A stretch of DNA of 64,000 bases from Patescibacteria group bacterium (GTDB taxonomy: Bacteria; Patescibacteriota; Minisyncoccia; JAHIHE01; JAGLIN01). A program made the translations under genes and the position numbers. Below the pieces are notes generated by a model. The model was not told where the DNA came from, searched no databases, and saw nothing but the letters and a program-made list of their open reading frames with translations. The stretch is from assembly GCA_029210775.1 (NCBI GenBank), contig JARGGI010000001.1, positions 16,493-80,492 on the forward strand, given 5' to 3'. This document shows positions 1 through 64,000 of this stretch, piece after piece (position 1 is the stretch's first letter; each line of letters opens with the position of its first letter).

Positions 1-232
1 AATTTATGTCAGACAATATAAAGTTCATTAACAAATGAATATAGTAAATCACAATCACAAATTATAAACTTTGTGCAGTTGTCCTGCGAGTCTATAAACT
101 TATCCGGTTATAGACATTTCCAAGATTTGAACTTTCGTGAAATTTCATAAATCAAGTTTTTTAAACTTAATTTAAAATTTCACTTTAAAATATCTTGTAA
201 TAATTAATTTTATTTATTAAAATTAATTATTC

Positions 233-1700
<1,468 letters not shown>

Positions 1701-2040
1701 CTAGGGAGTAAAGGTGTAGGATATAATTTTATATCCCTACCGTACGGACACAAAATTTTGTGTCCCTACCCAGATCGACTCCCGATTCGTCGGGAATTAC
1801 GATAGCTGTTGGTAATACAGGTTTATTTGTTGAAAAATAGATAAAAACAAAATTGCCTTCAGGACAATTGCACAAAGTTTGTAAGAAAACAAAGGTCGCA
1901 TCTATACAATAAGTATTGCATATGATGCGATTTTTGTTATAATGGAAATATCATATTTACGTTTTATAATATAAAAATTCTTACATTTAGATATAAATTT
2001 TATTTAATACATAAAATATTTATATGATAATATGAGTCTT

Positions 2041-2114
2041 GGGCGTGTAGCTCAGCTGGTTAGAGCGTTTCTCTGATAAGGAAAAGGTCCCTGGTTCGAG
2101 TCCAGGCACGCCCA
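2041..2114 (+). tRNA. tRNA-Ile (anticodon GAT) in 16S-23S spacer
   Basis: GGGCGTGTAGCTCAGCTGGTTAGAGC...CTGATAAG anticodon loop...GGTTCGAGTCC T-arm; acceptor GGGCGTG/CACGCCC; no encoded CCA. Confidence 0.9.
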
Positions 2115-2199
2115 CTTAATTAAAATGTAATATATAACAGATTACTTGCAATAAGATTTTATAAATGTTATAAGTATAAATGTTGATTTAAATTTATAT

Positions 2200-2273
2200 G
2201 GGCCCGTAGCTCAGCTGGCTAGAGCACTTGCCTTGCACGCAGGGGGTCGCAGGTTCGAATCCTGTCGGGTCCA
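2200..2273 (+). tRNA. tRNA-Ala (anticodon TGC), G3:U70 identity pair present
   Basis: GGGCCCGTAGCTCAGCTGGCTAGAGC...CTTGCAC anticodon loop...GGTTCGAATCC; acceptor GGGCCCG/CGGGTCC gives G3-U70. Confidence 0.9.
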
Positions 2274-2506
2274 CCCATTATTAATATTTTTATAAACTCG
2301 TGAATTATCACGAGTTTTATATTGTATAATTTAACAATATAATAATTGTTTTTTTAAGATTAATAAATATTTGTTGTATTAAAAAATTTATGTTATAATA
2401 AATATACTTTCGTTTCATACTTATTGAAAGTTTTTGAATTGGCATATATAAAAAAATAAAAATAAATTTAAATAAAAATAAAATAACAAGAAAGGGGGTG
2501 ACGTAA

Positions 2507-3190
2507 ATGCAATATCATTTATTTACAGATTACTATTTTATGATGTTAGGTTTGATGGGAGATTTTTATAAATCATTATTGCCTGAAGGTGTAATTAAAG
2601 CAATATTTATTTTTATAGTTGGTTTAATTTTTGCAATTGAGTTTAGTAAATTTGCGAAAAAACTCGCTATAAAAGCTGGGATAGATAAGACTTTGGAAAA
2701 AATGGGAGTAAAGAATTTATTTAAGAAAGCTGGAATTAAATTTTCAATAGCCGATGCAATTGGTTGGTTGGTAAAATGGTTTATTTTACTTTTTGCTTTA
2801 ATGTCCTCAGTTGATGCTTTAAATTTGCCTCAAGTTTCGCAATTCTTAAGTGTAATCTTAGGATATATACCAAGCTTATTTGGTGCGCTTATTATTTTGA
2901 CTGTCGGTCTTATCGTTTCTCAATTAGTCTATGAAGCTGTTGAGGGTGGATCAAAGGCAACAGGAATTAGAATGTATCACATCGCAGCAATTGCCTTTAA
3001 GTGGGTAATCGTTGTTGTCACATTATTGGTAGTTCTTGAGCAAATTGAAATCAAAACTGAAATCCTAAAAATTTTTGCAGGCGGTCTTTCTCTGATGATC
3101 GCTATCGCTGGTGGATTAGCATTTGGTTTGGGTGGACAATATCATGCTAAAGAATTGTTAGATGAGTTAAAAAGTAAGATAAGAAAATAA
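2507..3190 (+). CDS. hypothetical polytopic membrane protein (227 aa) encoded between tRNA-Ala and 23S
   Basis: Clean ORF preceded by strong SD AAGGGGGTGACGTAA-ATG; several hydrophobic helices; followed by a 12-bp-stem hairpin terminator. Confidence 0.75.
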   Translation: MQYHLFTDYYFMMLGLMGDFYKSLLPEGVIKAIFIFIVGLIFAIEFSKFAKKLAIKAGIDKTLEKMGVKNLFKKAGIKFSIADAIGWLVKWFILLFALMSSVDALNLPQVSQFLSVILGYIPSLFGALIILTVGLIVSQLVYEAVEGGSKATGIRMYHIAAIAFKWVIVVVTLLVVLEQIEIKTEILKIFAGGLSLMIAIAGGLAFGLGGQYHAKELLDELKSKIRK

Positions 3191-3225
3191 AGAATAAGTT
3201 ATTATCCAAATATTTGTGTGAGAAA

Positions 3226-3262
3226 CAGAACAAAGGCAAATCCGCATTTCGCGTTTGCCTTT
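3226..3262 (+). terminator. rho-independent-like hairpin after the 227-aa CDS
   Basis: AACAAAGGCAAA-tccgcatttcgcg-TTTGCCTTTGTT perfect 12-bp stem followed by T-rich tract. Confidence 0.6.
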
Positions 3263-3333
3263 GTTTCGTTGTTGATAAAAATGCGTTTTTATAACAGATA
3301 TAATTATGTTGGTTTTGTATTAATAAATACTTT

Positions 3334-3465
3334 GAATTATGAAATGTCTTTCTGAGCGAAATAAAGAATCACAAAATTACGCATACAGAACTTAATGAAA
3401 GGATTATTATGTCACTTTAATTCTTGAAGTAATAATAGTATTTTGTATTTTGTAATTCAAAATAA
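3334..3465 (+). repeat. intergenic repeat family D, copy 1 (about 130 bp; second copy 31779-31906)
   Basis: GAATTATGAAATGTCTTTCTGAGCGAAATAAAGAATCAC...GTATTTTGTAATTCAAA aligns about 80% with 31779-31906. Confidence 0.7.
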
Positions 3466-4089
3466 ATATGACAAAAAACTAATCAAGAAGTGTCAACCAT
3501 TTAGGATTAAACAAATTAATCCCTTAAATAAAATCCCAACATCAGGAAATACAAATAACAATTTACAGAGTTGGGAAAAAATAATTTAAAACAATAAACT
3601 TAAAAGTTTAAATTAAAAAACTATGATTAGAAATATTATAAATCTAATTTCTGGTTATTTTTTTGTTTTAGAGCTGTCAGTGTATCGCTTTAAATTATTG
3701 TTATCTTAGGTATTATTTACCTAAAATAGCGTTTATTATTATGCTTTTTACGAAGCTCTTGACAGTATTATTAATTGTGCTATTCTTATAAAGTGTTAAA
3801 AAGATAGAAAAATTATATAATTCATAAATAAAATTATGAAAAAGAAATTAAATACAGTTAAAAAAAGAAGCGGATAGTTTTGTAAATATGTAACGACTTT
3901 GAAACCGCCTCTTAAAAAAGGCATTTTTATTTTTTCTAATAATTTAAAATTATTTTCTAAAAAATTTAGTAAATATTTCTAGATTATTATAATCTAGTTG
4001 ATCATTGAAAACTGAATAAAGTGATTAAATATATAGGTAAATTACATCAATTTTATTTGCAATTATCAATTGCTAGTTAATCTTACATT

Positions 4090-7150
<3,061 letters not shown>

Positions 7151-7258
7151 TAATTGTGTTTTTTGTTTTTTCAAAAAGTGCAATTCAATGATTAACTAGC
7201 TGTTAATGGTTGTAATATTATTGATAAATTTATTTTATATAATTTAGTACAAGAATTC

Positions 7259-7376
7259 TCTGGTGATTTTAGCGATGAGGTCACACCTGATCCCATCTCG
7301 AACTCAGAAGTTAAGCTCATTAGCGCCGATGGTACTTGCTCCGTACGGAGTCGGGAGAGTAGGTCGTTGCCGGAGA
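7259..7376 (+). rRNA. rrf: 5S ribosomal RNA
   Basis: TCTGGTGAT...CCCATCTCGAACTCAGAAGTTAAGC...GCCGATGGTA...GAGAGTAGGTCGTTGCCGGAG canonical 5S helices. Confidence 0.9.
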
Positions 7377-7392
7377 TTTCTTGTACTAAATA

Positions 7393-7420
7393 GAAAAAAG
7401 GTCTTAAAGGCCTTTTTTGT
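7393..7420 (+). terminator. rho-independent terminator of rRNA operon
   Basis: AAAAAAGG-tcttaaagg-CCTTTTTTGTTT hairpin plus T-run immediately after 5S. Confidence 0.65.
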
Positions 7421-7534
7421 TTGACCAAAATATTATACAAGCTATAATAGATATAGATATAAATATTTAAAATAAAACTTAATTTATTGTATATAATTAT
7501 AATAAACAAAAATATAATTTCCTAATTTTTTATT

Positions 7535-8404
7535 ATGACAAGTAGTCAAAGGCTGATAAAAAAAATAATAATTATCTTAATTTTTTTATCTTCTATTGCT
7601 ATTATCGCAAGAATTTTATTTCCTCCAAGTGTGGAGTTTTGTTTTAATGGTGTTTTAGATTATGGAGAAGAAAAAGTAGATTGTGGTGAAATTTGTCAAA
7701 AAAAATGTCCACTTCCTCCAATGCCACCAAAAGTTAGTCAGATTCAAGTAGAGTGGGCTAAAGCCATAAATGATGGAGTTGACAACTATGATTTAATCGC
7801 AAAAGTAAAAAATGATAATGAATTATGGGGAATTTTTTCAGTAAGTTACAATTTTATAATCACTCAGGAAAATGGGGAAATTTTGAAAACACCAAAGGAA
7901 GAAACATATATTATGCCCAAGGGGTTTTTGAAAGAAGATGCGTATAAATATATATTTGAGGATAATTTTAAGCTTTCTTCAAATATTTCAAAAATTGAAA
8001 TTGAATTATCAGAACACAACTGGAGAGAGATAAAAGATCTGCGAGACCTTCCTCATTTTAATTCAAAAGTAATTGAAATTAGTGACAAAAAAGGAGATTA
8101 TATAAAAGACGGATCAGGATTTTATTATGTGTTTGGGATTACTAAAAATACTTCAAAATATGAGTTTCGTCGCGTTGATATTACGGTTGTTATATATAAT
8201 AAAAACAATGATCCAATTGCTGTCGGAAGAACAGATCAATGGACACTTTCAGGTGGGGAAAAAAGAGAATTCAGAAGTTTTTGGGAAGAAGAGTTTAAAG
8301 ACGAGATTGGATATATTGATTATATAGCCCAAACAAATGTTTTTGATTCTGAAAATTTTATGAACGATTTTGGGACGGGTGAGAAATTTATTGATATGCA
8401 ATAG
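7535..8404 (+). CDS. hypothetical secreted/membrane-anchored protein (289 aa), N-terminal TM, Cys cluster CGEICQKKC
   Basis: Long ORF, N-terminal hydrophobic segment, no recognisable family. Confidence 0.55.
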   Translation: MTSSQRLIKKIIIILIFLSSIAIIARILFPPSVEFCFNGVLDYGEEKVDCGEICQKKCPLPPMPPKVSQIQVEWAKAINDGVDNYDLIAKVKNDNELWGIFSVSYNFIITQENGEILKTPKEETYIMPKGFLKEDAYKYIFEDNFKLSSNISKIEIELSEHNWREIKDLRDLPHFNSKVIEISDKKGDYIKDGSGFYYVFGITKNTSKYEFRRVDITVVIYNKNNDPIAVGRTDQWTLSGGEKREFRSFWEEEFKDEIGYIDYIAQTNVFDSENFMNDFGTGEKFIDMQ

Positions 8405-8436
8405 ATAAGTTGATTTATAAATTATTTTTTGAATAA

Positions 8437-9555
8437 ATGAATTTAAATTTTATTGGTAAGATTGATAAGACGCTTTTTTTTGCTGTAGTAATTCTGATTT
8501 GTGTCGGACTGATAATTATTTTAAGCACGTCTTATAGTTCATCAGGAATTGATTTTCTTAATTTTAAAAAACAAATCATTTTTTCCGTAATTGGCATAGT
8601 ATTAATGTTTATAATAAGTCTTTTTGACTATAGGGCTTTGAAAAATTATACAGGCATTTTATATATTCTCGCTTTTTTTATTTTGGTTGCGGTTTTGTTT
8701 TCAGGGTTATTAATCAGGGGAGCTTCAAGTTGGTTTAGTTTTGGTTTTATAAATTTTCAACCATCGGAATTTGTAAAAATTATTGTAATTATAATTTTAG
8801 CGAAATATTTATCCAAAACGAAAGATTATGTAAGTGATATAAAAAGACTTGTGGTATCTGGAATATATATTTCTTTGCCTGTTTTGCTTATTCTTTTTCA
8901 ACCTGATTTCGGAAGCGCACTAGTTATAATGTTTATCTGGTTTTCCATGATTTTTATATCTGGCATTAACAGGAAATATATGATCTCAGTTATACTTTTG
9001 GGGGGGGTATTGTTTACAACGGGATGGTTATATGTTTTTAGAGACTATCAGAAAGATAGAATTTTAACTTTTGTAAATCCACAATCAGATCCTCACGGTG
9101 CTGGCTATAATGTTATACAATCTATAATTGCAATTGGTTCGGGAAATATCTGGGGAAAGGGATTGGGGCATGGTTCTCAGAGTCAGTTAAATTTCTTGCC
9201 TGAGAAACATACTGATTTTATTTTTGCTGTTATTGCCGAAGAAATGGGTTTTATTGGCATTGTTTTTGTTATCAGTCTTTTTGGCATTATTTTTTATCGG
9301 CTATTTAAAATTGTAAATGAGTCTCAAGATAATTTTGGCAAATTGATAGTTTTGGGTAGCGCATTTATGCTTATGTTTCATTTTTTTGTAAATACTGGAA
9401 TGAATATGGGAATTATGCCAATAACAGGAATTCCGCTACCATTTATAAGTTATGGTGGGAGTTCGCTTGTAGGATTTTTAATTGTTATAGGTTTAGTTCA
9501 AAGTGTTTATGTAAAAGGGAGGGGATATAAGATAGAGAAGGGGGAGGATGATTAA
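8437..9555 (+). CDS. ftsW: SEDS-family peptidoglycan glycosyltransferase FtsW/RodA
   Basis: 10-TM protein with conserved SEDS blocks (SEFVKI, PDFGSA, FIFAVIAEEMGF, PLPFISYGGSS). Confidence 0.85.
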   Translation: MNLNFIGKIDKTLFFAVVILICVGLIIILSTSYSSSGIDFLNFKKQIIFSVIGIVLMFIISLFDYRALKNYTGILYILAFFILVAVLFSGLLIRGASSWFSFGFINFQPSEFVKIIVIIILAKYLSKTKDYVSDIKRLVVSGIYISLPVLLILFQPDFGSALVIMFIWFSMIFISGINRKYMISVILLGGVLFTTGWLYVFRDYQKDRILTFVNPQSDPHGAGYNVIQSIIAIGSGNIWGKGLGHGSQSQLNFLPEKHTDFIFAVIAEEMGFIGIVFVISLFGIIFYRLFKIVNESQDNFGKLIVLGSAFMLMFHFFVNTGMNMGIMPITGIPLPFISYGGSSLVGFLIVIGLVQSVYVKGRGYKIEKGEDD

Positions 9556-9722
9556 ATGAGAATAGTAATTTATAGCTGTCGTTCCTACCATAGGGAGGAA
9601 TCGCTCTTATCTGGGAATTGATATTATATATCTTTTTTTATGGGAATAGTGTGAATTGTTAATTCTTCAATATAATTCTACCACTTCTTTAATTATCCAC
9701 CACAGTTATTAGTGTAGAGCCT
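9556..9722 (+). repeat. intergenic repeat family C, copy 1 (about 165 bp; second copy 26068-26233)
   Basis: AATGAGAATAGTAATTTATAGCTGTCGTTCCTACCATAGGGAGGAATCGCTCTTATCTGGGAATTGATAT...TCCACCACAGTTATTAGTGTAGAGCC about 90% identical to 26068-26233, same orientation. Confidence 0.8.
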
Positions 9723-9789
9723 GAATAATTTGCAAAAATAAAGATTTATGCTAAGATTAAAGCATTATTATCAATTTTTTTAAACAAAT

Positions 9790-11181
9790 ATGCCACAAAG
9801 AAATGACAATTTAATGGATAAAATCACATCACTTGCCAAGAGGCGAGGTTTTGTTTTTCCGGGAAGCGAAATTTACGGAGGGCTGGCAAATACTTGGGAC
9901 TACGGACCTGCAGGAGTAGAACTTAAAAATAATATCAAACAGGCTTGGTGGAAGTTTTTTGTTAAAGACCGGGAAGATGTAGTTGGTATTGATGCTGCAA
10001 TTTTGATGAATTCAAAAGTATGGGAAGCTTCCGGACATGTAGCCGGGTTTAATGACGCTCTAATTGACTGTAGGGCGTGCAAAGCGAGAATTAGGGCGGA
10101 TCATTTAATTGAAGATGCACTGAATATGAAAGCTGAAGGAATGACACCTGAGGATATGACAAAATTAATTAACGAGAATAAAATCAAATGTCCAGTTTGT
10201 GAAAAAATAGATTTTACTGAAGCTCGAAAATTTGGATTGATGTTTAAGACTTTTCAAGGAGTGACAGAAGAAGACAAGAATATTATTTATCTTCGACCTG
10301 AAACTGCACAGGCAATGTTTGTAAATTTTAAAAATGTTTTAAATTCAACTAATAAAAAAATTCCTTTTGGAATCGCCCAAATTGGAAAATCATTTCGAAA
10401 TGAGATTACACCTGGAAACTTTATTTTTCGAACAGTTGAATTTGAACAAATGGAAATAGAATATTTTATTAACGAAAAAGATTGGAAAAAGTTGTTTGAA
10501 TATTGGCAAAATGAGATGGCAAAATGGTTGGAGTTTATTGGTATAAAAAAAGAGAATTATTCAATTCGTGAGCACGATCAAGATGAACTTTCGCATTATA
10601 GCAAAAGAACAATTGATTTTGAATATGATTTTCCCTTCGGCACAAAAGAACTTTATGGGTTGGCTTACAGAACTAACTTTGATTTAATGAGTCATCAAAA
10701 TTCAAGTGGTCAAACAATGGAATATTTCGACGCTGAAAATAATCGCAAATATATTCCGCATGTTATAGAGCCTACATTTGGAGTTGACCGAACTGTTCTT
10801 GCAACAATGATTGATGCATACACAGAAGAAGAAGCGCCAACTTCAGACGGTAAAACTGAGATGAGAGTCGTTATGAAATTTAACAAAAACATCGCACCAG
10901 TCAAGGTTGCAATTTTACCTTTATCTAAAAAAGAAAATTTAAGTAAAAAAGCTAAAGAAGTTTTTGATTTAGTAAAAAACGAATTTACTTGTCAATATGA
11001 TGAATCACAAAGCATTGGAAAAAGATATCGAAGACAAGATGAAATTGGTACGCCTTATTGTGTGACGGTTGATTTTGAAAGTTTAGAAGATGATGCAGTA
11101 ACAATAAGAGATAGAGATTCAATGAAGCAGGAGAGGGTGAAGATTGAGGAGTTGGTTGAGTGGTTAAAAAAAGCTTTTTAG
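9790..11181 (+). CDS. glyQS: glycyl-tRNA synthetase (alpha2 type)
   Basis: N-term [18 protein letters not shown], class II motifs ([21 protein letters not shown]; [10 protein letters not shown]), anticodon-binding C-term. Confidence 0.9.
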
Positions 11182-11355
11182 ATTGTAGATTTTAGTTTTT
11201 TAGGGCTTTAGGTCTTAGAAATATTAAAATATGTTAAATATGTCATTCTAAATTTATTTAAGAATCTTTTGGAAAATGTGTTTTGTCTGTGATTTATTTT
11301 ATAAAACTATAAATAACGAACGAGAAATTTCGATTTTATAATTCTATTAATTAAT

Positions 11356-11772
11356 ATGATAAATATAAAAGATTTGTTTAAAATTCTTAAAGAAGCTGGA
11401 AAGGTTGATGAATATCAAAAAATATTAGATTTAATTGATGATTCTCTTAAAATAAGAAAGGAAAATGACGAGTTAAAAAAAGAAATTGAAAAACTTAAAT
11501 TTGAAATTGAAGAATTGTCAGAAAAAAAGATTTTAGAAGATGATTTGAAACTTAAAGATAATGCATATTGGAAAAAGAGTGATGGAGACGGACCTTTTTG
11601 TACAAAATGTTTTGATGAAAATGGAATAACAATAAGAATTCCCACAGATCAGCTAAGCTTTTTATCTAATTGTCCTAAGTGTAAAAACAGTTTTAATTTG
11701 ACAGGTAAAAAAGGAGGAGGTGAAATATTAACTGATAGCGATCAAGATTTTGATAAATTTAGTGTTTTTTAA
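11356..11772 (+). CDS. hypothetical coiled-coil protein with C-terminal Cys4 zinc ribbon (138 aa)
   Basis: ORF; CTKC...CPKC pairs. Confidence 0.5.
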   Translation: MINIKDLFKILKEAGKVDEYQKILDLIDDSLKIRKENDELKKEIEKLKFEIEELSEKKILEDDLKLKDNAYWKKSDGDGPFCTKCFDENGITIRIPTDQLSFLSNCPKCKNSFNLTGKKGGGEILTDSDQDFDKFSVF

Positions 11773-11823
11773 TAAAGATAATAGTCTTGTGAAATAAATT
11801 ACATATTGCTTATGCTTCGAAAG

Positions 11824-11847
11824 ATTCTGAATCAAGTTCAGAATGAC
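11824..11847. repeat. small hairpin of the TGTCAT-terminus repeat superfamily (ATTCTGAA-tcaag-TTCAGAATGACA)
   Basis: 8-bp inverted repeat ending in AGAATGACA; same motif at 20471-20479, 34568-34578, 38315-38341, 38405-38423. Confidence 0.6.
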
Positions 11848-11869
11848 ATTTATAATTTAATAGAAAAAT

Positions 11870-12967
11870 ATGAAAAAAAAAGTGAATAGAAAAAAGCAGA
11901 AAGCTGACAATTTAGAAGAAATAAAAAATCTTTTAGAGAAGCTTTCTAACGCTAATGGAATTTCGGGGCATGAGAAGGAGATCAGAACCATTTTAAAAGA
12001 AGAATTGAAATCGTATGTTGATCAAATCAATACGGATAAGCTGGGAAATTTAATTGCTACCAAAAATGGCAAGGGACCGTCGGTGATGATTGCGGCACAT
12101 ATGGATGAAATTGGATTTATGGTTAAATACATAGATGATAATGGCTTTATCTATTTTGCTAAATCGGGTGGCTGGTTTGATCAGACACTTTTAAATCAAA
12201 GGGTTATTATCCATTCCAAAGAAAAACATATTACTGGTGTGGTTGGATCAAAACCACCACACATTATGAAAGCAGAAGAAATGAAAAAGATCATTGAGAT
12301 TGGCGAGATGTATATTGACATTGGCGCAAAGGATAAAAAAGACGCTGAAAAAATTGGTATTCAAGTAGGAGATACGATAACTTTAGATAGAAAATTTAAG
12401 AGTTTAGCTAATAATATAGTAACAGGCAAGGCATTTGATAATCGTGCTGGATTAGTTATGTTAGTTGAAGCGGCGCGAATTTTAAGCAAAAGCAAAGTGA
12501 ACGCAAAAATACATTTTGTTGGTACGGTACAAGAGGAGGTCGGCTTAAAAGGTGCAAGGACTTCTGCCTATAGTTTAAATCCCGATGTGGCTATTGCGAC
12601 TGATGTAAATATTCCTGGCGATCATCCAGGTGTAGAAAAAAAACATTCCTCCATTGAAATGGGCAAAGGACCTTCTATAACTGTTAGTGACGCCGAAGGA
12701 GTCGGTATTGTTGTTGCGGAATCTGTTTTAGATTGGATGAAGGGAACAGCTCAAAAGGCTAAAATACCTTATCAACTTAGTGTCACTGAAGGCGGAATGA
12801 CCGATGCGGCGATAATTAATATGACCAAACATGGAATTCCATCTGGTGGAATTTGTGTTGCGACAAGGTATATTCATTCTCCGGTTGAAGTTTTAGATTT
12901 GAAAGATCTTGAAGAGTGTGCGAAATTAATAGCCGAGTGTGTGAAGTCGGCATATAAATATTTTTAG
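11870..12967 (+). CDS. M42 family aminopeptidase (FrvX/endoglucanase-like)
   Basis: AAHMDEIGFMV, GKAFDNRAG, metal-ligand blocks typical of M42. Confidence 0.8.
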   Translation: MKKKVNRKKQKADNLEEIKNLLEKLSNANGISGHEKEIRTILKEELKSYVDQINTDKLGNLIATKNGKGPSVMIAAHMDEIGFMVKYIDDNGFIYFAKSGGWFDQTLLNQRVIIHSKEKHITGVVGSKPPHIMKAEEMKKIIEIGEMYIDIGAKDKKDAEKIGIQVGDTITLDRKFKSLANNIVTGKAFDNRAGLVMLVEAARILSKSKVNAKIHFVGTVQEEVGLKGARTSAYSLNPDVAIATDVNIPGDHPGVEKKHSSIEMGKGPSITVSDAEGVGIVVAESVLDWMKGTAQKAKIPYQLSVTEGGMTDAAIINMTKHGIPSGGICVATRYIHSPVEVLDLKDLEECAKLIAECVKSAYKYF

Positions 12968-12993
12968 GATATTATCATAAAATGGTTTGAATA

Positions 12994-13030
12994 AAAAAGG
13001 ACAGTCCTTTGCATAAGGACTGTCCTTTAG
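12994..13030. terminator. bidirectional hairpin terminator between convergent genes
   Basis: AAAGGACAGTCCTT-tgcat-AAGGACTGTCCTTT 14-bp stem, A-run upstream, T-run downstream. Confidence 0.65.
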
Positions 13031-13112
13031 TGTTTTTTTGTTTTATACCACAATATTAACCAGCTTCCCTTTCACAAAAATCATTTAATATTATTTCACA
13101 TAAATTTGACCC
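13019..13112. repeat. duplicated copy of leuS 3' end/terminator region (Y) plus 27-bp repeat X; partners at 14311-14415
   Basis: 13019-13083 about 90% identical to 14354-14415; 13084-13112 matches 14311-14337. Confidence 0.8.
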
Positions 13113-14305
13113 AAGAAATTTATAAGATGCTTAAAATATACTTTATGATCTTCATGTCTTATTATTTCGCCTTCTTTTTGAGTTCTAAACCATTTTAGCC
13201 TATCTATTTTTATATTATCAAACCTTTTTGCCCATTTTGTTTCAACTCCCAGGGCAACAGCATAGGGAAGGTATTTTGAGAATGTTTCAACTTTCTCTTC
13301 ATCCATTCTGAATCGTTCGGCAGTTTGAAGATAGTCTTTAAATCCCAACCATTTGGCGCGTTCTTCAGCACCGAGTTTGGTATATTGTGATCTAAAAATA
13401 ACGTTTTCTTTTTTTGAAAATAAAGAGTTTTTGTATTGTGGACCTATGATGCTATTTGTTTTTGATATTAATGAAATAGATTGTCCTTTATAATCATTGC
13501 GATATGCGTCAACAGATCTTTTTAATTGTGTGGAAATATTTTCAGCTTCTTTTCTAGAAAAATATTTTCTATTTTCATATCTGAATAAAATTAATCTAAT
13601 ATCAATTTTTTTTAATTCACACCAATGTATAAAATGTTTTGATATATTATACTCATATTTTAGATAATATAGTCGCTTAAGCTGGTCTAAAATGAAATTT
13701 GATAATTTTTCAGTATCTATTATTATATTTTTAAGAGGGAAAACATCAACATTATTGTTTTTAAAATTGAATATGCAATCTGATATTAATCGGTCGCATG
13801 TATCAATAGCGTCAAAGCCTTTATTTTTGATTAGGTAGTATTTAAAACGACCTCTTTCAATTTTTTCGTCAATTGCCAAATGTCCCTTTATTAATAGGTG
13901 AAAAATCGTTGCGTAAAATTCGCGCTTGCCAATACTTTTATCTGTTAAATAACCGGCAATCGCAGGGTGAATATTTGATGGCGGTTGGTAAATTGGAATT
14001 ATTGTGGTATTTTTTAGAAGATGTTTTTCTTGTAAATAGTATATTCCATATTCCTTAATAAAAATTATTATTGCACATGCTAATAAAATAAATATATAAA
14101 GTAAAATTATATAAATGTTATTGTTAAATAAAGAAATTTTTATAAAAATCAAAGAATATAATTCATCAATTGGTAAAATAAGCAATGAAATAAGCACCAA
14201 AACACTAAAATATAAATATATAAATCTTTTGGCATATTTAGGTTTTTTTAAAAAAAGAAAATATATAATGGCAATTATATAAAGGAAGATTATTATATCA
14301 TTCAT
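13091..14305 (-). CDS. DUF2207-like predicted membrane protein (404 aa)
   Basis: N-terminal TM cluster, C-terminal FSKYLPYAVALGVETKWAKRF resembling DUF2207 C-terminus. Confidence 0.6.
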   Translation of the reverse strand: MNDIIIFLYIIAIIYFLFLKKPKYAKRFIYLYFSVLVLISLLILPIDELYSLIFIKISLFNNNIYIILLYIFILLACAIIIFIKEYGIYYLQEKHLLKNTTIIPIYQPPSNIHPAIAGYLTDKSIGKREFYATIFHLLIKGHLAIDEKIERGRFKYYLIKNKGFDAIDTCDRLISDCIFNFKNNNVDVFPLKNIIIDTEKLSNFILDQLKRLYYLKYEYNISKHFIHWCELKKIDIRLILFRYENRKYFSRKEAENISTQLKRSVDAYRNDYKGQSISLISKTNSIIGPQYKNSLFSKKENVIFRSQYTKLGAEERAKWLGFKDYLQTAERFRMDEEKVETFSKYLPYAVALGVETKWAKRFDNIKIDRLKWFRTQKEGEIIRHEDHKVYFKHLINFLGQIYVK

Positions 14306-14310
14306 ATATC

Positions 14311-14415
14311 TAATATTATTTCATATAAATTTGGTCCTTCTTTAAAGGATAGTCCTTTAGTGTTTTTTTGTTTTATATCACTATATTAACCAGCCTTCCT
14401 TTCACAAAAATCACT
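14311..14415. repeat. X' (14311-14337) and Y' (14354-14415) repeat copies; Y' contains the last 12 codons of leuS
   Basis: see 13019-13112. Confidence 0.8.
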
Positions 14416-17400
14416 TTTCTAACTTCTTTGCCTGCAATCCATTTCTGAATCTTTTCGCTTTCAAGAGCGAGTTTTTTTGCTTCTTCTTCTGAAATATTAG
14501 CTGGGACTTTAATTTGATCACGGAGCTTTCCGTTGATTTGGATGACAAGATTTATTTCGGTTTCTTTGATAAAAAGGGGATTAATTTTTGGCCATGATTG
14601 CAAGTGAATACTTTTCTTTTCTCCTAACATTTCCCAAAGTTCTTCGGTAATATGTGGAGCAAAAGGGGACAATAAAATTAAAAATATTGAATACTGGGAA
14701 TTAAATATCATTTTTTCTTTTTCCATCTCATTCAATAAAATCATCATTTGAGAAATCGCAGTATTAAATTTCATGTTTTCAATATCTTCTGTTACTTTCT
14801 TGATAGTTTTATGCAATAATGATTCTATTTTTTGATCTTGTAGGAATGCAGAATCTTGCGTACTTTTTTGCAAATATTCAATCAATTTATCAGTAGCTTG
14901 TTTTCTGTGATCAAATCTATATTTATCTTCACTGGAACATTCGCCAAAAGATTTATTTAAAACATTTGGCATAAAAATAGAATCGTAACCGAAACCTCGT
15001 GTTCCGCGTGATTTTTCTAAAATTTCTCCTTCGCATTTTCCTTCAAATTGATTGTATTTTTTATCTTTTGGATTATATAAGGTAACTACGGATTGAAAAT
15101 AAGCAGACCTATCTTTTTTATCTACAAGTTCTTTAAAAATTTTTTGATATGCTTTTTTATAATCACCTTCTGAATATCGGCTTGAAAAAACTCCTGGACG
15201 TCCATCAAGCGTGTTAATACACAAACCACTATCATCAGCAATTGTTAGATAGCCAGTTTTTTGGGCATAATATTTTGCTTTAATTAAAGAATTTTCTGCA
15301 AAGGTTTTTCCATTTTCTTCAGGTTCTTCAATTGATTTATCAATGTCTTTTAATGAAATTATATTAAAATTAGCAAGATGATTTTTTAGTTCTTTTAGTT
15401 TTCCTTGATTATTTGTAGCGATTAATATTATTTTATTTTTATATGGGAACGCAAAATCTTGTGTTTCTACATTAGAATTCACAATATTATGTTTTTTTAT
15501 CTTTTTTTGCATATTCCAAACTCTTTCCAAAAATCTGTTCATTCCAATTAAGCTTGTCGTGTTCCATGGAATGGCGTCGCCATAAGGACCCATAAACATT
15601 TCATAAAGGCGAAGTGTATCCGACCCATATTGCTTGATGACATCATCGGGATTAACAACATTTCCGCGTGACTTGCTCATCTTTTGTCCATTTTCGGCGA
15701 GAATCATTCCATGCGATCTTCTTTTAGCGTATGGCTCACGAGTATTTACATATCCGAGATCAAACAAAAATTTATGCCAAAAACGAGAATATAATAAATG
15801 CAAAGTAGTGTGTTCCATACCGCCATTGTATAAATCAACTGGCATCCAATACTCAATTTTCTTGCGTGAAGCAAATTCTTTTTTGTTTTTTGGATCTAAA
15901 TATCGCAAGAAATACCAACTTGATCCCGCCCAATTTGGCATCGTGTCCGTTTCTCTTTTCGCCTCGCCTTTGCATTTTGGGCATTTCACTTCTACCCATT
16001 TCTTTATATTAGCAAGAGGAGATTCTCCCGTTTCTGTCGGTTCATAATTTTTGACATTTGGAAGCTCAAGTGGGAGATTCTTTTCATTTAATGGAATATT
16101 TTTAGTTATGTTTATAATTTCAAATTCCCAACCGACAAGACCGTTTTTTTGAATTTTATTAAGATAATCATTTGTAAAACTAAAACATTTTTCAAGTTCT
16201 TTAAAACTTCTAATCTTTGTGTTTGGGATAATCTTTTTTATCAAATCTTTTTTATTAAACAATTTTTCCAAGTTTTCAAAATTATAAACTTTATTAATTT
16301 TTATAACCTCAAACTCATTCGTATTTTTATTGTTTATTTTAATAAAATCTCCAATTTTAATATTACCAAAATATTTATCTTTTTCTTCAGGATTAAAAGC
16401 TCTTGTTTCAACAGTTTTTTTTCTGCAAATAATTTGATCCCAAATTTTATTTACTCTGAAATTTAATTCCATTTTAATGTTCAATTTTTTCAAACCACAT
16501 TCCTTGCATTTCACAATCGGAATTGGTTCACCCCAATAATGCTGGCGTGAAAAAATCCAATCTCGCAATTTGAAATTTACAGCCTTTTTACCAAGTTTAT
16601 TTTTTTCTAACCAAGCAGTGATTTCTTTTTTTGCTTCGGGAGTCTCAAGACCATTTAGAAAATCTGAATTAACATTTACACCATCTTCTTTAAAACAACC
16701 AGCTTTGCCTATTAAGCGTTGCCACAGCATTTTTTGATTGGATAGATTTAAAAAATCATCCATCTTGTCAGAATCGATCCAGACTGTATTATGGTTTATT
16801 GTTTCTTCTTCGCTTGGTTTTTCCAAACTTTCATCTTCCAATTTAAAAAGTAATCCTTGTTCAACTGAATAGCGGTTCTCATCTTTATGTCTATTAAAGA
16901 AAGTATTGTATTGTTCGCTTCCCAGATGACGGATAAATTTCAAATTTTTATAGCCAGTTTCTTCCTGAATTTCTCTTTTTCCTGCTTCTTGGGCAGTTTC
17001 TCCTTCTTCAATTCCACCAATGATTCCCGTGTGCCAATTAAATTTTTTCCAATCAAGACAAAGATATTTATCCTCATTCCAATGCTTCAGAAAAGCAATT
17101 ACAATTTTTTGACGTACTGTTTTTTTCTCAGGTCTAATCACATCATCTCCACTAAAAACCTTAAATAATGGAGCAACTACTTCTTTAATCTTGATACCAA
17201 ATTTCTTTGCAAACTCAAAATCTCTTTCATCGTGAGCAGGAACTGCCATAATGGCGCCAGTGCCATAAGAAGAGAGAACATAGTCCGCAATCCAGATTGG
17301 AATTTCTTCGTTACTTGCTGGATTTATTGCTTTTATACCTTTCAATTCAACGCCAGATTTTTCTTTGGCTAAATCAGTTCTGTCTAAATCAGATTTATTT

Positions 17401-18437
17401 TTTGCTTGTAAAATATATTTTTCAACTTCACTGTAGTTTTCAATATTATCTTTTAATTTTTCAATTAAACTGTGTTCGGGCGATAAGACCATATAAGTAC
17501 ATCCGAAAAGAGTGTCGGGGCGAGTGGTGAAAACTTTAATGCTACTGTCATTGCAAGCGGAGTGAAGCAATTCTGAATTTATAGGCGAAACCTGTATTTG
17601 ACTGGATTGCTTCGTCGCTTTGCTCCTCACAATGACAGAAAATTTAATTTCTGCTCCCTCTGACTTTCCAATCCAATTAATTTGTTGGGTTCTGATTTTA
17701 TTTAAATAATCAACCGAATCTAAATCTTTAATTAATCTGTCAGCATATTTTGTAATTCTCAGCATCCATTGTCTCATTACTTTTCTTTCTGCTAAGGCAC
17801 CACATCGCTCGCACGCACCATTAACGACCTCTTCATTAGCTAGTCCAATTTTGCAACTGGGACACCAATTAATCGCCATCTCTTTTTCATAAGCAAGTCT
17901 ATGATTATCAATAAATTCTTTTTTTTCAATTTCATTCAAATTTTTTGGAATTTTTAAATCTTCAATCGGTTTTGCTTTATCTGATTTTTTATCATAAAAA
18001 CTATTAAACAGTTTCAAAAAAATCCATTGCGTCCATTTATAATATTCTATGTCTGTAGTGTTAATTTCTCGCGACCAGTCAAAACTAGGTCCATAACTTT
18101 TTATTTGGCGTGTAAAATTTTTAATATTATTCTTCGTGACAACTTTTGGATGAGTTTTTGTTTTGATGGCAAAATTTTCCGTAGGCAAACCAAAAGCATC
18201 CCAGCCAATTGGGAACATTACATTATATCCACTCATCCTCCTTTGGCGGGCAACAATGTCAATGGCAATATGACTCCGAAGATGTCCTACATGAAGCCCT
18301 GCTCCAGATGGATATGGAAATTCAATTAAACAATAATACTTTGGTTTTTTTGTAAAATCTTTTGCATCATATATCCCACTTTTATCCCATTTATCTTGCC
18401 ATTTTTTTTCAATATTTCTAAAATTGTATTGTTTCAT
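14373..18437 (-). CDS. leuS: leucyl-tRNA synthetase, 1354 aa, with embedded Nudix, ASCH-like and HAM1/ITPase domains plus a MITE-derived in-frame insert
   Basis: HIGH=HVGH, CP1 TTRPDTLFG, KMSKS present, C-terminal anticodon-binding region; perfect Nudix box GGIEEGETAQEAGKREIQEETGY; HAM1 blocks ATNNQGKLKE / ADDSGLCINTLDGRPGVFSSRY / RGTRGFGYDSIF. Confidence 0.9.
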   Translation of the reverse strand: MKQYNFRNIEKKWQDKWDKSGIYDAKDFTKKPKYYCLIEFPYPSGAGLHVGHLRSHIAIDIVARQRRMSGYNVMFPIGWDAFGLPTENFAIKTKTHPKVVTKNNIKNFTRQIKSYGPSFDWSREINTTDIEYYKWTQWIFLKLFNSFYDKKSDKAKPIEDLKIPKNLNEIEKKEFIDNHRLAYEKEMAINWCPSCKIGLANEEVVNGACERCGALAERKVMRQWMLRITKYADRLIKDLDSVDYLNKIRTQQINWIGKSEGAEIKFSVIVRSKATKQSSQIQVSPINSELLHSACNDSSIKVFTTRPDTLFGCTYMVLSPEHSLIEKLKDNIENYSEVEKYILQAKNKSDLDRTDLAKEKSGVELKGIKAINPASNEEIPIWIADYVLSSYGTGAIMAVPAHDERDFEFAKKFGIKIKEVVAPLFKVFSGDDVIRPEKKTVRQKIVIAFLKHWNEDKYLCLDWKKFNWHTGIIGGIEEGETAQEAGKREIQEETGYKNLKFIRHLGSEQYNTFFNRHKDENRYSVEQGLLFKLEDESLEKPSEEETINHNTVWIDSDKMDDFLNLSNQKMLWQRLIGKAGCFKEDGVNVNSDFLNGLETPEAKKEITAWLEKNKLGKKAVNFKLRDWIFSRQHYWGEPIPIVKCKECGLKKLNIKMELNFRVNKIWDQIICRKKTVETRAFNPEEKDKYFGNIKIGDFIKINNKNTNEFEVIKINKVYNFENLEKLFNKKDLIKKIIPNTKIRSFKELEKCFSFTNDYLNKIQKNGLVGWEFEIINITKNIPLNEKNLPLELPNVKNYEPTETGESPLANIKKWVEVKCPKCKGEAKRETDTMPNWAGSSWYFLRYLDPKNKKEFASRKKIEYWMPVDLYNGGMEHTTLHLLYSRFWHKFLFDLGYVNTREPYAKRRSHGMILAENGQKMSKSRGNVVNPDDVIKQYGSDTLRLYEMFMGPYGDAIPWNTTSLIGMNRFLERVWNMQKKIKKHNIVNSNVETQDFAFPYKNKIILIATNNQGKLKELKNHLANFNIISLKDIDKSIEEPEENGKTFAENSLIKAKYYAQKTGYLTIADDSGLCINTLDGRPGVFSSRYSEGDYKKAYQKIFKELVDKKDRSAYFQSVVTLYNPKDKKYNQFEGKCEGEILEKSRGTRGFGYDSIFMPNVLNKSFGECSSEDKYRFDHRKQATDKLIEYLQKSTQDSAFLQDQKIESLLHKTIKKVTEDIENMKFNTAISQMMILLNEMEKEKMIFNSQYSIFLILLSPFAPHITEELWEMLGEKKSIHLQSWPKINPLFIKETEINLVIQINGKLRDQIKVPANISEEEAKKLALESEKIQKWIAGKEVRKVIFVKGRLVNIVI
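17545..17638. repeat. MITE-like palindromic element (TGTCATT family) inserted in-frame inside leuS CP1
   Basis: CTGTCATTGCAAGCGGAGTGAAGCAATTC...GGATTGCTTCGTCGCTTTGCTCCTCACAATGACAG; encodes SVIVRSKATKQSSQIQVSPINSELLHSACNDSS between EIKF and VFTTRPDT. Confidence 0.8.
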
Positions 18438-18688
18438 AATTTTTGAATAAAAAAACTAACTTTAAATTAAGAGGATAGATTTAGTTAATATTTATTATTT
18501 ATCTTCTAAAAATAAATCTTTATTTTCGTGTTCTTCTTTTTCAAATTCATTAATTTCACTATCTTTATCATTATTCCCATAAAAATCAAACATACTTTCG
18601 TTTCTCATATTTTTGATTTAATAATAAAAATAAGATAATCTATATTTATAGTTTATCTTATAATCGCTAAATTGACAAGAAATTCCAA

Positions 18689-19534
18689 CTAATTTTGAAA
18701 GTTAATTAATGTTATTTCGGGACTATTTAAAAATCTAAAAGGTAATACGCTTGTGCCTATACCTCTGTTTACATACATTTGTGTTTTATTTTGATTATAT
18801 AATCCTTTTATAAATCCTTCTCCATCTGGATTTGATGGAATAATTTTTTTGGTCAAATATGGAACATAAATTTGTCCTCCATGAGTATGTCCTGTTAAAA
18901 TAAAATTAATATTATTTTGTGACGCTTTTTTAATTATATCAGGAGAATGAGCTAAGAGAATATTACAATTATTGTTCTTTATTAGCTTTAATGCTTTAGT
19001 TAAATCTTGATCAATGTTATTGCTCGTATATGGGTCTTTTATACCAATAATATTTAATATTTTGTTATTGATTGCTAATTCTATATGATCATTTATCAGG
19101 ACTTTTGCCCCAGAAAGTTCTAATTTATTTTTAAACTCATTTATATCATAATTTAAAGACCAATAATCCCAATTTCCGAAAGTTATAAAAACAGAATAAT
19201 CTTTAGATATTTGATTTATAAAACTAATTATATTATCAATTCCGTTATTGTTAGATATTAAATCTCCAGTAATAAAAACTGCGGTAGGATTTTGATTTTT
19301 GATTTTTTCAGAAAGATTATTAATTTTTTTTTGTGAAGTTTTTCCTGTAAAATGTAGATCTGATATTTGAATAAAATTATAAGCAGAAATATCAGATTTA
19401 AGACAGTCCAGCTCAACTGTTTGTTTTTTTAATATTATAGCATTAGGCTCTATCATATATGAATAAATTATTAGAAAACAGAATAATCCAGCAAATAAAA
19501 TTGTTAATTTATATATACGATTTAATTTTCTCAT
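18689..19534 (-). CDS. calcineurin-like metallophosphoesterase, N-terminal TM anchor
   Basis: DLH...GDL...GNWD...GHTHGG motifs. Confidence 0.8.
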   Translation of the reverse strand: MRKLNRIYKLTILFAGLFCFLIIYSYMIEPNAIILKKQTVELDCLKSDISAYNFIQISDLHFTGKTSQKKINNLSEKIKNQNPTAVFITGDLISNNNGIDNIISFINQISKDYSVFITFGNWDYWSLNYDINEFKNKLELSGAKVLINDHIELAINNKILNIIGIKDPYTSNNIDQDLTKALKLIKNNNCNILLAHSPDIIKKASQNNINFILTGHTHGGQIYVPYLTKKIIPSNPDGEGFIKGLYNQNKTQMYVNRGIGTSVLPFRFLNSPEITLINFQN

Positions 19535-19546
19535 AAATTAATATTA

Positions 19547-20323
19547 TTATATTCCAAACAATTTTTTAGCATTTTTACTTGTAATATTTTTAACTTCTTC
19601 AAAACTTATCTTTTTGATGTGTGCAATTTTTTCAGCGACATGCTTTACATATAATGGCTCATTTCTTTTTCCTCTTTTTGGAATAGGAGACAAATAAGGA
19701 CAGTCGGTTTCAATGAGAATTCTATCTAAGGGTATATTATTTATAACTTTAAATATTTCTGGTTTATTATTAAATTCATCTTTATAATAAGTAATTATAC
19801 CTGTAAAACCGATATAAAATCCAAGATTAATATATTCTTTTGCAATTTCCCAACTTGCTGTGAAACAGTGAATAACACCCTTCCAATTTGATGTTTTATA
19901 TTCTTTTAATATATCAATTAAATCATTATGAGCATCTCTACAATGAATTATAACTGGCATATTATGATTATCTGCAAGTTCAATTTGGAGTCGAAAAGCT
20001 TCAATTTGTTTTTCTCGAGAAGTTGTGCCTTTAAAAAAATCAAGTCCAATTTCGCCAATTGCAATCGTTTTATAATGCATTGCAATTTCTTCAATTATTT
20101 TAAGAGAATTTTTATTAACTGAGTCAGCATCATGTGGATGAATGCCAGCCGAAGCGAAGATGTTTTCATTATTTTTTGCAAGCTTATAACTTCTTTTACT
20201 TGATTGTAAATCACATCCAACATTTATCATTTTTTCTCCGCCATTATTAAAAAACCGTTTGATGACTTCTTCACGGTCTTTGTTATATTCCTTAAAGTCT
20301 ATATGTGCGTGGGTATCAATCAT
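19547..20323 (-). CDS. tatD: TatD-family metal-dependent hydrolase/DNase
   Basis: MIDTHAHID start, conserved His/Glu/Asp blocks. Confidence 0.85.
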   Translation of the reverse strand: MIDTHAHIDFKEYNKDREEVIKRFFNNGGEKMINVGCDLQSSKRSYKLAKNNENIFASAGIHPHDADSVNKNSLKIIEEIAMHYKTIAIGEIGLDFFKGTTSREKQIEAFRLQIELADNHNMPVIIHCRDAHNDLIDILKEYKTSNWKGVIHCFTASWEIAKEYINLGFYIGFTGIITYYKDEFNNKPEIFKVINNIPLDRILIETDCPYLSPIPKRGKRNEPLYVKHVAEKIAHIKKISFEEVKNITSKNAKKLFGI

Positions 20324-20363
20324 AATTTTAGCTTTTTAATTTGTAACTTTATAAATTTTTAGT

Positions 20364-20479
20364 TGTCATCTTGAATGGAATGTAACGACCGATAGGATTC
20401 TGTGCTTAATATCGTAAATTATATGTGATAGTTTTGAGCAAATAGTTTCGGGATTCTATCACTTCGCTTCAGAATGACA
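20364..20479. repeat. MITE-like element (TGTCAT termini) between tatD and metG
   Basis: TGTCATCTTGAATGG...GGGATTCTATCACTTCGCTTCAGAATGACA; right arm matches arm A consensus TGTCATTSYGARCGAAG..AATCCC. Confidence 0.6.
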
Positions 20480-20487
20480 ATATTATT

Positions 20488-22131
20488 TTATAATCTCGGG
20501 AATAAAATTTCGCCTTTATTTATTTTTGTGCCTGTCTTCAATCCACCCCAAACTTGCGCTTCTTTTAATGTTTTTTTGAGCTCAAGCTTTCTTTCTTTTT
20601 CATTTGCAAATAATTGAGCAAAAATTTTGTCTGATGTTTCTGGTAAAAATGGGCGAATCATCCAGGCGATTTGGCGCAATGATTCTAATAAATTATAAAC
20701 TATTATCGCTGTTTTTTCTTTGTCTTCTTTGATTAATTTCCAAGGTTCAGAATAATCAATATAATTATTTAATTTTGGAACTACACCGTTTACATTCTCT
20801 TTCTTGATATCGCCAAAGGAAATCACAAGGCCTAAGGCTCGATCCAGCTTAAAATCATTTATACTGCCGTCAATTAATTTCCATATTTTTTCAATCTCAG
20901 TTCTACTTGAACTAAAAATTTTATCTTCTTCATTCTTTGAATATGTTTCCGCCTGTCCAGTTTTTTCAAAATCAATATCTGGAACTCGGTTGCTAAAATA
21001 TTTTTCTGGCATAGTTAAAGTTCTGGCAATTAAATTTCCCAGTCCGTTTTGTAAATCTGATTTATAAACTTCTTCAAACCTTTCAAATGAAAAATCACCA
21101 TCTCCGCCAGAAGGTATTTCTTTGAGAAGATAATATCGCAAAGCATCAACCCCATATTTATTAACTACTTCAAATGGATCTATAACATTTCCAATTGATT
21201 TGCTCATTTTTTTCCCTCCTGAAGTTACGAAACCATGCACAAAGATTTTTTTAGGTAAGGGGAGATCAGCAGAAATGAGCATAGCTGGCCAAATTGCAGC
21301 GTGAAATCTCAAAATGTCTTTTCCAATGACGTGAATATCTGCTGGCCAATATGTTTTAAATTTTTCATTTATCGAGGTTGAACCTCGATAATCTTCTCCG
21401 TATCCGAGAGCAGAAATGTAATTTGTCAATGCATCACACCAAACATACATAGTTTGACTTTTATCATTTGGAACTGGCACGCCCCAATCAAGAACAGCTT
21501 TTGGACGAGAAAAACTAATATCTCTAAGACCCTCTTTGATGACATTGAGAATTTCATTTTTACGAGATTCTGGTGAAATTTCTAATTCTTCACTTTCAAT
21601 TTTTTCTAAGATTTGATTAGAATACTTTGAAAGCTTGAAAAAGTAGTTTTTTTCGCTTATTTTTTCAGGCGTTTTTTGGTGATTTGGGCATTTGCCGTCA
21701 ATTAAATCCTTTTCAGTCAAATACGCTTCGCAGCCAACACAATAATAACCCTCATATTTATCATTATAAATATCTCCTGCGTCAACAAGCTGCTGCCAAA
21801 TTTTTTGTGCTGCTGGCCAATGTCTTTTTTTGTCCGTTGTGCGAATAAAGTCATTATTAGAAATATCAAGCGTATCCAGTAATAATTGAAATTTAGCTGA
21901 GGTTTCATCGACAAATTTTTGCGGTTCTGTTTTATTTTCTAAGGCTGTTTTCTTTATTTTGGATCCGTTTTCATCTGTGCCTGACAAAAAGTAAACATCG
22001 TAGCTAAGCATACGATGATATCTCGCCAAAACATCCGCTTGGCAAACTTCCATAGCATACCCAATATGTGGTGCAGCATTAGCGTAAGCAATTGAACTAG
22101 TGATGTAAAATTTTGATTTAAAAGTTGACAT
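20488..22131 (-). CDS. metG: methionyl-tRNA synthetase (short form)
   Basis: HIGY (HIGH), KMSKS, class I anticodon-binding helical domain. Confidence 0.9.
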   Translation of the reverse strand: MSTFKSKFYITSSIAYANAAPHIGYAMEVCQADVLARYHRMLSYDVYFLSGTDENGSKIKKTALENKTEPQKFVDETSAKFQLLLDTLDISNNDFIRTTDKKRHWPAAQKIWQQLVDAGDIYNDKYEGYYCVGCEAYLTEKDLIDGKCPNHQKTPEKISEKNYFFKLSKYSNQILEKIESEELEISPESRKNEILNVIKEGLRDISFSRPKAVLDWGVPVPNDKSQTMYVWCDALTNYISALGYGEDYRGSTSINEKFKTYWPADIHVIGKDILRFHAAIWPAMLISADLPLPKKIFVHGFVTSGGKKMSKSIGNVIDPFEVVNKYGVDALRYYLLKEIPSGGDGDFSFERFEEVYKSDLQNGLGNLIARTLTMPEKYFSNRVPDIDFEKTGQAETYSKNEEDKIFSSSRTEIEKIWKLIDGSINDFKLDRALGLVISFGDIKKENVNGVVPKLNNYIDYSEPWKLIKEDKEKTAIIVYNLLESLRQIAWMIRPFLPETSDKIFAQLFANEKERKLELKKTLKEAQVWGGLKTGTKINKGEILFPRL

Positions 22132-22232
22132 ATTATTAAAATAGTTATAATAACTTTAAAAGAATCAGCATCCTAGACATGAAGTAGATTTTATATCAAA
22201 GCCTGATAAATTTGATAATGTATTCAAATTAA

Positions 22233-22898
22233 TTAACCAACAATAACCACAAACTCACCCTTGACTTGATCGGGGGTTATTTTTTTTATAATTTCTTCTG
22301 AATTACCTCGATATATTGTCTCATAAATTTTAGTTAATTCTCTACAGATAACAATATTTTTTTCAGGAAAATATTCTTTCATACTATTTAAAGTTTTTAT
22401 AATTCTATGTGGTGATTCATAGAAAGCAACAGTTCTTTTTTCTTTAGCGATATTTTTGAAAAATGTTTGTCTCCCTTTCTTATGCGGTACAAATCCCAAA
22501 AAAATAAAATTGTCTGTTGGAAAACCAGAAACACAAAGAGCTGAAGTCAAAGCCGAGGGTCCTGGAATTGGAATAATTTTTACATCTACTTTATTTTCAA
22601 TTAGATATTTTATCAACATATTTCCTGGATCTGAAATTCCTGGCGTTCCTGCATCACTTACTAAAGCTAAATTTCTATTATCTTTTAGTAATTCTATTAT
22701 TTTGTTAATTTTATTTAATTTACTATATTGATGATAGCTTAAAGTTTGACTGTCAATTTTATATTTTAATAATAATTTTTGTGTTTGTCTTGTATCTTCA
22801 CATAAAACTACATCAACCTCTTTTAAAACCCTCAGTGCCCTGAGGGTTATGTCTTCCAGATTTCCAATCGGCGTGGCGATGATATATAAATTTGACAT
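22233..22898 (-). CDS. rsmI: 16S rRNA (cytidine1402-2'-O)-methyltransferase RsmI (tetrapyrrole methylase fold)
   Basis: LYIIATPIGNLEDITLRALRVLKEVDVVLCEDTR. Confidence 0.85.
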   Translation of the reverse strand: MSNLYIIATPIGNLEDITLRALRVLKEVDVVLCEDTRQTQKLLLKYKIDSQTLSYHQYSKLNKINKIIELLKDNRNLALVSDAGTPGISDPGNMLIKYLIENKVDVKIIPIPGPSALTSALCVSGFPTDNFIFLGFVPHKKGRQTFFKNIAKEKRTVAFYESPHRIIKTLNSMKEYFPEKNIVICRELTKIYETIYRGNSEEIIKKITPDQVKGEFVVIVG

Positions 22899-22906
22899 AT
22901 ATTTTT

Positions 22907-23965
22907 TTATGACAAGTCTTCTTTTTTTCTGTGGCTATATATATCTTCAAGAAAAATTGAAGCTATTGTTGTTACAGGTATTGCCAGAATAATTCCTAAA
23001 ACACCTGCTAACTGTCCACCAATCAACATTGCAATTATAATTATTACTGGATGCAAACCAACAGATTTTTCCATAACCTTTGGAACAATTAAATAGTTTT
23101 CAAGTTGTTGAATAATAAAATATAAACCAAAAGTTAAAATTGCTAAAAAAGGGGAAATTGTAAATGCAATAATAATTGCCGGAATTCCTGATAAAGTTGG
23201 CCCGATATATGGGATAAGCTCCATTGTGCCAGCAATAATTGCGAGAACTAAGGCATAAGGGATTCCAAGTATTGTCAAACCAACAAAAGATAGAAAGCCT
23301 ACTATAAATCCTAAAAATAATTGTCCAACAAACCACTTTCCTAATTTAATTTCAACTTTTCTGATTATTCGTAGCGCTTGAGGACGAGATTCGGAAGGAA
23401 TTAGAGTTTGAACAAATTTTTCAACGCCATTTTCTTCAACAACGAGATAAAAAGAAATTACAAGAATCAGAATTACAGAAAGAAATCCACCCAAAAGACC
23501 CAAAATTCCAACGATCACATTAGATGTTATATCTTTCATTGTTTTACTTGCCTCAATTAAAATATTTTGTAGAGGTTCAGAAACTTTATAATTAAATGAT
23601 CCATTATAAATTGTATTATTTTCTGAAAATGATTTATAGTCTATGCCAGCATTTTCTATATAGGTTGGTAAATTTGAAGCAAGATTGCTAAGCTCTTTTG
23701 CAAGTGGAGGAGCAACGATATAAAACAATAACCCAATTACAATAAACGCCATTAAAAATAGACTTGCAGTTCCCGCAACTCTCGGAATTTTTTTCTTTTG
23801 TAGCTTGTCAACTTGAGGATTCATAATCAAAGCAAGAATTATAGAAATAAAAACTATAAAAATAATTCCTCGCAAATAAATAAGAAAGAATAAAATAAAT
23901 ATAACTAAAAAAAATTTAACTATACTTTCATATGATATATCAACAACTTGCTTATGTTTATCCAT
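22907..23965 (-). CDS. AI-2E family transporter (PerM-like)
   Basis: 8 TM, characteristic AI-2E blocks. Confidence 0.75.
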   Translation of the reverse strand: MDKHKQVVDISYESIVKFFLVIFILFFLIYLRGIIFIVFISIILALIMNPQVDKLQKKKIPRVAGTASLFLMAFIVIGLLFYIVAPPLAKELSNLASNLPTYIENAGIDYKSFSENNTIYNGSFNYKVSEPLQNILIEASKTMKDITSNVIVGILGLLGGFLSVILILVISFYLVVEENGVEKFVQTLIPSESRPQALRIIRKVEIKLGKWFVGQLFLGFIVGFLSFVGLTILGIPYALVLAIIAGTMELIPYIGPTLSGIPAIIIAFTISPFLAILTFGLYFIIQQLENYLIVPKVMEKSVGLHPVIIIIAMLIGGQLAGVLGIILAIPVTTIASIFLEDIYSHRKKEDLS

Positions 23966-24017
23966 GTTTTTGTTTAATGTTATTATTTAAAAATTTTTAT
24001 TAAAAAATATAAAATAT

Positions 24018-25280
24018 TTAGAACTTTAAAATTTTTCTAAACATTTTTTTGTTATTGAAAGGACCAATTAGAGCTAAGTTTAGTTTTTTGTCAACGAAAA
24101 TATCGTTTGCAACTCTTTGTATATCTTCTGCTGTAACTTTGTCTATTTTAGCAAATTTTTCCTCTGGAGTCAAAATTTTTCCAACATCAAGTTCTTGTGT
24201 TGCAAAAAAACTCGCCATTGAACTTGACGACTCTAAAGCTATTACGCTTTGTCCTTTCAGATAGTCTTTTGCTCTTTTAATCTCTTCAATTCCAACCTTT
24301 TCATTTTTAATTTTTTTATATTCATCTATGATGATATTGATAGCGTTAAGACATTTTTCATTATTAACTCCCGTTTGTGATGCAAGATAACCAACATCAT
24401 TATAACTTTCAGGTGATGTGTAAATATAATAAGCAAGACCTTTTTCTACAACAGACATATAAAGGCGAGAACTCATATTTCCTCCAAGGATAATGCTCAA
24501 GAGATTCAACGCATATTTATCTTTGTGTCCATTCTTATATCCCCTAACGCCTAAACATAAGTGTGATTGATCTGTTTTTTGATACTTTAGATAAACATTT
24601 GGCTTAATTTGTTTATCATAAGCCTTGAGTTGTTTTTTTGATTTTGTTTTACTTATTGAATTAAAATATTGATTTATTTTATTTTTTATTAACTTTTCAT
24701 TAAAATTGCCTGCAACCACGATAACAATATTATCTCCAGTATAATATTTTTTATAATAATCCATAAAATCTATTTTTTGAACAGACTTAATAGTTTTTTT
24801 AGTACCACCAATATCCCAGCCCATAGAATTATTTAGATATAAAACTTCTTCAAATAGAAATGGAATTCTCATCATAGGATTATCAAAAAACATATTTAGC
24901 TCTTCAATTATAGTTCCTCGTTCGCTGTCAATATCTTCAGTGGCAAGCTTTGAATTCAAAAGCATATCAGAAATTACATCCAATGCCAAATCGCAATGCT
25001 TACTATCAACTTTCGCCCAAAAGCCAGTATGTTCTTTTCCTGTGAACGCATTATATGATCCTCCAACGCTATCAAGTTCCTTTGAAATATCAAGCTTTGT
25101 AGGACGTTTTTCTGTTCCTTTAAAAAACATATGCTCAAGAAAATGTGAAATGCCCCTGATCTTGTTTGTTTCGTTTTTTGATCCCGTTCCAACAATTACC
25201 AAAACAGTCACGGTTTTTGTTGATTTCATTGGAGCAATGACAATTTTTGCGCCATTTTTTAGTTTAAATTTTTTATACAT
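24018..25280 (-). CDS. M16 family zinc peptidase (insulinase-like)
   Basis: HFLEHMFFKGT inverted zinc motif HxxEH. Confidence 0.85.
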   Translation of the reverse strand: MYKKFKLKNGAKIVIAPMKSTKTVTVLVIVGTGSKNETNKIRGISHFLEHMFFKGTEKRPTKLDISKELDSVGGSYNAFTGKEHTGFWAKVDSKHCDLALDVISDMLLNSKLATEDIDSERGTIIEELNMFFDNPMMRIPFLFEEVLYLNNSMGWDIGGTKKTIKSVQKIDFMDYYKKYYTGDNIVIVVAGNFNEKLIKNKINQYFNSISKTKSKKQLKAYDKQIKPNVYLKYQKTDQSHLCLGVRGYKNGHKDKYALNLLSIILGGNMSSRLYMSVVEKGLAYYIYTSPESYNDVGYLASQTGVNNEKCLNAINIIIDEYKKIKNEKVGIEEIKRAKDYLKGQSVIALESSSSMASFFATQELDVGKILTPEEKFAKIDKVTAEDIQRVANDIFVDKKLNLALIGPFNNKKMFRKILKF

Positions 25281-26067
25281 TTAATTATAGATAAAAATTA
25301 AATCTCTTTTGTTTAAGAGATTTTATCCTTTGGAGATCGGTTAATCTTGATTCTAATTTACTTATAATCACAGATCTTAATGTTTTATCTCCTTTTTTAT
25401 AAAAATTATTTTCCAAGGCTTTTTTTAATACTCTATACTAATTTTTAAGTCATTTATTTTAAGATCGATCATTTCTATATTTATATTCAAACAACTTTCA
25501 TTGCTCATCTTTTTTTCAAGTTCAGCTGATCTATTTTTTATATATTTTAGTTTTATTTTTTTCTCCCTTTTTTTAATAATAGCCAGCCTGGCGTATGCTC
25601 TATCTAACATTTCATTATAATTCATAGCCTCCTTCTCATTTTGTTCTATTTCGTCCTGTCTTTTTTTAAGAGATTAATAATTAATTTTAAAACTCTCAAT
25701 CTTACACCTCCACATTTATAAATAAAGTTTATCACTTATAACAATAAAAGGCAATAATAATCCAAAAGGCCGGCGACTAGCAGTTTCTAAATAATACGAG
25801 CTATAGATTTTGCTTACTATTATTTTTAAATAATAGTGAGGAGAGAGATTTGCAAAATATTTAGTCCGATTAGAACACCGCTAATTCACCGACCTTTTGG
25901 CAATAATAATCTAAATATATTGTAATTTTATTATATAAATTATATCAAAATTGTCAACATAAAATTATCATTTTAATAAATGTGTTGAACTAATACACAT
26001 AAGGCTCTTTGTCAAAACGTGTGGTGGCTAACAGCTAACATGACTTTAGATATATAGTTTTGTATTA

Positions 26068-26233
26068 ATGAGAATATTAATTTATAGTTGTCGTTCCTAC
26101 CATAGGGAGGAATCGCTCTTATCTGGGAATTGATATTTGATATCATTTTTTATGGGAGTGGTGTGAATTGTTAATTTATCAATATAATTTTACAAATTCT
26201 TTAGTTATCCACCACAGTTATTAGTGTAGAGCC
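26068..26233 (+). repeat. intergenic repeat family C, copy 2
   Basis: see 9556-9722. Confidence 0.8.
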
Positions 26234-26447
26234 ACACATTGACAAATTATTTATTCAATGTAATAATGCATTTATATTTTTTATATTTAGAAATGACAAC
26301 ATCAAAATACAAAAAAATAATGATGGAAATAATGATAAACTGGATTTATACGGATCGAAAGATTTTGTAGTTATAATAAGATTTTTTTAACTCAATAAAT
26401 CGATCCTGAATGGTTCGGTTTTTTTAATTAATTATTAAAAAAATAAA

Positions 26448-27251
26448 ATGCAAATAACAATAATAAATGATTGTTGCGATCAAAACGCAAAACTTAGACA
26501 AGTTACAAGACTTGGCTCATTATTCCAAAATAGTTCTGTAAATTGTTTTAGCGTAAAATCTGAAATTGAAGCATCGGGATTTTTAGTCGATGCCATTGAC
26601 TCATTTGAAGGAAGAGAAGGGATTATATTAGTTAATGTTGCCCCTCGTAACGGAAAGGCAAAAAAATGGGAAAATGGAACACCTTTCGGTTTTTTCAAGT
26701 ATAAGAAAACATTAATTATATCTTCGTTGGACGGAAATGTTTTGTCTCTTGCAAAAAAACTTAATTTATTAAAAGAAATATATATCTTTGATATTCAAAA
26801 AGTAATTAAATCAATTGATAAAAGTGAATTAAATATAGACGAAAAAAATAGAATTACAAATAGTCAATTCAGAAGCTTTGATTTTTTACCAAAAATTGCT
26901 TATTGGTTAATGCATAATGTTAAGCTACCATATAATAAATACGATATTTCAAAAATTCAAAATATTAAAGGAAAAATTTGGTTTATAGATAATTTTGGTA
27001 ACATTAAAACGACATATTTAAAAAACGAGATTGTTACAGAAAAAAATGGTTATGCTAAATTTAATATTAATAACAGTAGCCTTAAGTTTAAACTTTATAA
27101 TCATTTAAAAGATTTGCCAGATAATGAAACGGGTTTAGTTGTTGGAAGTTCTGGAATTGGTGAAAAGAGATTTATCGAAATAATATCTCAAGGAGCGAGT
27201 GCTACAAAAAAGCTTAAAGCTGACTTTAGTTCAAAAATATCAACATCTTGA
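26448..27251 (+). CDS. DUF62 / SAM hydroxide adenosyltransferase-family protein
   Basis: C-terminal IWFIDNFGNIKTT resembles the D-x-FGN motif; weak N-terminal conservation. Confidence 0.5.
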   Translation: MQITIINDCCDQNAKLRQVTRLGSLFQNSSVNCFSVKSEIEASGFLVDAIDSFEGREGIILVNVAPRNGKAKKWENGTPFGFFKYKKTLIISSLDGNVLSLAKKLNLLKEIYIFDIQKVIKSIDKSELNIDEKNRITNSQFRSFDFLPKIAYWLMHNVKLPYNKYDISKIQNIKGKIWFIDNFGNIKTTYLKNEIVTEKNGYAKFNINNSSLKFKLYNHLKDLPDNETGLVVGSSGIGEKRFIEIISQGASATKKLKADFSSKISTS

Positions 27252-27396
27252 CAATTTATTAAAAAAAGAATACAATATATTAATAATTCAAGCTAAAAGT
27301 CGGTCTAATTAAATAGAAATTAGAAGACGGATGTAATTTTCATCCATTTTTTATTTGAATGAAAATTTAATTATACTATTTATAAATTCAAAAATT

Positions 27397-29178
27397 ATGG
27401 AAATTAGAAATATTGCAATTATTGCTCATGTTGATCATGGAAAAACAACCTTGACGGATGCATTAATGCGGCAAACTGGAATGGTTACAGACGAAGCGAT
27501 AAGTATGGATAATAATGATTTGGAATTAGAGCGTGGAATTACAATTTATTCAAAAAATGCTTCTTTGTTTTATAAAGGAACAAAAATTAATATTGTGGAC
27601 ACTCCTGGACATGCTGATTTTGGATCTGAGGTGGAGCGAGTTTTGCGATCAATTGATAGCGTTCTTTTGGTTGTAGATGCTCAAGAAGGGCCAATGCCAC
27701 AAACGAAATTTGTTCTCAAAAAGTCTTTAGAGCTTGGATTGAAACCGATTGTTGTTTTGAATAAAATTGATAAGCCTGCGGCAAATGTTGATCTTGCTCA
27801 TGATCAGATTTTGGAATTATTTATGGACCTTGGTGCAAATGATGAACAATTAGATTTTGTAACTGTTTATGCAATTGGAAGAGAAGGAATTGCTAAGAAG
27901 AATATTAATGATGAATCAAAAGATTTAATGCCACTACTTGATGCGATTGTGGAAAATGTTTCATCTGCAAAAGCAGACACATCCTTGCCACTTCTGATTC
28001 AACCCTTTAATCTTGCCTATGATGATTTTCTTGGCAGATTGGCAGTTGGAAGAATTTATGAAGGAAGTATAAAAAAGGGAGATAAGGTCATTGTGAAAAA
28101 ACCAACTGGAGAAATTCGGAAAGCATCAGTTACAAAAATATCTACTTTTCACGGCACTGAAAGAAAGGAAGTAAATCAAGCTGACGCCGGAGATATTGTA
28201 ATTCTTGCTGGAATTGCTGATATATATATTGGAGAAACAATATGCTCAAATGAAAATCAAAAACCGCTTCCAGCGATTACTGTTGATGAGCCGACAATTT
28301 CTGTTAATTTTTTAGTTAATAATTCACCTTTTGCTGGAAAAGAAGGGAAGTTTGTTACCATTCGACAAATTAGAGAAAGACTCGAGAAAGAATTAGAAGT
28401 TAATGTTGGTCTAAGAATTGATTTTAGCGCAGTTGATTCCTTTAAAGTATTTGGAAGGGGAGAAATGCACATTGCAATTCTTCTTGAAAATATGAGACGA
28501 CAGGGATATGAACTTCAAATTTCACAACCGAGTGTAATTATAAAAGAAAAAAATGGAAAAAAACTAGAGCCATTTGAGGAAATAACAATTGATATACCAG
28601 ATGAATTTTCAGGAACAGTTATCGAAAAAATGGCGAAACGAAAAGGTAATATGATTGAGATGAAATCAGAAAATGGAAACACAAGAATTATTTTTGAAAT
28701 TCCGACAAGAGGAATTCTTGGATATAGGGGAGAATTTATAATTGATACAAAAGGTGAAGGAATTTTATGTTCCCGCGTGATTGAATTTAGAGAATATGTC
28801 GGAGAAATCAAAAAAAGACATTTAGGGTCAATGGTATCTATGCTTGCTGGAAAAGCTCTTGGATTTTCATTATATAATTTACAAGATAGAGGAGAATTAT
28901 ATATAAAACCAAACATTGAAGTTTATGAAGGAATGGTGATTGGAAATGCTTCCAAAGGAAAAGATTTAACGGTGAATCCAATTAAAGGAAAACACTTAAC
29001 AAATATGCGCGCATCAGGTTCAGATGAAAATTTAAAACTTGTTCCTCCTATTGAAATTACTCTTGAAAGCGGAATGGAAATTATGCAGGAAGATGAATAT
29101 CTTGAAATCACTCCAAAAAACATCCGTCTCAGGAAAAAACTTCTTAAGGATAATGATAGGGTGATTGCAAAAAGATAA
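27397..29178 (+). CDS. typA: translational GTPase TypA/BipA (ORF track starts 27355; conserved N-terminus begins at Met 27397)
   Basis: [31 protein letters not shown]; EF-G-like domain order. Confidence 0.9.
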
Positions 29179-29272
29179 ACATAACAGAATGTGACAGATT
29201 TTCTGGCTCAGTTTTGAATTTTTTTTATTTAATGCTATTCTAAAATCATAATATTCATTTAAGGGTTTTAAA

Positions 29273-29824
29273 ATGAAGAAATTACCGATTATAAAAAACA
29301 GTAAATGGGTTGATTTTATGTCTTCAAAAAAGATTGATATTTCCGGAAAAGTCATCTTAATGAGTTTTTGGACATATCCTTGTGTTCAATGCGATCGACA
29401 TATGCCATATCTAAGAGAAATTTGGAACTCTATAAATCATGATAAATTTTTGATTATTGGTGTTTACACTCCAACCTCTAAATATGGAATTGACAAAAAA
29501 AGCACAATGGACATTGTTATAAGTTTGGATATAAATTGGTCTGTAATATTTGATAATGAATATAAGTTTTGCCAAAAATTTCAAAATGAACTTTGGCCAT
29601 CTCTTTATTTATTTGATCAAGAAAAGAATCTTGTCTACGGTTGTTATGGGAAATTTAAATATATTGAATTAAAGGAAAATATAAAAAATCTTTTGAAAAA
29701 AAATCACATAGTTTCGAACATTTTCGAAAATAAGAACCCTGAAAATGTTTGTTTTATAGAAATTCCAAACACAAAAAAGGATGATATCAAGAAATCAATT
29801 ACTGAAGATTGTAAACTTTTGTAA
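29273..29824 (+). CDS. thioredoxin-fold redoxin (CxxC = CVQC)
   Basis: SFWTYPCVQCDRHMPYL thioredoxin-like active-site context. Confidence 0.55.
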   Translation: MKKLPIIKNSKWVDFMSSKKIDISGKVILMSFWTYPCVQCDRHMPYLREIWNSINHDKFLIIGVYTPTSKYGIDKKSTMDIVISLDINWSVIFDNEYKFCQKFQNELWPSLYLFDQEKNLVYGCYGKFKYIELKENIKNLLKKNHIVSNIFENKNPENVCFIEIPNTKKDDIKKSITEDCKLL

Positions 29825-29889
29825 ATTATAATCGTTTTATGAAAAACAGATTACTTTGAAAGTAGTCTGTTTTTTTGATTTTAATCTAA

Positions 29890-30768
29890 TTATTGCTGAA
29901 GACAATCATTAAATAATTCAATCTGCTTATTATATTCAGCAATCAATTCTTTTTGTTCGTTTATAAGAATGTTAATTTGCTTTACAATTAAATTGTAATT
30001 ATCAATCATATTATTGTAAGTTTTGATATCTTTCCTTGTTTTTAAATTCATTGATTTAATTGAATTTCGAAGAGAGATTGAATTTTTTTCAAGATTTGAA
30101 ATTTGGTTTTGATTATTTTCGATTTCAGTTTTCAAATTTTGATTTACTTTTGGACAATCAGAAAATGGTCTGGCGAAAATTTGAACACCAATCCATGTTT
30201 GATGATTTTCGTAAAAACCTTTTTTTACAGCAATTCCAATTTCAGTATAACTTGTGTTGAGTATATTTGCTCTATGTCCTGGGCTATCCATCCATGCCTG
30301 AACAAGAGTTTGATCATCTTTGAAATTTCCCAAGGCAATATTTTCACCTATAGAAATATATTCGTAATTTACATCTTTTGCGATATCCGACGCTCCAAGC
30401 CCTTCGGGGGAAATATGTTCAAAATATTGCTTAGCAAACATATCTTCAAGTCTTGCCATTGCAATTTCATCAAGCATATCGTTTTTTAAAAGTGCCGGCA
30501 AAGATTTTGTTTCGTCTCTTTGAATGTTCGTCCAATTTAAGACCCCTTCTTTTGTTAAAAATGAATTTTCAGAATTTTCTCTGCTGACAAGTGGTGATGG
30601 AGTATTTATATTTCTATCAATTTCCTTTAATAAATTTTCACTAAATTTTTTTTCAAATTGTGGAATTTGTTCAAAATCAAAATTTGGAAAATTTTCTCCA
30701 ACAAAAGAAAACGCAAACCAAATTAACACAAAAAGAATAAATGAAAATGTAAGAAATTTTTTAATCAT
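29890..30768 (-). CDS. secreted CAP/SCP (PR-1-like) domain protein with coiled-coil C-terminus
   Basis: Signal peptide; WMDSPGHRANIL...YTEIGIAV CAP motifs. Confidence 0.65.
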   Translation of the reverse strand: MIKKFLTFSFILFVLIWFAFSFVGENFPNFDFEQIPQFEKKFSENLLKEIDRNINTPSPLVSRENSENSFLTKEGVLNWTNIQRDETKSLPALLKNDMLDEIAMARLEDMFAKQYFEHISPEGLGASDIAKDVNYEYISIGENIALGNFKDDQTLVQAWMDSPGHRANILNTSYTEIGIAVKKGFYENHQTWIGVQIFARPFSDCPKVNQNLKTEIENNQNQISNLEKNSISLRNSIKSMNLKTRKDIKTYNNMIDNYNLIVKQINILINEQKELIAEYNKQIELFNDCLQQ

Positions 30769-30924
30769 ATATTTTAAAATTGTTAAAACAATATATTTAT
30801 CTTTTAGCTGTATTTATAATATTACCTCTTTTTGACAAATAAATATATTCTTCGAGTAAGCAATGTGAGTTGAGAAGTTTTTGTGTTTAGTTTCTAATTA
30901 CATAGGCAGGTAATTTGTCGTCCA

Positions 30925-30990
30925 GCTTATCTCTGTCATTGCGAGGAGGTACGACGTGGCAATCCCGCAAATTTGTCATCCGGTCCGAAA
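30925..30990. repeat. solo arm of TGTCATT MITE family
   Basis: TCTCTGTCATTGCGAGGAGGTACGACGTGGCAATCCCG. Confidence 0.7.
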
Positions 30991-31778
30991 GATATATTCT
31001 TCAAGCGGTTGAAGTTATTTAAAATAAATTTAGGATAACTACACCGCTATCCCCATCTAAGAATGAGAAATTAACTTTCATGCTGTTTTCATTATAAATC
31101 ATTTTATAAATATTATCCATAAAAAAATAAGTATTTATTTTGATCAATATATTTTTATTTTGAATTACGAAATGCAATGAAATTAAAATTGACAGACCTG
31201 TGTATAAGCTAACTTTATAAAAGTGACACAAATTTCAGAAAATAAATAATCCTTATTTTAAAAGATAAAACTTGTGGATAACTTTGAATTTGACATGTTC
31301 TTTGAAAGGAAGATAATAGAGACGTGGCTATGTCTTTATAAAAGGCAAAAAGCATTGTATTAACCGCAAGGGGAGGGTCTTGATTTTTATGTAAACAAAG
31401 AAAAGAATCAATTAATTTTTAATAAAAATTTTCCAACAAGGAAAAGAAAAATTGATTCAAATAACCTAATACTTGATTGAAATAGTGCGAAAAGATCAAC
31501 CAAACGAAATTCTTGTTTAGATTTTGGTTGTTTTTTGTACACTAAAATTTCTTTTTACAAATGCTGTTTAATGTTTTGTCACTTTGTTAAAGACGAATAA
31601 AAAAATAAATAAGTTTAATATAAAAAATTAAAGGTCGAAGTTGTTTGTCTAAGTTTTAATAATTTGCTATTATTTTGGATTTAATTTTAAGTATCTGTGA
31701 TAGATTCCAGATCAAGTTCGAAATAATAAAAAAGGGTGAAAAATTTAGACGAGTAACTCTAAAAATTTTAATAACTTT

Positions 31779-31906
31779 GAATTACGAAATGTCTTTCTAA
31801 GTCAAACAAAGAATCCCGAAATTACGCACACAGATCTTAATGAAGGGATTATTATGTGATTTTAATTCTTACAATGACAACAAAATTTTGTATTTTGTAA
31901 TTTAAA
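31779..31906 (+). repeat. intergenic repeat family D, copy 2, about 95 bp upstream of vWA gene
   Basis: see 3334-3465. Confidence 0.7.
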
Positions 31907-31999
31907 GCAATAAAAAAATTTAATTAAATTAAATCTTTTCTTCTGTTGATTTTTTAAATTGATAGTGAAAATAAGCAGAAGATTAAGGAGAATAAATTT

Positions 32000-33358
32000 A
32001 TGAGAAGTAAAAAAATATTAGCTTCTCTTGCACTACTTGCAGTTGTGGTAGTTTCAGCATCAATGTTCGCTGCATTTGAAGCTCATGTCATTAATGTGAC
32101 AGCAAAAATTGAAAATGCCTTAACAGTCCCAATTAATCACATTGATTTTGGAACAGTGTTTCCACAAGAACAACTTGATAGACCTTTAGAAATCGCTCTA
32201 TCTGATTCATTTATAGCAGAAAACAGAGTTGATGATGTGGAATATATGATTCGTCAAAAACCAAAATGCGCTATAACGACAAATGAAGGAATAAATTTTG
32301 ATCCTGATTTTACAAAAACAGGACACATTGTCTTGGGTAGTGATGGAACAGCGACAATTGAATGTGGTGAACCAACGAGAGATTTGACAGAAGGCGAAAG
32401 TTGGGGTGTTCTACCTTCACTTTGTCCATATCTTTCAAAACATAAAGCTGAAAACGATCCAGATGACAATCAAATAGGAATTGAAAAGGAAGTTGACGCT
32501 TTTCACCAACCATATAAAGTAATTCAAAATTCAGATAGCAGTTATAGTTTAGTTTATAATGAAGCAAAAGGAAGACTTGCAAAAACAGATAGTGACACAG
32601 TTGATAACTGGGTTATTGACCTTAAAGTTCCTTGTTTTGGAAATCATTGCGCTCAAGACTGGGAAAATTTTGTAACTGGAATTAATCCAGATGCAATTCC
32701 AGCTGATTATGTTCAAGAAATTGGTGATGAGCATAAGATTTTCGGATGTGATTTGTGGGTTGAAGTTACTGAAGTTTCAGAAGACAATGGAGATCTTGCT
32801 TGTTCAAATGCAGATGTAATGCTTGTTCTTGACAGATCTGGAAGTATTGCAACTGACCTTCAAACTCTCAAAGACGCTGCAACAAATTTTGTTACAGCTT
32901 TAGCTCCAACTTCTACTGGTGTTCATATAGGACAAACAAGTTTTGCAAATGTTGGTTCATTAGATTTAGGTCTTTCATATGATGTTTCAGCTATTAATCT
33001 CGCAATATCTGGTTTAAGTTCTGCTGGTTATACAAATTTAGCAGATGGGATTTTGTTTGCGAGCACTGAATTAGCCAGTGGTAATGACAGAAATGATGCA
33101 GACAATCCAGATTATATGGTTGTTATCACCGATGGTGATCCAAACTATCCAGATGCTTCAACTGCTGAATCCTTAGCAACAGATGCAGCAAATGCAGCAA
33201 GAGCTGCTGGTACCAAAATTTATGTTGTGGGCGTAGGAAGTGCTTTAAATGACGTCTATTTAAGTCAAAACATTGCAAACCACACAGGACAATATTATAG
33301 CGTTGCTAATTATTCTGATTTATCTGCAGTTTTTTCTGGAATTGCAACCTGTAACTAA
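32000..33358 (+). CDS. secreted vWA-domain protein (452 aa) with SipW-cognate-like signal/EAHVINVTAKIEN motif
   Basis: SD AAGGAGAATAAATTT-ATG; signal peptide; MIDAS DRSGS (LVLDRSGSI), TDGDP; paralog of 36674-37879. Confidence 0.8.
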   Translation: MRSKKILASLALLAVVVVSASMFAAFEAHVINVTAKIENALTVPINHIDFGTVFPQEQLDRPLEIALSDSFIAENRVDDVEYMIRQKPKCAITTNEGINFDPDFTKTGHIVLGSDGTATIECGEPTRDLTEGESWGVLPSLCPYLSKHKAENDPDDNQIGIEKEVDAFHQPYKVIQNSDSSYSLVYNEAKGRLAKTDSDTVDNWVIDLKVPCFGNHCAQDWENFVTGINPDAIPADYVQEIGDEHKIFGCDLWVEVTEVSEDNGDLACSNADVMLVLDRSGSIATDLQTLKDAATNFVTALAPTSTGVHIGQTSFANVGSLDLGLSYDVSAINLAISGLSSAGYTNLADGILFASTELASGNDRNDADNPDYMVVITDGDPNYPDASTAESLATDAANAARAAGTKIYVVGVGSALNDVYLSQNIANHTGQYYSVANYSDLSAVFSGIATCN

Positions 33359-33449
33359 TTCTGTTTGCTTAAATTTAAAGTGATTATTTTAATTACTTTT
33401 GACTCTGCGTCTTTGAATTAAGGCGCAGGGGACTGAGGTCGTTAAAAGT

Positions 33450-33842
33450 ATATTGTTATTGCGAGCGAAGCGTGGCAATCATGCGACTATGTCTGTCATT
33501 GCGAGCGAAGCGTGGCAATCCCGAAATAAATTCAGAAAGTTATAATATATCGTTTCGTGAATTTAGACTTGAGATTGCTTCGTCGCTATGCTCCTCGCAA
33601 AGACAATGTTATTCCTCTGTCATTGCGAGCGAAGCGTGGCAATCCCGAAATTAGTTTCAGAAAACTGTAATATATCGTTTCGTGAATTTAGACTCGAGAT
33701 TGCTTCGTCGCTATACTCCTCGCAAAGACAAACACAAGAAAAAAAAGTTTTATGTTAATAAACTCGAGATTGCTTCGTCGCTATACTCCTCGCAAAGACA
33801 GAGATAGATTGTCACATCGCTATGCTCCTCGCAACGACAAAC
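33450..33842. repeat. array of about 4 tandem/partial copies of the TGTCATT MITE family (about 110-120 bp units)
   Basis: alternating arms TGTCATTGCGAGCGAAGCGTGGCAATCCCGAAA and GATTGCTTCGTCGCTATRCTCCTCGCAAAGACA separated by a conserved core ...CGTTTCGTGAATTTAGACTYGAG. Confidence 0.85.
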
Positions 33843-34020
33843 ATAGTAAAATTTGAAAAATTTATATAAACAGTATACAATGTATGCAATAAATATTAAC
33901 AAATCAAAAATGGAAAATGAAAATTTAGAAAAAGATGAAAATTTACGAGAAGATTTGACACAAGAAAACGAAACAATTACAAAAAACGAAGAAGTAAAGA
34001 TCGAAGAAAAATCTGAAGGT

Positions 34021-34461
34021 ATGAAAAAAATTCAGAAAAATAAAATGACACCGAAAAAGATTTTGAAAATCGCTGCCCTTTTTATAGCATTCTTTCTGGT
34101 CTGGTTTACAGTTGTGCAATATATCACTGCTGATAAATATGAAGCGGTAGTCAAAGTTATAGAAGAAGGAGGAAAAGTTGGAGTGAATCCAATGACAGAG
34201 CGACTTGATTATGGAGATTTACCAAAAGGAAATGCATCAACAAGATTTATTACAATTGAAAATAGTGGGAGTATGGATATTTTCGTTGTAGTTGTAAAAT
34301 ATGGTGGAATCGCTGAACTAATAAAGATTAACGAAAATAATTTTGTTCTTTCATCGGGAGACAAAAAAAAGCTTGAATTGACACTTAATATGCCGATCAG
34401 TGCGAATAAGAAAGGATATGAAGGAAAAATTGTAATATTTAAACTACCGAAATTGTTTTAA
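34021..34461 (+). CDS. small signal-anchored Ig-like-fold protein (ORF track 33853; likely start Met 34021 after GAAGGT SD)
   Basis: MKKIQKNK..KILKIAALFIAFFLVWF anchor; LDYGDLPKGNASTRFITIENSGSMDIFVVVV Ig-like (DUF1573/ASH-like pattern). Confidence 0.55.
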   Translation: MKKIQKNKMTPKKILKIAALFIAFFLVWFTVVQYITADKYEAVVKVIEEGGKVGVNPMTERLDYGDLPKGNASTRFITIENSGSMDIFVVVVKYGGIAELIKINENNFVLSSGDKKKLELTLNMPISANKKGYEGKIVIFKLPKLF

Positions 34462-34595
34462 ATCCTAATGTTGTTCTAAATTTATTTCTGAATCTATTGA
34501 GTAGTAGAGTTTGTCTATGGTTTATTTCACAATAACAGATGTAATAGTTAGAAGATCCTGAACTAAATTCAGAATGACGATATAAAACGAAAAAA

Positions 34596-35021
34596 ATGAA
34601 CAAAAAAAAGAAATCAATAATTGAATTTATTATATATTTAGTCTTTGTTGGCGCAGTTGCAATTGGAACGCCGAAAGCCTTAGTTTATGCTCTTGGAACT
34701 GACTATCCGATTGCATCCATAACTTCCGGTTCAATGTGGCCAGAATTGAAAAAAAATGATTTGGTACTCATTAAATATGCTGAAAAAAAAAGTCTTGCAA
34801 AAGGAGATATAGTGGTTTTTAAAAATGAAAGAGGTTTTACAATTCATAGAATAGTTGAATTAAACGAAGACACAATTACGACAAAAGGGGATGCAAATAA
34901 TGTTTCTGATTCTCCTGTTGAGTATGAAAAAATTATCGGTAAGACTGTTAATTGGAATAATAAGCCAGTTAGAATTCCATATTTAGGCAGACTGACAATT
35001 TGGGCTTCAAATCGACGATAA
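34596..35021 (+). CDS. signal peptidase I, archaeal/ER type (SipW-like, S26 family)
   Basis: N-terminal TM, SITSGSMWPELKKNDLVLI (SGSMxP box), short 141-aa length typical of SipW/SPC18 type. Confidence 0.75.
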   Translation: MNKKKKSIIEFIIYLVFVGAVAIGTPKALVYALGTDYPIASITSGSMWPELKKNDLVLIKYAEKKSLAKGDIVVFKNERGFTIHRIVELNEDTITTKGDANNVSDSPVEYEKIIGKTVNWNNKPVRIPYLGRLTIWASNRR

Positions 35022-35108
35022 AGCTATATAATTAAAAACTGTATGTATAATTTCTCAATTCATTTTATTCGTTTGATGAATAATATTCATTAGATATAAT
35101 CAAAAAGT

Positions 35109-36539
35109 ATGATCGGAAATTTTAAAAAAATTAGGTTTAAGAGAAGACTTAGAAAACTTCGTTTTATAATTTTTACTTTTTTAAAAAACACTTTAGTGTT
35201 AACCAGCATTGCAGGATTTGTTGTGGCAAGTGTGCCAATATTCAGCGCCTATGAGGCTCATGTCATCAATGTCACAGCCAAAATTGAAAACGATATTCCT
35301 ACCATTGATCCTCCAGGTGGTTATTTCTGTAACGACGGTAGTTTGACAATGAAATTATTCACTTCAATAGTTGGAGCAAATATTATATATACAACTGATG
35401 GAACGAACCCAGACTGTTTTGCACCGAATGGCATAATATACTCAGCGCCATTTCCTTTAACATATAGTGCAACGGTTAAAGCCAGAGCATGTCATGATGA
35501 CAATCAGAGCGTTACTGTGAATAAATATTTTGATGTTTCTTCACAATATTGTGAGGAAAAGAAATATTGTGATGCTCGTTCAATTGGCTATTGGCAAAAT
35601 CATGAAGGTTGTCCAGCGAGCAGTAATTGGTCTGCTGAAATTAATGCTTTATCTTTGGGTGAATTATCAGGAGCATTTGGAACAATTTCAGGATCAGATA
35701 TTTGTTTCTATTTGTCTCCAAAAAATTGTCCTGCTGCAAAAACAATTGAAGGAAAACTTTGTCAAGCAAAAGGAAAAACTCTTGCAAATTTATCAAATAT
35801 TGGATCAAATCATTTAGATCTAAACGCTCTGATTGCAGGATCTGATGATGGAAATAAAGCATTTGATAATTTGGGTTTAAATTCATCTTCAACGGTTAGA
35901 GAAGCTTTGTTTAAAATTGAAAAAATCATCATAGATGTGTCTGCAACAAAAAGAGAATTGACTGATGCAGCATATGTTGCTGAAAGAATTTATGCTTTTT
36001 ATGAAGAAGAAAATGAAAATACACCATGGTGTTTTTATGGAGAAGTTGAGCTTAATCTTCTCACAATTCCTCTTGTCAAAGAACTACCCGCATCTGTGTG
36101 TGGAAATGGAAATTTAGATATTGATATTGGTGAAACTTGTGATGATGGAAACACAATTAGTGAAGATGGTTGCTCTGAAATTTGCCAGATTGAAACACCG
36201 ATTGAAGAATCAAAAGATGAAAAGCCCCCAGAAGCAGAGCTCCCAATTGTTGAGGAAGAACTGATTTCAGAAATTCCAGATGAAGATCCAATTACAGAAG
36301 AATCTCTAATTCAACAATCTGTTGAAGATCCTGTCGTTGAAGAATCTTTTACAGAACCACCTCTAACTGAAGAAACTGACAAAATAGACCCTACTAATGA
36401 AGATTTCACATCAGAACCTCAACAAGAAGATCTTTCTGTTGAAAAGCCGATACAAGAAGATATTTCTACTGAAAAACCCGGCCCTAACGACTCTTCGGTT
36501 GAGTATTCAGAATTGCTGACACCGTCTATAATCTATTAA
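35109..36539 (+). CDS. secreted protein with SipW-cognate-like motif, chitobiase/hexosaminidase C-terminal-like domain, Myxococcus-type Cys-rich repeat and acidic Pro/Glu-rich tail
   Basis: AYEAHVINVTAKIEN; IIYTTDGTNPDC...; CGNGNLDIDIGETCDDGNTISEDGCSEICQIE. Confidence 0.7.
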   Translation: MIGNFKKIRFKRRLRKLRFIIFTFLKNTLVLTSIAGFVVASVPIFSAYEAHVINVTAKIENDIPTIDPPGGYFCNDGSLTMKLFTSIVGANIIYTTDGTNPDCFAPNGIIYSAPFPLTYSATVKARACHDDNQSVTVNKYFDVSSQYCEEKKYCDARSIGYWQNHEGCPASSNWSAEINALSLGELSGAFGTISGSDICFYLSPKNCPAAKTIEGKLCQAKGKTLANLSNIGSNHLDLNALIAGSDDGNKAFDNLGLNSSSTVREALFKIEKIIIDVSATKRELTDAAYVAERIYAFYEEENENTPWCFYGEVELNLLTIPLVKELPASVCGNGNLDIDIGETCDDGNTISEDGCSEICQIETPIEESKDEKPPEAELPIVEEELISEIPDEDPITEESLIQQSVEDPVVEESFTEPPLTEETDKIDPTNEDFTSEPQQEDLSVEKPIQEDISTEKPGPNDSSVEYSELLTPSIIY

Positions 36540-36550
36540 CAAATAAACAA

Positions 36551-36643
36551 TGTCATTTCAGAATTTATTCCAAAGCAACAGCTTTTGAATAGAAATCTGA
36601 GATAGAGCTTACCTTGTTTTATTAAAACTTTTCTGGAATGACA
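36551..36643. repeat. MITE-like element, TGTCATTTCAGAA...TTCTGGAATGACA termini
   Basis: 13-bp terminal inverted repeats with one mismatch. Confidence 0.6.
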
Positions 36644-36673
36644 ACAACAGTGACAATTAATAGAATCTAAGCA

Positions 36674-37879
36674 TTGATTAAATATATGAAATTCAATTTG
36701 AAAAAACTTAAAACGATTGTCACAGTTTCATCGCTTCTGTTTATAAGCGTGTTATTTACTGTGTTTTTTCAAAATAATGTTTCAAAAGCAAATTCAATTT
36801 TAAGTCCTATAATTGTGAATTTATTAAATCTTGAATTTAGCGTAGTATTTCCTGGGGAACAATTACATCAAAACTTTCTTGTTTCCTATTCTGGAGATGG
36901 AAGCGGAATTTATACTATCACTGAGAAATATAAACCTTTACCAACAGCTGAAGTTCCAGTCGGATATGTCGGAAGTATAAGTGATTATTGTCAAGAAAAT
37001 TATGAAGATTATACAAGATGCTATAAAACTCTTTGTCCTTATATGACTGAATATAGTGAAGAAGGAGAGGGAGATCTTATAAATTCAGCATCTGTTGGAC
37101 CAAATGATTCATCTGATGATTGGGTTGTTGCCTTGAGCGTGCCAGCGATTATGGGAAATGTTGCGCAAGATCATACTGGCGGAATCATTACTGAAAACGG
37201 AGCTTATGGATGCGATCTTTCATTTGATGTTGAACGAATATGTGAAAACAAGCCTGTTGATATAGTTTTGATTATGGACAGATCCGTGAGCATGGGTCCC
37301 ACATATGACAACCCTTCAAGATTGTCTCAAGCGAAAACCGCTGCCAATTCATTTTTAGGAAATTTAGGAAGTAATGACCAGTCAGCTTTGGTATCCTATG
37401 CAGGTAGTGCGTCTTTAGATAAGGGATTATCTGCAATTCATATTACCGATCCAGCATCAACTGAAACTGCAGTAAACGCTCTTTCGGCCTCTGGAAGCAC
37501 AAATATTGGTGATGCAATTGCAAAAGGAACCGCAGAATTTAGTTTAGGTAGAGAAAATAATCAAGCCGTAAAAGTAATGATTCTTCTCACGGACGGTAAA
37601 CCAACTTGTCCTGTTATTCATGAGGGATATTCTCAATGTGGATATGTACAAGATCCAGGAGATGTTGATCATGCAGAAAATATGGCGATATTGGTAAAAC
37701 AAGCTGGAATTAAAGTCTTCACAATCGGACTTGGCGATAACGAGAAAATAAACGAAGATATGCTTCAAAATATCGCATCATTGAAAAGTGATGGAGTAAC
37801 TCCTGAATATTATTATGCCCCAAACGGAAGTGATTTGGAAGGGATTTATGATGAGATTTCAGGGGAACTTTGTCAATAG
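36674..37879 (+). CDS. secreted vWA-domain protein (401 aa), paralog of 32000-33358
   Basis: VLIMDRSVSM MIDAS, LLTDGKPT; shared blocks FxxVFPxEQL, DxWVxxLxVPxxxGNxAQD, GCDL with protein 32000. Confidence 0.8.
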   Translation: MIKYMKFNLKKLKTIVTVSSLLFISVLFTVFFQNNVSKANSILSPIIVNLLNLEFSVVFPGEQLHQNFLVSYSGDGSGIYTITEKYKPLPTAEVPVGYVGSISDYCQENYEDYTRCYKTLCPYMTEYSEEGEGDLINSASVGPNDSSDDWVVALSVPAIMGNVAQDHTGGIITENGAYGCDLSFDVERICENKPVDIVLIMDRSVSMGPTYDNPSRLSQAKTAANSFLGNLGSNDQSALVSYAGSASLDKGLSAIHITDPASTETAVNALSASGSTNIGDAIAKGTAEFSLGRENNQAVKVMILLTDGKPTCPVIHEGYSQCGYVQDPGDVDHAENMAILVKQAGIKVFTIGLGDNEKINEDMLQNIASLKSDGVTPEYYYAPNGSDLEGIYDEISGELCQ

Positions 37880-37999
37880 TTATGAGCTTAAAGTAAGCGC
37901 CTTAATTAGAATATAATTTCCAATTAAAGCGTTTGCTCTAATCGGCAAACAAGAGGGAAGCCGTAGCGAATGACACCAGTCCTAATACGACTTCTCTCA

Positions 38000-38230
38000 A
38001 ACTACTTGAAAAAATATAAATAAAAATACAAAAAATACAAAAAAAAATTACCCAACTTATAAAAATACATAAAAAAAGAAACACAAAATATAACAAAAAA
38101 AACAAAAAAAGATTAACATAAATATAAAAAAGCGAAAAACAAAAAAGTCAAAAACACACAAAAATAACACTCAAGAAAAACGCGCGAAATAAAAGAAAAA
38201 CGCACAAACAAAGCCTATATAAACAATGTT
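38000..38230 (+). repeat. about 230-bp strand-asymmetric A+C-rich low-complexity tract (almost no G/T on + strand)
   Basis: AAAAATACAAAAAATACAAAAAAAAATTACCCAAC...AAAACGCGCGAAATAAAAGAAAAACGCACAAACAAAGCC. Confidence 0.8.
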
Positions 38231-38298
38231 TTTTAAAAAATACAATGATTTAGGTGGTTTTTGATTTGGTCTATTTACACATTTAAAACAGTGTAAAG

Positions 38299-38423
38299 TG
38301 TCATTCTTTTATAATGTCATTCTGAATTTATTTCAGAATCAATCGTCCCTTACACTTTGTTCTCAAGATAAATCACAGACAAACCAATAATCTAAAAGAT
38401 CCTGAAACAAGTTCAGGATGACA
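38299..38423. repeat. MITE-like element of the TGTCAT superfamily immediately upstream of the 932-aa gene
   Basis: TGTCATTCTTTTATAATGTCATTCTGAATTTATTTCAGAATCA...GATCCTGAAACAAGTTCAGGATGACA. Confidence 0.6.
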
Positions 38424-38474
38424 CTTAAAAACAATAAAATTATTTTTATATATATTATTAATTAATTTACACTT

Positions 38475-41273
38475 ATGAAGAAAATTAGCAAACAACCAAA
38501 AAATGGCACTCAAAAGAAAATAGCTTCATTTGGTATAATTTCCTTGTTGTTAAATGTTGTTATGACAAGTGTGTTACTTGCGCCTTCAGAAGATGTTCTC
38601 GGACAAGGAGTTGAACAAGTATGTGAAAACAAGCCTGACTCATATGTTTCAGAAGATGATGATGAATATAAAGGCAATGTTTTGATAAACGAATTGATGT
38701 GGATGGGAACTTCAGTTTCTACGGCAGATGAATGGATTGAATTAAGAAATATGACACCAATTGAAATTAATTTCAATAATACTCCTTGGTCAATATATAA
38801 AAATGATTCACGTATGCTTGTAATTAGCAGCGGAATACTTAAAGGGTGTGGTTATTTTCTTGTTTCTAACAATAGTGAAAATCATAAGTTTACTAACGGA
38901 GAATCTGTCCTAAATATCACTCCTGATTTCATCGACAAATCAGTTTCTCTTTCTGATTCTTCGGTTCAATATAAACTTTATGATACGGAAAATAGCGAAG
39001 GAAATCTTATTGATACAGCTGATGATGGTTCAGGCAAAGTTTTAGCTGGAGAATACACACCTGAAAACAATTGGAAATCAATGTCAAGAAGAACTGCCCA
39101 AGACGGAACTTTAGCAGAAAATTGGTGCACCGCTCAAACCAGAGTAAATTGGGACGCTAAAACCCCAGAATTTGGAACACCAGGCGCTGAGAATATCTGT
39201 AACAGAATTTCCGGTTACAAATTTAACGATGTAAATGGTAATGGCACTTGGGATAAAAACGAGTCTGATTCTGAACCTGGTCTTAACGAATGGATAATAA
39301 ATCTTTATGGTAATTTAATTACCATTACATCGACAGTAACTGATGTCTTGGGATATTATGAATTCAAAAATTTGTTAGCAGGAACATATTTCGTCAAAGA
39401 AGAAATTAAAAATAAATGGCAACAAACAACTCCAGTAGATCCAGATTATTTTGAAATTGATTTGACAGATAATCCAATATCTGACGATATAAACTTTGGA
39501 AATCAGTTAATATCAGTTTGTGGAAATAAAACAATTGAAGATGGAGAAATGTGTGACGATGGAAATATAGAAAGTGGAGACGGATGTTCCAGTGAATGTC
39601 AAATTGAAAATACAGCTTCAATTTCTGGATGTAAATATGATGATGAGAACAATAATTCAAAAGTTGATGAAAAAGAAGGAAAGTTAAGCGGTTGGGAAGT
39701 TCAACTGATTGGCTGTCCATATTCTTCAGAAGGAGATTTCCTACCAAAAACTAGTATAAATGAAAATCCACAAGAAGGCGAAGTCGGATATTGCTCGGTA
39801 ATCAAAACTACAACCACCACTACTGACGGTTGCTATAGTTTTGAAGGTCTTTCCGCTGGAGATTATGGAGTTAATGAAGTAGATCAAGAAAACTGGACAC
39901 AGACTTTTCCAACAAATGGAATGTTCTATTCTTTTAATCTGACAGATGGTGAGGCAAAGACAGATGTTGACTTTTTGAACCACGAAGAGACTACACCTCC
40001 TGAATGTTCAGGAGAAGAAACACAAAATTGTTATGGTGGTCCTGGAGGAACGGCAGGTGTTGGGATTTGCCAAGCAGGTATCCAAACTTGTGTTGATGGC
40101 AATTGGAGTCAATGCAGTGGTCAAGTTACTCCTCGAAGTGAAATTTGTGGAAATGGTATTGACGAGGATTGTAATGGTTCTGATGCAGGCTGTGGAGGTT
40201 CTGGTCCAATTCCGAAACCAACAATCATAATCACGAATGAAAAAGTTTCCTATCTTGGAAGTGGAAGCGCATTAGTAACATGGACAACTAATATTGAAAC
40301 AACCAGGCAAGTTGCCTATGGCGATAATTCAATCACCCTTCTTGGCGCTGTTCCAAAATATGGATATGACTCAGTTAATGAGGAGTCAGATAATATGACA
40401 AAAAATCACAGCGTCACAATTGATGAACTGACCGATGGAATTCCATACTATTTTAGACCAATTGCTGATCGACCTGGATCAACGGGGGAAAAGGTTGGAA
40501 TTGAAGTTTATTATCAACCCGGAGAAGTGAAAGGAGTAACCGACCCAGTTGTGCCAGAAGTTGAAGAATGTAATTATCTTTTTGAATATATCAAGTTTGG
40601 AAAAGATAATAATCCTGTTGAAGTTCAAAAACTTGAATCATTCTTGAATATATTTGAAAGTGAAAGTCTTGCTATAAACGGGATCTATGAACAAGTTGAT
40701 TTTGATGCTGTTTCAAGATTTCAGGAAAAATATTTTGAAAAAGTTCTTTCTCCTTGGAACCATGACAGCGCAACGGGATATGTCTATATCACAACAAAAA
40801 AAAGAATTAATGAAATTTATTGTGAAAGAGAATTTCCTTTAACAAAAGAACAAGCGGAAGAAGTTGCGCGATATGACACACTATTTGGCATAAGAGCACC
40901 AAGCGCTGAACAGCCAGCAGAGAGCTTTGATATAGAAACTGGTGCGGGTGCGACTACTACTACTCCAGAAAGTGGAATTGAGAGCACAGAAGGCGAAAAT
41001 GAAGGCACTGAAGGCCCACAGATTGAACTTGGGAACGAAAAGGAAAGCGGAGAAGTGGCTGGAACAACTGATGAAGTAAATGCAGATAATGGTGAAGGCG
41101 AGGTCGAAGAAATCAACAGTGAAACTGAGGAAGAAGTTGTTTATGCTGATAGTGGATATTCAAATTTATATTTCTGGATACCAGTTATATTACTACTTAT
41201 AATTATTGCTATTATTTATTATGTTACAAAGATGAAAAAAGGTGGCAATGATGCAGGATCGTCAACAGAATAA
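38475..41273 (+). CDS. large surface adhesin-like protein (932 aa): signal peptide, lamin-tail-like domain, two SdrD-B/CNA-B-like domains, Myxococcus Cys-rich repeat, Cys-rich module, FN3-like domain, acidic region, C-terminal TM anchor
   Basis: GNVLINELMW...EWIELRN; ISGYKFNDVNGNGTWD; CGNKTIEDGEMCDDGNIESGDGCSSECQIE; C-term IPVILLLIIIAIIYYVTKMKKGG. Confidence 0.75.
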   Translation: MKKISKQPKNGTQKKIASFGIISLLLNVVMTSVLLAPSEDVLGQGVEQVCENKPDSYVSEDDDEYKGNVLINELMWMGTSVSTADEWIELRNMTPIEINFNNTPWSIYKNDSRMLVISSGILKGCGYFLVSNNSENHKFTNGESVLNITPDFIDKSVSLSDSSVQYKLYDTENSEGNLIDTADDGSGKVLAGEYTPENNWKSMSRRTAQDGTLAENWCTAQTRVNWDAKTPEFGTPGAENICNRISGYKFNDVNGNGTWDKNESDSEPGLNEWIINLYGNLITITSTVTDVLGYYEFKNLLAGTYFVKEEIKNKWQQTTPVDPDYFEIDLTDNPISDDINFGNQLISVCGNKTIEDGEMCDDGNIESGDGCSSECQIENTASISGCKYDDENNNSKVDEKEGKLSGWEVQLIGCPYSSEGDFLPKTSINENPQEGEVGYCSVIKTTTTTTDGCYSFEGLSAGDYGVNEVDQENWTQTFPTNGMFYSFNLTDGEAKTDVDFLNHEETTPPECSGEETQNCYGGPGGTAGVGICQAGIQTCVDGNWSQCSGQVTPRSEICGNGIDEDCNGSDAGCGGSGPIPKPTIIITNEKVSYLGSGSALVTWTTNIETTRQVAYGDNSITLLGAVPKYGYDSVNEESDNMTKNHSVTIDELTDGIPYYFRPIADRPGSTGEKVGIEVYYQPGEVKGVTDPVVPEVEECNYLFEYIKFGKDNNPVEVQKLESFLNIFESESLAINGIYEQVDFDAVSRFQEKYFEKVLSPWNHDSATGYVYITTKKRINEIYCEREFPLTKEQAEEVARYDTLFGIRAPSAEQPAESFDIETGAGATTTTPESGIESTEGENEGTEGPQIELGNEKESGEVAGTTDEVNADNGEGEVEEINSETEEEVVYADSGYSNLYFWIPVILLLIIIAIIYYVTKMKKGGNDAGSSTE

Positions 41274-41290
41274 AATAGTTATATATTTGC

Positions 41291-41319
41291 AAAAACCCGG
41301 TTGACTTGATCGGGTTTTT
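41291..41319 (+). terminator. rho-independent terminator of adhesin gene
   Basis: AAAAACCCG-gttgacttgat-CGGGTTTTT. Confidence 0.7.
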
Positions 41320-41329
41320 GTATTTGTTT

Positions 41330-41702
41330 TCTTGCGATGACATAGGTTTGTCTTTGCGAGGAGGAACTCGGGATTGCCACACTTCGCTCGCAAAGACAGA
41401 TAAAAAAACTATACGAAATTAAATTTGGGATTGCCGCTCTTCGCTCGCAATGACAGAGGAATAACATTGTCATTACGTGGAGGAACTCGGGATTGCCACG
41501 CTTCGCTCGCAAAGACAGAGGAATAACATTGTCATTGCGAGGAGGAACGACGAAGCAATCTTGAGTCTAAATTCACGATACGATATATTACAGTTTTTTG
41601 AATTTAAATTTGGGATTGCCACACTTTGTTCACAAAGACAGATAAAAAAACTATACGAAATTAAATTTGGGATTGCCACACTTTCCTCGCAATGGCAAGA
41701 GC
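41330..41702. repeat. second array of TGTCATT MITE family, opposite orientation to the 33450-33842 array
   Basis: 41530-41640 is the reverse complement (about 85% identical) of the unit at 33600-33730; additional short-form units TGTCTTTGCGAGGAGGAACTCGGGATTGCCACACTTCGCTCGCAAAGACA. Confidence 0.85.
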
Positions 41703-41821
41703 AACGGTCAAAATAACAAAAAAAGGGAAATAATATTCTAAACGATATTTCTTTTTAAAAAAATTAACAAAAACGGAAAAATAGAGTAAAATTAAATTAG
41801 ATTAATTTAAATCTTTTAAAT

Positions 41822-42382
41822 ATGAAATTAAAAAACATTGAGAATCCAACAAGACTGATATATCATAACCCAGTTTCACTTGTCACTTCAAATCACAAAG
41901 AAATAAAAAATGTTTTTACAGTCTCGTGGCTTTGTAGTGTTTCAAATCATCCACCGATGGTGATGATTAGCGTTGATAAAAAAAGATTTTCTTTCAATCT
42001 AATCAAACAAAGCGGTAAATTTGTGATAAACATTCCCAATATAAAGATGATTAAAGATGTCATATATTGCGGAAATGTTTCAAGAAAAAATAAAGATAAA
42101 TTTGAAGAGAGAAATTTAATGTATTCTGTTTCTGACAAAGGAGGGATTATTCTTAATGATACAATTGCTTATGTTGAATGTGAAGTGAAAAATGAATTTG
42201 ATGTTGGTGATCACATTTTGTTTATCGGAGAAATTATAACCTCAGGAGCTGAAGAAGAAGCCTATTCCAATGGCAGTTGGAATTTGAAAAATGAAAATGC
42301 AAAAACATTACATTTTTTAGGTGAGAATGGAAGATATATAACAATTGATGAAATTAATTTTAAAAAAAATAATAATTTTTAA
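41822..42382 (+). CDS. flavin reductase-like (FMN-binding split-barrel) domain protein
   Basis: Block order and length typical of HpaC-like flavin reductases. Confidence 0.6.
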   Translation: MKLKNIENPTRLIYHNPVSLVTSNHKEIKNVFTVSWLCSVSNHPPMVMISVDKKRFSFNLIKQSGKFVINIPNIKMIKDVIYCGNVSRKNKDKFEERNLMYSVSDKGGIILNDTIAYVECEVKNEFDVGDHILFIGEIITSGAEEEAYSNGSWNLKNENAKTLHFLGENGRYITIDEINFKKNNNF

Positions 42383-42551
42383 CTATAAAATGCAATAAGA
42401 ATGTCATTTTGAGCTTGCCCGTCCTGTTAGGCAGGCTTGTTGAAAAATGGTAAGCATGCTAAATTTATTATTGTTAACCAATCCAGTCTGCTGTCAGGCT
42501 GGCTTCACTAAACAAACTTTCTGTTTTGTAATTCAAAATTAAATAAATTTT

Positions 42552-43694
42552 ATGAATTGTAAAAGATCATTATATTTACATAAAAAATCTGGTGGAAAAT
42601 TAGAAATTAAAAGTAAATTTGAAATTAAAAGTAAAGAAGATTTAAGCATGGCCTATACTCCTTGTGTTGCTGAAATTTCTTCCCTAATTGCAAAAGACAA
42701 AAAACTTGCAAGTGACTACACAATCAAGAAAAATACTATTGCAGTTGTTTCAGATGGAAGCGCTGTTTTGGGTTTGGGTGATATAGGTGCAGAAGCTGCA
42801 ATCCCCGTTATGGAAGGTAAAGCGATTTTATTTAAAGAGCTTGCAAATGTTGATGCTTTTCCGATTTGTCTTGCAACACAAGATCCAGAAGAAATCATTC
42901 AAACCGTAAAAAACATCGCTCCAGTTTTTGGCGGAATTAATCTTGAAGATATTTCTGCTCCAAAATGTTTTTATATTGAAAAACAATTGCAAAACATTGG
43001 CATTCCCGTTATGCATGATGATCAACACGGAACAGCAATTGTTGTCATCGCTGCTCTCCTCAATTCCGCAAAAATAATAAAAAAAGACTTGTGTTCTATG
43101 AAAATTGTCATCGTTGGGGCTGGAGCTGCTGGAACTGCTATAACTAAAATGATTGCTCTTGAATTAAATCCAAAGGATATTCTTGTGTGTGATAGTAAAG
43201 GAATAATAAGCAAAGAGAGAAAGGATCTAAATCCGATGAAAAAAAAGCTTCTTGAAATCACTAACAAAAATAATACTAAAGGAAAAATTGAAGATGCTCT
43301 TTTGGATGCGGATGTTTTTATTGGTGTTTCAAAAGGTGGCCTAATAAATACTCAAATGATCAAAACAATGAATTCTGATGCAATTATTTTTGCAATGGCA
43401 AATCCAATTCCAGAAATTATGCCAGATGAAGCAAAAAGAGGAGGAGCGTCCATAGTTGGAACAGGGAGAAGTGATTTTCCAAATCAGATTAATAATGTTT
43501 TAGCCTTTCCGGGAATTTTTCGAGGACTTCTTGATAGTAAAGCAACAAAAGTAACAGACGAAATCAAAATTGAAGCCGCAAGAGCGATCGCAAATTGTGT
43601 CTTAAATCCAACAGTCAATAACATTCTTCCAAATCCACTTGATAAAAAAGTGTCAAAAGCTATAGCCAAAAGCATAAAACATTTACGAAAATAA
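42552..43694 (+). CDS. NAD(P)-dependent malic enzyme (short form)
   Basis: GGKLEIKSK...EDLSMAYTPCVAE; GLGDIGAEAAIPVMEGKAILFKELANVDAFPICL; VIVGAGAAGTAI Rossmann. Confidence 0.85.
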   Translation: MNCKRSLYLHKKSGGKLEIKSKFEIKSKEDLSMAYTPCVAEISSLIAKDKKLASDYTIKKNTIAVVSDGSAVLGLGDIGAEAAIPVMEGKAILFKELANVDAFPICLATQDPEEIIQTVKNIAPVFGGINLEDISAPKCFYIEKQLQNIGIPVMHDDQHGTAIVVIAALLNSAKIIKKDLCSMKIVIVGAGAAGTAITKMIALELNPKDILVCDSKGIISKERKDLNPMKKKLLEITNKNNTKGKIEDALLDADVFIGVSKGGLINTQMIKTMNSDAIIFAMANPIPEIMPDEAKRGGASIVGTGRSDFPNQINNVLAFPGIFRGLLDSKATKVTDEIKIEAARAIANCVLNPTVNNILPNPLDKKVSKAIAKSIKHLRK

Positions 43695-43709
43695 AATATA
43701 TATATATAT

Positions 43710-44813
43710 ATGAAAAATGAAAACAAAAATAATGAACAAATTTTGGAAGAAGCATTAGATCTTTGGGAAAATGGAAAATCAGTTTCAAAGATTTTAAGTT
43801 TATTTCCAAATCAAAGAAAAATGCTCAAAGAAGTTTTTTCCACTTTTACAATTTTAGATAATGAGAAAAATAATATATCAAAACCAGAAGAATTATTAGA
43901 CAATGTTATTTCTCAAATTGTAAAAGAAAATAAAAATGGAATAAACCTAAAAGAAAAAAGAATTATTGAAGATATAAAAATTATTAAAAAAAATCCTATA
44001 AAACAAAAAAGGGAACTTTTAAATGACAATAATATTAAATCAAATTATATAGCTCTTGAAAAAAAAGATAAAAAAATAACAACTGAAAAAAATAATATAA
44101 TTCATCAGGACGATAAAACAAAAGTTGAAAAATTGATTGTTTCTAAAAGCCTTTTAGTTTTTAATAAAAAATTATTTATTGAATTGTTTGCGGTTCTGTT
44201 TATTGTCATCATCATTGCTGTAATATTTTTAATACTTAACAGCAAAACTCCTTCTTTGGTAAATGATATTTCCGACAAACTGAAATTAGAAAATGAGATT
44301 CTTAAAAAAGAAATTGATGACCTTGAAAAGACAAATAACACTTTTATTGCAGATGAAATAGACCAAATTATTGAACGGTCAAATCAAAGCGAAAGCATTG
44401 TTCTGGTTGATGAATTAGATAATTTTGAAAAAGAACTTGCATTTGAATTAGACAGTCTACTCATTGAGATTAATAACCTTGAAGACAGTGCATCTTTGAA
44501 AGTTTCTGCAGAAAATTTAATTAATTCTATAAATTCAATCGTTAATAAATATGTTAATTTCTCAAATCGTATAAATATCAAAATCCAGTATCTTAAAATT
44601 AGCGGGAAAGATGTAACAAAATTAGAATCTCAATCAGAAAAAGCAAGTGAAAATTTACAAAATATAAAAGATGAAATTGACAAAATTGAAATAGAGAAAA
44701 TTAATTATAAAAATCTCAGGGAAAATTTTATAAAAAAAACCGAAGATAACCTAAGAAATATACAGTCAGAATATTTTCAAATCATAGGTGAAATAAAAAT
44801 GATGGAAAATTAA
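43710..44813 (+). CDS. hypothetical coiled-coil protein with central TM helix (367 aa)
   Basis: ORF, Lys/Glu/Asn-rich, one hydrophobic segment. Confidence 0.45.
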   Translation: MKNENKNNEQILEEALDLWENGKSVSKILSLFPNQRKMLKEVFSTFTILDNEKNNISKPEELLDNVISQIVKENKNGINLKEKRIIEDIKIIKKNPIKQKRELLNDNNIKSNYIALEKKDKKITTEKNNIIHQDDKTKVEKLIVSKSLLVFNKKLFIELFAVLFIVIIIAVIFLILNSKTPSLVNDISDKLKLENEILKKEIDDLEKTNNTFIADEIDQIIERSNQSESIVLVDELDNFEKELAFELDSLLIEINNLEDSASLKVSAENLINSINSIVNKYVNFSNRINIKIQYLKISGKDVTKLESQSEKASENLQNIKDEIDKIEIEKINYKNLRENFIKKTEDNLRNIQSEYFQIIGEIKMMEN

Positions 44814-44850
44814 TAAAAGAAAAACTAATTTATTAATCAACTTTGAATAA

Positions 44851-46455
44851 ATGAATCCGAATCTTTTTCGAAAATTGAAAAAATGGAGAGATGAAACGGC
44901 CAAAAAAGAAATGGTTGAGGGGTTTCGAGTTATCCCAAACAGGGCGATTGAGGATGTTGCAATTCTTGAACCAAAAACAAGAGAAGAGTTGACTAATATC
45001 AAAGGAATAAAAGATAAAAAATATTATAAATATGGAAAAGAAATAATTGATATTGTGAAAAGTGAATCAGAAAAAACACAAAACGAAAAGGATCAACCAT
45101 TTTTTCTACCCACCAGACGATCTAATAGAAATATTATCATTCCGCAAACGGAAAATTCTTCTTATGAAAAAATAAGACCATTTGTCCAGGATAATGATAA
45201 TAAAATTGAAAAAACGGATAAAATCTATTCTGTAAGTGAATTTCTTGATCGCTTGAATGAAAAGCTAATGTCTGAGGAAATGAGAGTGAAAGGTGAAATC
45301 ACAAGCGTTGACGAAAGAGAAAAGGTTATTTATTTTAGCTTGAAAGATAAAGAAGATGAAAGCGTTGTCAATTGCCTAATATTTCGATATCAATATGAAA
45401 TTTCAGGTATAAAACTTGAAATTGGAAATGAGATAATTGCAAATGGATATCCAGAAATTTATAAACCAACAGGAAGATTGAGTTTAAATGTAAACCTAAT
45501 TGAAATTGCTGGGCAAGGCGCTCTCAAAAAAGCTTATGACAAGCTTAGAGAACAATTTGAAAAAGAAGGCCTGTTTGCGTTGGAAAGAAAAAAACAATTA
45601 CCAAAACTCCCACAAACAATAGCGCTTATAACCTCATCGCAAGGAGCTGCAATTGGGGATTTCACAACAAATTTAGGAAATTACGGATTTAAGATTAAAT
45701 TCATTAACTCAAACGTAGAAGGAAAAAAAGCAATTTTTGATCTTATAAAAGCAATAAAACAAGTTAAAAGAATGAAAAACTTAGATGTTTTAGTGATAGT
45801 TCGAGGTGGTGGAAGCTTAGAAAGTCTGCAAGCGTTTAACAATGAAAAACTCGTTAGAGAGATAATTACTCTCAAAATTCCTATAATTTGCGGAATAGGT
45901 CACGAAAAAGATATTTCTCTTGTTTCTTTAGTTGCTGACAGCGCAGTTTCAACGCCTACCGCAGCAGCGCGAACCGTAAGAGATTCTTGGGATAGAGCAG
46001 TAGAAAAATTAAGTCACGATGAATCTATTATTATTAATTCATTTGAAAGACATTTGTATAAGTCAAAACAAAAAATTGAAACATTATCTTTTCACTTGAG
46101 TCATAAATTTGAAAATATTCTACAAAGATTTTCTGATATAAAAAATGATTTTGTAAACATATTAGATAATATAAAATATTCAATTGAAGGCTTAAAAGAA
46201 AAAATTGAAAATTACAAAAAATCAATCTTGTCTAATTATAATCAGGCTGTTTATAATGCAAAAGATAAAATTATTAATTTCGAGAATATAATTAATATTA
46301 ACAATCCAGAAAGACAATTAAAACTCGGCTATAGTATTGTTTCACTTGAAGGAAATATCATTAAAAGCATAGAACAGATAAAAAAGGGGGATACTCTTGA
46401 TATAAAAATTTCAGACGGCAACATCAAAACTGAAGTCAAAGATATAAAAAAATAA
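44851..46455 (+). CDS. xseA: exodeoxyribonuclease VII large subunit with N-terminal HRDC-like domain
   Basis: OB-fold (MRVKGEITSVDER..VIYFSLKD), IALITSSQGAAIGDF, IVRGGGSLESLQAFNNE, CGIGHEKDISL; N-term WRDETAKKEMVEGFRVIPNRAIEDVA HRDC-like. Confidence 0.85.
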   Translation: MNPNLFRKLKKWRDETAKKEMVEGFRVIPNRAIEDVAILEPKTREELTNIKGIKDKKYYKYGKEIIDIVKSESEKTQNEKDQPFFLPTRRSNRNIIIPQTENSSYEKIRPFVQDNDNKIEKTDKIYSVSEFLDRLNEKLMSEEMRVKGEITSVDEREKVIYFSLKDKEDESVVNCLIFRYQYEISGIKLEIGNEIIANGYPEIYKPTGRLSLNVNLIEIAGQGALKKAYDKLREQFEKEGLFALERKKQLPKLPQTIALITSSQGAAIGDFTTNLGNYGFKIKFINSNVEGKKAIFDLIKAIKQVKRMKNLDVLVIVRGGGSLESLQAFNNEKLVREIITLKIPIICGIGHEKDISLVSLVADSAVSTPTAAARTVRDSWDRAVEKLSHDESIIINSFERHLYKSKQKIETLSFHLSHKFENILQRFSDIKNDFVNILDNIKYSIEGLKEKIENYKKSILSNYNQAVYNAKDKIINFENIININNPERQLKLGYSIVSLEGNIIKSIEQIKKGDTLDIKISDGNIKTEVKDIKK

Positions 46456-46467
46456 TTTATTAAAAAT

Positions 46468-46674
46468 ATGGAAAAAATTAATCTAAGCGAATCACTTAAA
46501 AAACTTGAAAAAATTGTTGATTGGTTTGAGACTCAAGAAGAAATAGATATTGAAAAAGGTCTTGAAAAAGTAAAAGAAGGCGTAAAACTTATTAAATCAA
46601 GCAAAGAACGATTGAAAAATGTTGAGAACGAATTTGAGGAAGTGAAAAAAGAGATAGATAGTGCCCAAGAGTAA
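46468..46674 (+). CDS. xseB: exodeoxyribonuclease VII small subunit
   Basis: 68-aa helical protein LEKIVDWFE..EIDIEKGLE directly downstream of xseA. Confidence 0.8.
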   Translation: MEKINLSESLKKLEKIVDWFETQEEIDIEKGLEKVKEGVKLIKSSKERLKNVENEFEEVKKEIDSAQE

Positions 46675-46806
46675 CAAATAGTATTTTCAAATTTAAATTT
46701 AGTGTATAATGAAATTAGGTTGTAGCTGTTTATTTTTTTAGAATTATCAAGATGCGTTTGGTGTCCTTCTAAATTTATTTGATAAGCTTAAAGTAACTTA
46801 TATTTT

Positions 46807-47991
46807 ATGCCCAAATCTAAACAATTAAAATTCCCAAAAGACTTTCTATGGGGGTCTTCGGTTTCTTCTTATCAAGTTGAAGGTGGAAATGTAGAATGCG
46901 ACTGGTCTGAAAAATTTCCTGCAAAAACTGCTTGTAACTATTATATTAATTATGAACATTTTTTTGATTTAGCAAAAGAATTAAATCAAAATGTGCATAG
47001 GCTCTCCTTGTCTTGGCCAAGAATTCAGCCGATGGAAGGAAGATTTGAAAGAAAGCCAATTGAGCATTATCGAAAAATGTTATTAGCTTTAAAAGAAAGA
47101 AACATTAAGTCAATGGTCACGATCTGGCATTGGACACTTCCTCTGTGGATGTCTGAAAAAGGTGGTTGGGAAAATTCAAAATTTTCTGATTACTTTCAAC
47201 AATACACAAAATTTGTCGTTGAAGAATTAGATGATTTAGTAGATTTTTGGTTGACTACAAATGAACCTATGATTTACACTTCTCTTTCATATGTTTTAGG
47301 AAAATTCCCACCACAAAAAAATAATCTTCTCTTAGTTCCAAAAGTATTTTATAATTTTGTAAAAACCCACAAAAAAGCATATAACACTATACATGACATT
47401 AACAAAAATGCAAAAGTTGGTATTGCTCATAGTATTTCTTATGTGGATAACTTTAATCCGAAATCAATCTTAAATAGAACTGTATCAAAATCTTTCAATT
47501 TCTTTAAAAACTCTTTGTTTTTGGAACTTGTGAAAAATCATCAAGATTTTATTGGTGTCAATTATTATTTTCATGACAGAGTAAGACTTGATCCATTCTC
47601 TTTTCCTCCCATCAAAGTTCAAAATGAAAACAAAAGTGTCACCGATTTGGGGTGGGAAATATATCCAGAAGGTCTTTACAACATACTGTGTAATCTTAAA
47701 AAATATAATTTACCGATTTACATTACTGAAAATGGTCTTGCGGATAAAAAAGATAAAGAAAGATCAAAATTTATTAAACGACATTTACAATCTATTCATC
47801 GAGCAATTGAAAGTGGAGCAGATGTAAGAGGATATTTACACTGGTCTCTTATAGATAATTTTGAATGGACTGAAGGATATGGTCCAAGATTTGGTCTTGT
47901 GGAAATGGATTACAAAACAATGAAAACAAAAATTCGTCCAAGTGCGCTATATTATGCTGAGATTTGCAAAGAAAATCAATTGACAAATTAA
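46807..47991 (+). CDS. glycoside hydrolase family 1 (beta-glucosidase-like), compact 394 aa
   Basis: FLWGSSVSSYQVEGG, LTTNEP (acid/base), YITENG (nucleophile). Confidence 0.8.
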   Translation: MPKSKQLKFPKDFLWGSSVSSYQVEGGNVECDWSEKFPAKTACNYYINYEHFFDLAKELNQNVHRLSLSWPRIQPMEGRFERKPIEHYRKMLLALKERNIKSMVTIWHWTLPLWMSEKGGWENSKFSDYFQQYTKFVVEELDDLVDFWLTTNEPMIYTSLSYVLGKFPPQKNNLLLVPKVFYNFVKTHKKAYNTIHDINKNAKVGIAHSISYVDNFNPKSILNRTVSKSFNFFKNSLFLELVKNHQDFIGVNYYFHDRVRLDPFSFPPIKVQNENKSVTDLGWEIYPEGLYNILCNLKKYNLPIYITENGLADKKDKERSKFIKRHLQSIHRAIESGADVRGYLHWSLIDNFEWTEGYGPRFGLVEMDYKTMKTKIRPSALYYAEICKENQLTN

Positions 47992-48019
47992 TTATATTAT
48001 TTAATTTTAAAATATTTAT

Positions 48020-48919
48020 ATGATATCTTGGATTTTAATCACAATAATTGCACATTTTTTAAACGCTACTGTCTACATTATAGACAAACACATTGTATCA
48101 AACACGACCCTAAAGCCAGTGGCCTATACATTTTATTCGGGCGTTTTTCAAATATTATTTATCGCCCTCATTCCAATTATAGGATTTACAATGCCAAAAA
48201 CTGAATTTTTTATACTTGGAATTTTAAATGGAGCTTTATTCATTTTGGCACTCCTAATTTTCTACAAAGCCTTAAGACTAAGCGAAGCATCAAGAGTTAT
48301 TCCTGTTGTTGGAGCTACAATTCCAATTTTTACTGTCATTATATCTTATTTTATTTTGGGAGAGTTTTTGGCTGTTAAACAATTTTTAGCTTTTTCATTC
48401 TTTATTATTGGTGGTTTCTTATTATCTTCAAGATTAGATCACGGTCATTTCAAGATGATTAAAGGATTTTTATTGGCCACCGTTGCTGGTTTTCTTTTTG
48501 CCCTGTATTATACTTTGATAAAATATTTATATCTGCACTTGAGTTTTTTTGATGGATTTATTCTTTTTCAAATTGGTGGTTTTGTGGGAGCAATATTTTT
48601 GCTTGTTTCAAAGAATAATCGAGAGAAAATATTTTCAACACCCAAAACAATCAAAAAGGGGACAGCCTATTTATTTGTTCCAAATAAAATTCTTGCAGCT
48701 ACTGCGGCTATCATGATTTTTTACGCAATTTCAATTGAAGGCAGTACAGTTTCTATAATTAATTCCTTGCAATCAATTCAATATGTTTTTATATTATTTT
48801 TTGCAATAATACTCTCCAAAAAACTTCCTAATTTATACAAGGAACAAATAAATAAAAAAGTTATCATGCGAAAAATAATTGCTATGATAATAATTGGAAT
48901 CGGACTTTTCATAATTTAA
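48020..48919 (+). CDS. EamA/DMT-superfamily-like 10-TM transporter
   Basis: Two-repeat polytopic topology. Confidence 0.5.
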   Translation: MISWILITIIAHFLNATVYIIDKHIVSNTTLKPVAYTFYSGVFQILFIALIPIIGFTMPKTEFFILGILNGALFILALLIFYKALRLSEASRVIPVVGATIPIFTVIISYFILGEFLAVKQFLAFSFFIIGGFLLSSRLDHGHFKMIKGFLLATVAGFLFALYYTLIKYLYLHLSFFDGFILFQIGGFVGAIFLLVSKNNREKIFSTPKTIKKGTAYLFVPNKILAATAAIMIFYAISIEGSTVSIINSLQSIQYVFILFFAIILSKKLPNLYKEQINKKVIMRKIIAMIIIGIGLFII

Positions 48920-48939
48920 AATTAATTAATTTCAAAAAA

Positions 48940-49959
48940 GTGAAATTTTACAAGAAAATAATAAAAAAACACAAAAAAATTATATTATTACTTTCTATCT
49001 TAATTGGATTGGCTATTTTTTTTGCAATTCCAAAAAATGGCGGAAATGTAATTTATGGGGTTACTTTTTCAAAACCATTTGCAGAACATCTCGGATTGGA
49101 TTGGAAAGCAACCTATTTAGCGCTTTTAGATGATGCAGGAGTAAAAAGAGTTCGCCTGCCGTCATATTGGACAGAAATTGAATCGCAAAAAGGAGTCTAT
49201 AATTTTAAAGATCTGGACTGGCAAATTCAGGAAGCTCAAAAACGAGACGTGAAAATCATTTTGACTCTTGGACAAAAACAACCAAGGTGGCCCGAGTGCC
49301 ACATTCCAAAATGGGCTGAAGACTTAAATGAACACGAAAGACAAACAAAGCTTATTGATTTTATATCCAAAGTCGTAGAACGCTACAGAAATAGGGAAAA
49401 TATAATCAATTGGCAAATTGAAAATGAACCCTTTTTGCCTTTTGGAGAATGTCCAAAATTTAATAAAAACTTTTTTGACCGTGAAGTTGCACAAGTTCGT
49501 TTACTAGACAGCAGATCTCTTATAATTTCTGATAGTGGGGAACTTAGTACTTGGTATAGAGCGTCAAGCAGGGCTGATATCCTTGGAACAACTTTATATA
49601 GAATTGTTTGGAATGATACAGTTGGTTATGTACACTATCCCATCACATCAATTGCTTACAGATTAAAAGCGGCTATTATTATGCTTATGACAGGTGTCGA
49701 TAAAATTATTATAGTTGAATTACAAGCAGAGCCGTGGGGCCCTAAAATGATTATTGAAACACCACTCCATGAACAATATAAGTCAATGAGTCCAGAACAA
49801 TTTCAGAAAAATATTGAATTTGTAAAACATGTTGAATTTTCTGAAGCATATCTTTGGGGAGGGGAATGGTGGTATTGGCTCAAAACAGTCAAGGGTGATG
49901 ATCGAATTTGGAATCAAGCAAGAAAAGTTTTTTCCGAATCTGCAAAACTTGAGAAATAA
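48940..49959 (+). CDS. TIM-barrel glycoside hydrolase, clan GH-A (GH5-like)
   Basis: Signal anchor; WQIENEP acid/base motif; ELQAEPW. Confidence 0.55.
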   Translation: MKFYKKIIKKHKKIILLLSILIGLAIFFAIPKNGGNVIYGVTFSKPFAEHLGLDWKATYLALLDDAGVKRVRLPSYWTEIESQKGVYNFKDLDWQIQEAQKRDVKIILTLGQKQPRWPECHIPKWAEDLNEHERQTKLIDFISKVVERYRNRENIINWQIENEPFLPFGECPKFNKNFFDREVAQVRLLDSRSLIISDSGELSTWYRASSRADILGTTLYRIVWNDTVGYVHYPITSIAYRLKAAIIMLMTGVDKIIIVELQAEPWGPKMIIETPLHEQYKSMSPEQFQKNIEFVKHVEFSEAYLWGGEWWYWLKTVKGDDRIWNQARKVFSESAKLEK

Positions 49960-49997
49960 TAGTAAAGACAATTTAATTAAAAAAAATCAAATTATCT

Positions 49998-50918
49998 ATG
50001 ATAAATATATATAAAAAAACACTAAAGGACTCAGAGCTTAAAAACTTGAAGAACTTTGAAGAAGGAAGTTGGGTTTCTGTTGTCAATCCAAATATTGATG
50101 AAATTAAAATCCTTGAAAAGAAACTCGATTTAGATCTTACTATTGTTGAAGATGCGTTAGATGAAAATGAAATATCTCGAATTGAAAAAAATGGAGAAAA
50201 ATTTTATATAATTATTCGCTTTCCATTTCAAAGTGATTTAAATGCTATGACAATGCCCTTGTTAGTTGCTATTACAGAAGATCATATTGTAACGCTATGT
50301 AAAGAAAAAAATGAACTTATAGAAAATATTATAAGAAAAGGAAACTCATTTTACACAACACATAAGACAAATTTTATATTAAGAGTTATTTTGGAGGTAT
50401 TTAACAATTATGACTTACATCTTAATAAAATATTAAAAGACATAAAAATCAAAAAAATAAATTTGAATAAACTTGAAAATAAAGATATTTTGTTTCTTGT
50501 TCAAGAAGAAGAAACTTTAAATGATTTTATTTCTTCCCTTGTTCCTATTATAAATAATCTTGAGAGAGTTTTGAGTGGAAGATATATCCCAATATATGAA
50601 AAAGACAAAGATATGATTGAGGATTTGTTTATGGACAGCAAACAAACACTCGAAATATCAAAAACTGCACTTAAATCAATGAAGAATATACGAGAAGCCT
50701 ATTCAACAATTTTAACAAATGAACTTAATAAAATTATGAGAATTCTAACAGTCGCAACAATTATATTAACAGTACCAACAATAATTTCAAGTATATATGG
50801 AATGAACATATCATTGCCAATACAAAATAATTCTTCAGCTTTTCTAATTATAATTTTAATTATAATTTTATTTTCTTTATTATTTTTTATGATAATAAAG
50901 AAAAAAAAGTGGATGTAA
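49998..50918 (+). CDS. corA: CorA-family Mg2+/Co2+ transporter
   Basis: C-terminal two TM with YGMN motif (SIYGMNISLP). Confidence 0.85.
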   Translation: MINIYKKTLKDSELKNLKNFEEGSWVSVVNPNIDEIKILEKKLDLDLTIVEDALDENEISRIEKNGEKFYIIIRFPFQSDLNAMTMPLLVAITEDHIVTLCKEKNELIENIIRKGNSFYTTHKTNFILRVILEVFNNYDLHLNKILKDIKIKKINLNKLENKDILFLVQEEETLNDFISSLVPIINNLERVLSGRYIPIYEKDKDMIEDLFMDSKQTLEISKTALKSMKNIREAYSTILTNELNKIMRILTVATIILTVPTIISSIYGMNISLPIQNNSSAFLIIILIIILFSLLFFMIIKKKKWM

Positions 50919-50972
50919 TTAATTTTTCTTTATCATATAAAACATAAAATTTTAATAATTAAAGACAAAATT

Positions 50973-51287
50973 ATGATTATTACAACAACAGATAATATTT
51001 CTGGCAAAGAGATTATCGAGACAATTGGATTGACAAAAGGAAATACTGCCCGAGCAAGAAATGTTGGTCGCGATATTTTTGCTTTTGCAAAAAACATCGT
51101 TGGAGGGGAAGTTTTGGAATATACCAAACTCATTGCTGAATCAAGAAAGCAAGCAATAGACAGAATGAAGGAGGATGCAGAAAAAATGGGCGCAAATGCC
51201 ATTGTTGGTTTGAGGTTTTCAAGCACAACAATTAGCAGTGGTATTTCGGAAGTTTTAGTTTATGGAACAGCAGTAAAAATTAAATAA
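50973..51287 (+). CDS. YbjQ/UPF0145 family protein
   Basis: MIITTTDNISGKEI...GANAIVGLRFS. Confidence 0.75.
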   Translation: MIITTTDNISGKEIIETIGLTKGNTARARNVGRDIFAFAKNIVGGEVLEYTKLIAESRKQAIDRMKEDAEKMGANAIVGLRFSSTTISSGISEVLVYGTAVKIK

Positions 51288-51642
51288 ACAAAACCGTGGA
51301 AGAAAATCTAAATTTTTTTGTAAAATGTCTATTGCTAATATAATTAGCGCTATTTATGTTTTTTATATATGCGTTAATTATAAAATTTTTTGAAAGACTA
51401 AAAGAACCTAAAAACGATAAATATAAAAATCTCAAAAAATAATTCATTAAAAATCTAAATATTTATCTAATATTTCAAGCCTATATAGTGGTATATTTAT
51501 ATAATATAGTCACTATTGACTAAATGTTAGATTGCCTGTAAGATGAAGGTGTAACTTAAAAATAAATAAATAGCCTTCCAGGGGCTGTTTTAAAAAAATC
51601 AAATTTGTATACAATATTAATAAATACTTACAACTCAAAACT

Positions 51643-51837
51643 ATGAATATTATAAAAGAAATAAAAAAATATATTACAGAAGTAAAAAATGAAGCAAAGA
51701 AAGTCAGCTGGCCAAGTAAAAAAATAACAATAAAAGACTCTGTTATTGTTATCGGCATAAGCCTTGCAACTGCAGCATTTTTAGGCGGAGTAGATTATAT
51801 TCTAACTATAGTTATCGAAAAAGTTGTTGTAAATTAA
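51643..51837 (+). CDS. secE: preprotein translocase subunit SecE
   Basis: 64 aa, single C-terminal TM, precedes nusG. Confidence 0.8.
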   Translation: MNIIKEIKKYITEVKNEAKKVSWPSKKITIKDSVIVIGISLATAAFLGGVDYILTIVIEKVVVN

Positions 51838-51875
51838 GTTTAAAAAATATCCATTTTAATTATTAAGTAAAAAAT

Positions 51876-52421
51876 ATGCCAAAGCAAACAGCGGATTTTG
51901 GAAAAAATTGGTATGTCTTGCACACATATTCAGGTTATGAAGATAATGTTTGCAGAAACCTCAAACAAAGAATTGAATCCATGGGCATGGAAGAAAAAAT
52001 ATTTGATGTGCTTGTTCCAAAAGAAAAAAAGATAAAAATCAGAAACGGGAAAAGAAAAGTCATAGAAGAAAGAATTTTTCCAGGGTATGTAATGGTTGAG
52101 ATGATTGTAAATGATGACTCATGGTATGTTGTTCGAAATACTCCAAATGTTACTGGATTCGTTGGATCTGGTACAACACCAACTCCAATATCAGAAGAAG
52201 AAATGATTACACTAAAAAAAAGAATGGGAGTAAAAGAACCGAAATACAAGATTGATGTTTTGCAAGGCGATATGATAAAAATCATAGACGGACCATTCAA
52301 AGATTTCGACGGTAAAGTAGATGGAATTGATGAAGAAAAGGGCAAAGTCAAGATTTTAGTGCAAATGTTTGGACGCGAAACTCCACTTGAATTAGATTTT
52401 TTACAAATTAAAAAAATGTAA
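51876..52421 (+). CDS. nusG: transcription termination/antitermination factor NusG
   Basis: NWYVLHTYSGYE NGN domain, C-terminal KOW. Confidence 0.9.
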   Translation: MPKQTADFGKNWYVLHTYSGYEDNVCRNLKQRIESMGMEEKIFDVLVPKEKKIKIRNGKRKVIEERIFPGYVMVEMIVNDDSWYVVRNTPNVTGFVGSGTTPTPISEEEMITLKKRMGVKEPKYKIDVLQGDMIKIIDGPFKDFDGKVDGIDEEKGKVKILVQMFGRETPLELDFLQIKKM

Positions 52422-52449
52422 AGTAATTAAATTAATTTAAATTATCAGT

Positions 52450-52875
52450 ATGGCAAAAAAAATTCAAAAATTAGTTAAACTTCAAATACCAGCAGGAAAA
52501 GCAAATCCAGCTCCACCAATTGGACCTGCACTTGGTCAAGCTGGAATCAATATCCAAGAGTTCTGCACGAGATTTAACAATGAGTCAAAGGATCTTGGAA
52601 ATGACATTATTCCAGTTGAAATTTCTGTATATGAGGATAAATCCTATACATTTATAATGAAAACTCCTCCAGCATCAGCGCTTTTAAAAAAGGCTGCTGG
52701 TGTCCAAAAAGGATCAAAAGAACCACAAAAAGACAAGGTTGGGAAAGTAACAAAAGCACAACTCCAAGAAATTGCAGAATTGAAAATGAAAGATTTAAAT
52801 GCAAATACAGTTGAAGGTGCGATGAACATTATCGCAGGAACTGCAAGAAATATGGGAATTAAAATTGAAGAATAA
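52450..52875 (+). CDS. rplK: 50S ribosomal protein L11
   Basis: [23 protein letters not shown]. Confidence 0.95.
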
Positions 52876-52902
52876 TATATTTATTTTAAAAACATCTAAA
52901 CT

Positions 52903-53370
52903 ATGGAAGAAAAAAATATAATATCAAACAATTCAAAAAAACATAAAATTATTCTTTTGATTTTAGTTTTGCTTTCTTTATTTATTATTACTTTCGTCTT
53001 AAACTCTAACACGGCTTCCAAAGATGATTATGATAGTATTGATAAGGTTGAAAAATCAGATGAGAAAAAATTTTCTGTGACTTTAAGGATTGATAATGGA
53101 AAGGGAGATGAAAAAAAGGAATATGAGCTAAATGAAATTTCAAAGAAAACAACTGTATTTGACATTTTAAACAAAAATGTCACAATAAAATATAATAATG
53201 ATTATGATTACGGAGTTTTTATAGAAAGTATAGATGGAATAAATAACGGAGATGAAGGAAAATATTGGCAATATTATATCAATAATAAGCTTGGGGATGT
53301 TGCAGCTGACAAAAAAACGATGCAGGAAGGCGATATAGTTGAGTGGAGATTTGAAGAAGATTCGTTTTAG
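52903..53370 (+). CDS. hypothetical signal-anchored protein (155 aa) inserted between rplK and rplA
   Basis: ORF with N-terminal TM. Confidence 0.5.
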   Translation: MEEKNIISNNSKKHKIILLILVLLSLFIITFVLNSNTASKDDYDSIDKVEKSDEKKFSVTLRIDNGKGDEKKEYELNEISKKTTVFDILNKNVTIKYNNDYDYGVFIESIDGINNGDEGKYWQYYINNKLGDVAADKKTMQEGDIVEWRFEEDSF

Positions 53371-53390
53371 TTATATTTGTAATTATTGAA

Positions 53391-53494
53391 TGTCATTACG
53401 AAGGAGTTGCAACAACTGAAGCAATCCCAGAACTATGTGCAGAGAGTTTAATCACGAAATTACTTCATCGCCCTGTAGGACTCTTCGCAATAAC
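53391..53494. repeat. MITE (TGTCATT family) copy between rplK and rplA region
   Basis: TGTCATTACGAAGGAGTTGCAACAACTGAAGCAATCCC...AATCACGAAATTAC...CTCTTCGCAATAACAG, same orientation as 41530-41640 unit. Confidence 0.75.
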
Positions 53495-53511
53495 AGTAAA
53501 GCTCAAAAAAT

Positions 53512-54072
53512 ATGAACAAATTAAAATTTATTTCAGCAATAATACTAATTCTTATTGGAATAGCGGGAAGATTTTTCTTGGTAAGTTATGCTGGAATTCC
53601 TAATTTTGAGATAATAACAGCAATAGCTTTGATTTCAGGAATATATTTAGGAGGCGTTTATGCCATTGTCATTCCTCTTTCAATAATTTTTTTGAGCGAT
53701 TTGGTAATTGGAAATACATATATTTTTATTTTTACATGGACAGCGTTTGCGTTGATTGGATTGTTTGGATTTTTGTTTAAAAACAAACTGAAAAAGAAAC
53801 TTCTTTTTAATTCTATTTTAATAGGAATTACTTCTTCTGTATTTTTTTATCTTTATACTAATTTTGGTTGGTGGCTTATGTCTGGAATGTATGAATATAG
53901 CTTATCAGGACTTATACGATGTTATTGGATGGCAATTTTGTTTTTTAGAAATAATTTAGTCGGAAATTTGATTTTTGTACCGTTAGGAATTTATACTGCA
54001 TCAAAAGTATTTAACTATTCCCAAAAAAGATGCTATTATTTTTCTGCCAACAAAAATGAGAGGACTTTATAA
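53512..54072 (+). CDS. hypothetical polytopic membrane protein (186 aa)
   Basis: ORF, 5-6 hydrophobic helices. Confidence 0.5.
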   Translation: MNKLKFISAIILILIGIAGRFFLVSYAGIPNFEIITAIALISGIYLGGVYAIVIPLSIIFLSDLVIGNTYIFIFTWTAFALIGLFGFLFKNKLKKKLLFNSILIGITSSVFFYLYTNFGWWLMSGMYEYSLSGLIRCYWMAILFFRNNLVGNLIFVPLGIYTASKVFNYSQKRCYYFSANKNERTL

Positions 54073-54553
54073 AATTGAAGATATAATAAGAAGATATAAA
54101 AATCATCCAGATGAGTTAAACTTGATGATTGATGAAAAAAAAATAGGAATAATAAACAAAAACAGAACTAAGAGAGAGAAAGAATTGCTGAAATGTGACT
54201 TAAAAATACTTAAGAAAGCTCTTAAAGAAATAAATAAATTGATAATCAGAGAAATAATTTCAAAAGTCACGCCAGCTATCATAAGTTTATTTTTTATTGT
54301 TAATGAAATTCTTTATATTAAAAACAATATCAATCTTATTCAACAAGATGTTTATTTGCACAATGTTCTTTCAGTTATTGTTTTACTAAAAATGGTTATT
54401 ATTTTTTTTGTTTTACCTTTATTTTTATTTGAAAAATCAGTTAATCATTTTCTCAGATTAGACTCGCAATTTTTTCCAATTAGTTTTTTTTATAATTCTC
54501 TATATTTTTTAATATTTCTTATAGTTACAATCAAAGTTTTTGAATATATCTAA
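54056..54553 (+). CDS. hypothetical membrane protein (165 aa)
   Basis: ORF overlapping previous by 17 nt; C-terminal TM helices. Confidence 0.4.
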   Translation: MRGLYKIEDIIRRYKNHPDELNLMIDEKKIGIINKNRTKREKELLKCDLKILKKALKEINKLIIREIISKVTPAIISLFFIVNEILYIKNNINLIQQDVYLHNVLSVIVLLKMVIIFFVLPLFLFEKSVNHFLRLDSQFFPISFFYNSLYFLIFLIVTIKVFEYI

Positions 54554-54622
54554 ATTAATAATTTAACAACTAACCGTGGGAGCGTTAAAATTTAATGCGC
54601 TTGAACCACAAAGGAAAAAACA

Positions 54623-55303
54623 ATGAAAAGATCAAAACGTTATAAAGACGCAAAGAAAAAAATAGACAGAGTTAAAGTCTATAAAGTTAGTGAAGCAATT
54701 AAGTTGCTAAGCGAAAATGCAAACGCAAAATTTGATGAAAGCGTTGAAATTCATATCAAAACAAATATCAACCCCAAACAATCTGATCAACAAATTCGAG
54801 GGTCCATCGTGCTTCCTCATGGAACGGGAAAAGAGAAAAAAATTGCAGTTTTTGCAGAAGGGGACGCAGCAAAAGAAGCAAAAGATGCTGGTGCTGACAT
54901 TATCGGAGGCGAAGAGCTTATTGCAAAAATAAAACAAACAAAACAAGCTGACTTTGATATCGCAGTTGCAACTCCAGATATGATGCGAAAGCTTGCAATT
55001 ATTGCGAAAATTTTAGGTCCAAAAGGTATTATGCCTTCACCAAAAACAGAAACTGTTACGACTGATATCAAAAAAACTGTTGAACAACTGAAGAAAGGTA
55101 AATTAAACTTCAAAAATGATGACTCTGGAAATATTCACCAACTAATTGGAAAGGTGTCTTTTGGAGAAGAAAAATTATTAGAAAATGCCAATGCATTTAT
55201 CCAAACTATGAAAGATGTAAAACCAAGCGGAGCAAAAGGTGATTATATAAAAAATATTGTAATCACTTCCACTATGGGAGTTGGTATTAAAATTAATTTG
55301 TAA
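54623..55303 (+). CDS. rplA: 50S ribosomal protein L1
   Basis: KFDESVEIHIKTNINPKQSDQQIRGSIVLPHGTGK. Confidence 0.95.
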   Translation: MKRSKRYKDAKKKIDRVKVYKVSEAIKLLSENANAKFDESVEIHIKTNINPKQSDQQIRGSIVLPHGTGKEKKIAVFAEGDAAKEAKDAGADIIGGEELIAKIKQTKQADFDIAVATPDMMRKLAIIAKILGPKGIMPSPKTETVTTDIKKTVEQLKKGKLNFKNDDSGNIHQLIGKVSFGEEKLLENANAFIQTMKDVKPSGAKGDYIKNIVITSTMGVGIKINL

Positions 55304-55369
55304 TTTTTAGATAGCAAATAATAAAATTTGTATATTGATCTAAATATACAAATTTTAATTTAAAAAGCA

Positions 55370-56497
55370 ATGATAGAAAATAAAATTGGCGCATTGCCGG
55401 CACAATATATCAGAAAAATGTTCTCTGAAAGTGAAATACTTAATTCTGATGAAAAAAATATTCAACCCGCTAGTATAGACTTAAGCGTTTCTAAAGAAGG
55501 ATATAGAATGAGAGGAACTTTTTTGCCAAAAAAATCAGAATCAATTCGTGATATAATCAAATCAGAGTCTATCTATAAAATAGACTTGGACAATCCATTA
55601 GAAAAAAATGGAGTGTATTTAATTAAATTAAATGAAGAGCTAAATCTTTCCAAAGAAAAATTTGCATTTACATCTTCAAAAAGTTCAATTGGAAGAATTG
55701 ACCTACAAACAAGATTGGTTGTTGATGGCTATTCTCGATTTGACGGAGTTCCCTGTGGATATAAAGGCGAACTCTGGCTTCAAATAATTCCAAAATCTTT
55801 TCTTATAAAGCTTAATGTTGGAGATAAGTTAACTCAAATTAGATTTTTTAATGGTGAAGCAAAAATTAATAATGGAGAAATTACAAAAGTTTATGAGAAA
55901 TATAAATTACTTTTTGATAAATCTCAAAATTTTATTCCATCTGAAGAAGGTCTCGCTCAAAATAATAGAAATAATATAGTAATGACAATTGAATTGGGTG
56001 GTGAAAATGATAACCAAGTCATTGGTTATAAAAATTTATTAGTAGATCAAGTTGTCGATTTGTCAAAAATAAACTATTATAATGCTGATGAATTTTTTGA
56101 ACCTATAATTTCTCCAAAAAACGGAAAGCTTATACTTGAAAAAGATTCATTTTATATTTTTTATACAAAAGAGTTTATTAGAATTCCCAATGAATTTTCT
56201 TCGGAAATGATTGCTTATGATATATCAAATGGAGAATTCCGTTCTCATTATGCAGGTTTTTTTGATCCTGGATTTGGTTATGGACAAAACGGTGAAATAA
56301 AAGGAAGACAAGCTGTTTTGGAAGTCAGGTCATACGACAGTAATTTAGTCTTTAGAGATGGACAACCTATATGTCAAATGAGTTTTGAAAATTTAATTGA
56401 ACAAACAGAATTCGTTTATGGACTTGAAATTGGTTCTAACTATGTAAATCAAAATGGACCGAAATTAAGTAAATATTTTAAGTCTGAAGTTAAATAA
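55370..56497 (+). CDS. 2'-deoxycytidine 5'-triphosphate deaminase, long DCD family
   Basis: IQPASIDLSVSKEGYRMRGTFLP resembles DCD-family N-terminal signature; about 370 aa. Confidence 0.6.
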   Translation: MIENKIGALPAQYIRKMFSESEILNSDEKNIQPASIDLSVSKEGYRMRGTFLPKKSESIRDIIKSESIYKIDLDNPLEKNGVYLIKLNEELNLSKEKFAFTSSKSSIGRIDLQTRLVVDGYSRFDGVPCGYKGELWLQIIPKSFLIKLNVGDKLTQIRFFNGEAKINNGEITKVYEKYKLLFDKSQNFIPSEEGLAQNNRNNIVMTIELGGENDNQVIGYKNLLVDQVVDLSKINYYNADEFFEPIISPKNGKLILEKDSFYIFYTKEFIRIPNEFSSEMIAYDISNGEFRSHYAGFFDPGFGYGQNGEIKGRQAVLEVRSYDSNLVFRDGQPICQMSFENLIEQTEFVYGLEIGSNYVNQNGPKLSKYFKSEVK

Positions 56498-56529
56498 TAA
56501 TCTCGTTTTATTATTTATATAAAACAAAG

Positions 56530-58038
56530 ATGAAAAAAATCAAAAATGCAAACTGGCCTGCCTATAAAAATAAAATGTTAATAGTCGGAAATAAAAAAAG
56601 TCAAGTAGCTGTATGTACTTTATGGACAAAGAAAGAAATGGTAGGTCAAATTTTAGATTTAAAAACAGTCGCAGTGATTGGTAATTTATACTCTCCTAAA
56701 AAGGGGGTTAGTTTTTTAATTAGAAATATTTTAGCAAATCCAAATATTAGATATTTGATTGTTTGTGGCTTGGACAATTCAAAAAGTGGGCAAGTTTTGA
56801 TTGATTTTTCAAATAACGGATTTAAAGGAATTACAGATGAAAAAAATAATCTTTTATATTGGCAAGTAATTAGTGAAACAGAAAATAAAATAGATACTGA
56901 AATTGAAAGAGAAGCTATAGAACTATTTAGAGAAAAAGTAAAAATTATTGATCTTAGAAATGAAAGAAATTTTAAAGAGATTCAAGAGAAAATTAATTTT
57001 TTAGATCAAAACCTTCCTCCCTTCTCCTGCGAGCCTTTAATTTTTCCAGATGAAAAAAAAGATACTGTAGAAAGTTTTCCATCTGAAGACTCAGTACATA
57101 CTATTCGAGGAAAAAAAATAGCTGAAACTTGGTTGAAAATTCTTGATCATATTTTAAGATTTGGAAGAACCGATCAAACTTCTTATCAAAATCAGCAAAA
57201 AGAAATCATAGATATTGTTTCTGTAATCACTGATGAAGATCCTGAAAATCTCTATATTCCCGAGTGGCTGCCTAATGATGCTGAGCATATGAAAGAATAT
57301 GCACCAACTGTTTTATCTGCATTTTGCCCTCAAGGAGCCGCCTATACATATGGCTCCAGAATGAGAAGCTATTTTGGAGTTGATCAAATTCAGGAGGTAA
57401 TCAATCGAATTAGGGAGGAAAAACATACTCGCAGGGCTATGGTAAATCTTTTAGATCCAAGAGTTGATTCTTATAGTAAAAATCCGCCATGTCTAAATCA
57501 TTGTTGGTTTAGAGTACAAGGAGATAAATTACATTTAGTAGCGACACTAAGAAGCAATGATATGTTTGATGCTTGGCCAGAAAATGCACTTGCGTTGCGG
57601 CTTTTGCAAAATATTGTTTTCAAGAAAATAGTAAAATCTTATTCAGAAGTTAAGCTTGGTAATCTTGTAATTCATTCATTGTCAGCTCATATCTACGATG
57701 ATTCATGGAAGGAGGCTAAAAAAATTGTCGAACAACATCACAAGGCAGTGTTTCCTAGTGCAAATCTTGAACAGGACTGTAGGGGAAATTTCATAATAAC
57801 AGTTGAAAACTCTGAAATTGTGGTTGAGCACTATTCTTCTAACGAAACACTTTTAGCGACTTATAGGAATAAAAAGGCGATGCCAATATACTTTGAAATG
57901 AGTAGAAACGGAGCAGTTTCAGTTATATCACATGCTTTATATATTGGTACAGAACTGCAAAAAGCTGAATTAGCAATAAAACTAATGCTACCCTACAAGC
58001 AGGATATTGAATTAAATATAAACAAGCTCAAAATATAA
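56530..58038 (+). CDS. thymidylate synthase (ThyA-fold) with about 250-aa N-terminal extension of unknown function
   Basis: C-terminal half: RRAMVNLLDP...NPPCLNHCWFRVQGDKLHLVATLRSNDMFDAWPENA aligns to ThyA RR...NP..PPCH..QFYV.DGKLSCQLYQRSCD..LGLPFNIA (catalytic Cys and Asn conserved). Confidence 0.7.
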   Translation: MKKIKNANWPAYKNKMLIVGNKKSQVAVCTLWTKKEMVGQILDLKTVAVIGNLYSPKKGVSFLIRNILANPNIRYLIVCGLDNSKSGQVLIDFSNNGFKGITDEKNNLLYWQVISETENKIDTEIEREAIELFREKVKIIDLRNERNFKEIQEKINFLDQNLPPFSCEPLIFPDEKKDTVESFPSEDSVHTIRGKKIAETWLKILDHILRFGRTDQTSYQNQQKEIIDIVSVITDEDPENLYIPEWLPNDAEHMKEYAPTVLSAFCPQGAAYTYGSRMRSYFGVDQIQEVINRIREEKHTRRAMVNLLDPRVDSYSKNPPCLNHCWFRVQGDKLHLVATLRSNDMFDAWPENALALRLLQNIVFKKIVKSYSEVKLGNLVIHSLSAHIYDDSWKEAKKIVEQHHKAVFPSANLEQDCRGNFIITVENSEIVVEHYSSNETLLATYRNKKAMPIYFEMSRNGAVSVISHALYIGTELQKAELAIKLMLPYKQDIELNINKLKI

Positions 58039-58093
58039 ATTAAAGCTGATTTGGTCTTAATATTTTCATAATAAATCAAAAATATAAAATTAA

Positions 58094-58702
58094 ATGAAAA
58101 AAACAAATGCAAAAGGAAAATTAATTGTTCTGTATGGCATAAATAATTTAGGCAAAACTACACAAGCGAATATGATAGTAGATTATTTTAATAAAAAAAA
58201 TATAAATACAGAATATATAAAATATCCGATTTATAACCAAAAACCCACTGGAAAATTAATAAATGAATATTTAAGAGGTGGCAATCCAAATAATTTTAAT
58301 CCAAGAGAATTTCAGATTTTGCAATATGTTAATAAGGTAAATTTTGAAAACACTCTTAAGAAAAAATTAAATAATGGTGTTAATATTATTGCAGAAGATT
58401 ATTCAGGAACATCCATTGCTTGGGGTGCTAGTGCGGGAGTTGATATAAAGTTTTTAGAATATCTATATTCTTTCGCATATAAAGAAGATTTGGCAATTTT
58501 ATTTGATGGTAAAAGATTTACTGATTCCATAGAAAAAAATCATAAGCATGAAAACAATAATGTCCTTATTGAGAGAGTTAGGCAAGTTCATTTAGAGTTG
58601 GCTGAAAAATATAATTGGCAAAAAATTGATGCAAATCAGACCATTAACGAAATACATTGTAAGATTTTAAAAATCATAAATAAAATAATAATAAATAACT
58701 AG
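58094..58702 (+). CDS. tmk: thymidylate (dNMP) kinase-like
   Basis: P-loop IVLYGINNLGKTTQ, DYSGTSIAWGA (DRY-like) lid region. Confidence 0.65.
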   Translation: MKKTNAKGKLIVLYGINNLGKTTQANMIVDYFNKKNINTEYIKYPIYNQKPTGKLINEYLRGGNPNNFNPREFQILQYVNKVNFENTLKKKLNNGVNIIAEDYSGTSIAWGASAGVDIKFLEYLYSFAYKEDLAILFDGKRFTDSIEKNHKHENNNVLIERVRQVHLELAEKYNWQKIDANQTINEIHCKILKIINKIIINN

Positions 58703-58861
58703 TGGATAAACATTGATTATATGCAGAATGAGAAACTGTAAAGCACGCTAAAGTAAGAAAATTAATATGGAAATGAATAGAAATATTAATAAAATAAATA
58801 TATAAATATTATGCTGAAAATTAAAATTCGAAAAATTATCTAATCAATTAATTCAAAAACT

Positions 58862-59401
58862 ATGATTTTAGGAGTTGATCAATTATTAAAATTAGTAGAA
58901 GAAAAAAATTTAGTAGAGAATTTGTCAGAGAGAGAATTAACTAATCCAGAGGGGGCTGGATTTGATTTGCGATTAGGCGAAATTTATGAGCTGAATGGAA
59001 ATAGTTTCCTTGGAGTCGAAGAAAGAAAAACTCCAAAAGTAGAATTATTAGAAAAGTATAATTCTGATAAAAAATCCAGTTTTATATTTAAACCAGGCTG
59101 TTTCTATTTGATAAAAACAATTGAAAGTGTAAATATACCTGAGAATATATTGACCCTTTTTACGCCCAGAACTACCATTTTTAGATCAGGTATGATGATT
59201 TTTACTGCTACTTGCTCTCCAGGTTATTGTGGTGAGCTTACTTTTGCTGTTGCTAATTTTGGTACTTGTGAGGTCGAAATAGAAATGGGAGCACGTGTAG
59301 TGCATGCAATGTTTTTTCAAATTGAAGGAAAAACAAATCTATATCGCGGGCAATGGCAGGGTGGGAGAGTTAGTACTGAAAAAAAAGAAAAGCAGGTTTA
59401 G
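58862..59401 (+). CDS. dCTP deaminase/dUTPase-superfamily protein (Dcd-like)
   Basis: MILGVDQLLKL...GAGFDLRLGEIY...trimeric dUTPase-fold blocks. Confidence 0.65.
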   Translation: MILGVDQLLKLVEEKNLVENLSERELTNPEGAGFDLRLGEIYELNGNSFLGVEERKTPKVELLEKYNSDKKSSFIFKPGCFYLIKTIESVNIPENILTLFTPRTTIFRSGMMIFTATCSPGYCGELTFAVANFGTCEVEIEMGARVVHAMFFQIEGKTNLYRGQWQGGRVSTEKKEKQV

Positions 59402-59740
59402 AATAAAAGCCAAATAGAGTAATTTGCTCTTCTTTAATATTCCTGTAAATACTGTCTAAACAGGGAATTTGCCCTTAAGAGGTTTTAAATTATCTAAATG
59501 AAGTCCTAAAAGAGCTTGTCCTGAATTCAGCTCAGAGATGAAATTCCGTGAATAATTAATGGATATATCAAATAAAACTAATAATTTCAGAAGGAATAAA
59601 TTGCCCTAATAAGTCAAAAGTTTAAATTACACACAATGCAGAAAAGACGGATTTGGAAGCACTGGAATTAAATGATCAAAAATATATAAAGCCTGTGGAT
59701 AATAACTGGTAATTGATTCTGTCTGTCGCAGCAATATGAT

Positions 59741-61317
59741 AATGTCATAGTATAGCAATTTAGAAATGTCATACCTGATTGCTAATTATTTCATAACTGT
59801 TTAGATAATAATATTAATTATTAATCTAAATTACTATAACTAACAGACTAATTAGTATGGCGAAAAAAGAGTTAGATAGATATGGCATTATCAAAAACTT
59901 AATTGATGGAAAGATAAATGGCACAGACGCTTTCAAGCAAGTTGGCATATCTATCCGCCAGATAAAAAGATTGAAGGCTAAGATAATTAAACTTGGTCCT
60001 TAAGGATTGATTCACGGAAATTGTGGTTATAGCAGTAACAGGAAATTAAATCCCAAGATCATTGAAGAAGTCAAAAAATATCTAAAGGAAAAGTATTATG
60101 ACTTCAAACCAACCTTTGCCTCAGAAAAATTAGCCGAGAATCATGATATTAAAATTACCTTGAATTACGAAATTCAATATATTTGTCACCCTGAGTTTGT
60201 CGAAGAGTGAAAAATGCGTCAAATTTATCATAGTTAGACAAGCTCACTATGACAAATTTAGCTATTTCGTAATTCAAAGAAATTAATAAAGAAACAACAA
60301 GGAGAATTATGACAGAAATAGGGCTCTATAATCCCAAATCAAGAAAACAGCCAAAGAAAAGGTATGTTTGGAGAGAAAGAAAGGATAACTACGTCGAGAT
60401 ACAACAATTTGATGGATCATATCATAATTGGTTTGGGAAAGAAAGTTGTTTACTTCTATCAGTTGATGACGCTACAGGAAAAATAACTCACGCTAAATTT
60501 GATTATAACGAAGGAACTGTGGCTGTGTTTAAGTTCTATCTTGAATATTTTAATCAAAATGGGCTACCATTATTAATATATTTGGATAAATTCAGCACAT
60601 ACAAAGTTAACCATAAAAACGCTGTTGATAACAAAGATTTAATAACACAATTTCAAAGAGCAATAAATCAAGTTGATTTAAATCCCATTACAGCTCATAG
60701 CCTTGAGGCTAAGGACCGTGTGGAAAGAATGAACGGAATGTTACAAGACAGATTAGTTAAAGAACTGAGATTGGCTAATATTAAGACAATAGAAAAGGCT
60801 AATGAATTTTTAAAAGAATATATTCCTAAATTCAATGCTAAGTTTGCCGTAGTTCCAAAACGAGAAGCTAATTTACACAAAGAATTGGATAAAAAAATGA
60901 AAGAAAGATTACCACAGATTTTCTCAGTTCAAAATGAAAGAAAAGTTAATATTAATTACACTGTGAGATTTAAGAATAAGTTTTACCAGCTTAATGAAAC
61001 ACAGCCGACTACTGTCTATAAAAAAGATTCAGTCGTGATAGAAGAACATTTGAACGGAACAGTGAAGATTAATTTAAAGGGACATTATTTAAATTATCTG
61101 GAATTGCCAGAAAGACCGAAAAAAGAAATAAATATCAAATTGCCGGCAATCACTAACAGAAAACAATCATCATGGAAACCACCTATAAATCATCCCTGGA
61201 GAAGATGCTCATTCACTTTTAAAAAGAAGGTAAACATTGAACAATTAATTACTAATTAAGATTTATTAAATATACTATGGGTATGACATTTCTAAATTGC
61301 TCAAGGTATGACATTTA
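59741..61317 (+). mobile_element. IS element (about 1.58 kb) with near-perfect about 21-35 bp terminal inverted repeats and DDE (rve-like) transposase broken into 3 ORFs
   Basis: Left GCAATTTTAGAAATGTCATACC (59754-59775) vs right GGTATGACATTTCTAAATTGC (61280-61300); extended imperfect IR from ATGTCATA... on both sides. Confidence 0.75.
59856..61259 (+). pseudogene. DDE transposase (integrase-core type; ISNCY/IS481-like guess) interrupted by stop/frameshifts: HTH ORF 59856-60003, middle 60007-60210, catalytic 60309-61259
   Basis: ORF1 ends TAA then GLIHGNCGYSSNRK continues in +1 frame; catalytic part has D (LSVDDATG), D (IYLDKFSTY), E (HSLEAKDRVER). Confidence 0.65.
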
Positions 61318-61488
61318 AATACCTTAATCATTGACATTTATTTATTTTAATACTATAATGTTTAAGTATTAAATAGTAATAAATTATTAGCTTAGATATG
61401 ATAGCAATAAGGTCCAAGCGGGCTTAGTTTGTGTTATAGTATTATTTCAGTTATAGTATAAATTTTATAATTAAATTAAATAAAGAAT

Positions 61489-63567
61489 ATGCCCAGAAAA
61501 TATGCTATTGGTAAATTTCGCAATATAGGGATTATTGCACACATAGATGCCGGAAAAACAACAGTTTCCGAGCGAATTTTGTTTTATACAGGAATTAGCC
61601 ATAAGATTGGAGAAGTCCATAACGGAGAAGCTACTATGGATTGGATGGAACAAGAACAAGAAAGAGGAATAACAATTACATCTGCTGCGACGACTTGTTT
61701 TTGGAAAGAACATCAAATAAATATTATAGATACTCCCGGACACGTTGACTTTACTGCTGAAGTTGAAAGGAGCTTAAGAATTCTTGATGGAGGCGTTGTT
61801 GTTTTTGATGGCGTGGCAGGAGTTGAATCTCAAAGCGAAACTGTCTGGCATCAAGCTGATAAATATAAAGTTCCAAGAATTTGTTTTATAAATAAGATGG
61901 ATAGAACTGGAGCGGATTTTTATAAAAGTTTTAATTCTATTCTTGAGAGGTTGAATAAAAATGCAGTAGCAATCCAACTTCCAATTGGATCTGAAGAAAA
62001 ATTTGAAGGAACAATTAATCTTGTAAATAGAAAAGCATATTATTTTGAAGGAGATCACGGAGAAAAGGTGGTTGAAAAAGAGATTCCAGAAGATATGAAA
62101 GAAAAAGTTGAAAGCTGGAGATCTGAAATGATTGAAAAAATTGTTGAACATGATGATATGCTAATGGAAAAATATCTTGCAAGTGAGGAAATTTCAGAAA
62201 TTGAAATTGAAGATGGAATAAAAAAAGCAACAATTGCAAATGAAATTTTTCCAGTTATGACTGGAACTGCTTTGAAGAATAAAGGAGTACAGCTTGTTTT
62301 AGATGCAGTTATAAATTATCTACCATCTCCACTTGAAATTCCTGCAATTATAGGAATTAATCCTAAGACAAAAAAAGAAGAAGAAAGAAAAACTGATGAT
62401 AATCAACCACTTTCAATTTTGGCTTTTAAGGTTGCAACAGATCCATTCGTTGGGCAGTTAGCATTTTTTAGGGTCTATTCAGGATCTTTAAAAGCTGGAT
62501 CCTATGTTCTCAATTCAACAAATGGGAAAAAAGAAAGAATTGGAAGAATACTTCGAATGCATGCAAATCATCGTGAAGAAGTTGATGAAATTTTTGCAGG
62601 AGACATCGCAGCTACTATCGGACTAAAAGACACTACGACGGGAAATACCCTATGTGATGAAAAATATCCTATCATATTAGAAAATATTACTTTTCCAGAG
62701 CCGGTTATTTCAATTGCTGTTGAACCGAAAACGAAAGCAGATCAAGAAAAAATGGGAATGGCTCTCAAAAAACTTTCTGATGAAGATCCAACTTTCAAAG
62801 TTCACACAGATGAAGAAACGGGACAGACAATTCTTTCAGGAATGGGAGAACTTCATTTGGAAGTTTTGATTGACAGAATGATGCGTGAAATGAAAGTGGA
62901 GGCAAATATTGGAAGACCAAGAGTAGCATATAGAGAAACAATCAAAGATACTGCTGAATCTGAAGGTAAATATGTAAGACAATCTGGAGGTCGTGGACAA
63001 TATGGACATGTTTGGATTCGAATTGAACCACTTGAGAGAGGAACTGGTTTTGAGTTTGTTAATGAAATCAAGGGAGGTGTAATTCCTCAAGAATATATAA
63101 AACCAACACAAAAAGGAATTGAAGAAGTTTTAACGAAAGGAGTTATTTCGGGTCATCCAGTAATAGATGTTAAAGTAACTTTGTATGATGGTTCTTATCA
63201 TGAAGTTGATTCATCGGAGTCGGCTTTTAAGATTGCAGGTTCAATTGCTTTTCAAGCAGCTTTTAGAAAAGCAGACCCAGTTATTTTAGAACCAATTATG
63301 AAAGTTGAAACAATAACTCCAGAACAATTTATGGGAGATGTTGTTGGTGATTTGAGTTCCAAGAGAGGACAAATTGATAATATGGGAGAACGTGGGCAAT
63401 CAAAAGTTGTTACAGCTCTTGTGCCACTTTCTTCAATGTTTGGATATGCCACACAACTTCGTTCAATGACACAAGGTCGTGGAAACTATTCAATGGAATT
63501 TGATCATTATCAAGAAGTGCCAAAAAATATAACTGATGAAATTATTGGGGAAAAAGATAAGAAATAA
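61489..63567 (+). CDS. fusA: elongation factor G
   Basis: [21 protein letters not shown]; full five-domain EF-G. Confidence 0.95.
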
Positions 63568-63590
63568 AATATAGAACAAGTTTAATATAA

Positions 63591-63627
63591 AATAAGAATG
63601 TCTATTTATGATATTCTTATTTTTTTG
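63591..63627 (+). terminator. rho-independent terminator after fusA
   Basis: AATAAGAAT-gtctatttatgat-ATTCTTATTTTTTT. Confidence 0.7.
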
Positions 63628-63702
63628 TAACTATTTATAATATGTATTTTTTTTGGTATAATAATTTTGACAGAAAAATTTCAAAAAATAATAAATTTAA
63701 GT

Positions 63703-64000
63703 ATGAAACGACATAGAATTTGGTATAAAAGAGAGTTATTTAAAAATCATTTTAAGTCATATAAAAATTGGGATGATTATAATATTCCTTCTGGAGACAA
63801 GCAGATTGGAAGATATAAGACAGATGCTATTCAATGCAAAAACCCGGATTGTTCAAGAGAGGGAATGTTCATAAGTGAACATGAAGCATTTTATTGTTTT
63901 GCAAGTCAGTCGTATTTGAAAAAAATTAAGAAAAAACTATTAATAATGAGAAAAAAGAAAAAAAACAGTATATATGTTTGCCCATTTTGTGGCGGAAATG
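63703..64000 (+). CDS. partial ORF (runs off window end), Cys-containing hypothetical protein
   Basis: ATG at 63703, no stop to 64000; CxxC ... CPFCGG. Confidence 0.3.
   Translation, partial: MKRHRIWYKRELFKNHFKSYKNWDDYNIPSGDKQIGRYKTDAIQCKNPDCSREGMFISEHEAFYCFASQSYLKKIKKKLLIMRKKKKNSIYVCPFCGGN

What the first reader, a model, noticed from the sequence alone, without database searches (positions are those of the whole stretch)
32062..32130. Post-signal peptide motif EAHVINVTAKIEN conserved between two otherwise different secreted proteins with only synonymous DNA changes
Protein 32000 (…SMFAAFEAHVINVTAKIENAL) and protein 35109 (…PIFSAYEAHVINVTAKIENDI) share a 13-aa identical block right after the hydrophobic signal core. 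Their DNA (32074-32120 vs 35257-35300) differs at 6 third-codon positions, all silent (gaa/gag, att/atc, gtg/gtc, gca/gcc, aat/aac). That is purifying selection on the peptide, not recent duplication. It resembles the A-x-F-x-D/E region of SipW-cognate signals (TasA: ...AAFNDIKSK) and is a candidate recognition/cleavage or polymerisation (donor-strand) segment.
Basis: seen in the sequence. Interest (0 to 1): 0.6.

Follow-up and report, generated by a model that had tools for sequence, protein, structure and literature searches.

The report
Shared N-terminal assembly tag, Patescibacteria surface proteins
The 13-residue peptide shared by two unrelated secreted proteins is a near-invariant N-terminal tag carried by hundreds of Patescibacteria surface-protein families, always encoded beside a dedicated archaeal-type (SipW-like) signal peptidase; it most likely joins the proteins into an adhesive surface fibre, as the TasA/TapA donor strand does in Bacillus.

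Summary
ORF A (32000-33358) and ORF B (35109-36539) share EAHVINVTAKIEN directly after their signal-peptide cores, and they resemble each other nowhere else. The six DNA differences are all silent. Codon identity (8 of 14) is about what codon usage alone predicts (7.2), so this is old purifying selection, not recent conversion.

The peptide is not private to this window. A tag A-[FY]-E-A-H-V-[IV]-N-V-T-A-x-I heads 507 protein clusters (50% identity) out of 1.84 billion representatives, essentially all from Patescibacteria/Parcubacteria MAGs. It sits on at least six body types.

The commonest body is an unannotated ~225-aa beta-rich "module", found alone or fused to VWA or SpaA-like domains. 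The genes cluster in a conserved operon: tagged modules, then a membrane-anchored ASH/PapD-like Ig protein, then an archaeal-type signal peptidase I, then a tag-only protein (B's position), often with a module that lacks the tag.

AlphaFold leaves the tag unpacked in the monomer. Tagless modules lack exactly those residues.

Best reading: a SipW-type cleavage-adjacent N-terminal extension that acts as a donor strand, as in TasA/TapA. It is not a detectable TasA family member. Polymerisation is inferred, not shown.

The parts
32000..33358 (+). ORF A, 452 aa: signal peptide (aa 1-~25), tag, beta-rich module (aa ~40-262), VWA domain (aa 272-444, MIDAS DRSGS).
   Evidence: The module has 1401 homologues at E<=1e-3. 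AF2 mean pLDDT is 91.6. VWA (PF00092) E=8e-18.
32072..32110 (+). Family-wide tag in A: A-F-E-A-H-V-I-N-V-T-A-K-I (aa 25-37). The block identical to B continues to 32116.
   Evidence: Residues 27-34 have pLDDT<50 in the full-length AF2 model.
32117..32785 (+). Module of A (aa 40-262): Ig/ASH-like beta-rich domain with six conserved Cys. Proposed acceptor domain.
   Evidence: pLDDT 93.2. No Pfam match. Best Foldseek match is an ASH/PapD-like domain, probability 0.84, E=0.09.
33853..34461 (+). 202-aa protein: charged N-terminus, one TM helix, extracytoplasmic ASH/PapD-like Ig domain. Conserved operon partner.
   Evidence: It lies immediately upstream of the peptidase gene at 61 of 71 peptidase genes. 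The ASH assignment is below threshold (Hydin E=3.5e-4; 10 of 20 members).
34596..35021 (+). 141-aa archaeal/ER-type signal peptidase I (SipW-like); motifs SGSMWP, HRIV, KGDAN.
   Evidence: TIGR02228 82.3 bits (cutoff 51.85); Bacillus SipW equivalog 51 bits (cutoff 190, not met). Orthologues in L001 and L002.
35109..36539 (+). ORF B, 476 aa: long basic signal/anchor region, tag, CHB_HEX_C/Fn3_assoc domain (aa 68-139), Cys-containing core of unknown fold (aa ~150-320), Cys-rich repeat (aa 329-363), acidic Pro/Glu-rich tail.
   Evidence: It is 100% identical to an NCBI 'Patescibacteria group bacterium' protein. It sits in the conserved tag-only position downstream of the peptidase gene (53 of 71).
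35247..35285 (+). Tag in B: A-Y-E-A-H-V-I-N-V-T-A-K-I (aa 47-59). The identical block runs 35253-35291.
36674..37879 (+). 401-aa paralogue of A (24% identity): ordinary signal peptide, module without the tag, VWA domain (MIDAS DRSVS). Proposed acceptor-only end subunit.
   Evidence: Tagless modules also occur in L002, L003, L004, L046, L063, L097 and L113.
38475..41273 (+). 932-aa surface protein (LTD, SdrD_B, SpaA-like, Cys-rich repeat, C-terminal TM helix) with no tag. Same strand, followed by a strong terminator-like hairpin at 41288-41322. Possibly part of the cluster.
   Evidence: In L002 and L003, related LTD/SdrD_B proteins carry a variant tag (AFEAHVVDVKAEVA).

Best explanation
EAHVINVTAKIEN is the core of a modular N-terminal extension (the tag A-[FY]-E-A-H-V-[IV]-N-V-T-A-x-I). 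It marks the substrates of a dedicated archaeal-type (SipW-like) signal peptidase operon found widely in Patescibacteria/Parcubacteria.

Proposed mechanism. The proteins are exported by Sec. The operon's peptidase cuts next to the invariant small residue, either A|[FY]EAHV or, in the TasA register, A|A[FY]EAHV. The tag then becomes the free N-terminus of the mature protein. It forms an amphipathic beta-strand (I-V-A-I on one face, N-T-K on the other) and docks into the Ig/ASH-like module of another subunit by donor-strand complementation.

Proteins with tag plus module (A here) would then form the fibre body. A module-only protein (36674 here, with a VWA adhesin domain) would cap one end. Tag-only proteins (B here, encoded directly after the peptidase like TapA next to SipW) would start or anchor the other end. 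The membrane-anchored ASH/PapD-like protein may act as chaperone or assembly platform.

Shown: the conservation, the modularity, the operon linkage, the peptidase type, and the unpacked tag in the model. Inferred: the cleavage position, strand insertion, polymer formation, and the roles of B, 36674 and the TM-Ig protein.
For: (1) All 120 best homologues of A's module (52-70% identical overall) carry the near-invariant tag. About 50 homologues of B carry it too.
(2) A tag-only profile finds 507 clusters among 1.84e9 representatives, and all listed matches are N-terminal. Of the 134 new representatives among the 150 listed, 85 have the module, 36 have other bodies and 13 are fragments.
(3) The same peptide occurs in loci of 31-61% GC. 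Synonymous sites are scrambled: 45% of same-residue codons differ within loci, and nucleotide identity is 0.80 in the tag against 0.445 in the next 13 codons.
(4) Synteny: the peptidase gene is present in 70 of 120 eight-kb tag loci. The TM-Ig gene is immediately upstream of 61 of 71 peptidase genes, and a tag-only gene is immediately downstream of 53 of 71. Full operons were seen in L001-L003.
(5) AF2 gives a confident module (pLDDT >90), but tag residues 27-34 score <50 and form coil.
(6) Tagless modules with ordinary AxA signal peptides lack exactly ~FEAHVINV.
(7) Precedent from the literature: the N-terminus of TapA is homologous to the TasA donor strand and initiates fibres (PMC10151520). 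TasA fibres form by donor-strand exchange (PMC9674648, title and abstract). An aromatic residue at P2' makes TasA dependent on SipW (PMC10269814).
(8) hhalign aligns FAAF with TasA WAAF, and IDFGTVFPQE with FDLSNLKPGD.
Against: There is no direct evidence of cleavage or polymerisation. No multimer model could be run.

The module is not a detectable TasA homologue. There is no PF12389 hit. Foldseek against the TasA fibre gives E=0.27 and TM 0.31. hhalign probability is only 30%, and only over the N-terminal 60 columns.

In the mature-form AF2 model the tag reaches pLDDT 68-92 without beta pairing, so it may simply lie on its own domain.

L001 has no tagless module within 10 kb, so the three-class scheme is not universal.

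Position -3 (F/L/M) is atypical for signal peptidase I under one of the two candidate cleavage registers.

Invariance this extreme is more typical of a tag recognised by an enzyme than of chaperone-usher donor strands (general knowledge).
Confidence: 0.5

Rival explanations
1. The tag is only a processing, sorting or retention signal. It would be the P' side recognition determinant of the dedicated SipW-like peptidase, and/or a handle bound by the membrane-anchored ASH-like protein or the cell envelope. It would hold diverse adhesins at the cell surface, with no subunit-to-subunit polymerisation.
For: The sequence is extremely invariant and appears on at least six unrelated bodies. The genes for the peptidase and the TM-Ig protein are tightly linked. 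Most tag-only proteins are large multidomain adhesin-like proteins. No polymer has been shown.
Against: Type I signal peptidases normally read positions -3 and -1 and at most a few P' residues (general knowledge), yet 13 residues are fixed here. A conserved module-only paralogue that lacks exactly the tag, together with the unpacked tag in AF2, is what a donor/acceptor system predicts. A plain sorting signal does not explain these features.
Confidence: 0.3
2. The tag is an intramolecular structural element or a modification site. For example, it could be a first strand or stalk bearing the N-V-T sequon for N-linked glycosylation, conserved for folding or stability of each protein on its own.
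For: N-V-T is near-invariant, and T-to-S variants that keep a sequon exist (NVSA in L026, L086, L100, L103). In the mature-form AF2 model residues 11-20 have pLDDT 92. The archaeal AbpA donor strand carries a glycosylated Asn (PMC9245690).
Against: In tag-only proteins the tag is followed by Pro-rich linkers and unrelated domains, so it cannot be a shared core strand. Variant tags lose the sequon (HVVDVKA, HVVGVTA). Residues outside the sequon (E, H, V, A, I) are just as invariant.
Confidence: 0.1
3. The shared block is a chance match or the trace of a recent recombination or gene-conversion tract between the two genes.
For: None beyond the local identity. One internal EAHVVNVTA in a cytoplasmic RmlD-like ORF (L096) shows that short partial matches can arise by chance.
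Against: Synonymous sites are saturated (8 of 14 codons identical against 7.2 expected). The flanks cannot be aligned. The same peptide heads 507 protein clusters and was found in at least 119 stretches of genome contigs.
Confidence: 0.01

Closest known systems
Bacillus subtilis tapA-sipW-tasA (TasA fibres; TapA initiator; SipW peptidase)
   Same: The operon carries a dedicated archaeal/ER-type signal peptidase. Two otherwise different secreted proteins share a short segment that starts at the cleavage site (TasA AFNDI..., TapA homologous N-terminus; PMC10151520). An aromatic residue sits next to the cleavage site. The tag-only protein is encoded adjacent to the peptidase gene. The profile alignment is in register: FAAF on WAAF.
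   Different: The subunit body has no PF12389 match and no significant fold match to TasA. The tag sequence is different, longer and far more invariant. It sits on at least six architectures. The operon also has a TM-anchored ASH-like protein and tagless modules. The host phylum is Patescibacteria.
Chaperone-usher pili (Fim/Pap): N-terminal extension donor strand, PapD chaperone, tip adhesin lacking the extension
   Same: The logic matches: body subunits with extension plus Ig-like acceptor, an end subunit without the extension that carries an adhesin domain (36674 with VWA), and a PapD/ASH-like Ig protein in the operon (weak). The weak top Foldseek matches are PapD-like and FimA.
   Different: There is no outer membrane and no usher. 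The candidate chaperone is membrane-anchored and only a sub-threshold ASH match. A dedicated signal peptidase is present. The fold similarity is not significant.
Archaeal bundling pili AbpA/AbpB (TasA-like) and other donor-strand filaments of monoderm cells
   Same: Secreted beta-rich subunits are proposed to polymerise by an N-terminal donor strand. A second protein is proposed to supply the first strand. An N-x-T sequon lies on the donor strand (PMC9245690).
   Different: The AbpA operon has no dedicated peptidase. There is no sequence relationship. For AbpA, AlphaFold self-complements the strand; here the strand stays unpacked.
Type IV pilin class III signal with prepilin peptidase
   Same: One conserved N-terminal tag is shared by major and minor subunits with different bodies. 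It is read by a dedicated peptidase and then used for assembly (general knowledge).
   Different: That tag is a hydrophobic alpha-helix cut on the cytoplasmic side by an aspartic protease. Here the cut is by a Ser/His type I signal peptidase after the hydrophobic core, and the tag is an amphipathic strand-like peptide.

Membership tests
TasA/camelysin family (Pfam PF12389, Peptidase_M73) | Sequence match to the family HMM | tested here: not met
   No PF12389 hit for A's module even at E<=10. Precomputed Pfam for 120 homologues lists only VWA or SpaA_2.
TasA/camelysin family (Pfam PF12389, Peptidase_M73) | Profile-profile or fold similarity to TasA | tested here: inconclusive
TasA/camelysin family (Pfam PF12389, Peptidase_M73) | Encoded in an operon with a SipW-type signal peptidase | tested here: met
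TasA/camelysin family (Pfam PF12389, Peptidase_M73) | The mature N-terminal segment inserts as a donor strand into the next subunit | not testable with these tools
   Only monomer prediction is offered, and constructs are not accepted. The monomer leaves residues 27-34 at pLDDT<50.
SipW-cognate class signal peptide (curated NCBIfam/TIGRFAM-type model) | Match of the N-terminal region to a curated signal-domain model | tested here: not met
   The N-terminal peptides of A, B and 36674 give no relevant NCBIfam hit at E<=10.
Archaeal/ER-type signal peptidase I (TIGR02228) | HMM score above the curated cutoff; Ser/His catalytic motifs | tested here: met
   82.3 bits against 51.85 for 34596-35021; 82-90 bits for the L001 and L002 orthologues. 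SGSMWP, HRIV and GDAN are read directly from the sequence.
Bacillus SipW equivalog (NF046067) | HMM score above the equivalog cutoff | tested here: not met
   51 bits against a cutoff of 190.
Chaperone-usher pilus system | PapD-like chaperone and outer-membrane usher | tested here: not met
   No usher-like gene in the cluster. The TM-Ig protein gives only sub-threshold ASH/PapD-like hits.
VWA domain adhesins | PF00092 match and MIDAS DxSxS motif | tested here: met
   A: E=8e-18, DRSGS. 36674: E=1.9e-18, DRSVS.

The most novel reading that the evidence does not exclude
Patescibacteria (mainly Parcubacteria) possess a previously undescribed donor-strand surface-fibre system with its own subunit fold. 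In this reading a universal 13-residue N-terminal tag lets any adhesin domain (VWA, SpaA-like, SdrD_B, LTD, CHB_HEX and others) be plugged onto a fibre. A SipW-like peptidase and a membrane-tethered PapD/ASH-like protein would build the fibre. This would be a third lineage of donor-strand pili beside the chaperone-usher and TasA/Abp systems, and a likely host-attachment organelle of these episymbionts.
Probability: 0.4. Interest if true: 0.8.

Novelty: new variant of a known kind. Interest (0 to 1): 0.62.

Why it matters
Patescibacteria are ultra-small, mostly uncultured bacteria thought to live attached to other cells. Apart from type IV pili, their surface organelles are largely unknown.

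This tag defines a large, unannotated secreted-protein system: 507 clusters at 50% identity, named 'hypothetical' or 'VWA domain-containing' in the databases. It has a conserved operon and a dedicated peptidase.

The tag gives a simple sequence handle (A[FY]EAHV[IV]NVTA) for cataloguing the adhesin repertoire of these organisms. It also gives a concrete, testable assembly model borrowed from TasA/TapA.

If donor-strand assembly is confirmed, that principle would extend to a new fold and a new phylum. It would also suggest a modular way of decorating a fibre with adhesins.

Tried and rejected
- Pfam and NCBIfam scans of the tag and the module found nothing, including at E<=10.
- Foldseek of the module model against the PDB found nothing at E<=1e-3.
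- A sequence profile against PDB chains hit only VWA domains.
- The exact product of B is not on record in the contig index.
- Rfam found no RNA family in 31000-42000.
- The L002 Peptidase_S24 gene, considered as a possible second (LepB-type) signal peptidase, turned out to be LexA.
- B's core domain has no Pfam or PDB relatives.
- Literature searches for Patescibacteria with donor strand, SipW or VWA found no description of this system.
- The chance and gene-conversion explanations were rejected.
- The conservation table is partly biased by ascertainment, because the genome scan required E-A-H-V-x-N-V-T-A. Conclusions on invariance therefore rest on the homology-based sets and on positions outside the pattern (-2, -1, +10).

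Full report
**1. The observation.**
ORF A (32000-33358, + strand, 452 aa) begins MRSKKILASLALLAVVVVSASMFAAFEAHVINVTAKIENALTV. ORF B (35109-36539, + strand, 476 aa) has ...LTSIAGFVVASVPIFSAYEAHVINVTAKIENDIPT.

The identical block EAHVINVTAKIEN is nt 32078-32116 in A and nt 35253-35291 in B. A codon-by-codon comparison shows five silent differences inside the block. A sixth silent difference lies in the Ala two codons upstream. There are no replacement changes in the block, and every codon after the final Asn is a replacement.

BLASTP aligns only A aa 1-39 with B aa 25-61, and nothing else in the two proteins. The motif occurs only twice in the six-frame translation of the window.

Eight of 14 codons are identical, against 7.2 expected if codons were drawn independently from the window's codon usage. 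The synonymous sites are therefore saturated. The shared peptide is old and is kept by selection on the protein; it is not a recent duplication or conversion tract.

**2. The genes around it.**
- A consists of a signal peptide, the motif, a ~225-aa region with no Pfam or NCBIfam match, and a C-terminal VWA domain (PF00092, E=8e-18; MIDAS DRSGS).
- Two genes lie between A and B. One encodes a 202-aa protein with one TM helix and an Ig-like ectodomain (33853-34461). The other encodes a 141-aa archaeal/ER-type signal peptidase I (34596-35021). It scores 82.3 bits on TIGR02228 (cutoff 51.85) and 51 bits on the Bacillus SipW equivalog (cutoff 190). The motifs SGSMWP, HRIV and GDAN are visible in its sequence.
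- B carries, after the motif, a CHB_HEX_C/Fn3_assoc domain, a Cys-containing core with no Pfam or PDB relatives, a Cys-rich repeat and an acidic Pro/Glu-rich tail.
- Downstream, 36674-37879 encodes a 24%-identical paralogue of A with the same region plus VWA. It has an ordinary signal peptide and no motif.
- 38475-41273 encodes a 932-aa LTD/SdrD_B/SpaA-like surface protein with a C-terminal TM helix, followed by a strong terminator-like hairpin.
- B is 100% identical to an NCBI protein from a 'Patescibacteria group bacterium' MAG. The window has 31% GC.

**3. The motif is a family-wide tag.**
A search with A aa 1-262 returned 1401 proteins at E<=1e-3. The best 120 (52-70% identical, E<1e-79) come from Parcubacteria/Patescibacteria MAGs. 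All of them carry h-region-[PS][ML]F[AS]A[FY]EAHV[IV]NVTA[KRTQ]IENAL.V....I.FGTVFPQE.

Many of these are stand-alone ~250-270-aa proteins. I call this region the module. Others add VWA or SpaA_2 domains at the C-terminus.

About 50 homologues of B also carry [FY]EAHV[IV]NVTA.IE. In them it is followed by a short Pro-rich linker and the core CDALSIGYWRNHEGC.... Still other bodies (SdrD_B, LTD+CHB_HEX) bear the tag as well.

Nearly all are labelled Patescibacteria: Ryan-, Wildermuth-, Giovannoni-, Azam-, Buchanan-, Harrison-, Doudna- and Portnoybacteria, and Paceibacterota. Some TPA bins are labelled Saccharibacteria or Gammaproteobacteria yet carry the same operon.

In these loci I found 232 tagged ORFs: 165 with the module and 67 without.

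A 30-column profile of signal core plus tag, searched against 1.84 billion representative proteins, found 507 clusters at E<=1e-3. All listed matches lie near the N-terminus. Of 134 new representatives, 85 have the module, 36 have other bodies and 13 are fragments. The other bodies are the B core, an RS.GFWK.H...LLALKFN family, SdrD_B, CHB_HEX, LTD and others.

The part common to all classes is A(-2)-[FY]-E-A-H-V-[IV]-N-V-T-A-x-I(+10). Module proteins continue ENAL.V, while the others diverge at once. The table is partly biased by the search pattern. Positions -2, -1 and +10 lie outside the pattern, and the homology-based sets are not biased.

The same peptide is found in loci of 31% to 61% GC. 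Among 171 within-locus tag pairs, 45% of same-residue codons use different codons. Nucleotide identity falls from 0.80 in the tag to 0.445 in the next 13 codons.

One internal match in a cytoplasmic RmlD-like ORF (L096) and one doubtful match in a probably spurious ORF (L089) were the only likely false positives.

**4. A conserved operon.**
Longer contigs (L001-L003) show the following order:
- two to four tagged module genes, including VWA- or SpaA_2-fused ones and a divergent ENALYVHPQSL paralogue;
- the TM-Ig protein;
- the signal peptidase;
- a tag-only protein, either B-like or an 845-880-aa LTD/SdrD_B protein with the variant tag AFEAHVVDVKAEVA;
- in L002 and L003, a 650-aa protein with a tagless module.

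Across the 8-kb loci, the peptidase gene is present in 70 of 120 loci with a tag. The TM-Ig gene lies immediately upstream of 61 of 71 peptidase genes. A tag-only gene lies immediately downstream of 53 of 71; the rest mostly run off the locus. B therefore occupies a conserved position.

The TM-Ig ectodomain gives consistent but sub-threshold ASH/PapD-like matches: Hydin ASH at E=3.5e-4, and 10 of 20 members with weak PF15780 hits.

**5. Structure.**
AlphaFold2 models full-length A with mean pLDDT 91.6. It shows a signal helix (aa 3-27), a beta-rich module and a VWA domain, both confident. Residues 27-34 (EAHVINVT) score <50, and aa 27-40 are coil.

The mature module alone (aa 25-265) gives pLDDT 93.2 and pTM 0.86. 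Its first ten residues average 68, and the first 16 have no beta pairing.

True tagless modules start ...A|SHVTIDPNLSVSP..., which aligns with TAKIENALSVP. They therefore lack just ~FEAHVINV, the same residues that AlphaFold leaves unpacked. These are L002_15240, L003_17227, L063, L113, L046, L097, L004_1795 and window 36674.

Foldseek against the PDB finds nothing significant. The weak top matches are an ASH/PapD-like domain (probability 0.84), the type 1 pilus rod (0.33) and, further down, the TasA fibre (E=0.27, TM 0.31).

hhalign of the module family against a TasA family alignment gives 30.5% probability over the N-terminal 60 columns only. It places FAAF on WAAF and IDFGTVFPQE on FDLSNLKPGD.

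**6. Mechanism.**
The best-supported reading is that the tag is a cleavage-adjacent N-terminal extension of the substrates of the operon's SipW-like peptidase.

The only consistently small residue is position -2 (A 95-99%, otherwise G). This favours cleavage at A|[FY]EAHV. The TasA register (A|A[FY]) fits the module class but fits less well the tag-only proteins that have N, F or V at -3. Either way the tag becomes the mature N-terminus with an aromatic residue at P1' or P2'. That property makes TasA dependent on SipW rather than on LepB-type enzymes (PMC10269814).

Three classes of protein exist: tag plus module, tag only, and module only. The tag is conserved far more strongly than the fold it precedes, yet it is unpacked in the monomer. 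It also has an I-V-A-I / N-T-K two-faced pattern. Together these fit donor-strand complementation.

On this model, tag-plus-module proteins (A) polymerise. The tagless module with VWA (36674) caps one end, as FimH does. Tag-only proteins (B) donate the first or last strand, as TapA does for TasA (PMC10151520; PMC9674648; AbpB in PMC9245690). The TM-anchored ASH-like protein may be a chaperone or platform.

None of the assembly steps is shown. They are inferences.

**7. Rivals.**
- The tag may be only a recognition or retention signal for the peptidase, the TM-Ig protein or the envelope (about 0.3).
- It may be an intramolecular element or glycosylation site. N-V-T is a sequon, T-to-S variants keep it, and D/G variants lose it (about 0.1).
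- Chance or recombination is excluded.

**8. Comparison and novelty.**
The system works like tapA-sipW-tasA, and in its logic like chaperone-usher pili. It fails the sequence test for the TasA family, and the fold test is inconclusive. No curated model covers the tag or the module. The databases name these proteins 'hypothetical', 'VWA domain-containing' or 'FN3 associated'.

The held literature contains no description. The only paper linking Patescibacteria with donor strands merely notes that PF12389 homologues occur in the phylum.

I rate it a new variant of a known kind: a SipW-type, probably donor-strand, surface-protein system with a new subunit module and a modular tag, widespread in Parcubacteria.

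Noticed in passing
window 33458-33830 (between ORF A and the TM-Ig gene): A cluster of REP-like palindromic elements. TTGCGAGCGAAGCGTGGCAATC occurs three times, and its partner GAGATTGCTTCGTCGCTAT(A/G)CTCCTCGCAA occurs three to four times. They include a 125-bp tandem repeat (1.9 copies, 93% match). Degenerate copies lie at 17603 and 41545. No Rfam match.
   Followed up: partly
window 32093-32101 and 35268-35276 (N-V-T within the tag): The tag contains a near-invariant N-x-T sequon. Variants NVSA keep it (L026, L086, L100, L103), while HVVDVKA and HVVGVTA variants lose it. The archaeal AbpA donor strand carries an N-glycan, so glycosylation of the tag is conceivable.
   Followed up: partly
L001 11725-12465, L002 10884-11639, L003 11468-12235 (also L040, L100, L103): A divergent tagged module paralogue (246-255 aa, ENALYVHPQSL, lacking the first Cys pair) is conserved as the last module gene before the TM-Ig gene in other genomes. 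It is absent from this window, which also lacks any stand-alone canonical module.
   Followed up: no
L002 12701-15238, L003 14577-17225: Large LTD/SdrD_B proteins sit in B's position and carry a variant tag, AFEAHVVDVKAEVA. The window's own LTD/SdrD_B protein (38475-41273) has no tag but does have a C-terminal TM helix.
   Followed up: partly
L005, L016, L041, L070, L071, L081; many loci labelled Saccharibacteria: TPA bins labelled 'uncultured Gammaproteobacteria' or 'Saccharibacteria' carry the same tag-peptidase operon as Parcubacteria. GC ranges from 0.39 to 0.61. The record labels are probably unreliable, or the system is broader than Parcubacteria.
   Followed up: partly
L096 4727-5617: An internal EAHVVNVTA occurs in an RmlD-like (dTDP-4-dehydrorhamnose reductase-like) cytoplasmic ORF. 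It is a chance match to the DNA pattern, not a tag.
   Followed up: yes
window 2041-2277: Adjacent tRNA-Ile(GAT) and tRNA-Ala(TGC) genes. This pair is typical of a 16S-23S rRNA spacer, which suggests an rRNA operon near the start of the window.
   Followed up: no
P0193, P0224, P0228, P0253 and similar; L015, L032, L044, L074, L084: A second large tag-only family has the tag followed by C..FE.RS.GFWK.H...PQT.G...LLALKFN and has no annotation. It may be distantly related to B's core (GYW.NHEGC).
   Followed up: no

Follow-up and report, generated by a model that had tools for sequence, protein, structure and literature searches.

The two repeat arrays that bracket a group of surface-protein genes in a 64-kb stretch of patescibacterial DNA (hereafter the window) are very probably BIME/NIME-like clusters of a REP-type hairpin repeat from the CGTC/TGTC-tagged REP superfamily, which includes Neisseria dRS3 and NTS, neither delimiting an island nor, on any evidence, inverting the segment between them. 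This conclusion rests on the anatomy of the clusters, the family to which they belong, its dispersal, the conserved synteny of the locus and its native composition. The host belongs to the Patescibacteria (CPR), a phylum beyond the 2013 coverage of CGTC REPs. A first-pass annotation had described the arrays as inverted copies of one MITE family at a repeat hotspot, and had proposed that they permit RecA-mediated inversion of the enclosed genes or mark the boundary of a variable surface-antigen island.

In the repeat module, a 5'-(C/T)GTC tag precedes an AT-initiated stem (here ATTGC...GCAAT) with an inner hairpin that varies, and a C-rich tail follows. Modules are mostly paired with their tags outward across a spacer of 45–57 nt, which gives dimers of about 95–115 nt. 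Nine tag-outward dimers lie in the window, with starts at 17547, 20365, 33494, 33618, 34466, 36552, 38316, 41531 and 53392, and dimer ends form 12-nt terminal inverted repeats (TGTCATTGCGAG / CTCGCAATGACA, TGTCATTGCGAG ... CTCGCAAAGACA). Scanning the window for GTCAT, a stem of at least 5 bp and a C returned 14 matches, against 0–2 in shuffled sequences; as the scan demanded AT, the real test is the complementary AT on the 3' side of the stem. The stems vary, each with its exact complement (ATTGC, ATTCT, ATTTC, ATCTC, ATCCT, ATTCC and ATCGC), and the inner hairpins differ yet stay complementary (GCC-GAA-GGC, GGC-AAA-GCC, GCTGC-GAA-GCAGC). This covariation argues that the hairpin is recognised rather than a duplex end. 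As single-stranded DNA, the long dimers fold better than their shuffles (z = -3.2 to -3.7). In the ATTGC subfamily, an outer stem of 5 bp leads through a GA-rich internal loop to an inner hairpin of variable length, with 7–20 nt between the conserved halves, and the ATTCTGAA subfamily has a stem of 8 bp and a loop of 4–5 nt. The best-conserved arms follow GTC-AT...AT-C (ATTGC/GCAAT, ATTCTGAA/TTCAGAAT and others), and several decayed arms, e.g. GTCTTTGCGAG and GTTATTGCGAG, carry substitutions at the AT stem positions. T precedes GTC in 19 of 23 window modules and in 70 of 85 modules of relatives; among the 170 modules of a genome sample, for the matches listed, 93 have C there and 68 have T. 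About 80% of modules carry a C directly after the stem (14/23 in the window, 67/85 in relatives and, among the matches listed, 305/365 in viral contigs). The tail is CCC or CTT in the window, and CCA or CCAG is common in the genome sample (GCAATC-CAG in 47/170 among the matches listed).

The same module is widely dispersed. The core GTCATTGCGAG-N5-20-GCAATC has at least 120 matches in the genome collection, and the titles of the matching records, among those listed, name groups from well over ten phyla, including Patescibacteria and Saccharibacteria; viral contigs hold further matches to the core, at least those listed. Adjacent pairs in the genome sample are mostly tag-outward (32/40, spacers of 14–53 nt, among the matches listed). 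Bradyrhizobium (L172) carries CGTCATTGCGAGCGAAGCGAAGCAATCCAG, Sphingomonas (L219) a near-identical variant of it and Micavibrio (L220) a related copy; these copies are about 4 nt different from the A arm of the window, TGTCATTGCGAGCGAAGCGTGGCAATCCCGA.

If the label of MITE applied, the units would be non-autonomous, derived from a DDE insertion sequence and moved in trans via their terminal inverted repeats. The length of the dimers (95–115 nt) and their 12-nt ends (TGTCATTGCGAG / CTCGCAATGACA) suit this idea, as do a disrupted rve-type transposase at 59.9–61.3 kb and a repeat copy in strain L001 located 73 nt downstream of an IS256-like transposase gene. However, that copy is a tag-inward array fragment, not the end of an insertion sequence. 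Inspection of the nine tag-outward dimers revealed no target-site duplications, the flanks showing only a frequent T...A, and the occurrence of single modules, short dimers and fixed-linker arrays is typical of REP/BIME-type repeats, not of MITEs. The near-unchanged presence of the module in groups from well over ten phyla, among the matches listed, is also hard to square with a MITE. No parent element with the same ends was found in the window, matching ends being absent from both the rve-type gene and the L001 IS256-like gene. We therefore regard a classical MITE as decidedly unlikely and abandon the label, as REP-type hairpin repeats fit better.

Both arrays lie where the first-pass annotation had put them, the left cluster at 33453–33839, in the spacer from the first vWA gene to the Ig-like gene, and the right cluster at 41331–41697, after the terminator of the adhesin gene; its unit counts are also roughly right for both. 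The left cluster comprises one degenerate module, two full dimers (112–113 nt) and two solo arms. It begins with the degenerate A-type module on the plus strand (33453–33481), in which the tag is GTT in place of GTC. The first full tag-outward dimer (33494–33605, plus strand) is formed by the A arm, an L spacer of about 45 nt and an opposite-strand B arm, and folds as single-stranded DNA into a single long hairpin (z = -3.5). The short S linker ATGTTATTCCTC, about 14 nt (33606–33617, plus strand), joins it to the second full dimer (33618–33730, plus strand), which is 93% identical to the first, with a period of 125 nt. Two solo B-type modules follow on the minus strand (33764–33800 and 33803–33839), the second being degenerate. 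The S linker recurs twice in the right cluster as the reverse complement and once in strain L001.

The right cluster is made of one remnant, two short dimers (~50 nt), two solo arms and one long dimer. The remnant (41331–41345) and the first short dimer (41349–41399) occupy 41331–41399 on the plus strand, and in this short dimer an A arm is joined to the 5' half of a B arm, the L spacer being absent. The remaining units are on the minus strand: a solo A module (41427–41455), an S linker and the second short dimer (41469–41517), together spanning 41427–41517; the sole long dimer (41531–41640); and a terminal solo A module (41669–41697). The long dimer has the opposite polarity to the left dimers, to which it is 81–84% identical, and its fold has decayed (z = -1.3). 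The cluster contains two copies of a 91-nt block (A, 27-nt linker, A), at 41365–41455 and 41607–41697, with 89% identity and 242 nt apart.

Three inverted matches connect the clusters: 33609–33710 with 41548–41649 (102 nt, 85%), 33591–33648 with 41487–41544 (58 nt, 97%) and 33527–33585 with 41548–41606 (59 nt, 88%). The 23-nt core ATTGCGAGCGAAGCGTGGCAATC occurs in seven copies (up to 3 mismatches), all within the two arrays, with 0.00 expected from 100 shuffles. Matches of 58–102 nt at 85–97%, none of which is expected by chance, confirm that the arrays are inverted copies of one repeat family. They are also what speaks for the proposal that RecA recombination between the arrays flips the 7.4-kb surface-protein segment and so generates heterogeneity in the population, together with the opposite polarity of the clusters and a longest exact inverted run of 33 nt. 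A run of 33 nt is close to the minimum reported for RecA-dependent recombination in E. coli. However, each dimer is an inverted repeat in its own right, so that inverted matches are to be expected between any two clusters of this family in either orientation, and the homology here is short, interrupted and partly decayed. Polarity is defined only by the asymmetric parts, i.e. the L spacer, the 14-nt S linker and the 27-nt linker; it is opposite in the two clusters, an outcome with a 50% chance if orientation is random. The opposite polarity of the two clusters is incidental.

The family is not confined to the two arrays. ATTGC-family repeats occupy four sites in the window and sister subfamilies at least nine other spacers, of which three lie in the enclosed segment; counted together, they are found in at least 12 places besides the two clusters. 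The solo arm that had been reported upstream at 30925–30990 is real and lies at 30933–30968 on the plus strand (CTGTCATTGCGAGGAGGTACGACGTGGCAATCCCGC), in the 1.2-kb spacer from a CAP-domain gene to the first vWA gene. Copies elsewhere had been overlooked. One is an ATTGC-family tag-outward dimer in frame within leuS (17547–17636, minus strand), where it encodes VIVRSKATKQSSQIQVSPINSELLHSACND just ahead of IKVFTTRPDTLFG. Three more are sister-subfamily dimers inside the enclosed segment, all on the plus strand: at 34466–34590 with ATTCTGAA/TTCAGAAT-type stems, at 36552–36645 (GTCATTTCAGAA...TCTGGAATGAC), and at 38316–38422, upstream of the adhesin gene (GTCATTCTGAATTTATTTCAGAATC ... GATCCTGAAACAAGTTCAGGATGAC). 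Further sister dimers on the plus strand are located in the TatD–MetRS spacer (20365–20478) and in a spacer within the L11–L1 region (53392–53494, GTCATTACGAAGG...GCAATCCCAG ... TTCGCAATAAC). Two tag-outward singlets at 11242–11266 (plus strand) and 11823–11847 (minus strand) flank, across 11242–11847, an ORF for a 138-aa coiled-coil/Zn-ribbon protein, and a degenerate module (42403–42452, plus strand) is immediately 3' of the flavin reductase gene. The family is found at many intergenic sites without an enclosing structure, a distribution that the first-pass annotation had itself named as part of what would refute its proposal. By our own count from the scans, there are about 2 modules per kb in 30.8–41.8 kb, compared with about 0.2 elsewhere in the window. 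The suggested hotspot of repeat accumulation is thus real, with a density about tenfold that of the remainder, and a purely neutral model does not explain this enrichment round surface-protein genes.

The enclosed genes (33853–41273, plus strand) have the content first assigned to them, as Pfam confirms: a 202-aa Ig/ASH-like protein, a 141-aa S24/S26 (SipW-like) peptidase, a 476-aa Cys-repeat protein (Fn3_assoc/DUF4215), a 401-aa vWA protein and a 932-aa SdrD_B/SpaA/LTD adhesin. A promoter-like site (33853–33881, plus strand; TTGAAA, 17 nt, TACAAT), which is a consensus match only, lies directly 3' of the left cluster and 5' of the Ig-like gene, within the putatively invertible segment. At the other end, 3' of the adhesin gene, an intrinsic-terminator-like hairpin with a T run is present at 41288–41322 (plus strand), and the right cluster begins 9 nt further on. 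As the promoter-like site and the terminator are both inside the segment, a flip would switch no expression. The same signals bear on a possible role of the hairpins in RNA, where they would terminate or attenuate transcription of the flanking genes or stabilise their mRNAs. In other bacteria, most REPs lie 3' of ORFs and transcription of many of them is probable (PMC3733652), sister-subfamily copies sit between co-directional genes of the cluster, and one module (38399–38419, minus strand) is terminator-like by score, all of which agrees with a role in RNA. Against it, the right cluster starts after a canonical terminator and the left cluster is upstream of the promoter-like site, both module orientations occur at each site, no Rfam family matched at E-values up to 1, and SsnA, the nuclease of the related NTS repeats, is inactive on RNA (PMC11893778). 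On balance, action at the RNA level appears unlikely.

Evidence on inversion and on an island also comes from relatives, which are about 76% identical in nucleotide sequence where aligned: an 831-kb Parcubacteria scaffold (L134/L002), L138 and L006. On the scaffold, the surface-protein cluster with all enclosed genes has the same order and orientation relative to both flanks. The order and orientation in L138 are the same relative to the left flank and are conserved over the first three enclosed genes, and in L006 only the right side, adhesin then malic enzyme, is confirmed. The left-flank reference is the CAP or M16 genes in L134/L002 and L138, and the right-flank reference is the malic enzyme gene in L134/L002 and L006. 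The opposite orientation was seen in none of the relatives at the flanks that could be read (both in L134/L002, left in L138, right in L006); the arrays fall outside the contig of the closest strain. In addition, the segment and its flanks agree in the sign of their GC skew, and the window encodes no invertase or recombinase detectable by Pfam. With orientation constant, skew unreversed and homology short and diverged, the idea of an invertible segment is not sustained, and we consider it highly improbable.

The arrays might instead be the limits of a surface-antigen island that is variable or was acquired horizontally, as the surface or adhesin-type genes, the high local repeat density, and the flavin reductase gene adjoining the right array, which is missing at that position in two relatives, would suggest. 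However, the left array is within a conserved CAP-vWA-Ig-SipW cluster and not at its edge, because the vWA gene to the left of it is syntenic in L134/L002 and L138. The enclosed genes have GC3 values of 0.19–0.23 and codon distances of 0.07–0.16, inside the range of the window, and no integrase or tRNA gene was found at the segment borders. The check on composition that had been proposed for the enclosed genes, covering GC skew and codon usage, showed them to be like the flanks, with no sign of foreign origin or of a flip. Conserved order, the internal position of the left array and native composition make an island or its boundary exceedingly improbable. At the position of the left array, relatives have a repeat-free spacer of just 137–150 nt, and in the spacer between adhesin and malic enzyme on the right, three lineages each have their own subfamilies of the one superfamily. 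Two further observations point to mobility or turnover of the repeats: the leuS loop carries other REP-encoded inserts in relatives, or none, and a strain 92% identical in DNA has a repeat copy at a non-orthologous site.

The reading as REP-type clusters would imply that the elements reach new spacers at low frequency and, on occasion, insert in frame where a protein loop tolerates them. Clusters would build up in favoured spacers, in part because composite blocks (module, linker, module) are duplicated in tandem on the spot, and the 125-nt period on the left, the 91-nt block repeated at 242 nt on the right and the conserved S and 27-nt linkers are marks of such duplication. The elements would act as single-stranded DNA hairpins, and a gene outside the window may encode a small GIY-YIG ssDNA nuclease that recognises them, by analogy with NTS/SsnA. 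No GIY-YIG, Y1/HUH or intact DDE gene was detected by Pfam in 48 selected ORFs (≥90 aa) of the 64-kb window, and jackhmmer searches of the window and of some 200 kb from Patescibacteria loci gave no homologue of the GIY-YIG protein of L211.

SsnA is a GIY-YIG ssDNA nuclease, and the tag, the AT-initiated stem and the C right after the stem are the positions that weigh most for its cleavage and binding in Neisseria; the traits that define an SRM/NTS system include strand-specific ssDNA cleavage a few nucleotides upstream of the tag and a cognate gene for a single-domain GIY-YIG protein (cd10448) that usually has the motif on its flanks (Chenal et al. 2025, Nat Commun 16:2388; PMC11893778). The clusters could tentatively be viewed as predicted targets of an Ssn-type ssDNA nuclease that shape the recombination of incoming DNA at the surface-protein cluster, in the way suggested for NTS repeats near key genes of Neisseria, a possible though doubtful role which is compatible with REP-type clusters and adds a function to them. 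The module shares the architecture of NTS (CGTCATTCCCGCGMAVGCGGGAATCYRG), i.e. tag, AT-initiated stem and C straight after the stem. L138, a Patescibacteria contig with an orthologous gene cluster, bears near-canonical NTS copies: the SRM pattern HGTCWYN(0-2)YYVSBRHN(0-5)WNVSBRGN(0-2)RNCYNB has two matches there (TGTCATTCCCGCGAAGGCGGGAATCCAG), against a mean of 0.04 in shuffles. Small GIY-YIG genes share stretches with a ATTGCGAG-type motif in 4 of 240 loci from the motif scans (L009, L211, L226 and L233, which belong to other phyla, among the matches listed), with modules of this type on both sides of the gene in L211, and the roughly tenfold density round surface-protein genes points the same way. 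On the other side, the SRM pattern has no match in the window, L001, L134 or L006, because the stems of the window copies are shorter and their loops longer than those of NTS; no Ssn homologue is found in the window or in the loci of relatives; the enrichment concerns one region of one genome; and natural transformation in the host is an assumption. More specifically, and with still greater reserve, we speculate that the YGTC hairpin clusters are functional NTS-like sites, beside which an Ssn-type GIY-YIG nuclease encoded elsewhere would cut incoming ssDNA, and that the concentration of modules would tune recombination of the locus with DNA from relatives or hosts. If true, the NTS/SsnA mechanism of Neisseria would reach ultra-small episymbiotic bacteria, and this would account for a module that is near-unchanged across well over ten phyla despite very different base composition.

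As REP-type clusters, the arrays resemble several known repeat systems to different degrees. Like E. coli REP/BIME and Pseudomonas REPINs, they are built from short imperfect palindromes with a conserved unpaired tetranucleotide, form inverted doublets able to fold into a single long hairpin, and make up mosaic clusters with few fixed linkers (here S, L and the 27-nt linker) that grow by local duplication. Unlike those repeats, their tag is YGTC instead of GTAG, they occur also in frame within genes whereas REP/REPIN are essentially extragenic, and Pfam detects no Y1_Tnp domain (RAYT, the Y1/HUH transposase of REPINs) in the window. Rickettsia palindromic elements likewise insert in frame into surface loops of essential proteins, as here in leuS and in the xseA of a relative, and RPE-4 and RPE-6 are themselves of the CGTC type; RPE-1, however, is longer (~100–150 nt) and unrelated in sequence, and the hosts of RPE are obligate intracellular alphaproteobacteria. 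Neisseria NIMEs, repeat units flanked by dRS3, also combine dRS3-type hairpin arrays with interspersed units beside surface-protein genes. They have been proposed to provide homology for recombination, which is the idea closest to that of the first-pass annotation, yet the role proposed in Neisseria is exchange with incoming DNA, not inversion. The NTS/Ssn system shares oriented hairpin repeats with a conserved upstream GTC and a C directly after the palindrome, in hundreds of copies clustered round particular genes (surface or virulence genes in Neisseria), and differs in that the window copies fail the published degenerate SRM pattern and the window is without an ssn gene.

The closest match is with the CGTC REPs. 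Their tag is CGTC, changed to TGTC in many repeats, stem positions 1–2 are a complementary AT, and the short tail is mostly CCA; one dimer type with conserved spacers of 20–100 bp dominates, and families CGTC-1 to CGTC-4 have a stem of 8–9 bp and a loop of 4–5 nt, families with other loop lengths being noted (Di Nocera, De Gregorio & Rocco 2013, BMC Genomics 14:522; PMC3733652). Large clusters are described in Neisseria and Wolbachia, dimers occur in frame within genes including tRNA synthetases, the superfamily takes in Neisseria dRS3 and Rickettsia RPE-4/RPE-6, and Bradyrhizobium, Sphingomonas and Micavibrio are all named as hosts (PMC3733652). The repeats studied here differ in their host, a patescibacterium of about 30% GC, in a tag that is almost always TGTC, in the ATTGC outer stem of about 5 bp with an internal loop and a variable inner hairpin versus a stem of 8–9 bp, and in a tail of CCC/CTT versus CCA. 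They agree in the (C/T)GTC tag, the complementary A and T as first stem bases and the short C-rich tail; in one predominant dimer type with a conserved spacer of 20–100 nt, provided that the dimers called 'HH' in the paper are the tag-outward ones; in singlets, dimers and clusters side by side at mostly intergenic positions; in occasional in-frame dimers encoding 20–30 aa, e.g. in tRNA synthetase genes; in having no dedicated transposase known; and in a module near-identical to the copies of Bradyrhizobium, Sphingomonas and Micavibrio.

In this MAG of low GC content (about 30%), the two spacers that hold the arrays, 33359-33852 on the left (494 nt, 39% GC) and 41274-41821 on the right (548 nt, 35% GC), are far richer in GC than the other spacers of the window (6% to 35%), and a single repeat family fills both. 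The first-pass annotation described these arrays as inverted copies of each other, and this is confirmed, with matches between the left cluster (33453-33839) and the right cluster (41331-41697) that reach 85% identity over 102 nt and 97% over 58 nt. A 23-nt core occurs in seven copies, all confined to the two arrays, where 0.00 copies are expected; a second arm type is present in three copies in the left array and one within the leuS gene. The solo arm noted upstream of the first vWA gene was also found, at 30933-30968. No Rfam family was detected on the arrays at gathering score or at E-values up to 1. The arrays are genuine and well outside chance expectation, yet ordinary for the CGTC/NTS-type repeat class, named after the CGTC-tagged REPs and the NTS/dRS3 hairpin repeat of Neisseria. 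Two ORFs cross the right cluster, 41279-41512 (minus strand, 77 aa) and 41477-41716 (plus strand, 79 aa); both are artefacts of a GC-rich, stop-poor repeat and potential sources of spurious 'hypothetical proteins'.

Each module has the order 5'-(C/T)GTC, ATTGC, GAG, a variable inner hairpin, CG(A/T)(A/G), GCAAT and C(C)(A/G). T or C precedes GTC in 95% of modules, and about 80% have C as the first tail base. The variation is compensatory, as stems differ among subfamilies but always pair with their own complement, and the inner hairpins covary. Two arm types were distinguished, A (TGTCATTGCGAGCGAAGCGTGGCAATCCCGA) and B (TGTC(A/T)TTGCGAGGAG..GCGACGAAGCAATCT(C/T)GAG), and a full unit of 112-113 nt comprises A, an L spacer (about 45 nt) and, on the opposite strand, B. 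Tag-outward pairs of modules, hereafter dimers, account for 32 of 40 adjacent pairs in a genome sample. Because the GTC tags face outward, the unit ends resemble 12-nt terminal inverted repeats. As ssDNA, each full left unit forms a single long hairpin (z = -3.5 and -3.2); z is -3.7 for the leuS copy, and the sole long copy in the right cluster has a decayed fold (z = -1.3). A small self-cleaving ribozyme, considered on account of a GUC followed by GAG-hairpin-CGAA, was rejected, as there is no CUGAUGA core and no Rfam match, and modules lie on both strands.

The left cluster consists of a degenerate A, dimer 1, a 14-nt linker (S), dimer 2, 32 nt, a solo B and a solo degenerate B, with a period of 125 nt and 93% identity between dimers 2 and 1. 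Read on the minus strand, the right cluster begins with a solo A, a 27-nt linker, a long dimer (81-84% identical to the left dimers), S and a short dimer without the L spacer, and continues with S, a solo A, the 27-nt linker, another short dimer and a remnant. A 91-nt block, 'A, 27 nt, A', is present twice in the right cluster at 89% identity, and the S linker is common to both clusters and to one copy in the closest strain, L001. The duplicated block, the 125-nt period and the shared linker together indicate that local duplication of composite blocks accounts for at least part of the growth of the clusters. CRISPR-like or tandem-repeat arrays are ruled out by irregular spacing and alternating unit orientation. 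The dimers being palindromic, any two such clusters are bound to share inverted matches, and the opposite polarity of the two clusters is visible only in L, S and the 27-nt linker.

The inverted arrays had been proposed to permit RecA-mediated inversion of the enclosed segment or to mark an island boundary, and neither reading is supported. In a 'Candidatus Parcubacteria' relative with about 76% nucleotide identity in aligned genes (L134/L002, the 831-kb ZHAN22-2 scaffold_1), the order is a CAP gene (minus strand), further genes, Ig-like, SipW, a 491-aa gene, vWA, a 117-aa gene, a 1367-aa adhesin, malic enzyme and xseA, with gene order and orientation those of the window. A second relative, L138, has M16 (minus strand), CAP, vWA, Ig-like, SipW, the Fn3_assoc protein and further genes. 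A third, L006, covers the right side only, with SipW-like peptidase, further genes, a 1376-aa adhesin and malic enzyme, again oriented as in the window. The position of the left array is occupied in relatives by a short, repeat-free spacer (vWA to Ig-like, 137 nt in L138 and 150 nt in L134), and since vWA adjoins the Ig-like gene in L138, the left array lies inside a conserved cluster rather than at its border. The enclosed genes have a GC3 of 0.19-0.23, a codon-usage distance of 0.07-0.16 and a positive GC skew, all within the range of the flanking genes. Synteny in relatives, together with this native composition and unreversed skew, thus supports neither a foreign island nor a recent inversion.

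The window carries no site-specific recombinase; its Pfam-annotated genes are housekeeping or surface-protein genes, and no recombinase, GIY-YIG nuclease, Y1 nuclease or intact transposase is among them in the 64 kb. With a promoter-like site (33853-33881) and a terminator (41288-41322) both inside the segment, its inversion would not act as an expression switch. Of the exact inverted runs, the longest measures 33 nt (33602-33634 versus 41439-41471) and the others 20-26 nt; RecA-dependent exchange between the arrays may occur as a rare event.

Synteny is conserved around the clusters, and the repeats themselves turn over between lineages. The adhesin-malic enzyme spacer, long in each of the three lineages, holds different subfamilies (dimers of ATTTC/ATCTC type in L134, modules of ATTCT/ATCCT type in L006) and is a recurrent landing or expansion site. 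In the window, a flavin reductase gene (41822-42382) has the right cluster on one side and a degenerate module (42403-42452) on the other; L134/L002 and L006 lack this gene between adhesin and malic enzyme, which suggests that it was gained or lost within the repeat-filled spacer. L001, 92% identical at the nucleotide level over 7.8 kb with coverage beginning at window position 42321, past both arrays, carries a B-S-A fragment of the window family at a non-orthologous site, beside IS remnants. Its collinearity with the window stops inside corA (window position 50105), beyond which L001 7776-9218 has instead an IS256-like transposase gene, the B-S-A fragment and an rve-like gene fragment, up to the contig end. 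A metagenome scan with the 401-aa vWA protein returned relatives at 40-51% identity only, with no close strain like L001 among them, and the repeat was absent from the four loci scanned (L127, L128, L129 and L133).

The family is dispersed through the window. ATTGC-type modules occupy four sites (17547-17636, 30933-30968 and both clusters), and sister subfamilies with the same layout and different stems (ATTCTGAA/TTCAGAAT, ATCCTGAA/TTCAGGAT, ATTAC/..., ATTTC/...) are found at 11242, 11823, 20365-20478, 34466-34590, 36552-36645, 38316-38422, 42403-42452 and 53392-53494, three of them within the 'enclosed' segment. A scan for GTCAT, a stem of 5 bp or more and then C gave 14 matches in the window versus 0-2 in shuffles; in a control with other trinucleotide tags, A/T-rich cores yielded many chance hairpins in this 30% GC genome. 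By our own count, module density is about 2 per kb at 30.8-41.8 kb versus about 0.2 per kb elsewhere in the window, and in this sense the description of the region as a repeat hotspot holds.

The dimer at 53392-53494 lies with three inserted genes (DUF4430, DUF6580 and a 165-aa ORF) between the L11 and L1 ribosomal protein genes (52450-55303). Within 11242-11847, two tag-outward REP singlets bracket a 138-aa ORF (11356-11772) in a layout as described for NTS-ssnA-NTS; the product, a coiled coil with a CxxC...CxxC zinc ribbon and no Pfam family, is not recognisable as a GIY-YIG protein or other nuclease. At 59858-61259, a disrupted transposase gene, which matches rve_3 faintly and contains an internal stop, is broken at about 60160-60290 by a different MITE-like element (ends TTGAATTACGAAAT / ATTTCGTAATTCAA, inner GTCACCCTGAG...hairpin), whose end word recurs in spacers at 31140-31172, 31755-31789 and 42524-42558. 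In the rRNA operon (233-7375), the 16S-23S spacer (1701-4089, 2.4 kb) holds tRNA-Ile, tRNA-Ala and a 227-aa ORF (2507-3190) with a mechanosensitive-channel helix motif, and the 23S match of 3059 nt against a 2925-position model suggests insertions.

One dimer is translated. The leuS gene (14373-18437, minus strand) encodes a 1354-aa mosaic LeuRS, in which the dimer at 17547-17636 is read in frame as 30 aa (VIVRSKATKQSSQIQVSPINSELLHSACND) just ahead of the editing domain, where Thermus LeuRS has 5 residues. The equivalent loop holds different REP-encoded peptides in four LeuRS homologues (P0174, P0177, P0179, P0181), another low-complexity insert in P0173, P0175 and P0188, and is empty in P0176 and P0197; it is a recurrent insertion site, repeatedly colonised by REP hairpins. 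Two further domains are inserted in this LeuRS between the catalytic and anticodon-binding parts (residues 468-559 and 1004-1188), NUDIX and a complete Ham1/ITPase, the latter with E = 1.8e-56, and PF00293 (NUDIX) is found in several Patescibacteria LeuRS homologues. Such a fusion of nucleotide house-cleaning domains into an aminoacyl-tRNA synthetase is unusual. In-frame dimers of 20-30 codons have been described for CGTC-tagged REPs in genes including those for tRNA synthetases and repair (Di Nocera et al. 2013, PMC3733652). Intragenic REPs are reported there to favour repair genes, which is echoed by a ATTGCGAG-type module inside xseA (exonuclease VII large subunit) of the 831-kb relative (L002 12419-12450).

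Outside the window, the core GTCATTGCGAG-N5-20-GCAATC has at least 120 matches in the genome collection, those listed including many in Bradyrhizobium and others in Sphingomonas, Sphingobium, Novosphingobium, Micavibrio, Rickettsiales, Chloroflexota, Bacteroidota, Cyanobacteria, Nitrospirota, Planctomycetota, Oscillospiraceae, Patescibacteria and Saccharibacteria; at least 120 more were found in viral contigs, a set that may include host fragments. In Bradyrhizobium and Sphingomonas the copies read CGTCATTGCGAGCGAAGCGAAGCAATCCAG, about four positions off the A arm of the window. In the full-text literature, GTCATTGCGAG and CTCGCAATGAC retrieved unrelated primers only, and a search for miniature inverted-repeat elements of Patescibacteria gave nothing relevant.

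The Neisseria NTS (CGTCATTCCCGCGMAVGCGGGAATCYRG) is bound as ssDNA by the 94-aa GIY-YIG nuclease SsnA and cut a few nucleotides upstream; cleavage is mainly set by the three bases before the palindrome and binding by the C after it (Chenal et al. 2025, PMC11893778). The repeats gather near key genes, SsnA reduces transformation by DNA that bears NTS, and Ssn genes across phyla are typically flanked by such motifs (PMC11893778). The Patescibacteria contig L138, which has the orthologous gene cluster, contains at 8375-8402 and 15004-15031 a repeat, TGTCATTCCCGCGAAGGCGGGAATCCAG or in general form TGTCATTCCCG(C/T)GAAG(G/A)CGGGAATCCAG, that is near-identical to NTS/dRS3 and matches the published Ssn-related motif (SRM) pattern. 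A jackhmmer search of 260 sequences (the window and 259 loci) for Ssn-like GIY-YIG proteins gave four matches, none in Patescibacteria, and neither the window nor some 200 kb of loci from Patescibacteria contain an Ssn-like gene. Small GIY-YIG genes share a stretch with ATTGCGAG-type modules in L211, L226, L233 and L009, which is consistent with the Ssn-motif association. These loci come from MAGs of Oscillospiraceae, Planctomycetota and Chryseobacterium and from a viral contig; L211 has modules on either side of its gene for a small GIY-YIG protein (6533-6934, YYVYILTNKHCTVLYTGVTSDLIRRVYEHKN...). We infer that the elements act as ssDNA hairpins, and that a hairpin-specific ssDNA enzyme would propagate or recognise them, most plausibly an Ssn-type GIY-YIG nuclease by analogy with NTS. 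The concentration of modules around surface-protein genes may be neutral, as long tolerant spacers and self-seeding duplication would yield it; a function in modulating recombination, by analogy with Neisseria, seems unlikely.

The value of the finding is mainly negative, in that the inverted arrays are neither a switch nor an island border and should not be annotated so. Such clusters account for assembly breaks and for spurious small ORFs (here the two across the right cluster) in MAGs of this kind. The arrays as first described are of modest interest, and the occurrence of NTS-like repeats in genomes of CPR bacteria is of somewhat more. As the Ssn ssDNA nuclease family was tied to the NTS-type repeat class in 2025 (Chenal et al. 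2025, PMC11893778), Patescibacteria genomes offer a simple test of repeat-nuclease pairing in CPR. CPR bacteria are thought to depend on DNA uptake.

CGTC-tagged REPs are defined by a CGTC, often TGTC, tag, complementary A and T at the stem start and short tails; one dimer kind predominates, spacers are 20-100 nt, clusters occur in Neisseria (dRS3) and Wolbachia, and there is no dedicated transposase (PMC3733652). The window repeats fit this CGTC-tagged REP/NTS class as members, but differ in having an outer stem of 5 bp with an inner hairpin, whereas the published stem is 8-9 bp with a 4-5-nt loop, and the published SRM pattern matches none of the window copies. As in BIMEs, the clusters grow in part by local block duplication. 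CGTC/NTS-type REP hairpins, known mainly from Proteobacteria, are abundant in a reduced Patescibacteria genome, where they form BIME/NIME-like clusters and lie in nearly all spacers of a conserved surface-protein cluster.
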